Shown: positions 1 to 21,701 of the stretch, in pieces
How the letters are laid out: every line of letters starts with the position of its first letter
Position numbering within the stretch: the first letter of the stretch is position 1
Origin: Thecamonas trahens ATCC 50062
Taxonomy: Eukaryota > Protista > Apusomonadida
Reading direction: 5' to 3'
Length of the DNA: 21,701 nt
Assembly (NCBI RefSeq): GCF_000142905.1
Contig: NW_013657671.1
Coordinates: 428,797 to 450,497, forward strand
Notes under the pieces: generated by a model
Told to the model about the DNA's origin: nothing
Seen by the model: only the letters and a program-made list of their open reading frames with translations
Databases searched by the model: none
Position numbers and translations under genes: made by a program

Positions 1-98
1 CCCCCCCCCCCCCCCCTTCCGATCATGATCAAATCATATGTTGGGCGATACAAACTGCGACCTTTTCTCAGCCTCACCCTCACTCTCACCCGCCCGCA
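1..98 (+). other. 3' end of an intron of the fimbrin gene. It is pyrimidine-rich with a C16 homopolymer at 1-16 and an acceptor ...cgcccgcag at 91-99.
   Basis: The fimbrin reading frame opens at 99-100 directly after 'cccgcag', with no in-frame ATG. The EF-hand and about 50 aa of N-terminus are missing relative to full-length fimbrins. The preceding tract is C/T-rich, and 'tttctcag' at 62-69 is an alternative acceptor. Confidence 0.5.
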
Positions 99-1868
99 GT
101 GTTCGATGACGACGGCAATGGATCGATCGACACCAACGAGCTCCGTCAGGTGATGGTCAACATGGAGATGGATGTGGATGAGAAGCAGCTGCAGGAGATC
201 ATTGCCGAGGTGGACGAGGACAACTCGGGGACGATCGAGTTTGCCGAGTTTATGGTGCTGATGAAGAACGCCAAGACGTCCGGGTCGAAGATGGCTGCGG
301 TGGTGGAGAAGGCCGGAGACATGTACAAGGTGCAGGGTGCAACCGACTCGTCGGCACACTCGTTCTCGGAGGAGGAGAAGACCTCGTTCTCTGACTACAT
401 CAACATGGCGCTGGCGCACGACTCGGACCTCGCGCACCTGCTCCCGATCGACGCGGCGTCGATGGACCTGTTCGAGGTGGTCAAGGATGGCATTTTGCTG
501 TGCAAGCTGATCAACGAGGCCGTGCCCGGGACGATTGACGAGCGCGCCATCAACAAGAAGCCCAAGAACGCGTTCTCGCGGGCAGAAAACCTCAACATGG
601 CGGTGGCGTCTGCGGCAGCCATCGGCGTCAACGTGGTCAACCTCGGGCAGGACGACCTGACCTCGGGCAAGCACCACATTGTGCTCGGTCTCATCTGGCA
701 GCTCATCCGGATTGGGCTCATGCGCGCGATTAACCTCGAGGCGCACCCCGAGCTGTACCGGCTGCTCGAGGAGGGCGAGTCGATCGAGGACCTCATGCGG
801 CTGCCTGCCGACCAGATTCTTCTTCGGTGGCTCAACTACCATCTGGCGGCTGCCGGCTCGCCGCGTCGGGCGACCAACTTTGGCAAGGACCTGTCTGACT
901 CGGAGATCCTGACTACGGTGCTTGCGCAGGTCGGCCCGCCGTGTGACATGTCGCCGATGAACGAGAGTGACAAGCTCCGCCGCGCCGACGCCATGCTTGC
1001 CGAGGCCGACAAGATCGAGTGCCGCAAGTTTGTGACGCCCAACGACGTGACGTCGGGCAACTCGAAGCTCAACCTGCTGTTTGTGGCGAACCTGTTCAAC
1101 ACTCACCCCGGCCTCGCCGAGCTCACCGAGGAGGAGGCGCAGGAGATCGACATGGACTTTGACCTCGAGGGTGACCGCGAGGCTCGCGTCTTTGCGCTCT
1201 ACCTCTCCTCGCTTGGCGTCCCTGTCACTAACCTGTACGAGGACCTTCGCGACGGCCTCGCCCTGCTCAAGGCCTTTGATGCCGTCGAGCCAGGCATCGT
1301 CAACTGGAAGAAGGTGGCCACCAAGGTGCCCATCCGCCGCTTCTCGGCCATCGCCAACTGCAACTACGCTGTTGTTCTCGGCAAGTCGCTTCACTTTTCT
1401 CTTGTCGGCGTCTCGGGCGACAACATCAACGAGGGCGACCGCACCCGCACCCTCGCCGTCGTCTGGCAGCTCTGCCGCTTCCACCTGCTCAAGGTTCTCC
1501 GTGAGCTCGGCGGCGGCGCCAAGATCGAGGACGCCGACATGATCAAGTGGGCCAACGATACCGTCGGCGGCGTCTCGACCATGCGCGACTTCCGCGACAA
1601 GTCGCTCTCCAACGCCGTCTTCTTCCTCGACCTCATCAACGCCATCAAGCCCGGCATCGTCGAGGCCGAGTACGTCATCCGCGACGCCTCGTCCGAGGAG
1701 GACAAGACCAACAATGCACGCTACGCCATCGCCCTTGCCCGTAAGCTCGGTGCCCTCATCTTCCTCCTTCCCGAGGACGTCGTCGAGGTCCGCCCCAAGC
1801 TCATCCTCACCCTCGTCGGTACTCTCATGCAGGTTGCCAAGCGCGGCTCTGCCGGCCCGTCGGCCTAA
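99..1868 (+). CDS. SAC6: Fimbrin/plastin (actin-bundling protein), 3' exon of 589 codons: one EF-hand loop plus four calponin-homology (CH) domains. TAA stop at 1866-1868.
   Basis: The EF-hand loop DDDGNGSIDTNE fits DxDxNGxIxxxE. CH-domain signatures include DGILLCKLINEAVPGTIDERAINKK, LLRWLNYHL, ARVFALYLSSLGVPVTNLYEDLRDGLALLKAF and KWANDT...VFFLDLINAIKPGIVE. GC3 codon bias is strong. The frame enters from an upstream exon, and the first codon at 99 is GTG. Confidence 0.9.
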   Translation: MFDDDGNGSIDTNELRQVMVNMEMDVDEKQLQEIIAEVDEDNSGTIEFAEFMVLMKNAKTSGSKMAAVVEKAGDMYKVQGATDSSAHSFSEEEKTSFSDYINMALAHDSDLAHLLPIDAASMDLFEVVKDGILLCKLINEAVPGTIDERAINKKPKNAFSRAENLNMAVASAAAIGVNVVNLGQDDLTSGKHHIVLGLIWQLIRIGLMRAINLEAHPELYRLLEEGESIEDLMRLPADQILLRWLNYHLAAAGSPRRATNFGKDLSDSEILTTVLAQVGPPCDMSPMNESDKLRRADAMLAEADKIECRKFVTPNDVTSGNSKLNLLFVANLFNTHPGLAELTEEEAQEIDMDFDLEGDREARVFALYLSSLGVPVTNLYEDLRDGLALLKAFDAVEPGIVNWKKVATKVPIRRFSAIANCNYAVVLGKSLHFSLVGVSGDNINEGDRTRTLAVVWQLCRFHLLKVLRELGGGAKIEDADMIKWANDTVGGVSTMRDFRDKSLSNAVFFLDLINAIKPGIVEAEYVIRDASSEEDKTNNARYAIALARKLGALIFLLPEDVVEVRPKLILTLVGTLMQVAKRGSAGPSA

Positions 1869-2077
1869 CTGGTCGGCTTCACCCATCGTCGCCCCTCCTC
1901 CCCTGTCCTGCCGGCTTTGCTCTGACTGGCACCTGGACCTATCATCGTGGTAAAACCAACCAACCGTCCCACTGTTCGCTCGCCACTGGTTTGCATTGCA
2001 AGCCGACAGCCTGCCTGGCGCTGTCACCGCCGTACCAGCAACAGCCCACCAACCACCCCACTCCCCCCGCCGCCACC

Positions 2078-3208
2078 ATGGCCATCAAAGACGCATCCAC
2101 CTCCCGCCTCACCGCTTATGTGGCAGTGTGTGTGGCAGCCGGCCTGGCGTCAGTCGTGGCGTGCCTGGCTGTCCTTCTCCTCCGTGGCCGGCGTCTGCTC
2201 TCTTCGCCGCCGCGACGTGCGCTCGGTGCCCTGTTCGCGTGTGATCTGGCGGCTGCTCTTGGCCTGGTTGTTGCTGGGTGTATGTGGCTGACTCCCTCGC
2301 TCCGCTACGACTCAGCCTGCTACGTCCTCGGTGCATGGGTCTACGGCTGGTATCTGGCGAGTTTTGTATGGACGGGTGCCTTTGCCCTCGAGATGTATTG
2401 CCTCCTCTCGGTCCGCCCACAGGCATCGGCTGCCGCCCGTCGCTTTGTCATCGCCTGCCTGGTCTCGGTCACTGTTCCTGGCGGTCTGCTGGCGCTGGTC
2501 TGCATCCGCGCCGCGAACCAGCCGCCCGGCGCCGAAGTGCGCATCCATCACGGCGATCCGGACTCGTCGTGGTGCATGTGGGATCCACAGTCGTACTCGC
2601 TTGTCGAGATGCTCACCTTTTACGTCCCGCTCGCGCTGGCACTTGTTTGTGTCACGTGCCTCTACATCGCCATCAACCGTCGGCTCCGCTCAGCCATTGC
2701 CTCGTCTGGCATCGTGACCGACAAGGAGCGTGCCATGTCCAAGTCGGTCCGCACCTCATCGCTGCTCTACATCGGCATCTTTGTCCTCTGCTGGATGTTC
2801 TCGCTCGCGGCGGCAATTCTCAACAACATTGCCTACTTTTCGTCTCGCATCACTGGCAACGACCTCTTCCCGCTCTATCTTGCCATGGGTATCACTGCTC
2901 CCTCGCAGGGCTTTTTCAACGCCATCGTTTACGGCTTTGACGACTGCTGTGTAAGCGGAGCTCGGCGCCGCCGGCGCCGCCATGGTCGCGAGGCCGAAGC
3001 CCTCCTCTCCACCACCCCCACTGCAGGCTCGCCTTTTGTTGTTGCTCCTCTCTTTCGCTCCTCGGTTCAGGCCAACGACTCGTCGTCACACTTCCGGACA
3101 CACGTCCCTACGCCGGTGCACTACGGCGCCGGTTCGTCGCCGGGCCTCGCTACCAGCTCGTCGTTTGTGGCTGCATCGGGCGAGTCGTCGCTTGGGCGCA
3201 TGCGCTGA
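2078..3208 (+). CDS. Seven-transmembrane GPCR, cAMP-receptor-like (Dictyostelium cAR / fungal class V CRL family) candidate, 376 aa.
   Basis: ATG in a gccaccATGgcc context. The ORF-track start at 1991 is TTG. Seven hydrophobic helices: LTAYVAVCVAAGLASVVACLAVLLL, ALGALFACDLAAALGLVVAGCMW, CYVLGAWVYGWYLASFVWTGAFALEMYCLL, FVIACLVSVTVPGGLLALVCI, LVEMLTFYVPLALALVCVTCLYIAI, LLYIGIFVLCWMFSLAAAIL, LFPLYLAMGITAPSQGFFNAIVYG. The TM3 and TM6-TM7 patterns (CY..A.V.....FA.W......LE.Y ; F.LCW.F......I.N) resemble cAR1. Short N-terminus and Ser/Arg-rich C-tail. Confidence 0.75.
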   Translation: MAIKDASTSRLTAYVAVCVAAGLASVVACLAVLLLRGRRLLSSPPRRALGALFACDLAAALGLVVAGCMWLTPSLRYDSACYVLGAWVYGWYLASFVWTGAFALEMYCLLSVRPQASAAARRFVIACLVSVTVPGGLLALVCIRAANQPPGAEVRIHHGDPDSSWCMWDPQSYSLVEMLTFYVPLALALVCVTCLYIAINRRLRSAIASSGIVTDKERAMSKSVRTSSLLYIGIFVLCWMFSLAAAILNNIAYFSSRITGNDLFPLYLAMGITAPSQGFFNAIVYGFDDCCVSGARRRRRRHGREAEALLSTTPTAGSPFVVAPLFRSSVQANDSSSHFRTHVPTPVHYGAGSSPGLATSSSFVAASGESSLGRMR

Positions 3209-3215
3209 TGATCAG

Positions 3216-6200
3216 CTACACTGGCGAGTGCATGCCAAGCTTGGTGTTGAAGTCGAGGTACAGCCGCTTCTGCGCCTTGAAGAATGCGGCGCGGACTTTG
3301 CGCTTGATGACTTCGTCCCATATGACGACGGCGACGCCCCAGGAAACCAAAAAGGCCCACCAAAGCGGACTGACGCGCTCGAGGAGCGCCGTCTGCCAAA
3401 CACGGGCTGCCTCGATGAGCACCACTACACTGGCAACCAAGAGCCACGCTGGGTTCCGCCACGGAGCCACGACGCGCATCGAGTGGTAGTGGTGGTGGAA
3501 GACGGCCGATTCAACGAGTGCGAGCCAGACAAGAACCGTGACCACCGCGCCTGGTGCAGCGGCGGCTAGCGCGGTCCCGGCTGCAGCAGATGGTCCGACC
3601 CGCAAGGCGAGCTCTCGACTGATGGCACGAAGCTCTCGCGCGTGCCACCCGACGGTGTCGTTTTTGCGCGGAAGGAGCTTCATGATGCCCGGCGCCTCGG
3701 GCCCGGACATAAAGGCGAGAGAAACCAGTGGGACCACAAACCAGGCGATGTAGAGAACGGCCGCAGCCGAGACCTCGGCGCCAAGGCCAAGGCCGTAGAG
3801 GCCGACCACAACAAGCGCGACGAGCAGATGAAGCGCCACCGTGTACATGTAAAACGCCGAGACCAAGTCTTGGACCCGACGCCCCTCGCGGATGAATGGG
3901 AGCAGCATCTGGAGCTGAGTATCCTTGGGCGCCTTGAGCGAGCAGGGAAGCGTCGTCAGCGCCCGCGAGACGTCGTCCATGGACGCGTACGCGTGCATGA
4001 TCGACGGCGCCACCGCCCGCGCCGCGGCGGTCGTCGACTCGCGGTGGCGGAGGCAGCGGAGCGGAAGCGATGGCTCAACCGCCATAGCAATGTCTGACTG
4101 CGCAAAAATGGGCGAGTTAAAGTAGTTGAGCGCCGAGCCGAGACAGAAGACCACATCACCATACTCTTGGAAAATCTCCATCATTTGTCGCGATGCTGAA
4201 GGCGTGGCCTCAGAAAAGAGCGGTACAAGGAGCGGGACGTTGTCGACGTACTTGATATGGCTTCGCATCTCGGACACACCGCGTGGGAGTCGGGCCTTGA
4301 TCTCCGACATGCCGCGCGGGTCGTGCTCGACGTTCTCGACGGTCCGCTCCTGCAAGGTGATGCAGGTGTTAAAGTCGGTCTCGAGACCGAGCTTGTTGGC
4401 GAACGACTTCGAGATGCGCTCGTTGTCAGGCGAAAAGTAGACGAGCCGGATGCCGGCCGAGTTGAGCTCCTTCACCACGACGTCCATGTTCCGCTTGGGC
4501 TGCTCGGCCAGGTTGACGAGGCCGAGGAAAATCTGCCCACGGAGCAGTGTTCGCAGCCGGGCGCCGTACCCGCGCCGCGCTTGGGTCCCCGACGCAAGGA
4601 CGGCATACGAGCCGGCGCCGCGGCGGGTCGTCGAAGCCGCCCACTCGGCAAAGACAACGTCCGAGACGTCGGCAACGTCGGCGAGCCAGCTCGCGTCCGA
4701 GAGAACAGGCTTGTAGGCCATGCCAGTGGTGTGCCATCGGCCCCACTTTTGCGAGGTCTCCAGGATGCGTTCGCGGGCGGAGGGCGTTAGCTCGACAACT
4801 TGCGAGCCGTCAAAGGCCCACAGGCAGTGGGCCAGTACAAACTCAGGCGAGCCTTTGGTCATGACTTGCAGCTCGCCGTCGTCGTCAGCAACGACCGAGG
4901 CGTTGAGAAACGGCGCGGCCCACGACTTGTTCGTAGTCGAGCACCCGGGCAGCGCGTCGATGGCCTGCTGCGCCTTGGCGAAAAGCATGACCTCGTACTT
5001 GCGGGTGTAGACGGCCGGGACGGCATCGGTGAAGCCAATTTGCTGGGCAAGGAGGCACATGCACGCCCGGCCCGACTCGGCCGAGTTGAGCCGCTTCTGG
5101 TACGCGGTGAGCCAGCGAAGTCGGTCGTCGACGGTCGATGCGAGCAGCGGCGAGTCACAGAGCGGATTGAGAAGAGCAGCGAGGCCGAGCGGCTTCAGCG
5201 AGGTCATGAACGACGGCCAGTCGGCCTCGACAAATCGGAGCTCGTACTGCGCCTGCCGCCCGGTGTGGAGGTGCGATCGCAGCGGTTCTGCAGCTTCGGC
5301 CTCCTCCACCGAGCCGCCCGAGCCCACAGCCGGGCCGGCAGCAACAACGACGCCGGACGTGGCCCGGACCGAGACACCGTCGCCGACGTCCAAAACCGCG
5401 CCACCCGTCGAGGCCGCGGGCGAGAGCGCGGCAGCCCATGTCTCGGCAAATGTCATTGGGACATCCTCACCCTCGGTGACGACGCCGGCTTGCCCAGCGG
5501 ATGGCACCTGTGGAGCAAGGGTGAGGACGTGGTGCTCGGCGGTCGGCGCGAGAAAGAAGACCTTGTCGACAAGAAGCGACGGCCGCGAGATGACGCCCGA
5601 GCCGTCGACGCAGCAGAGGACCGTTGTGTCGCCGAGCGTGTACAGGAGATTGGTAGTCCGCGCGAGGCCGAGGCCGCGGCCCGAAACATACTTCCAGAAT
5701 GAAGCCCATAGGAGCGAGAGCGGGAGCAGGGCTCGTTTGCGGGTAAAGAGCATGTCGCGCGAGTGGCGGATGGCAAACTCGTCGTCGAACTCGTCCATCT
5801 CGGACGAGCCGAGCTCGTTGAACTGGTCCGACGAGATGTCAAACTCAAGGTCAGACGACTTGAACTCTGACGAGTTGGAGTTGAGCGCAACGTCTTCGGT
5901 CGACGACGACGATGATGATGATGACGACGACGACGAGAAGAGCGGCGACGCCGCAAGCGACTCGTTGAGCTGGGTGATTTGCTTGAGCAGGTCAAAAATG
6001 AGGTGGAGCCGGGCGTTGCCATAAGCGGTGACCACAAAGACCGGAAGCGATGAGACAACAAGGGCAAGCACGACGTAGACTTGACGAAGGACGAGGATCT
6101 CGAGCCAGTCGATGAGCGCGCGCGGTTGTGTGCCCACAATGATCCAGGTAATGTTGGCGGCGGCGGCAAGCGCGACGAGGACAAGTGCAACGTTGTTGTA

Positions 6201-7799
6201 GTACTTGCGGCCGAGGCGGAGTCGGGTCATGAACGGCGCCTCGCGGCGTGGGACCTTGGGTGGCTCGGCTGTTACAACCTTGCGCTCGGGTGGCGCAAAG
6301 GTGAGCGTGCTGAGCATGTCGCCGTCGGGCCCGGCCGAGGTGGCGTCAGCGGCAGTCGATGCCGGGTCGATAGCCTGTGACGCCGACTCGAGGCCGGTCA
6401 CCATAGGCGCGATGTCGGCGAGCGAGACAACGCCCGAGTCAGGAACAGGCTCGGACGCAAGAACCGAGGCGTCATCAGACGCAGCAGTAGGCGGGCCGGT
6501 GGGAAGGTCGGCGATCGGGAGCTCGTCAGGCGTGATGAGCGACGGGAGTGCAGCCGCAAAGAGGCGTGCGCCGCTAGCCACCGACATGGCCGACGCGACG
6601 GCGTGGGTCTGGGCGTCGTTAAAGCCGCGCGGGCGGGCAGATCGAGAAGAGAGCGGCGAGAGGACGTCGGAGGAGAACGACGAAGACGACGATAGTGACG
6701 AGAGCGACTGTGGAGGCGGGCCATCGGCAGCCTCAAGTGAGAGCGCATCGTCAGCGTCGTCAACGTGGAGCAGATCGGCGACGAGGTCGTCATCGGCCTC
6801 TTGCTCCTGCTGCTCCTCGAGTGGTTGACGTGGGTGCAAGCGCGAGTGCGGGCGCGAGTGCGGGCCATCAGCGGCCTCGCGAGCGAGCGCGTCGTGTGGG
6901 TGGGTGGCGAGCGCCGAGAGCTCTTCCTGCTGCTCGAACGAGTCACTCGCTGGTGACGGGTGGTCGGGCCCGAGGTTGGCGGCCTCGAGCGCGCGGCGGC
7001 GGTGGGCGCGGTCGAGGAAGAATATGTTCGTGTTGGCCGGCATGCAAAGGGCCACGTCGAGAGTCTTGGTGACCGGGGTGGCGGCGAGACGGAAGCGAGC
7101 ACGACCGCCGAGAGCATGGATGGCCGACTTGTGCTCGTGGCTCGGATCGACGGCGTAGGGGCGAGCCGGTTGATCGGCGGGTGGGTCTGCCACACAGTCG
7201 CAGGGCAGGAGATCTTTGAGCGGTTCGCCTTCTGCAAGCTCAAACCCAACCGATCGAGCGTATATGACCGAGGCAGCCGCCGGGGCACGCTGGCCAAGTT
7301 CCAGCTCGATGACGTCGCCGGCCACGAGGAGATCAGGCGGGAGTGAGCGCCAAGCGTGGTCACGCAGCGCTGTGATGCGGGTCTTGGACTCTGTGCGCGG
7401 GGCATCAATGTGGGCGGCTTCGTCGACGTAGTACCCACGTGAGGCGGCAAGGGCGGCGATCTGGCGCATAACTCTGCAGCGCATCTCGTTGGCTCCGCAA
7501 AACTCGTCCCATGCCTCGACTGCGACGTTGACAACAGCGCCAACAAGTACGGTTGCGGTCTCGAGGCCAAGCTGCATGCCACGGCCCCCAAGCGCCCAGA
7601 TTGCGGCCATGATGACGGCCAAGGCTGCGAGGGCGATGTTCATGGGCGAGGCGGCAGCAGCAGCGAGCGCAGCGGCGAGTGTGATCGGTGGCGGCAACAT
7701 CCGCTCCATGGTCCCGACTAGCTGCGCGTTTGCAGTCAGCGTCCGCGGCGAACGCTGCGGTAGGCCGATGGCCGCGTGACAATGCGGTGCATCGGTCAT
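3216..7799 (-). CDS. P2-type (SERCA-like) P-type ATPase homologue with degenerate catalytic motifs, a probable pseudo-pump (possibly TMEM94-like). Open ORF 3216-8369; first ATG at 7799.
   Basis: Aligned by eye to the SERCA core. TM1/TM2 are followed by an actuator-domain-like LVAGDVIELELGQRAPAAASVI (cf. LVPGDIV.L..GD.VPAD). TGES is replaced by AEGE. The phosphorylation loop TLGDTTVLCCVDGSGVIS aligns with TLGSVTVICSDKTGTLT: the Asp is kept, and KTGT becomes GSGV. KGAPE is KGSPE. FLGLVNLAEQPKRNMDVVVKELNSAGIRLVYFSPDNERIS aligns with FVGVVGMLDPPRKEV...DAGIRVIMITGDNKGTA. The hinge VAMTGDGVNDAPAL becomes VFCLGSALNYFNSPIF. The C-terminal part carries multiple TM helices. The ORF-track start at 8369 is TTG. 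The 190 codons upstream of the first ATG are Pro/Ser low-complexity, overlap a CT-rich promoter-like tract and are treated as 5'UTR. Confidence 0.8.
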   Translation of the reverse strand: MTDAPHCHAAIGLPQRSPRTLTANAQLVGTMERMLPPPITLAAALAAAAASPMNIALAALAVIMAAIWALGGRGMQLGLETATVLVGAVVNVAVEAWDEFCGANEMRCRVMRQIAALAASRGYYVDEAAHIDAPRTESKTRITALRDHAWRSLPPDLLVAGDVIELELGQRAPAAASVIYARSVGFELAEGEPLKDLLPCDCVADPPADQPARPYAVDPSHEHKSAIHALGGRARFRLAATPVTKTLDVALCMPANTNIFFLDRAHRRRALEAANLGPDHPSPASDSFEQQEELSALATHPHDALAREAADGPHSRPHSRLHPRQPLEEQQEQEADDDLVADLLHVDDADDALSLEAADGPPPQSLSSLSSSSSFSSDVLSPLSSRSARPRGFNDAQTHAVASAMSVASGARLFAAALPSLITPDELPIADLPTGPPTAASDDASVLASEPVPDSGVVSLADIAPMVTGLESASQAIDPASTAADATSAGPDGDMLSTLTFAPPERKVVTAEPPKVPRREAPFMTRLRLGRKYYNNVALVLVALAAAANITWIIVGTQPRALIDWLEILVLRQVYVVLALVVSSLPVFVVTAYGNARLHLIFDLLKQITQLNESLAASPLFSSSSSSSSSSSSTEDVALNSNSSEFKSSDLEFDISSDQFNELGSSEMDEFDDEFAIRHSRDMLFTRKRALLPLSLLWASFWKYVSGRGLGLARTTNLLYTLGDTTVLCCVDGSGVISRPSLLVDKVFFLAPTAEHHVLTLAPQVPSAGQAGVVTEGEDVPMTFAETWAAALSPAASTGGAVLDVGDGVSVRATSGVVVAAGPAVGSGGSVEEAEAAEPLRSHLHTGRQAQYELRFVEADWPSFMTSLKPLGLAALLNPLCDSPLLASTVDDRLRWLTAYQKRLNSAESGRACMCLLAQQIGFTDAVPAVYTRKYEVMLFAKAQQAIDALPGCSTTNKSWAAPFLNASVVADDDGELQVMTKGSPEFVLAHCLWAFDGSQVVELTPSARERILETSQKWGRWHTTGMAYKPVLSDASWLADVADVSDVVFAEWAASTTRRGAGSYAVLASGTQARRGYGARLRTLLRGQIFLGLVNLAEQPKRNMDVVVKELNSAGIRLVYFSPDNERISKSFANKLGLETDFNTCITLQERTVENVEHDPRGMSEIKARLPRGVSEMRSHIKYVDNVPLLVPLFSEATPSASRQMMEIFQEYGDVVFCLGSALNYFNSPIFAQSDIAMAVEPSLPLRCLRHRESTTAAARAVAPSIMHAYASMDDVSRALTTLPCSLKAPKDTQLQMLLPFIREGRRVQDLVSAFYMYTVALHLLVALVVVGLYGLGLGAEVSAAAVLYIAWFVVPLVSLAFMSGPEAPGIMKLLPRKNDTVGWHARELRAISRELALRVGPSAAAGTALAAAAPGAVVTVLVWLALVESAVFHHHYHSMRVVAPWRNPAWLLVASVVVLIEAARVWQTALLERVSPLWWAFLVSWGVAVVIWDEVIKRKVRAAFFKAQKRLYLDFNTKLGMHSPV
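5902..5937 (-). repeat. (GAY)12 trinucleotide repeat on +. It encodes a run of 13 serines inside the ATPase homologue (sense strand TCR).
   Basis: gacgacgacgatgatgatgatgacgacgacgacgag, read as ...FSSSSSSSSSSSSSTEDV in the minus-strand ORF. Confidence 0.8.
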
Positions 7800-8070
7800 C
7801 GAGTTGCTTTGCAGCGGCGGCAGAGTGGGCGGCGGGTCGGGCAAGTTGGTAGCCGACGGCAGCTGATGGGCAGTAGCGGCCAGGATGTCGGACGCGGCCT
7901 GCAGGACCGATCGCGGAGTGCGGGGCACAGACGCCACTTTGGGCGAGTTAGCTCGGACTGGCGACGATGCGTCTGGAATGACAGCAGCGACGATGGGTGC
8001 CACCGTGGTCGACGCCGACCGTGAGAGAGTGGCGCCTGGGGGCGGTGGGGTGGGGGCGATGGCAAGGGAA

Positions 8071-8140
8071 AGGGAGGAGGAAGAGGAGGAGGAAGAAGAA
8101 GAGGAGGTGGGGGCGGTGGGGGGCGGTGGGGGCGGTGGGT
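8071..8140. repeat. Purine-rich (GAG/GAA)n tract followed by a (GGTGGGGGC)n G-run array, a G-quadruplex-prone motif on + (C-rich on the sense strand of the minus-strand genes).
   Basis: agggaggaggaagaggaggaggaagaagaagaggaggtggg, then ggcggtggggggcggtgggggcggtggg: at least four G3+ runs with 1-3 nt loops. Confidence 0.6.
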
Positions 8141-8249
8141 AGCTCCTCCATGGCCCGGGGTTTGGCGGGGAGTAGAGTGGAGTGGGGTGCGGTCGGCTGG
8201 GGTGAGGTGCTGCGGTGGCGACGAGTGTGAGTCTGAGGAGGGTAGGAAA

Positions 8250-8266
8250 GGGGGGGGGGGGGGGGG
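8250..8266. repeat. G17 homopolymer (poly-C on the sense strand of the downstream minus-strand gene).
   Basis: Direct reading: aaagggggggggggggggggatgatg. Confidence 0.9.
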
Positions 8267-8431
8267 ATGATGAAGAGGTGTGGTATGTATTAGGAGTGCC
8301 AGACTGTGGTTGTGAGAAGGATCGGATCAGAGGGGCGCGTAGTGACGGCGGGCAAGGCGGGCAGGGCAAGGCGGGCAGGGCGGGGCTGCAGCCTGATGGC
8401 GAGGAGGAGGGGGGGGTGGGGGGTGGACAGG

Positions 8432-9245
8432 TTATGTCGAGGGCGACTGCTTGGCGTGCTTGTAGTAGGTCTTGTTGTAGCGCGGATTGGTTCGCATCAG
8501 GTGCTGGGCGAGCCAGTTGATGGGGTTGATGGGCTTGACGTTGGCCACGCCGGCGTTGCGCTTCTGGGCATTGGAGGCGAGTGCCTTGAGGAGGGCCTCG
8601 ACGGCAGCATCGAGAACCGGGTAGACGGACTCTTCAAGAAACTCGTCGTCGGTGTTTGTGCGCGGATTAACGGCGACGACAGGCATGATGTCCTTTTCGC
8701 GGAGGACGTTGATGGAAGGTCGGCGGGCGAGGCGGGACGAGAGCAGCTGCAGTCGCTGCCTTTTCTCCAACCGCTTCTGGGCCTCCAGATGCGAGGGCGA
8801 GAGCTTGTTGGCCGGCATGATGTTGGACTCTTGCAGCTTTTCCATGGACGGGCGCGTCCGAAACGTCCGCTTGAGGCGAGCCTGAATGCGTGATCGCACC
8901 AGAGCCTTCTGCCGCTCGAGCACTGCTGCCGACACGTCACCACGCTGCAGAATGTTTCTCGAGATAAGATCATCTCGTTTCATTCGGCGCACGAGTTTGT
9001 GTTCCAGCGCTGCGTGATGATGGTGACGGTGATGTGAGTGTGAGACGTCGCGCTCTGCCACACCGATCGCTTCTTCCTCTCTTTCTCTCCCTCTTCCCGC
9101 CCCCCTACCTGCCCTGCTCGTCTTGAAGCATTCCTTCCCATGACGTACCTTGTGAGATGGACGATAGCGCCACCGGATGGCCACCATCGTGTTCCTCCGA
9201 CTTTCCGCTGGACCCACTGCCCGAGTCCGAGTACGAGTACGAGCC

Positions 9246-9278
<33 letters not shown>

Positions 9279-9617
9279 TCCCGAGCCTCCCGAGCCCGAC
9301 CTAGACGAGCCTACATCCAAAGACCAAGACCAAAGAGGAGTGAGTGGCAATGTGTAGTATGGGTGTGGGTGTGTATCACGTGGGGAAATGGGTGTGGATG
9401 CTGGAGGCGCTTGTAGGGGAGGTGCCCTCGGCCGGTGGTGGGCAACGGACGCTCGCTGGCCCTGCCACCGCCGCCGCCATGGTCACCGCCATGGCCACCA
9501 CCACTGCCACCACCACCGCCACCACAACTGTCACCGCACTCAACGCACAGCGGGACATGGGAACTGTAGAAACATACCGCCTGAGCACATGCTGTCGGAG
9601 CTCGAGGTCCGTGACAT
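8432..9617 (-). CDS. Small RPEL-repeat plus Dpy-30-motif protein. The terminal exon 8432-9009 is well supported. Proposed upstream exons are 9149-9310 and 9578-9617, with introns 9010-9148 (GTACGT...CAG) and 9311-9577 (GTATGT...TAG).
   Basis: Terminal exon: three RPEL-like motifs, LEHKLVRRMKRDDLISRNILQ, LKRTFRTRPSMEKLQESNIMP and LARRPSINVLREKDIMP (consensus L..KL..RP....L....IL/MP). C-terminal Dpy-30 motif VYPVLDAAVEALLKALASNAQ...VKPINPINWLAQHLMRTNP. GC3-biased codons; TAA stop at 8432. Intron 1: GTACGT at 9148-9143, pyrimidine tract plus CAG at 9011, and the phase matches. Exon B is Gly/Ser-rich and has no ATG. Exon A starts at cgaccATGtca (9617) and ends in phase 1 before GTATGT (9577-9572), which matches the exon B acceptor. 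The alternative is a single-exon gene starting at ATG 8983 (MKRDDL...), which would truncate RPEL motif 1. Confidence 0.55.
9241..9298. repeat. (GAGCCC)n hexanucleotide repeat of about 8 units, preceded by (GAGTAC)2.
   Basis: gagccgcccgagcccgagcccgagcccgagcccgagcctcccgagcctcccgagcccgac. It reads as a GS-rich segment on the minus strand and a PE-rich segment on the plus strand. Confidence 0.85.
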
Positions 9618-9663
9618 GGTCGTCGTCCTGCCGCGAGCACCAGTGGCTCGGCGAGAGGTGTGC

Positions 9664-10410
9664 GCCGTCGATCCGCCTACTCTCGATCCATCGGCTCTCG
9701 ATGACCGGTCCGCCTACTCTCGATCCATCGGCTCTCGATGACCGGCCCACCTACTCTCGATCCATCGGCCGTCGATGACCGGTCCGCCTACTCTCGATCC
9801 ATCGGCTCTCGATGACCGGCCCGCCTACTCTCGATCCATCGGCTCTCGATGACCGGCCCGCCTACTCTCGATCCATCGGCCGTCGATGACCGGTCCGCCT
9901 ACTCTCGATCCATCGGCTCTCGATGACCGGCCCACCTACTCTCGATCCATCGGCCGTCGATGACCGGTCCGCCTACTCTCGATCCATCGGCTCTCGATGA
10001 CCGGCCCGCCTACTCTCGATCCATCGGCCGTCGATGACCGGTCCGCCTACTCTCGATCCATCGACTCTCGATGACCAGCCCGCCTACTCTCGATCCATCG
10101 ACTCTCGATGACCGGTCCGCCTACTCTCGATCCATCGGCTCTCGATGACCGGCCCGCCTACTCTCGATCCATCGGCCGTCGATGACCGGCCCGCCTACTC
10201 TCGATCCATCGGCTCTCGATGACCGGCCCGCCTACTCTGGATCCATCGGCTCTCGATGACCGGCCCGCCTACTCTCGATCCATCGGCTCTCGATGACCGG
10301 CCCGCCTACTCTGGATCCATCGGCTCTCGATGACCAGCCCGCCTACTCTCGATCCATCGGCTCTCGATGACCGGTCCGCCTACTCTCGATCCATCGGCCG
10401 TCGATGACGG
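9664..10410. repeat. Minisatellite of a 37-bp unit in about 20 tandem copies: cgcctactctcgatccatcggctctcgatgaccggyc. Variants pair ctct with ccgt and ggcc with ggtc, and some copies carry a ctggatcc or accagcc variant.
   Basis: Unit starts recur every 37 nt from 9674 to 10377. The unit contains an internal ~18-bp half-repeat (tctcgatCCATCGGc / tctcgatGACCGGc). A 37-bp period is not a multiple of 3, so it is non-coding. It lies in the divergent region between the RPEL/Dpy-30 gene and the HPt gene. Confidence 0.95.
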
Positions 10411-10775
10411 CATCGGCATCGACCATGCCAAAAGCAGACACAAAGGGTATACGACGGCGCACAAATGGCAGTATCGGCATCGTTCGATGCAGGCCGACGG
10501 CAAGCGGCAAGACAGGCGAGCGGAAGCAATTGGGACACACCATGAGCAATAACAGTTTCGGGGGGAGCAAAGCCAACCAAAAGGCGAACCCAATTTGTGC
10601 CGCACCCTCTCACACCCGCCACCTACCCACACACCACCTTGACAAGTCTTCTGTGACCACCTCACCTCTCCATACGGTTCCACACCCCAAGTGTTTCACT
10701 GACACATATATACATACATACAGCCGTTTACATACTCTGAATCTGGCGAGTGTTGCAGAGTCCGTCCCACACTTA

Positions 10776-10795
10776 CTCTCTCTCTCTTTGGTCTG

Positions 10796-10836
<41 letters not shown>

Positions 10837-10850
10837 CACACACACACACC
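10776..10850. repeat. Compound microsatellite (CT)6...(CT)17 cg (CA)7, about 20-95 bp upstream of the HPt gene ATG.
   Basis: ctctctctctctttggtctgtccctctctctctctctctctctctctctctctctcgcacacacacacacac. Confidence 0.95.
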
Positions 10851-10870
10851 TGTTGTGGCCCACCATCATC

Positions 10871-12437
10871 ATGTCGGTCGCGTTTGAGGTCGAGTCCATG
10901 TTGGCTCTCTTCGGCTCACAGACAGGAAAACGTACGTTGTGGTGAGGATTGTGCGGTCATGGACAGAACTCCGCTGGTACTTGGGCACTCACGTACACAC
11001 GCACCACTTGCACGGGATACTCACAACCGCAATTACCCTCACACACGCCTGCGCACACACACGCCCTGATGAACATGATCGATGTGGCGCCGAGCGATGA
11101 TAGTGGTGCATCTGCTGGTTCAGTTTGTCAACAATTCGGACAGATACCTCGCTGATTGCGAGACTAGCATCGCGGTAGATACACCCGAGGCGCTCAAAGC
11201 CTTTCGTGCGGCGGCGCATACACTCAAGGGATCAGCTGGGACTGTTAAGGCTACTCGCCTCTATCCGCTTGTTCTGTGTCTGTCGGATGTTGCAAAGCAC
11301 TCGCCATTCCCTCAGCCGCCGGTTGTGGTGGAGCTCCTCCGCCAAGCCCGCGCCGAGCATCATCGCCTCAAGGCCTACGCTGCCTGCCTGGAAGCTGCAT
11401 CATCTCCGGACTTTGACGCTTCCAACGAGGCTGCCAAGGCGGCGACGCTGTTGGCCCCGGTTTCTAGTGCTGCTATGGCTCGCCCGAGCAAGACCAAGGC
11501 CAAGCTCAACGAGCTCATCACTGTTCTCGAGGGGACCAAGGAGGTCGGTGACGTCATTAATGTCGTCGAACGCATCGGTCGCGAGCTCGACGCTCCGTTC
11601 ATCACCGTCATTCCCGAGGCCTACCGCTCGATCACGAGCATGGCTATGGAAAAGTCGCGCATGGCCTTTGACACCATGCACCGCGGCTTGCTCGACGAGG
11701 CTGCCGCCGCCCTCGAGTACATCGACGCTGGCGGCTTTGGCGTAGGCACGTCGACCGCCCACAGTGCTTCGTCGTCGACCTCGTCGGACTCGCCCTCGTA
11801 CTCGTACTCGTACTCGTACTCGTCCGACGCGCGGGCCAAGGCCAAAGCCCGCAAAAAGGCAAAGGAAAAGGCCAAGGCCAAGGAGAAGGCCAAGAAAGCG
11901 GCAAAGGACAAGGCAAAGGCAAAGGCAAAGGCAGAAGCCAAGAGCAAGGCCAAGAGCAAGGCCAAGAGCAAGGCCAAGAGCAAGGCAAAGTCAAAGGACA
12001 AGGCCAGGGCCAAGGACAAGACAAAGAGCAAGGGTCGCGATGCGCCTGATGGAGTCGCTGGCGCCAGTACTGGTACAACTGCTAGTGCTGTCGACTCGGC
12101 GGAACTCGACTACGACGAGGTTGTGGCGCGGTTTGGCGGCTCGGCCGAGTTTGCCAACGAACTGCTTGGAGAGTGGATCAAGTCACATGCCAGCGGCATC
12201 AGCGGCCTCGCTGAGGCTCTAGCCAGCGACGATGTGGCCGCCATCAAGAGCATCGCGATTGCCATCGAGGGCGAGGTCTCGATGCTCTCAATGCCGGTTC
12301 TGGCCAAGGCGGCGCAGACCGTGAGGAATGCGTGCGAGTCAGGCGAGATTGATGCCATCCGCCGGTGCTGCAACGATTTCAATGAGACCTTTACTGCAGT
12401 CGCTGCCGCCCTTGCCGCGCGCGGTATCACTCCTTGA
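10871..12437 (+). CDS. Histidine-phosphotransfer (HPt, Ypd1-like) domain protein carrying a second, His-less HPt-like domain and a Lys/Ala-rich linker. Long ORF 11082-12437; proposed 5' exon 10871-10931 with intron 10932-11103.
   Basis: HPt signature AAAHTLKGSAGTVKATRL (H.LKGS..G), with the His codon cat at 11217-11219, preceded by LVQFVNNSDRYLADCE (cf. Ypd1 LIIQFIDQAQTTFAQMQ). C-terminal residues ~330-451, FGGSAEFANELLGEWIKS...DDVAAIKSIAIAIEGEVSMLSM..., match the HPt helix layout but have Ala/Ile where the His would be. Proposed exon 1: catcatcATGTCG... encoding MSVAFEVESMLALFGSQTGK, ending in phase 1 before GTACGT (10932-10937). Branch CTGAT at ~11065; acceptor gatag|tg at 11103. Splicing yields ...GSQTGKLVHLLVQFVNN, which resembles the Ypd1 helix A/B segment (FSKGLIIQFIDQA). 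TGA stop at 12435-12437. Confidence 0.7.
11796..12012 (+). repeat. Coding low-complexity repeats inside the HPt gene: (TCGTAC)4, encoding SYSYSYSYS, then a Lys/Ala-rich region that includes a 12-bp repeat (gccaagagcaag) of 4-5 copies at 11937-11996.
   Basis: tcgtactcgtactcgtactcgtactcg at 11796-11822. The AKAKARKKAKEKAKAKEK...AKSKAKSKAKSKAKSKAKSKDKARAKDK segment comes from aaggc[c/a]aag variants. Confidence 0.85.
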
Positions 12438-13743
12438 GCCGCGTCGGCGGCGCATCGCGATCGCAGGTGCCGTGACCGGTATCCGCCGAGTGCTCGTCGT
12501 CATCGTCGTCCAGGTCCGACGTCGACTCGGAGTGCCACCAGGCGTCTGGTTCACCGTCTGCCTTGCCACTGGCACCGCCGTCTGCGTCGCTCATGTGCTC
12601 CACGGGCGCATGGTTGTGGCGGCGGATGCGTCGCCGCGGCGCGCTGTGCGATTGGTGCTTGCGCCGATGCCGTCGCCGCCGCCGCCGGTGATGCCGGGTG
12701 TGAACCGCGTCGTGGCTCTGCTCGCCGTCAAACACGTCATCGACACTCGTCACTGCCGCCCACTTGGCCCGAAGCGCGGTAAAATCCACAGACCGTGTGT
12801 CTTCAGGCCCGAGCGAGATGTTGGCCTTGACGGATTCCTTCCGTCGTCCGCCCGGCGACGCCGATGAGTGCTGCGACCGGAGTCGGGTGATAGACCGCTT
12901 CTTGCCGGCCAGTGGCGACGAACGAGTCGGGACATGCTTGGCTGCATTCAACGCGGCCGCGACTGCGCCAGCTTCTGGTAGTGCCTCTGAACCGGCCGTC
13001 GAGCTTGCGCCGACATCGTTCGAGGCGTGTGCGGGCGATGCGCCGACCGACGCAGCAGCAGCCGCAAGTGCCGCTTGGGCTCGCTTGGCCGACGCGTCTG
13101 CGAGCGAGGTCCGGATGGCCATCGACGACGAGCGATGCTTCAGCTGGCGGAGGCGGATTGGCGACTGCGACGAGAGCGGTGCGGCCGAAAGCGATTTGGG
13201 CGTCAGCGGCTCAGGCGGCTCGTCGTCAGAGCCGGCCACCGCCGCCGCAGTCTCGGACGAGTCGAGCACCGAGCGCAGCTCGTAGACTGCGTACGTCGAG
13301 TTGAGGTGCGAGGGGAAGAAGAGGTCACTGGCAGCCGGGCAGGTGAACGGGGCCGGCACGTCAAGTAAGTGGATCTCGATGGGTGTGCCGTTGAGCGCCG
13401 AGTACACAACGGTAAACGCAGGGAAGGAGACAATGATGAACGGGTACGAGAGTGCAAAGTGCATTGGCGTCGATCGCCAGTGCATGGTGTGCCGGGCGGC
13501 GGCGAGGCTTGCCGGCGACGTCCGCAGCGAGGCGTCAACGGCCCACGGCAGAATCTCGCCATGACTCTCGTAGCATACCAGCCAGGCGCCAGGGAGCTCG
13601 TAAGCAGCGAGCGGTGGGTGTCCGGATGGCGAGGCGGCGACAGTGTGGAGACCCCAGAGCTGGTGTCGATGAGCACTAGCGCAGCTGCGCCCTCGGGCGC
13701 AAGAATGCCGACAAGGATGCCAACCGAGGTGAGCGAAAGGCAT
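12427..13743 (-). CDS. ORF of unknown function. It is either a separate small gene, likely starting near the Met codons at ~13440, or a 3' continuation of the upstream RapGAP gene. The C-terminus is His/Arg/Asp-rich.
   Basis: The stretch MHWRSTPMHFALSYPFIIVSFPAFTVVYSALNGTPIEIHLLDVPAPFTCP...YAVYELRSVLD has strong GC3 bias and a hydrophobic N-segment. The tail HTRHHRRRRRRHRRKHQSH...DLDDDDDEH is low-complexity. The first ~60 codons of the listed ORF overlap the end of the RapGAP ORF in another frame, have weak GC3 bias and are probably non-coding. No homolog recognised. Confidence 0.35.
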   Translation of the reverse strand: MPFAHLGWHPCRHSCARGRSCASAHRHQLWGLHTVAASPSGHPPLAAYELPGAWLVCYESHGEILPWAVDASLRTSPASLAAARHTMHWRSTPMHFALSYPFIIVSFPAFTVVYSALNGTPIEIHLLDVPAPFTCPAASDLFFPSHLNSTYAVYELRSVLDSSETAAAVAGSDDEPPEPLTPKSLSAAPLSSQSPIRLRQLKHRSSSMAIRTSLADASAKRAQAALAAAAASVGASPAHASNDVGASSTAGSEALPEAGAVAAALNAAKHVPTRSSPLAGKKRSITRLRSQHSSASPGGRRKESVKANISLGPEDTRSVDFTALRAKWAAVTSVDDVFDGEQSHDAVHTRHHRRRRRRHRRKHQSHSAPRRRIRRHNHAPVEHMSDADGGASGKADGEPDAWWHSESTSDLDDDDDEHSADTGHGTCDRDAPPTRLKE

Positions 13744-16366
13744 GTGATGCGGCCAGGCATCTGGACAGGCTCGATGTGTGGGACAAAGGCAGGGCCCGAC
13801 TCGAAGCCGCCTGCGTCGTGGGTGAGGACGTGGACTGCGTACCGCGACGCGACAACCAGGACTGGCGCGCCGTCAAGCTCGCCGGCTTCGAAAAAGCCGG
13901 GTTGGCGACCGGCACAAAGGCGACGCTTGGCCGGCCGCCACTCAGCAGCGGCTCAAGCGCCACCGCAAACATGGCCTGTTGACCCGATGCCGACGTCGTT
14001 GCCGCAAGAAGCGCGTTGGCGGACGCGCACACTGCAATGGACACTAAGCCGGGCATGTTGAGCACAAGCTTGCAGTCTGGATGACCGCGGGTGTTGGAGA
14101 AGAGCGCCTGCGGCGTGGCAAGAAACAGCGTCTCGCCGAGGGTGTCCATCGACGTGATGGCGTAGGGAAACGAGTCTAGGAGCGGGTCAATGGAGAAGAC
14201 CTGTGACGGCTCGACTTTGAGCGCGGCGCGGAGGAGCGGAACCGAGGCGTCCGAGACGGAGGTCCGGCGCGCGCTGGTGGCGTCCGCCTCGGTGCTGCTT
14301 AGCCACGGCATGTGCATGAGCGAGAGCCGGATGCTGTCGAGGGCGGCCAGCCAGCTTGTTGACTCGGGTGGCGGCGACTTGGTTGTCAGCTTGGACAGCT
14401 TGCGGCGCTTCTTGTCGGCAGTCGGGAGTGCGGCAAGATCGTCGAGGAGCGCGTCAATGAGCATGGCGCGGGTACGCAGCGCGCGCGCCTTGAACTCGGG
14501 CGAGCGGAGCGTGGCACGCTGCCCATTGAGGCACTTGGCGAGGATGTGGGTGCGGAGCGCCGAGGCGGGAAGAGGCGTCGGTGGCGTGAGCGGGCCAAAA
14601 GCGCGAGTGTCGGCCGCATGGGCAATGCCGACCAAGTAGTGCGGCTCAGACGAAGAAAGCACGGCGCTCGGTGGCACTGGAGAGACAACGACCAGCGTCC
14701 GAGTATACTTGGACGCCATGGTGGAGGCCAGGTACGGCGAGGTCATGGGCGCGTCCATAAAGACGATGACAACAATGTCGTTGCCAATGAACCGCTTGCG
14801 CTGGATGTGCTGCTCGTCGTTGGCATCCCAGTGAAGGAGGGTCGAGACGTGGAACATGACGTCGTGGTCGGCAAACGAGGTTGTGACAGAGTGGGTGCCC
14901 GAGCCGTCGCAAGCCGTGTCAAGCTGAGCCGAGTAGCCATCGTAGCCTTTGAGCCTCACCCGCGAGCCAAGGAGTTCGAGAAAGGCGTCAAAGGCAAGCG
15001 AACCATCCTTGTTGCCGAACATCTCCAGTTCGTTGACTTGACCTGGTGCAGCGTAGAGGACGCCGATCTTGAGTGTCTTGGCGGTTTCGGGCTCCTCGAG
15101 ACGGCGGACGGCGGCGATAAGCCGAGGTGGCGGCTGGGCGTTTGCAGACGGCACCAGGCTCCACAGCCGTGAAACAGCCTTGGGCGATGAAACCGAGGCT
15201 GGTGGGAGGATCGCAGGCGCGAGCGCAGTAAGGACAACAGCAAAGTCAAGTCGCGACGATGCGTGGAGCACAAAGTAGTACGCGCGACGCGCAGTCTTGG
15301 TGAAGACTGCAAGCCAGTGCTGAATACCAGCATGTGAGGCTTTGGTGAGCGCAAGCGCCGCCACCGCGCCAAGGTCCGGCGCTGTATAGAGAGTATGCGG
15401 CATGTCCGAGAGCAGCGCAGTGTACCACGCCGAGCATGCGGGATCGTCCTCGATCCACGGCCCGGCGGCCTCCACTGGGAACGCGGATGCGTCCGAGACC
15501 GAGAACGGCTGCTCCACGTGCCAGCCTGGTGCTTCAGCTACTGGCCAGGGTGGTGAGGCGATGGCGGCGGCGCGGGTGGCGGCGCGCGCGTCGAGCGCTG
15601 CTGCCAGTGATGGTGACGGCACTTTGGCGTGGCTCGCGTCGGCTATCCGGACCAAAAGCTCCAGAAAGCCTGCTTGCGGTGGCGCCATCGCCAGCCGATG
15701 CAGGACGTAGCCGGCGTAGTCGGGCGAGGCGGCATTGAGATCGACGGTCGTCCTGCCGATGACCGAGTCGCGCGCCATCCGGTGTGCAGCATAGAGCTCA
15801 AGAGTGACCGACACCTCATCGTCTGAGCAGCTTCCCTGGTTTCCGCTGCGGCTCTCAAGAGGAAGAACAAGCATGGCGTGCCAGGCAGTGTCCAGCGGTG
15901 CCGAGTGGGTTGTAGCCGAGACCGGCGGCTCGGCCTCGCCAACACGCTTCCCGGCTACCGCCGCCCGGACATAGGTCCGTGACTTTGCCCGACCAACAAG
16001 GGCGTCGTCGGCCTTAGCCACACGCAAGACATACAGACACAAATAGCGAGGGGGAGTAGCAGGAGAGGAAGAGGACATAGCCAGTGGAGCTAGATGGGTA
16101 CAGGCACCGCCGCCCAAGGCCGATGGATACAGAGCTTTGCAAGCCAGTTCGTTGAGCGCACACTCTCCGCCACCCGCTTGGGACGCATCACCAGGTCCAA
16201 GAGCAGCTGTTGCTGTTGCTGATGAGGATGTTGTTGTTGTTGCTGCTGCTGTTGTTGTTGGTACTGCTGCTGCTGTTGTTGTGCCTCTCCCAGAGTTGGT
16301 ACCAGATTCGGACCGAGGGTGGCACGGCGTGCCTGTGTCCGACCCGTTGCTTCCGCCTCTCTCCAT
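13676..16366 (-). CDS. Rap/Ran-GAP domain protein with a Rap1GAP/tuberin-type catalytic domain; 896-codon ORF with a true ATG at 16366.
   Basis: The RapGAP core KIGVLYAAPGQVNELEMFGNKDGSLAFDAFLELLGSRVRLKGYDGYSAQLDTACDGSGTHSVTTSFADHDVMFHVSTLLHWDANDEQHIQRKRFIGNDIVVIVFMD aligns with tuberin/Rap1GAP (VGIVYV.AGQ..E.EIL.N..GS..F.EFL..LG....L......GGLD....DG....Y....IMFHV.T.MP...........KKRH.GNDFV.IV). The following helix LPASALRTHILAKCLNGQ is a candidate Asn-thumb. The N-terminus has a Thr/Ala-rich triplet-repeat region. The last ~55 codons before the stop (after a GTACGC at ~13842) lose GC3 bias, so the true 3' end may be earlier or spliced. Confidence 0.8.
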   Translation of the reverse strand: MERGGSNGSDTGTPCHPRSESGTNSGRGTTTAAAVPTTTAAATTTTSSSATATAALGPGDASQAGGGECALNELACKALYPSALGGGACTHLAPLAMSSSSPATPPRYLCLYVLRVAKADDALVGRAKSRTYVRAAVAGKRVGEAEPPVSATTHSAPLDTAWHAMLVLPLESRSGNQGSCSDDEVSVTLELYAAHRMARDSVIGRTTVDLNAASPDYAGYVLHRLAMAPPQAGFLELLVRIADASHAKVPSPSLAAALDARAATRAAAIASPPWPVAEAPGWHVEQPFSVSDASAFPVEAAGPWIEDDPACSAWYTALLSDMPHTLYTAPDLGAVAALALTKASHAGIQHWLAVFTKTARRAYYFVLHASSRLDFAVVLTALAPAILPPASVSSPKAVSRLWSLVPSANAQPPPRLIAAVRRLEEPETAKTLKIGVLYAAPGQVNELEMFGNKDGSLAFDAFLELLGSRVRLKGYDGYSAQLDTACDGSGTHSVTTSFADHDVMFHVSTLLHWDANDEQHIQRKRFIGNDIVVIVFMDAPMTSPYLASTMASKYTRTLVVVSPVPPSAVLSSSEPHYLVGIAHAADTRAFGPLTPPTPLPASALRTHILAKCLNGQRATLRSPEFKARALRTRAMLIDALLDDLAALPTADKKRRKLSKLTTKSPPPESTSWLAALDSIRLSLMHMPWLSSTEADATSARRTSVSDASVPLLRAALKVEPSQVFSIDPLLDSFPYAITSMDTLGETLFLATPQALFSNTRGHPDCKLVLNMPGLVSIAVCASANALLAATTSASGQQAMFAVALEPLLSGGRPSVAFVPVANPAFSKPASLTARQSWLSRRGTQSTSSPTTQAASSRALPLSHTSSLSRCLAASHAFRSPRLASLSAFLRPRAQLR
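16195..16300. repeat. Imperfect (GTT/GCT)n trinucleotide repeat on +, which is (AAC/AGC/ACA) on the sense strand. It encodes the Thr/Ala/Ser-rich N-terminal region of the RapGAP protein.
   Basis: gctgttgctgttgctgatgaggatgttgttgttgttgctgctgctgttgttgttggtactgctgctgctgttgttgtg, encoding TTTAAAVPTTTAAATTTTSSSATATAA. Confidence 0.8.
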
Positions 16367-16398
16367 GACGAGGGAATGAGGAGGGAATGCGGAGGACA

Positions 16399-16409
16399 GG
16401 GGGGGGGGG
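16399..16409. repeat. G11 homopolymer about 33 bp upstream of the RapGAP ATG (poly-C in the sense 5'UTR).
   Basis: Direct reading: acagggggggggggtgaact. Confidence 0.9.
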
Positions 16410-16650
16410 TGAACTGGAGTGTTGCTACCTCTGCTGCTCTGCTGCAGCTTGACCTGTTGTTGGGAGTGGCGGTGGCGACAACACTGCGCTGTTCACTCGT
16501 GTTGAGTGTTGCAAGAAAATGGCAACTGGAGTGATGGCGAGCATGACGGTGAACATGATGGTGATGGGCGGTAACGGGGAGGGAATCGGTAGGGGATGCT
16601 ATGGTATGGAGGAGTTTTGTAAGACTGAACGAGGGCGCGAATGGCGCGGA

Positions 16651-16670
16651 GGGGGGGGGGGGGGGGGGGG
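16651..16670. repeat. G20 homopolymer in the 323-bp spacer between the receptor-like gene stop (16690) and the RapGAP ATG (16366).
   Basis: Direct reading: gcgcggagggggggggggggggggggaggctgaag. Confidence 0.9.
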
Positions 16671-16689
16671 AGGCTGAAGTGCGCGCGGC

Positions 16690-19600
16690 TTACACGTCGC
16701 GGAGGAGTAGTGAAGGAAGCGGGGGTGGGGCAGGAATTGAAGCTGATGTCGGCGATGACGCGGATGAAGACGAGGTTGCCGTCGATGACGTAGCATGTGA
16801 GGAGGAGCTAGAGTCGGATGCCAGGCGCGAGGTGGTGGGGGAGGTCGGCGTGATCGGAGAGAAGGGCGAGAGCGGAGAGCACGGCGAGCAGACGGTAAGG
16901 CGGGCGCCGGGCGGATCAGTGGGAATGCTGAGCGAGAGGTTAGGAAAGATGCTTGTAGTGGGCGAAACCGAGACCGAGCTGTGTGGCGAGCTTGATCGTG
17001 GGCTGATTGACATTGCGGTGGCGGAGACGCCCGAGCCATGCGACGCGAGACCCGCCACGGCATCGGTGTTGAGAAAAACGGCCGAGGCTGACGGCAGACC
17101 GACGAGTGTGTCCATGCCCGAGGCAGCCACGTAGGCCTGGCCCGGAACAAAGGCAACGCCTGTCGTGTCTTCGATACAGGACGCGTCGGTGAGCGAGTCG
17201 ATGTCAATGACCGAGATCTCGATGTCGGACGACTTTCCATGGGCAGCAAACTCAAAGTCGACCTCGCCGGTGTCGCGGTCGCGGATCCACCAAACTTCGT
17301 AGACGATGGCAACAACGACAATAAAGAGGGTGGCAAGCAGCGCGGTGATGACCACGGCGTCGCGGAGGTGGCTTGATCCCTGCATGGTGCCGCCCCAGAG
17401 GAGAACTACGGCTCCGGCGCTAACGGCTCCATCCAATATGTTGTGGTGCTCTTCAGCGTAAGGGCGATGTCTGTGGATGAGGGCATGCACGATGCTGGCA
17501 AGGATGCCGAGACCGATGACGTGGGCTTTGGCGCTCGGCGACCGCAGCGCGCACACGGCGACCACCATGGCAAGCTTCCTTCCGAGCACCACATTCTCGT
17601 ACCAATACAGATCCGGCCGGTACTTGGCGACGAGGAATGCATACTTGGTGAGAAAGCTGAGATCGTCCAGCTGCTGCTTCTTGCGGCGAAGGAAGACTCC
17701 AAGGCCAACTGGGATAATCAACCCGTAGGCGAGGGCGACGATGATGATGAGGGGTAGGGTGGCGTACCACGCCACAGTGTAACAGCGCTGGTGTGGATTG
17801 GTTGTCATGACCACGATTCCCCCGCCGACGTCTGTGCAGTCGACATACCGCAGCGCAGAGTACATCAGCGGCATGTAGAGCAAGAGGAGCGTCTGTAGAT
17901 AGCCGCGCCCGGCGGCGTCGACTAGCTGCCTGTTGGGGGCAAAGAGCGCCCTAGCGTGCGCGCCGACGCCTGCGCGTCCTTGTGCGACGCGGCGATTATG
18001 GCGCAGCGCGCTCCCGACCGAGGCACAGCACGTGACAAGGCCAAAGGGAAGAAGGAAGAGCATCGGCAGCGCCATGGTCACGCCCCACTTGAACATCCAA
18101 ACATCGCCGACGTCGAGCCCGCACTCTGGCGAAGCGAGGTCAAAGTTGAGGTTGACAAGTGAGACGGCGTCAAAGATGGCGGCGGCAACAGGATGCCAAC
18201 GCAGTCGGATGGTGCCGTAAAGGGCCACGGCTTGTAGCGAGTTGAGCGCAATGACAAACGCGGCGTATCCGTACATGTTTGTCTCGCGTGTGTTGAGCCA
18301 GAGGACAACAGTGGCGTAGACAAAGAAGCCAAGGATGAGGAGAGCGGCCAGAGCAGCGTTGGAGCCACGGCAGCGTCGGCACCGCTCTCCAAGCCGGAAC
18401 CAGCCGCGATCGCACTCGGCGCACAGCCGGCCGGTGTAGCCGACCCGGCAAGCTGTGCCACCGACGCAAGCCTCAGGCAGCGGACATGCCACAAAGAGGC
18501 CCGGGCCGTCGTCGCCTTGGCCAAAACCGGCGGCGGCGACCGGATCTGCGCGGCCGCCGAGACAGACCGCGCCGAACGGGCAAGCGACGCATGCTGCGCC
18601 ACGCCGCTGGCCGCGCGCTCCGAACCAGAAACCCGGACGGCACGTGCAGTTGGTGTAGCTTTGGGATGCTTCGGGCGAGGTTGAGAACGGTGGACAGACA
18701 CTACACTCGGGAGCGTCGATGGCGTCCGAAAAGGTGCCGGGCGCGCACGCGCTGCAACCTCCGCCGTCGACCGAGTGCTCGCCGGGCACACAGGTGGTGG
18801 CGGCAAAGACAACAAATGGTGAGCCGACAATATCCTCGCTCGAGATTTCGACCGATAGGGTGTATGTCCCACCGCGCTCGGCGACGAGGTCAAAGCCGAG
18901 GCGCGGACTCTCGCGGTACAAGATTTGGACAGATCTCTCACCGGCGCTGCCCTTGATCCGGATCGAGACGTCCGCGTCTGATGGGAGGCTTGAGACCGCA
19001 TTGCCGTAGACATCGGCAACAACAACTTCGTACCGACTCGCCACGCCGGTCTCGACGCTGAGGACTGATCCGAGCACGGCGTTGTCGAGCACAGAAGCTG
19101 ACGCGGCGGCTGGTCCGGGGACAACCTGGACTGTGAGCGGTGCAGCTTCAAGTGTGCGACCGTTGATGCCGAGCGTGTATGTGTACACGTCAGCAACCGT
19201 CGGCACCGTGACTGTGGCCTCGTACTCTCCGCTGGCCAGAAAGCTGTGGGAGGCGACACGATCTGTGCCATCGGGCAGGCGTGCTGTGGGCAGGTCGAGT
19301 CCGCTGCCTGTCGGGAGATGGAAAGAGTCGCGGACGTGAAAGGCCACCACAAAAGACGATCCCGCGACGAGGACGATCGGGGCCGCGGGGGGCGTGGCGA
19401 ACGAGTTGCTGATGTTGAACGAGGAGCAGAACGGGGTCGAGGCCGAGACACTCCACTCCGAGTCCCCGCCGCAAATCGAGGTCGAGGGACCGACAAGCGA
19501 AAGGCCCCCGGTGCAGACAAAGGAGCATGACTCGCCAAAGATGCCACGGCCCGTGCCATTTGAGCAGGTGATGACAATGTCCGGCGGCGGGACCAGCGGC

Positions 19601-20211
19601 GGGCAAGAGACATAGGCGCAGACGGCCTCACTTCCAGACCAAGTCCCATCAGAGCAGACGCGCAGAGCCGAGCCTGAAATGAGGTCGATTCCGGGATCGC
19701 AGATGACTGTGGCGGTCGAGCCGGTGTAGCCGTAGTTGGAGAACGAGAGCGAGCCGTTGGACGGCGGCGCAAAGAGCGGGCATGCATAGGGCGGCGGTGG
19801 CGAGGGCGGTGCCGGTGGCGAGGGCGGCGGCGGCGGCGATGGGATACATTGAACCGCCGGAGGGAGAGCTGACCAGATGCCATCCACGCATGTGACCGAG
19901 TTTCCCGGTCCGGCGCCGACGAGGGTGAGGCCGCCGGAGCAGGTGATGGTGACGGCGTCGCCAAATGGCACGGCAGTGGTCGAGGTGATGGGCGAGACCG
20001 AGACCGAGGCGTCCGTGACTGGAGGATAAGGATGACATACGTGGTAGTAGGTGAGGTTGAGCGAGCTCGGCGTGGCGTTGGCCGAGTACTTGCGCTGTGG
20101 CTTGCAGCCGATGCAGTCGAGCGAGAGCAGGACGACGAGCGACGTGGTAGAGCTGGTACTGGTGATGGCGTCCTGGGCCACAACGTCGAGTGGGATCTCA
20201 AACGGGTTCAA
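16690..20211 (-). CDS. Main ORF of a large secreted multi-pass membrane protein of 1173 codons: three Sushi/CCP domains, two filamin-type Ig repeats, a Cys-rich EGF/TNFR/ephrin-receptor-like module, about 10 TM helices and a Ser/Pro-rich C-tail.
   Basis: Sushi domains: C59..C91..C108(DGIWS)..C122; CPLFAPPSNG...VICDPGIDLISGSALRVCSDGTWSGSEAVC; CPPLVPPPDIVITCSNG...CSFVCTGGLSLVGPSTSICGGDSEWSVSASTPFC, with Pro-rich linkers. Filamin repeats: GTYTLSVEISSEDIVGSPFVVFAA carries the GSPF signature, and YEATVTVPTVADVYTYTLGINGRTLEAAPLTVQVVPG. Cys-rich: CVPGEHSVDGGGCSACAPGTFSD...CAECDRGWFRLGERCRRC. TM helices run from ALAALLILGFFVYATVVLWL to AVVITALLATLFIVVVAIVYEVWWI. The ORF-track start at 20211 is TTG, so the true start is upstream. 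Confidence 0.8.
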   Translation of the reverse strand: MNPFEIPLDVVAQDAITSTSSTTSLVVLLSLDCIGCKPQRKYSANATPSSLNLTYYHVCHPYPPVTDASVSVSPITSTTAVPFGDAVTITCSGGLTLVGAGPGNSVTCVDGIWSALPPAVQCIPSPPPPPSPPAPPSPPPPYACPLFAPPSNGSLSFSNYGYTGSTATVICDPGIDLISGSALRVCSDGTWSGSEAVCAYVSCPPLVPPPDIVITCSNGTGRGIFGESCSFVCTGGLSLVGPSTSICGGDSEWSVSASTPFCSSFNISNSFATPPAAPIVLVAGSSFVVAFHVRDSFHLPTGSGLDLPTARLPDGTDRVASHSFLASGEYEATVTVPTVADVYTYTLGINGRTLEAAPLTVQVVPGPAAASASVLDNAVLGSVLSVETGVASRYEVVVADVYGNAVSSLPSDADVSIRIKGSAGERSVQILYRESPRLGFDLVAERGGTYTLSVEISSEDIVGSPFVVFAATTCVPGEHSVDGGGCSACAPGTFSDAIDAPECSVCPPFSTSPEASQSYTNCTCRPGFWFGARGQRRGAACVACPFGAVCLGGRADPVAAAGFGQGDDGPGLFVACPLPEACVGGTACRVGYTGRLCAECDRGWFRLGERCRRCRGSNAALAALLILGFFVYATVVLWLNTRETNMYGYAAFVIALNSLQAVALYGTIRLRWHPVAAAIFDAVSLVNLNFDLASPECGLDVGDVWMFKWGVTMALPMLFLLPFGLVTCCASVGSALRHNRRVAQGRAGVGAHARALFAPNRQLVDAAGRGYLQTLLLLYMPLMYSALRYVDCTDVGGGIVVMTTNPHQRCYTVAWYATLPLIIIVALAYGLIIPVGLGVFLRRKKQQLDDLSFLTKYAFLVAKYRPDLYWYENVVLGRKLAMVVAVCALRSPSAKAHVIGLGILASIVHALIHRHRPYAEEHHNILDGAVSAGAVVLLWGGTMQGSSHLRDAVVITALLATLFIVVVAIVYEVWWIRDRDTGEVDFEFAAHGKSSDIEISVIDIDSLTDASCIEDTTGVAFVPGQAYVAASGMDTLVGLPSASAVFLNTDAVAGLASHGSGVSATAMSISPRSSSPHSSVSVSPTTSIFPNLSLSIPTDPPGARLTVCSPCSPLSPFSPITPTSPTTSRLASDSSSSSHATSSTATSSSSASSPTSASIPAPPPLPSLLLRDV

Positions 20212-20627
20212 CTGCGATGTTGCCGGCCAGGACTGGATCGGGCCGACGCGTGGGACGGCGTCAAGGCCGTACGAATCAGACCAGGGGGCGAGGAAAGGGC
20301 GGTGCCGACCGCCGGATCGTCGTATTGGTACGCCTGCAGATGCCAGACCGCCGACGAGGCGGCATCGGCTTTCTTGAGGCGGGCGAGCGTGATCTTGGTA
20401 TCTGTCGGAACCATAAACACACTGCCATTGGTGGGGAGCGAGAGAGATCCCAGAGGGAGACGGAGAGCAATGACATGGTCGCGCATAGAGATGGTGCCGG
20501 GAATTTCGATGGAATTTCCAGAACTGGTCTCCATGGCGCGGACATCGACTGCGGGGTCCAGCGGCTCGTCAAGGAGGAGCAGCGTGGCGGCATGACATGT
20601 GTGTGCATACAGCACGAGCACAAGCAT
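20212..20627 (-). CDS. Probable 5' signal-peptide-encoding part of the receptor-like gene. ATG at 20627 encodes MLVLVLYAHTCHAATLLLL.... It sits in a different frame from the main ORF, so an undetermined short intron or a 1-nt indel lies at ~20210-20300.
   Basis: The hydrophobic N-terminus has a signal-peptide shape and is followed by a protein-like sequence (SIEIPGTISMRDHVIALRLPLGSLSLPTNGSVFMVPTDTK...). That frame stops at 20208 while the main ORF frame is open from ~20500. No donor/acceptor pair with compatible phase could be identified by eye. Confidence 0.4.
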
Positions 20628-21445
20628 GGCAGCCGCGACATTGGCCTTGGTTCCGTGGCGTGAGGGATGAGAGCGGGGAGGGATCATGACGGGCGAGTTT
20701 GGGGAACAATGAAAATATTTCTCACGCGGCGTCGGCACGCGTGCGGACTGAGGCCACGGAGCGACAAAGGGCAATAGTGGAGGATATACAGGGTTCCCGG
20801 TAATAGGCTTGGACTCGGACGGTAGGTAAACGCTTGTATAATGCTATGCAGGGAGTAACGGGACCGGGGACTTTCTGTGGATAGACGATAGAGGCCGTGG
20901 AACAAAGGGGAAGACCAAGTCGGTGGCACGTGCGGAGAGAGATATGCGGGGCCTACTACCGCAGTCCCGCAGCATCGAATACAGACAGTGGAGAAGGAGA
21001 GGACTACAGGGTCGACGAGGGCCGTTATCGCATTGTGCTTTGGTTGTAGATCGGGCTTGGATTGGGTGCCAGACCGGAGCTCGGCCTCCTGGACAGAAGC
21101 CGTGGCTTGGCGGGCTTCCGGCCGGGGTTCTGGCCCGAGGCTGGCTCGACGAGTGAACGCATGCAATGGCAGACCAGGACAAGGAATTTGACTTTGAGCA
21201 TGGTGCGATGGGGCGGATTGATAGGCCCCATGTTGGGAGCCCGCACATATGCCCAGGAGCATGCTCCAGGCTCTCGAGTACTCTGGTCTCAAGACCAAGC
21301 AAGGACGCTGATGGTTCGCGGCCGGTGGCCCGGTGCCACGCAGCACTCGTTGGGCCGGCCAACCACCAACCAACCCACAGGCCACCGGTCGCCACTCGCC
21401 ACTCACCGACACCAGTTGCCACCACTCGTCACCAGCCAGCACATC

Positions 21446-21493
21446 ATGTCGACCTGCACGTATGCAACCACGGGGGCAAACTTCAAGTACCAG
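21446..21493 (+). CDS. Candidate first exon of 16 codons (MSTCTYATTGANFKYQ) of a gene that continues beyond the window, followed by a GTACGA donor at 21494 and a C-rich intron/leader.
   Basis: The context acatcATGTCG is nearly identical to the HPt gene's catcatcATGTCG. A CA/pyrimidine-rich leader sits upstream, the donor-like GTACGAG follows immediately after cag, and poly-C lies downstream. There is no downstream sequence to confirm it. Confidence 0.25.
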
Positions 21494-21562
21494 GTACGAG
21501 ACCTTCCCCACCCACCCATCCTCTCCACACATGTCCATGCCAATAGCTCTACCGCCCCCCAA

Positions 21563-21579
21563 CCCCCCCCCCCCCCCCC
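21563..21579. repeat. C17 homopolymer within a 50-nt C-rich tract.
   Basis: Direct reading: accgccccccaacccccccccccccccccaccccccacccccccc. Confidence 0.9.
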
Positions 21580-21701
21580 ACCCCCCACCCCCCCCTCTCG
21601 TAACCGGCCCCTTCCCTCTGTCTACCTCTGCCCAGCTCTGTCTTTCTTTCCATTGGTTTTTCTTCCGTTCCCCCCGCGACTTTCCACCTCCTCCCACCAA
21701 C

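What the first reader, a model, noticed from the sequence alone, without database searches (positions are those of the whole stretch)
3216..7799. SERCA-like P-type ATPase homologue with degenerate catalytic motifs, a candidate pseudo-pump
The fold-defining segments align with SERCA-type pumps residue by residue: the PEGLP-region proline, the loop TLGDTTVLCCVDGSGVIS versus TLGSVTVICSDKTGTLT, KGSPE versus KGAPE, and FLGLVNLAEQPKRN...AGIRLVYFSPDNERIS versus F.G.VGMLDPPRKEV...DAGIRVIMITGDNKGTA. The residues needed for catalysis are changed, though. DKTGT becomes DGSGV (the Asp is kept; the Lys/Thr that bind ATP/Mg are lost). TGES becomes AEGE, DPPR becomes EQPKR, TGDN becomes SPDN, and GDGVNDAP becomes GSALNYFNSP, which loses both Mg-coordinating Asp. 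There is also an ~80-aa acidic/poly-Ser insertion between the TM4-like helix and the phosphorylation loop. This looks like a non-catalytic or unconventional P-type ATPase relative, possibly the fungal counterpart of TMEM94-like proteins.
Basis: partly seen in the sequence, partly recalled or inferred. Interest (0 to 1): 0.7.

Follow-up and report, generated by a model that had tools for sequence, protein, structure and literature searches.

The report
TMEM94/ERMA orthologue of Thecamonas trahens

Summary
The TMEM94 guess is right. Human and mouse TMEM94/ERMA are the best solved-structure sequence hits (E about 1e-57, against 3e-3 for any classical pump). A family profile matches TMEM94 full length (E = 0) and SERCA1 in five colinear stretches (1e-35). 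AlphaFold models of both halves hit human TMEM94 first, then SERCA.

Two corrections. The organism is the apusomonad Thecamonas trahens, not a fungus: the neighbouring fimbrin gene is 100% identical to its protein. The degenerate motifs are mostly family-wide (GSxxNxxN for GDGVND, FSxxN for TGDN, no TGES), in relatives from animals, early fungi, Amoebozoa, CRuMs and a diplonemid.

Lineage-specific features:
- Loss of the Lys after the conserved Asp (DGSGV). The closest relative has DYSGI, and about 20 of 117 representatives lack K/R here.
- A changed TM4 kink.
- Very long disordered insertions.

The protein keeps 55 of 58 near-invariant family positions, so it is a functional gene. Whether the family pumps Mg2+ or is a non-catalytic pseudo-pump is disputed in the literature. 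The sequence favours no canonical phosphoenzyme cycle. It is a new member of a known kind, of modest interest.

The parts
3216..7799 (-). Complete CDS of the TMEM94/ERMA-like protein: 1527 aa plus the stop at 3216-3218.
   Evidence: Uninterrupted ORF. GC3 is 0.65-0.97 throughout. The N-terminal helix and the C-terminal FNTKLGMHSPV both match the family termini.
7440..7742 (-). N-terminal helix (residues 20-34) plus TM1 and TM2 (about 53-71 and 76-94, extended to 119).
   Evidence: AF2 N-half pLDDT is 80-94 for residues 20-125. Hydropathy peaks. Starting at the later ATGs (7709, 7700) would remove the conserved helix.
7020..7400 (-). A (actuator)-like domain core. It holds LLVAGDVI (7308-7331; D162 corresponds to human D196) and the EGEP loop (7221-7232) at the TGES-loop position.
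   Evidence: Family column D108/109. The loop column is G76 followed by E35/Q27/D23. AF2 predicts beta strands at 142-178 and 233-238. Weak Pfam E1-E2_ATPase hit at residues 139-179.
6222..6911 (-). About 230-aa low-complexity insertion between the A-like domain and TM3, predicted disordered. It is lineage-specific and the longest in the family sample.
   Evidence: pLDDT below 50 for residues 297-526. D162 to N549 spacing is 387, against a family median of 126.
5949..6212 (-). TM3 and TM4. The TM4 kink reads A579-L-VVSS-L-P586-V-F (6036-6065), where the family has P-L-L-P-L-L and human has PILP.
   Evidence: P586 aligns to human P327/P337 and SERCA P308. The position of SERCA E309 is V587.
5775..5948 (-). 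Poly-Ser/acidic linker, ending in the family-conserved acidic motif MDEFDDEF.
   Evidence: pLDDT below 50 for residues 623-654. The D-E-F-D columns are D65 E44 F60 D54.
5586..5639 (-). Phosphorylation-loop equivalent TLGDTTVLCCVDGSGVIS. D732 corresponds to SERCA D351 and human D417/D427. The Lys is replaced by Gly.
   Evidence: Asp is present in 112/116 family members and K/R in 100/115. The closest relative has DYSGI.
4545..5576 (-). N (nucleotide-binding)-like domain, with a disordered insert and KGSPE (4842-4856).
   Evidence: Colinear match to TMEM94 CTD3 and to the SERCA KGAPE region. AF2 beta/alpha core pLDDT is 80-95.
3900..4544 (-). C-terminal half of the P-like domain:
- EQPKR (4491-4505; DPPR equivalent)
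- FSPDN (4422-4436; TGDN equivalent)
- family signature LPRGVSEMRSHIKYVDNVPLLV (4224-4289)
- GSALNYFN (4116-4139; GDGVND equivalent)
   Evidence: L1171, P1172, G1174, H1181, D1186 and P1189 are invariant in 118/118. G1221 is in 115 and S1222 in 97 of 118.
3219..3899 (-). TM5-TM10 and the long cytosolic end of TM10, finishing in the family C-terminal motif FNTKLGMHSPV (3219-3251).
   Evidence: Profile match to SERCA 737-992. AF2 helices at pLDDT 85-95. Family motif F-x-T-K-L-G-M-[H43/N35]-S-P.

Best explanation
The gene encodes the Thecamonas trahens orthologue of TMEM94 (also called ERMA). This is an ancient eukaryotic offshoot of P2-type (SERCA-like) ATPases.

Shown: it keeps the whole pump architecture (10 TM helices, A-, P- and N-like domains, a proline kink in TM4).

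Shown: it lacks most of the chemistry that makes a P-type ATPase turn over.
- The two Mg2+-site aspartates of GDGVND are Ser and Tyr.
- The motif-III Lys position is Ser.
- The Lys of DKTGT is Gly.
- The acidic and polar ion-site residues of TM4, TM5 and TM6 are hydrophobic, or His at the N768 position.

Shown: it is under purifying selection as a family member.

Inferred: it does not run a canonical Post-Albers aspartyl-phosphate cycle, and it does not bind a bare divalent cation at a SERCA-like site. More likely the pump scaffold serves as a ligand-binding, regulatory or non-canonical transport module of the ER membrane. Candidate functional elements are the nearly invariant Asp (D732), the TMEM94-specific LPxG..R.H....DNVPLLV segment and the C-terminal KLGM[H/N]SP.

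The degenerate motifs are the family norm, not decay of this particular gene. My confidence that it is a TMEM94 family member is about 0.95. My confidence in the 'no canonical phosphoenzyme cycle' mechanism is about 0.6. The 0.7 given as the overall confidence is a blend of these two.
For: Identity:
- phmmer against PDB puts TMEM94/ERMA at 1e-57 to 4e-57 in five colinear stretches, with the next-best classical pumps at 3e-3.
- The family profile hits TMEM94 at E = 0 (about 1300 bits, full length) and SERCA1 at 1e-35.
- Full HMMER against 1.84 billion representatives finds 301 relatives at E <= 1e-30. Named ones include 'transmembrane protein 94' of fish and amphioxus.
- AF2 C-half has pLDDT 75.6 and pTM 0.78. 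By Foldseek it is closest to human TMEM94 (E 5e-41, TM 0.59), then SERCA (1.5e-20, TM 0.45). The N-half also hits TMEM94 first.

Functional gene:
- 1527 codons without a stop, coding-like GC3, and 55 of 58 near-invariant family positions kept.

Chemistry:
- Family columns and SERCA mapping give D703 to S1222, D707 to Y1226, K684 to S1203, K352 to G733, E309 to V587, E771 to V1327 and D800 to V1356.
- About 20 of 117 family representatives lack D-[KR], and 4 lack the Asp itself. That is unlike true P-type ATPases, where DKTGT is invariant.

Literature:
- Purified human TMEM94 showed no ATPase activity, no Mg2+ binding and one conformation under six Post-Albers-mimicking conditions (PMC12134183).
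Against: A rival group reports ATP-dependent Mg2+ uptake by reconstituted human ERMA, abolished by D427N (PMC13322241). The equivalent Asp is kept here and in 112/116 relatives, which argues that the site still matters.

T. trahens keeps several canonical residues that human TMEM94 has lost:
- K982 of KGSPE (SERCA K515)
- D1125 and N1126 of SPDN (SERCA D627 and N628)
- possibly the Gly-Glu of TGES
- S1123 at the HAD motif-II position

A residual or unconventional phosphotransfer is therefore not excluded. There is no expression, localisation or activity data for this organism.
Confidence: 0.7

Rival explanations
1. It is an active, non-canonical ATP-driven Mg2+ pump of the ER, as proposed for human ERMA. 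The conserved Asp would be the phosphoryl acceptor, Mg2+ would bind at the unwound TM4 and a polar TM5 residue, and ATP would bind at a membrane-proximal site.
For: - The Asp (D732) and the A-domain GD (D162; human D196) are conserved.
- A TM4 proline kink is kept (P586).
- The TM5 position of human Q1110 (SERCA N768) is polar (H1324), and His can ligate metals.
- The position of human D702 is D972.
- Functional data for human ERMA: PMC13322241.
Against: Of the residues whose mutation impaired human ERMA, several are not kept here:
- P334 is A579, with a 4-aa insertion.
- K1101 is A1315; the family column is Q51/N19.
- Q1110 is H1324; the family column is Q20/S18/H16/C11.
- K1266 is H1439; that column is variable.
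- The DKQGI Lys is Gly.

Other points:
- The human 'GMN' motif is GMH here and in 43 of about 100 relatives.
- There is no Mg2+-coordinating Asp in the P domain.
- An independent group found no ATPase activity or Mg2+ binding (PMC12134183).
Confidence: 0.25
2. It is a decaying pseudogene or an assembly or annotation artefact of a once-canonical SERCA-type pump.
For: Catalytic motifs are degenerate. There are very long low-complexity insertions. The exact protein is not found in the 15-billion-protein collection under seven alternative starts.
Against: - A 4.6-kb ORF without stops or frameshifts.
- Coding GC3 throughout.
- 55 of 58 family-invariant residues retained.
- The same 'degenerate' residues are conserved across more than 100 distant lineages.
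- The closest relative, from an independent sample, shares the same peculiarities: DYSGI, GMH, and Ser-rich/DEFD linker.
Confidence: 0.02
3. It is a canonical, catalytically competent P-type ATPase (P2 or P5) and the reader's alignment is simply wrong.
For: None, beyond weak sub-threshold Pfam hits to E1-E2_ATPase, Hydrolase and Cation_ATPase_C.
Against: No DKTG, GDGxND, TGES, DPPR or TGDN anywhere in the protein. Profile alignment to SERCA places the degenerate motifs exactly at the canonical positions. No P5 ATPase appears among the PDB hits.
Confidence: 0.01

Closest known systems
Human/mouse TMEM94 (ERMA), PDB 9JJK, 9JK3, 9YWQ, 9YYD
   Same: - Full-length colinear homology (E 1e-57; family profile E = 0).
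- Same predicted fold (Foldseek E 5e-41).
- 10 TM helices plus A-, P- and N-like domains.
- Asp kept in the phosphorylation loop.
- GSxxN in place of GDGVND, FSxxN in place of TGDN, and no TGES.
- The LPRG..R.H..DNVPLLV signature and the C-terminal KLGMxSP.
- A long linker between TM4 and the P domain.
   Different: - Only about 22-30% identity.
- DGSGV instead of DKQGI: the Lys is lost.
- TM4 reads A-L-VVSS-L-P instead of PILP.
- H1324 for Q1110, A1315 for K1101, and GMH for GMN.
- Retains KGSPE and SPDN, which are closer to canonical pumps than human HGSAD and SLED.
- About 230-aa and about 50-aa extra disordered insertions.
- A shorter N-terminal segment.
SERCA1a and other P2-type ATPases
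   Same: Overall architecture and order of all landmark segments. The profile E-value to SERCA1 is 1e-35. Retained residues are the phosphorylation-site Asp, a TM4 helix-breaking Pro, R751 (R1307), K515 (K982), D627 and N628 (D1125, N1126) and N706 (N1225).
   Different: - Lacks K352, T355, G626, K684, D703 and D707.
- Lacks the TGES Thr and Ser, or the whole loop.
- The Ca2+-site residues are V587 (E309), H1324 (N768), V1327 (E771), A1352 (N796), V1355 (T799) and V1356 (D800).
- One extra residue before the Asp (CCVD against CS-D).
Closest relative P0001 (unidentified eukaryote, SRA run SRR30952584, 1494 aa)
   Same: 39-43% identity. It shares DYSGI (Lys also lost), RGSPD, FSPEN, GSNRNFFN, KLGMHSP, a Ser-rich linker with IDEFDEDF, and a large A-domain to TM3 insertion (312 aa).
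   Different: Organism unknown. Its TM4 reads P-LLFW-P. Its N-terminal extension is longer.

Membership tests
TMEM94/ERMA family | Best, full-length, colinear sequence similarity to TMEM94 rather than to any classical P-type ATPase. | tested here: met
   TMEM94 at 1e-57 against 3e-3 for Na,K/H,K-ATPases; the family profile containing the query hits TMEM94 at E = 0.
TMEM94/ERMA family | P-type-ATPase-like fold (10 TM; A-, P- and N-like cytosolic domains) that is closest to TMEM94 structures. | tested here: met
   AF2 models. Foldseek against PDB gives TMEM94 at 5e-41 (TM 0.59), ahead of SERCA at 1.5e-20.
TMEM94/ERMA family | Family-specific motifs: GS[SA]LNxxN in place of GDGVND, FSxxN in place of TGDN, LPxGxxxxRxHxxxxD[ND]VPLLV, and C-terminal FxTKLGM[HN]SP. 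| tested here: met
   GSALNYFN, FSPDN, LPRGVSEMRSHIKYVDNVPLLV and FNTKLGMHSPV are all present.
TMEM94/ERMA family | D-[KR]-x-G phosphorylation-loop variant (human DKQGI). | tested here: inconclusive
   Asp and Gly are kept, but the Lys/Arg is Gly (DGSGV). About 17% of family representatives also lack K/R, so this is not a strict family requirement.
TMEM94/ERMA family | ER-membrane localisation and an effect on ER Mg2+ content. | not testable with these tools
   Known only for mammalian cells (PMC13322241), and disputed (PMC12134183).
Canonical P-type ATPase (P2A, SERCA-like) | Invariant DKTGT phosphorylation motif. | tested here: not met
   DGSGV at 732-736. No DKTG anywhere.
Canonical P-type ATPase (P2A, SERCA-like) | GDGxNDxP hinge motif with two Asp residues for Mg2+ and phosphoryl transfer. 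| tested here: not met
   GSALNYFNSP: D703 is S1222 and D707 is Y1226.
Canonical P-type ATPase (P2A, SERCA-like) | TGES dephosphorylation loop in the A domain. | tested here: not met
   No TGE[SN]. The positional equivalent is LAEGEPL, where at best Gly-Glu is kept.
Canonical P-type ATPase (P2A, SERCA-like) | Acidic or polar ion-coordinating residues in TM4, TM5 and TM6 (E309, N768, E771, N796, T799, D800). | tested here: not met
   V587, H1324, V1327, A1352, V1355 and V1356.
Canonical P-type ATPase (P2A, SERCA-like) | Formation of an aspartyl-phosphate intermediate and ATP hydrolysis. | not testable with these tools
   Needs biochemistry.
HAD-superfamily phosphotransferase core | Motif I nucleophile Asp, motif II Ser/Thr, motif III Lys, and motif IV acidic pair. 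| tested here: not met
   Motif I Asp is present (D732) and motif II Ser is present (S1123). Motif III Lys is absent (S1203; R1204 is adjacent). The motif IV acidic pair is absent.

The most novel reading that the evidence does not exclude
The comparison across more than 100 lineages, to which this apusomonad protein adds a clear case, may show that TMEM94 is an ancient pseudo-ATPase clade. It is found at least in Amorphea, CRuMs and Discoba, so it may date to the last eukaryotic common ancestor.

The residues the Mg2+-ATPase model relies on are evolutionarily dispensable: the DKxG Lys, human P334, K1101, Q1110, K1266 and the 'GMN' motif. A different set is invariant: D732, H1181, D1186 and the C-terminal KLGMxSP. 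That invariant set would define the real functional site. The site could be a non-ATPase ligand- or lipid-handling or regulatory site.
Probability: 0.35. Interest if true: 0.6.

Novelty: new member of a known kind. Interest (0 to 1): 0.3.

Why it matters
TMEM94/ERMA is a human disease gene whose biochemical activity is in open dispute: Mg2+-pumping P-type ATPase, or a non-catalytic P-type-ATPase-like protein.

A deeply diverging orthologue from the sister lineage of Opisthokonta shows which features have survived long divergence: the Asp, the GSxxN hinge, the LPxG..H..DNVPLLV block and the C-terminal KLGMxSP. It also shows which have not: the Lys next to the Asp, the first TM4 proline, human K1101, Q1110 and K1266, and the Asn of 'GMN'.

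That gives a ready list of residues to mutate, and an intronless, naturally 'Lys-less' variant to test for ATPase or Mg2+-transport activity. As a genome feature it is otherwise an ordinary member of a known family.

Tried and rejected
1. Word-indexed homology searches failed. The full protein found nothing, and the C-terminal 468 aa found a single fragment. Low-complexity words probably swamped the candidate list. The exhaustive HMMER search solved this.
2. Pfam hits (Hydrolase, E1-E2_ATPase, Cation_ATPase_C) are all below the gathering thresholds, so Pfam alone would not have classified the protein.
3. Exact look-ups found nothing. I tried the protein with seven alternative start codons, two neighbouring ORFs and the T. 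trahens fimbrin in the contig index. I could therefore not see the public gene model or its annotation.
4. I considered an upstream extension. The ORF is open to 8369, but that stretch has no in-frame ATG. It is Pro/Ser-rich with GC2 above GC3. A Dpy-30-like gene ends at about 8432. I treat it as 5' UTR. An upstream spliced exon cannot be excluded.
5. I considered the downstream ATGs at 7709 and 7700. I rejected them because they would delete the conserved, confidently modelled N-terminal helix.
6. I considered a P5-type or other subfamily affinity. I rejected it because only P2-type pumps follow TMEM94 in the sequence and fold searches.
8. Literature searches for TMEM94 in fungi or protists found nothing relevant. 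The 2024 Mol Cell ERMA paper is not held. I did not try to open the Cell Calcium critique; I know it only through its citation in PMC12134183.
Full report
**What is in the sequence**

The minus strand of the window carries an ORF open from 8369 to the stop at 3216-3218. The first in-frame ATG is at 7799, which gives a 1527-aa product.

- TLGDTTVLCCVDGSGVIS at residues 721-738
- KGSPE at 982-986
- FLGLVNLAEQPKRN...AGIRLVYFSPDNERIS at 1091-1130
- GSALNYFNSP at 1221-1230
- AEGE at 189-192
- a TM4 proline at 586

A regular-expression scan finds no DKTG, GDGxND, TGES, DPPR or TGDN anywhere else in the protein.

GC3 stays at 0.65-0.97 along the whole CDS. The 190 in-frame codons upstream of 7799 contain no ATG, are Pro/Ser-rich and have GC2 above GC3. 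A Dpy-30-like gene ends at about 8432. I therefore take 7799 as the start. An upstream spliced exon cannot be excluded without RNA data.

**What it is**

- Pfam gives only sub-threshold hits to Hydrolase, E1-E2_ATPase and Cation_ATPase_C.
- A phmmer search of all PDB sequences is decisive. The three top hits are mouse and human TMEM94, also deposited as 'Endoplasmic reticulum magnesium-transporting P-type ATPase', at E = 1e-57 to 4e-57. They match in five colinear stretches from the A-like domain to the last residue. The best classical pumps (Na,K- and H,K-ATPases, SERCA, MgtA) reach only 3e-3 or worse.
- An exhaustive HMMER search of 1.84 billion cluster representatives with the C-terminal 844 aa finds 1050 relatives at E <= 1e-3 and 301 at E <= 1e-30.
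- A profile of the query plus 40 of these relatives matches the TMEM94 structures full length (E = 0, about 1300 bits). It matches SERCA1 at 1e-35 in five colinear pieces. Those pieces include LGsvTvlCcvDkeGilS against LGCTSVICS-DKTGTLT, the KGAPE region, the DPPR/TGDN region and TM5-TM10.
- AlphaFold2 models were made of residues 546-1527 (pLDDT 75.6, pTM 0.78) and of residues 1-760 (pLDDT 61; confident in TM1-2, the A-like domain and TM3-4). Both hit human TMEM94 first in a Foldseek search of the PDB (E 5e-41, TM 0.59; and 4e-6), followed by SERCA and other P2 pumps.

**Whose gene it is**

The neighbouring ORF at 99-1868 is 100% identical to fimbrin of Thecamonas trahens ATCC 50062. This organism is an apusomonad (Apusozoa), not a fungus.

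Named relatives of the TMEM94-like protein come from many groups:
- fish ('transmembrane protein 94') and amphioxus ('transmembrane protein 94-like')
- the ichthyosporean Chromosphaera
- early-diverging fungi: Sorochytrium, Lobosporangium, Neoconidiobolus, Ambispora, Tieghemiomyces
- Amoebozoa: Polysphondylium, Heterostelium, Planoprotostelium
- CRuMs: Rigifila, Diphylleia
- the diplonemid Lacrimia

The family is therefore old and widespread. I found no paper discussing it outside animals. The exact T. trahens protein is not in the 15-billion-sequence collection under any of seven start codons. The closest sequence (P0001, 39-43% identity) comes from an unidentified eukaryote in SRA run SRR30952584.

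**Which degeneracies are family-wide and which are local**

I aligned 117 representatives of at least 1000 aa with the query and counted residues at the key columns.

Family-wide features:
- The GDGVND position is G(115) S(97) [S/A] L N(71) x x N(106), so both Mg2+-site aspartates are gone everywhere.
- The TGDN position is F(114) S(105) x [E/D] N.
- The SERCA K684 column is T/I/V.
- The TGES-loop position is L-x-x-G(76)-[E35/Q27/D23].
- Published cryo-EM work on human TMEM94 describes the same substitutions: DKQGI, GSSANL and no TGES (PMC13322241; PMC12134183).
- The phosphorylation-loop Asp is present in 112/116, followed by K or R in 100/115.
- The family has its own invariant block, LPxG..R.H....D[ND]VPLLV, with six positions at 118/118.
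- The C-terminus is strongly conserved: F-x-T-K-L-G-M-[H43/N35]-S-P.
- The query keeps 55 of the 58 positions that are at least 90% conserved. That argues for a functional gene, not a pseudogene.

Features specific to this lineage:
- The Lys after the Asp is Gly (DGSGV). P0001 has DYSGI. About 20 of 117 representatives lack D-[KR], and four lack the Asp itself.
- The TM4 kink reads A-L-VVSS-L-P, where the family has P-L-L-P and human has PILP.
- There are two long, predicted-disordered insertions. The first is residues about 297-526: the D162 to N549 spacing is 387 against a family median of 126, the largest in the sample. The second is a poly-Ser/acidic stretch at about 618-668: the TM4-Pro to Asp spacing is 146 against a median of 94.

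Conversely, T. trahens keeps a few canonical residues that human TMEM94 lacks:
- K982 in KGSPE (SERCA K515)
- D1125 and N1126 in SPDN (SERCA D627 and N628)
- possibly Gly-Glu in EGEP at the TGES position

For the last point, HMMER instead treats SERCA's TGES as an insertion, so 'TGES becomes AEGE' remains uncertain.

**Ion site**

I mapped SERCA's Ca2+ ligands through the profile alignment and a pairwise alignment of TM5-6.

| SERCA residue | T. trahens residue |
|---|---|
| E309 | V587 |
| N768 | H1324 |
| E771 | V1327 |
| N796 | A1352 |
| T799 | V1355 |
| D800 | V1356 |

No acidic ligand remains in TM4, TM5 or TM6.

**How it most likely works**

Two published views exist for the human protein.
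- Venkatesan et al. 2026 (PMC13322241) report ATP-dependent Mg2+ uptake by reconstituted ERMA. Uptake is lost in D427N and impaired by P334V, K1101A, Q1110A/L, K1266A and other mutations. They concede that no nucleotide or phosphoenzyme was seen and that the canonical pocket is occluded.
- Li et al. 2025 (PMC12134183) found no ATPase activity, no Mg2+ binding, a single conformation under six conditions and a buried phosphatidic-acid-like lipid. They argue against classifying the protein as a P-type Mg2+-ATPase.

The T. trahens sequence speaks to this dispute.
- Kept, of the residues reported as important in human ERMA: D427 (D732), D196 (D162), D702 (D972) and P337 (P586).
- Not kept: P334 (A579), the DKQGI Lys (G733), K1101 (A1315; family column Q/N), Q1110 (H1324; family column Q/S/H/C/Y), K1266 (H1439; variable column) and the Asn of 'GMN' (His, as in 43 of about 100 relatives).

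The HAD motif III Lys and motif IV aspartates are also absent family-wide. My best reading is therefore that this protein does not run a canonical Post-Albers phosphoenzyme cycle, and that it uses the pump scaffold for a non-canonical role: ligand or lipid binding, regulation, or an unconventional transport mechanism. This step is inference, and I put it at about 0.6. The near-invariance of the Asp means the site is not simply dead, so the non-canonical Mg2+-pump model keeps about 0.25.

**Novelty and verdict**

The TMEM94 attribution is correct. The 'fungal' attribution is wrong, and the implication that the degeneracy is special to this protein is wrong. It is a new member of a known kind.

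Its modest value is comparative. It is an apparently intronless, deeply diverging, naturally Lys-less orthologue that helps separate conserved from dispensable residues in a disputed human disease protein. Interest: 0.3.

Noticed in passing
window 3206-3218: The convergent neighbour, a Dicty_CAR-like 7TM receptor ORF (1991-3208, + strand), has its stop codon only 7 bp from the stop codon of the TMEM94-like gene (3216-3218, - strand). Their 3' UTRs must overlap.
   Followed up: partly
window 9673-10408: A 37-bp unit repeated about 20 times in tandem (93% matches, score 1283), in the region between the Dpy-30-like ORF and the ORF at 10404-11069.
   Followed up: no
window 99-1868 (+): Fimbrin/plastin gene (EF-hands plus 4 CH domains), 100% identical to Thecamonas trahens ATCC 50062 fimbrin. 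This identifies the source organism.
   Followed up: yes
window 16690-20211 (-): A 1173-aa ORF that combines Sushi (SCR) repeats, a TNFR/ELAPOR1-like module, DUF7630 and a TRP-channel-like membrane region. This is an unusual domain mix for a protist.
   Followed up: no
window 8432-9217 (-), 11082-12437 (+), 13676-16366 (-): Other neighbours: a Dpy-30-motif protein, an Hpt (histidine phosphotransfer) domain protein with an AAAGGC-type hexamer repeat (11855-12031), and a Rap/Ran-GAP protein. All are long single ORFs, consistent with an intron-poor locus.
   Followed up: no
window 7800-8369 (-) and 8350-8381: The region upstream of the start codon stays open in frame for 190 codons. It is extremely Pro/Ser-rich (poly-CCN/TCN) and has no ATG. 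It is probably a C-rich 5' UTR or promoter rather than coding sequence.
   Followed up: partly
family alignment (query residues 1171-1192, 669-672 and 1517-1526): Three TMEM94-specific blocks are conserved from the diplonemid to vertebrates and have no counterpart in classical pumps:
- LPxG..R.H....D[ND]VPLLV, with six positions invariant in 118/118
- a linker D-E-F-D motif, which is lost in vertebrates
- the extreme C-terminal FxTKLGM[H/N]SP

Their function is unknown.
   Followed up: partly

What the first reader, a model, noticed from the sequence alone, without database searches (positions are those of the whole stretch)
16690..20627. Large Sushi x3 / filamin-repeat x2 / Cys-rich / ~10-TM receptor-like protein, an unusual architecture for a fungus
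Three textbook CCP/Sushi modules (four Cys each, with G.WS before the last Cys) separated by PPPPSPP linkers are followed by two filamin/ABP280 repeats (one ending in ...DIVGSPFVVFAA). Next comes a ~140-aa cysteine-rich block with CxxC/CxC spacing like GCC2_GCC3 / ephrin-receptor-like / laminin-EGF modules. A polytopic domain of about 10 TM helices and a Ser/Pro-rich cytosolic tail close the protein. Sushi domains are very rare outside animals. Joined to a multi-spanning membrane domain, they suggest a ligand- or cell-surface-sensing receptor or channel of an undescribed family. An N-terminal signal peptide appears to be supplied by an upstream ORF in another frame.
Basis: partly seen in the sequence, partly recalled or inferred. 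Interest (0 to 1): 0.7.

Follow-up and report, generated by a model that had tools for sequence, protein, structure and literature searches.

The report
CRMP-like nine-helix surface receptor, Thecamonas
This is a real gene of the gliding protist Thecamonas trahens (not a fungus) for a large cell-surface protein. Animal-style adhesion modules sit on a nine-helix membrane core that is homologous to the CRMP proteins malaria and Toxoplasma parasites need for invasion, so it is a new member of a known but poorly understood family.

Summary
Window 16690-20211 (minus strand) is one uninterrupted 1173-codon ORF. It encodes three Sushi modules (each above Pfam's threshold), two filamin-type Ig repeats, an ephrin-receptor/TNFR-like Cys-rich block, a DUF7630 module, a multi-pass membrane domain and a Ser/Pro-rich tail. 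A signal-peptide-like exon lies upstream in another frame.

Corrections:
- There are nine TM helices, not about ten.
- There is only one proline-rich linker.
- The third Sushi module has six Cys.

- The window is Thecamonas trahens ATCC 50062; its fimbrin ORF is 100% identical to the NCBI protein.
- The family is not undescribed. The DUF7630 + 9-TM core is homologous to Toxoplasma CRMPA and CRMPB (hhalign 99.4% and 97.3%). It also passes Pfam's threshold for PF06011, the family Pfam names "TRP".
- Exhaustive HMMER finds 4,820 cluster representatives. The named ones come from several eukaryotic supergroups and include at least nine T. trahens paralogues, some with Sushi+filamin ectodomains.
- The core's confident AlphaFold model (pLDDT 90) matches no solved structure, neither TRP channels nor GPCRs.

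Most likely function: an N-out/C-in contact-sensing receptor, by analogy with CRMPs. This is a new member of a known kind, of moderate interest.

The parts
20589..20687 (-). Putative start codon (ATG at 20687; alternative ATG at 20627) and signal peptide MIPPRSHPSRHGTKANVAAAMLVLVLYAHTCHA, in the frame of ORF 20208..20774
   Evidence: Read directly from the sequence: charged n-region, hydrophobic core, C-H-A before the predicted cleavage site. No signal-peptide predictor was available. Pfam finds nothing in this ORF.
20310..20588 (-). Rest of putative exon 1: first part of a ~150-aa N-terminal ecto region with no Pfam family
   Evidence: This frame reads like protein; the main frame upstream of 20211 is Arg-rich nonsense. 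'..WHLQAYQYDDPA' lines up by eye with '..LLSYTFPGTADE' of paralogue P0003.
20212..20309 (-). Best-guess intron (98 nt, GTCGGC...CGCAG) joining the signal-peptide frame to the main ORF. Inferred, not shown.
   Evidence: It is the only canonical GT-AG pair near the frame switch that keeps 'NPFEIPLD'. Four candidate proteins built on GT donor 20309 were not found by exact look-up, so the junction stays open. An assembly frameshift is the alternative.
20038..20211 (-). ORF aa 1-58: second part of the N-terminal ecto region (NPFEIPLDVVAQDAI...SLVVLLSLDCIGC...)
   Evidence: By eye it resembles the N-terminal regions of P0003 and P0007. The BLAST alignment to P0001 starts at aa 27.
19846..20037 (-). 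Sushi/CCP module 1 (aa 59-122; Cys 59, 91, 108, 122; DGIWS)
   Evidence: PF00084, 25.8 bits against cut-off 20.7. Cys positions.
19783..19845 (-). Proline-rich linker IPSPPPPPSPPAPPSPPPPYA (aa 123-143)
   Evidence: Read from the translation. A similar linker occurs in P0001.
19618..19782 (-). Sushi/CCP module 2 (aa 144-198; Cys 144, 171, 186, 198; DGTWS)
   Evidence: PF00084, 30.1 bits.
19426..19605 (-). Sushi/CCP module 3 (aa 203-262; six Cys: 203, 216, 229, 233, 247, 262; SEWS)
   Evidence: PF00084, 28.2 bits. Cys positions.
19114..19425 (-). Filamin-type Ig repeat 1 (aa 263-366)
   Evidence: Weak Invasin_D3/PKD hits when scanned alone. The two-domain profile aligns over both repeats of filamin A 18-19 (2k7q, profile positions 34-216). 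All-beta AlphaFold model. Foldseek aligns 212-221 columns to tandem filamin fragments.
18796..19113 (-). Filamin-type Ig repeat 2 (aa 367-472; ...GGTYTLSVEISSEDIVGSPFVVFAA)
   Evidence: PF00630 18.4 bits alone. The aligned domain in P0007 scores 59.5 bits and in P0008 39.8 bits. Profile against PDB gelation factor E=1.5e-24. Foldseek against filamin C E=2e-12.
18496..18795 (-). Cys-rich ephrin-receptor-like / TNFR-like repeats (aa 473-572)
   Evidence: TNFR_ELAPOR1_6th 25.6 bits and Ephrin_rec_like 19.5 bits, both below cut-off. Paralogues P0003 and P0008 reach the Ephrin_rec_like cut-off.
18370..18495 (-). DUF7630 juxtamembrane module (aa 573-614). Six of its Cys (582, 588, 597, 600, 611, 614) are invariant across the family and TgCRMPA/B.
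   Evidence: PF24633 42-46 bits against cut-off 27. The same module scores 64.6 bits in TgCRMPA. Invariant Cys.
17257..18369 (-). Nine-TM core (aa 615-985). TM1 619-641, TM2 647-665, ecto loop with P-E-C697, TM3 704-729, TM4 761-790, ecto beta-hairpin with C792/C810, TM5 813-839, cytosolic YAFLVAKY...E872...R878-K879 motif at TM6 871-888, TM7 892-912, TM8 921-941, TM9 947-970.
   Evidence: AlphaFold pLDDT 90, pTM 0.87. K+R 18 inside, 5 outside. PF06011 31.6 bits. hhalign to TgCRMPA 99.4% and TgCRMPB 97.3%. Conserved residues.
16690..17256 (-). Cytosolic Ser/Pro/Thr/Ala-rich tail (aa 986-1173) and stop codon
   Evidence: Composition S 24%, P 11%, T 10%. No Pfam hit. Not alignable with paralogues beyond aa ~996.

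Best explanation
The gene encodes a plasma-membrane (or secretory-pathway) receptor of the CRMP-like family in Thecamonas trahens.

Shown:
- One continuous coding region gives, in order: an unclassified N-terminal region, three Sushi modules, two filamin-type Ig repeats, ephrin-receptor/TNFR-like Cys repeats, a disulfide-rich DUF7630 module, a nine-helix membrane core, and a disordered Ser/Pro-rich tail.
- The predicted topology puts the N-terminal part outside and the tail inside.
- The DUF7630 + nine-helix core is homologous to the core of Toxoplasma CRMPA/CRMPB. It is also matched by Pfam PF06011, the family Pfam calls 'TRP'.
- The core belongs to a large family with named members in several eukaryotic supergroups, and the ectodomains of family members are shuffled.

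Inferred mechanism:
- The Sushi modules, held away from the membrane by the filamin/Cys-rich stalk, bind an external ligand. Candidates are prey or substrate surface, or another cell.
- Binding or mechanical load passes through the rigid DUF7630 module, which sits directly on TM1, into the nine-helix core. The core possibly works as a dimer with a paralogue, as predicted for CRMPA/B.
- The core then triggers a local intracellular response. In apicomplexans and ciliates that response is regulated exocytosis. Fission-yeast Pkd2, the founding member of PF06011 by my recollection of the Pfam entry, shows stretch-activated Ca2+ permeability.
- The Ser/Pro-rich tail would be a regulated docking or phosphorylation region.

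The many T. trahens paralogues with different ectodomains would then form a repertoire of contact sensors for a gliding, bacterivorous cell.
For: Gene and domains.

Organism: (fimbrin 100% identical to the T. trahens ATCC 50062 protein).

Topology: AlphaFold model with pLDDT 90 and nine TM helices; positive-inside count 18 against 5.

CRMP homology:
- hhalign of the 25-sequence core alignment against the TgCRMPA TM region gives probability 99.4%, E=6.4e-22 over 338 columns. Against TgCRMPB it gives 97.3%, E=1.8e-11 over 352 columns. The CRMP sequences come from S2 Table of PMC9815656.
- DUF7630 scores 64.6 bits in TgCRMPA and 46 bits here.
- Invariant residues shared with both CRMPs: six Cys of DUF7630, W672, E696, P716, C792, C810, E872, R878, K879, P917.

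Family size and spread:
- 4,820 representatives at E<=1e-3 and 111 at E<=1e-30.
- Named members come from Thecamonas, Capsaspora, Paulinella and Cyanophora.
- Ectodomains vary: Sushi+filamin, FG-GAP x11, RCC1+TIG, Big_9, Ephrin_rec_like.

PF06011 link: 31.6 bits here; 38.5 bits over profile positions 193-397 in the Capsaspora member.

Functional precedent:
- CRMPs are N-out/C-in nine-TM proteins required to trigger rhoptry or mucocyst exocytosis, and CRMPA/B are predicted to heterodimerise (PMC9670195, PMC9815656).
- S. pombe Pkd2 has a signal peptide, an ecto domain, a nine-helix TMD and a disordered tail. It becomes Ca2+-permeable on membrane stretch (bioRxiv 10.1101/2022.08.11.503631; PMC9727806).
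Against: - No functional data exist for any apusomonad member. The function is transferred across about 20% sequence identity and very large evolutionary distances.
- The ectodomain differs from that of the CRMPs (Kringle/MAR/EGF-receptor-like), so ligand and context may differ.
- The PF06011 match in this protein covers only TM6-TM9 (profile positions 271-390 of 426). For the full-length ORF it falls just under the cut-off (27.9 against 28.5 bits).
- TgCRMPA and TgCRMPB do not themselves hit PF06011 at E<=0.1.
- The 5' junction is unresolved, so the signal peptide is inferred. A frameshifted pseudogene is not excluded.
- Subcellular location is unknown.
Confidence: 0.7

Rival explanations
1. 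The nine-helix core is itself a contact- or stretch-gated Ca2+-permeable channel of the fungal Pkd2/Flc type (Pfam PF06011). The ectodomain acts as the force- or ligand-collecting antenna, and the output is Ca2+ entry rather than protein-protein signalling.
For: - PF06011 scores above its gathering threshold on the isolated core (31.6 bits). It reaches 38.5 bits over six helices in the Capsaspora family member.
- S. pombe Pkd2 has the same plan: signal peptide, ecto domain, nine TM helices, disordered tail. Reconstituted Pkd2 passes Ca2+ when the membrane is stretched (PMC9727806).
- Charged residues E872/R878/K879 at TM6 are invariant across the family and both CRMPs.
Against: - The match is partial in this protein and borderline for the full-length ORF (27.9 bits).
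- The model resembles no solved TRP or polycystin channel, nor any other channel.
- No oligomer or pore was modelled here.
- Channel activity of Pkd2 rests on one reconstitution study. That S. pombe Pkd2 belongs to PF06011 is taken from my knowledge of the Pfam entry and was not tested here.
Confidence: 0.3
2. It is an adhesion-GPCR-like receptor: an adhesive ectodomain coupled to a serpentine domain that signals through G proteins, as was suggested for TgCRMPa and PfCRMP1.
For: - PANTHER classed TgCRMPa and PfCRMP1 as GPCR-like, and HHpred suggested GAIN-like regions in the Tetrahymena CRMPs (PMC9670195).
- The overall logic (adhesion modules plus a multi-pass domain) resembles adhesion GPCRs.
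Against: - There are nine helices, not seven.
- The best Foldseek hit to any GPCR (GPR156) has E=1.3 and TM-score 0.14.
- Pfam finds no 7tm or GAIN/GPS family in the protein at E<=0.1.
Confidence: 0.05
3. The locus is a decaying paralogue (pseudogene) or carries an assembly error. The frame break between the signal-peptide ORF and the main ORF would then be a real or artefactual frameshift, not an intron.
For: - The two frames overlap and no strong splice consensus joins them; the best donor is GTCGGC.
- Four candidate spliced proteins are absent from the protein collection.
- The family has many paralogues, which favours gene death.
Against: - A 1173-codon ORF is intact.
- Every residue that is invariant across the family is retained, including all DUF7630 Cys, W672, C792, C810, E872, R878, K879 and P917.
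- The Sushi modules still pass Pfam thresholds.
- An intron acceptor is evident in this genome in the neighbouring fimbrin gene.
Confidence: 0.1

Closest known systems
Toxoplasma gondii CRMPA/CRMPB (TGGT1_261080 / TGGT1_292020), Plasmodium CRMP1-4, Tetrahymena CRMP1/2
   Same: - A signal peptide and a large Cys-rich modular ectodomain, followed by a DUF7630 module directly before TM1, a nine-TM core and a cytosolic tail, with N-out/C-in topology.
- Core homology by hhalign is 99.4% and 97.3%.
- Shared invariant residues are listed.
- No member has a solved structure.
   Different: - The CRMP ectodomains carry Kringle, MAR and EGF-receptor-like modules, not Sushi and filamin.
- About 20% identity in the core.
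- CRMPs have long loop insertions.
- CRMP function (triggering rhoptry or mucocyst exocytosis; a complex with MIC15/TSP1) is demonstrated. Nothing is known here, and no such function has been tested in Thecamonas.
Thecamonas trahens paralogues AMSG_12410 (XP model with fused Aa_trans), AMSG_10681 ('Sushi domain-containing protein'), XP_013756230 ('P-selectin')
   Same: - AMSG_12410 is collinear with this protein from the N-terminal region to the end of the core: Sushi, filamin-type Ig, Cys-rich, DUF7630, nine TM. AMSG_10681 aligns from Sushi-2 onwards.
- 49-52% identity.
- Pfam finds Sushi x3 plus Filamin plus DUF7630 in the 'P-selectin' paralogue.
   Different: They sit at different loci and have different tails and linker lengths. 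All are uncharacterised database entries. The annotated model for this locus itself was not recovered.
Fungal 'TRP-like' proteins of Pfam PF06011 (S. pombe Pkd2, Trp663, Trp1322; S. cerevisiae Flc1-3)
   Same: - The PF06011 profile matches the core above threshold.
- The plan is the same: signal peptide, extracellular domain, a ~400-aa nine-helix TMD and a disordered cytosolic tail.
   Different: - The fungal ecto domain is a single ML-like/Ig-like lipid-binding domain, and no DUF7630 is described for it.
- The match here covers only TM6-TM9.
- Membership of these fungal proteins in PF06011 is from my knowledge of the Pfam entry, not tested here.
Animal TRP / polycystin-2 channels and adhesion GPCRs
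   Same: Only the general idea: a large ectodomain on a multi-pass domain, and the historical name 'TRP'.
Complement-control / selectin-type Sushi proteins and filamin (ABP-120/ABP-280) rods
   Same: The individual modules are bona fide members of these domain families.
   Different: Here the filamin-type repeats are extracellular and follow Sushi modules on a multi-pass membrane protein. Filamins themselves are cytosolic actin cross-linkers.

Membership tests
CRMP-like family (DUF7630 + nine-TM core) | Six-Cys juxtamembrane module DUF7630 (PF24633) immediately before TM1 | tested here: met
   42-46 bits against cut-off 27 at aa 573-614. The same model scores 64.6 bits in TgCRMPA and 18.2 bits in TgCRMPB.
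CRMP-like family (DUF7630 + nine-TM core) | Membrane core homologous to that of characterised CRMPs | tested here: met
   hhalign of alignment A2 against TgCRMPA gives 99.4%, E=6.4e-22 over 338 columns. Against TgCRMPB it gives 97.3%, E=1.8e-11 over 352 columns.
CRMP-like family (DUF7630 + nine-TM core) | Nine TM helices, ectodomain outside, C-terminus cytosolic | tested here: met
   AlphaFold model with pLDDT 90 and nine membrane-length helices. K+R 18 inside against 5 outside. This is a prediction only.
CRMP-like family (DUF7630 + nine-TM core) | N-terminal signal peptide | tested here: inconclusive
   A signal-peptide-like sequence exists in an upstream ORF in another frame. The splice junction is not established.
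CRMP-like family (DUF7630 + nine-TM core) | Heterodimer with a paralogue; role in triggering regulated exocytosis | not testable with these tools
   Needs multimer modelling, which was not available, and experiments. The precedent is in PMC9815656 and PMC9670195.
Pfam PF06011 'TRP' (fungal Pkd2/Flc type) | Score at or above Pfam's gathering threshold (28.5 bits) | tested here: met
   31.6-31.8 bits for the isolated core. The full-length ORF scores 27.9 bits, just below.
Pfam PF06011 'TRP' (fungal Pkd2/Flc type) | Match over the whole 426-position profile | tested here: not met
   Only profile positions 271-390 align here. Family members P0087 and P0114 extend to positions 154-400.
Pfam PF06011 'TRP' (fungal Pkd2/Flc type) | Stretch-activated Ca2+ permeability | not testable with these tools
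   Shown for S. pombe Pkd2 only (PMC9727806).
Canonical TRP / polycystin channels | Six-TM voltage-sensor-like plus pore fold | tested here: not met
Adhesion GPCRs | 7TM fold and GAIN/GPS domain | tested here: not met
   Nine helices. No 7tm, GAIN or GPS Pfam hit. GPCR structural matches are at noise level.
Sushi/CCP (PF00084) | Pfam gathering score; consensus Cys and Trp | tested here: met
   Three modules at 25.8, 30.1 and 28.2 bits against 20.7. Four consensus Cys and the W are present in each; module 3 has two extra Cys.
Filamin/ABP280 repeat (PF00630) | Pfam gathering score (26.9 bits) on this sequence | tested here: not met
   Repeat 2 scores 18.4 bits. Repeat 1 has no Filamin hit.
Filamin/ABP280 repeat (PF00630) | Profile-level and structural similarity to solved filamin repeats | tested here: met
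   Profile A3 against PDB: gelation factor E=1.5e-24 and filamin A E=3.2e-21. Foldseek: filamin C domains 14-15 E=2.3e-12 and the Dictyostelium filamin rod E=3e-11. The aligned domain in P0007 scores 59.5 bits. Repeat 1 is equally close to invasin/intimin-type Ig domains.
Ephrin_rec_like (PF07699, formerly GCC2_GCC3) | Pfam gathering score (23.1 bits) | tested here: inconclusive
   19.5 bits here. Paralogues score 23.0-25.3 bits at the aligned position.

The most novel reading that the evidence does not exclude
The DUF7630 + nine-helix core is an ancient module present in several eukaryotic supergroups that converts surface contact or membrane tension into a local Ca2+/exocytosis signal. On this reading, fungal Pkd2/Flc 'TRP-like' proteins, apicomplexan and ciliate CRMPs, and the Thecamonas/Capsaspora receptors are all members of one family, which has so far been described as apicomplexan- or alveolate-specific. 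Thecamonas, a sister lineage of opisthokonts, would have expanded it into a repertoire of prey or substrate sensors by shuffling animal-type adhesion modules (Sushi, filamin, integrin-alpha FG-GAP propeller, TIG) onto the core. That would give a testable mechanism for how CRMPs trigger rhoptry discharge: Ca2+ permeation, as measured for Pkd2.
Probability: 0.3. Interest if true: 0.7.

Novelty: new member of a known kind. Interest (0 to 1): 0.42.

Why it matters
The gene is one paralogue of a family already present, uncharacterised, in the public T. trahens proteome. On its own it is not a discovery.

What has some value is the placement.
[quoted passage not shown] How they signal is unknown. 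The papers read here call them apicomplexan-specific or alveolate-conserved, with Dictyostelium homologues noted in passing.
- This analysis shows the CRMP core is very widespread: 4,820 cluster representatives, with named members from Apusomonadida, Filasterea, Rhizaria and Glaucophyta.
- The core always follows a DUF7630 module and carries freely exchanged ectodomains.
- By Pfam's own threshold it overlaps the fungal Pkd2/Flc family, for which Ca2+ permeability has been measured.
- No paper in the searchable library connects the two literatures.

For people working on the unicellular ancestry of animal adhesion, the pairing of Sushi, filamin, FG-GAP and TIG modules with this core in an apusomonad is a further example of pre-metazoan domain shuffling.

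Tried and rejected
1. Word-index homology searches were largely uninformative.
- The full ORF returned only two hits, and the core alignment returned none.
- The cause is probably low-complexity words saturating the candidate list. Known paralogues present in that collection were missed.
- The absence of a self-hit therefore says nothing about whether this locus is annotated.

2. Exact look-ups all failed: the neighbouring Rap-GAP and Hpt ORFs, T. trahens fimbrin, and four candidate full-length models of this gene. The annotated model and accession of this locus remain unknown.

3. Enumerating GT/GC-AG pairs to fix the 5' junction gave far too many possibilities. The strong-looking donor GTACGG at 20271 has no frame-compatible acceptor. 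The 22-nt GTATGT...CCAG at 20019-20040 is too short for an intron, and the reading frame stays open across it. The choice of 20309/20212 rests only on an alignment by eye with paralogue N-termini.

4. tblastn of AMSG_12410 residues 380-520 against the window found no similarity upstream of the main ORF.

5. Sequence-profile search of the core against all PDB sequences found only a noise-level hit (E=0.2) to the Cys-rich region of EphA2.

7. The AlphaFold-database libraries were not available. A direct structural comparison with PfCRMP2, Dictyostelium Q86I19 or S. pombe Pkd2 models could not be made.

8. Horizontal origin of the Sushi modules was considered and not pursued. GC content of the gene (0.61-0.65) matches the flanks, and Sushi recurs in several paralogues.

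9. Literature searches for 'Thecamonas + Sushi' and for 'DUF7630' found nothing relevant.

Full report
**What is in the sequence**

Window 16690..20211 on the minus strand is a single ORF of 1173 codons. GC content is about 0.61-0.65 across the gene and its flanks.

Pfam on the whole ORF finds Sushi (three stretches), DUF7630, a near-threshold PF06011 'TRP' match, and weak TNFR_ELAPOR1 and Invasin_D3 matches. It finds no Filamin hit at E<=0.1.

Scanning each segment separately gave the following:
- Each Sushi module passes the gathering score on its own: 25.8, 30.1 and 28.2 bits against 20.7.
- DUF7630 scores 46 bits.
- The isolated membrane domain passes PF06011: 31.6 bits against 28.5.
- The second Ig-like domain gives a sub-threshold Filamin hit of 18.4 bits.
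- The first Ig-like domain gives weak Invasin_D3 and PKD hits.
- Ephrin_rec_like (19.5 bits) and TNFR_ELAPOR1_6th (25.6 bits) are below threshold.

**The filamin claim**

I aligned the two Ig-like domains with ten homologues (alignment A3).
- The profile hits Dictyostelium gelation factor (E=1.5e-24), filamin A (E=3e-21) and many other filamin repeats in the PDB. One hit (2k7q, filamin A repeats 18-19) covers profile positions 34-216 and so spans both domains.
- The AlphaFold model of the pair is confident: pLDDT 91.7.
- Foldseek puts two-domain fragments of filamin C (E=2e-12) and the Dictyostelium filamin rod (E=3e-11) first, followed by invasin/intimin-type adhesins.
- In the environmental homologue P0007 the domain that aligns with window aa ~370-467 is a Pfam Filamin hit of 59.5 bits. 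In the T. trahens 'P-selectin' paralogue it scores 39.8 bits.

**Small corrections to the observation**
- Only the Sushi-1/Sushi-2 linker is proline-rich.
- Sushi-3 has six cysteines.
- The membrane domain has nine helices, not about ten (see 'The membrane core').

**Organism**

The ORF at 99..1868 is 100% identical over its full length to fimbrin of Thecamonas trahens ATCC 50062. The next best hits are 62% identical or less. The window is therefore from this apusomonad, not from a fungus.

The other genes in the window fit a protist: a cAR-like 7TM protein, an Hpt protein and a Rap-GAP.

The closest relatives of the protein are T. trahens paralogues: AMSG_12410 (49% identity, collinear from aa 27 to 996) and AMSG_10681 (52.5%).

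**Gene model**

The main ORF has no ATG near its start. An ORF in another frame (20208..20774, minus strand) begins MIPPRSHPSRHGTKANVAAAMLVLVLYAHTCHA|ATLLLL from the ATG at 20687. That frame continues as plausible protein, whereas the main frame upstream of 20211 reads as Arg-rich nonsense.

Comparison by eye with the N-termini of P0003 and P0007 places the frame switch between '..AYQYDDPA' and 'NPFEIPLD..'. The only canonical GT-AG pair that does this is 20309/20212, a 98-nt intron with a weak GTCGGC donor.

Four candidate proteins were not found by exact look-up, so the junction is inferred. An assembly frameshift or a pseudogene remains possible. Against a pseudogene, every residue invariant across the family is retained.

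**The family**

An exhaustive HMMER search used the DUF7630 + membrane region of this protein and AMSG_12410. It found 4,820 cluster representatives at E<=1e-3, 1,259 at E<=1e-10 and 111 at E<=1e-30.

Of twenty representatives looked up by name:
- Nine are T. trahens proteins.
- Others are from Capsaspora (Filasterea), Paulinella (Rhizaria) and Cyanophora (Glaucophyta), or from environmental assemblies.

Pfam scans of eighteen members show the pattern:
- A constant core. DUF7630 scored at E<=0.001 in 14 of the 18, followed by the multi-pass domain, which occasionally reaches PF06011.
- Exchangeable ectodomains: Sushi x3 + filamin; eleven FG-GAP repeats; RCC1 + TIG; Big_9; Ephrin_rec_like repeats.
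- Exchangeable tails: CAP-Gly, SH3, EF-hand.

**The membrane core**

AlphaFold, run with a 25-sequence alignment (A2), gives a confident model: pLDDT 90, pTM 0.87.

Read with the positive-inside count (18 K+R inside, 5 outside), the topology is nine TM helices with the ectodomain outside and the tail inside. Two conserved extracellular elements stand out:
- a loop carrying P-E-C697;
- a beta-hairpin bracketed by the invariant C792 and C810.

A conserved cytosolic motif, YAFLVAKY...E872...R878-K879, lies at the start of TM6.

The model has no relative among solved structures.
- Foldseek against 350,542 chains gives a best E of 0.07 with TM-scores of 0.25 or less.

The PDB holds many TRP, polycystin and GPCR structures, so the core does not share those folds. 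The Pfam name 'TRP' is historical.

**Link to known biology**

The combination 'Cys-rich modular ectodomain + about nine TM helices' recalled the apicomplexan cysteine repeat modular proteins (CRMPs). The sequences used to model the CRMPA/B membrane regions are printed in S2 Table of PMC9815656.

Tests against them:
- Profile comparison of A2 with TgCRMPA gives 99.4% probability, E=6.4e-22 over 338 columns. With TgCRMPB it gives 97.3%, E=1.8e-11 over 352 columns.
- DUF7630 scores 64.6 bits in TgCRMPA.
- Adding the two CRMPs to A2 leaves these residues invariant: six DUF7630 cysteines, W672, E696, P716, C792, C810, E872, R878, K879 and P917.

The core of this protein is therefore homologous to the CRMP core.

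What is known about CRMPs:
- They are N-out/C-in proteins.
- In Toxoplasma they form a CRMPA/B complex with MIC15 and TSP1, accumulate transiently at the exocytic site, and are required for rhoptry discharge and invasion.
- Tetrahymena homologues are needed for mucocyst exocytosis.
- The authors propose a host-contact sensor. They note that the nine-TM region is also seen in Dictyostelium proteins, while calling the family apicomplexan-specific or alveolate-conserved (PMC9670195 and PMC9815656).

**The PF06011 side**

Pfam describes the family as TRP ion channels. Its founding member, by my recollection of the Pfam entry, is S. pombe Pkd2.

An AlphaFold-based study describes Pkd2 as a signal peptide, a 147-aa extracellular domain, a 405-aa TMD with nine helices ('unlike most polycystins') and a disordered tail. 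Trp663 and Trp1322 are alike (bioRxiv 10.1101/2022.08.11.503631). Reconstituted Pkd2 becomes Ca2+-permeable on membrane stretch (PMC9727806). That is the same plan as the core described here.

The sequence evidence:
- It is significant but partial for this protein: positions 271-390 of the 426-position profile.
- It is better for the Capsaspora member: 38.5 bits over positions 193-397.
- The Toxoplasma CRMPs themselves do not reach PF06011.
- I could not run a structural or profile-profile test against fungal members. No fungal sequences were at hand, and the AlphaFold-database library was unavailable.

No paper in the library mentions CRMPs together with Pkd2, Flc or TRP-like proteins.

**Interpretation**

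Shown:
- One gene.
- The domain order.
- The predicted topology.
- Homology of the core to CRMPs.
- The Pfam-level overlap with PF06011.
- The wide distribution of the family and its ectodomain shuffling.

Inferred:
- The protein is a surface contact sensor.
- Its Sushi modules, presented on a filamin/Cys-rich stalk, bind an external ligand.
- Its nine-helix core transmits the event inward, possibly as a dimer with a paralogue and possibly by Ca2+ permeation.
- The Ser/Pro-rich tail serves as a regulated docking region.

For a gliding bacterivore, a repertoire of such receptors for prey or substrate is a reasonable reading, but nothing here tests it.

Alternatives:
- Adhesion-GPCR reading: disfavoured by helix number and fold.
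- Canonical TRP channel reading: rejected by fold.
- Pseudogene or assembly-error reading: kept at low probability.

**Verdict**

Near-identical architectures are already deposited as uncharacterised T. trahens proteins.

The by-product has moderate interest and is directly testable. The CRMP core has named members in several eukaryotic supergroups, and Pfam connects it to the fungal Pkd2/Flc family, for which Ca2+ permeability has been measured.

Noticed in passing
P0001 (NCBI AMSG_12410, T. trahens), aa 1-~400: The deposited 1542-aa model starts with an Aa_trans (PF01490) amino-acid transporter in front of the Sushi/filamin/DUF7630/9-TM body. It looks like two neighbouring genes fused by the annotation.
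   Followed up: partly
P0010 (AMSG_02943), P0005 (AMSG_12368), P0114 (Capsaspora CAOG_06563), P0099: Other members of the family carry an 11-repeat FG-GAP (integrin-alpha-like) region, a CAP-Gly domain after the core, a C-terminal SH3 domain, or RCC1+TIG modules. The DUF7630 + 9-TM core acts as a chassis for shuffled ecto and cytosolic modules.
   Followed up: partly
window 20038-20588 (minus strand): A ~150-aa region between the signal peptide and Sushi-1 resembles, by eye, the N-terminal regions of paralogue P0003 and environmental homologue P0007. It matches no Pfam family and may be an undescribed ecto domain.
   Followed up: partly
window 99-1868 (+): Fimbrin/plastin gene (EF-hands plus four CH domains), 100% identical to the T. 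trahens ATCC 50062 protein. This identifies the organism. The first ~33 residues of the deposited protein lie upstream of an intron acceptor near position 95.
   Followed up: yes
window 1991-3208 (+): ORF with a Dictyostelium cAMP-receptor-like / ocular-albinism-like 7TM domain (Dicty_CAR, E=7e-10). It is a GPCR next to fimbrin.
   Followed up: no
window 3216-8369 (-) and 8432-9217 (-): A 1717-aa ORF with no Pfam match at all, followed upstream by an ORF with a Dpy-30 motif. Between them lies a C/T-rich stretch with repeated CCCTGCCCGCCTTGCC units. I did not test whether they belong to one gene.
   Followed up: no
window 11082-12437 (+) and 13676-16366 (-): An Hpt (histidine phosphotransfer) domain protein and a Rap/Ran-GAP protein with a long low-complexity N-terminus are the immediate neighbours. 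Neither exact ORF product is on record in the protein collection.
   Followed up: partly
ORF aa 872-879 (window 17575-17598, minus strand): The motif E-x5-R-K at the cytosolic start of TM6 (YENVVLGRK) is invariant from Thecamonas to Toxoplasma CRMPA/B. Its role is unknown: gating, lipid contact or partner binding are possibilities.
   Followed up: partly
literature (PMC9815656, PMC9670195): The CRMP papers describe the family as apicomplexan-specific or alveolate-conserved. The HMMER search here finds thousands of relatives, with named members in Apusomonadida, Filasterea, Rhizaria and Glaucophyta. No paper in the library links CRMPs with fungal Pkd2/Flc.
   Followed up: partly
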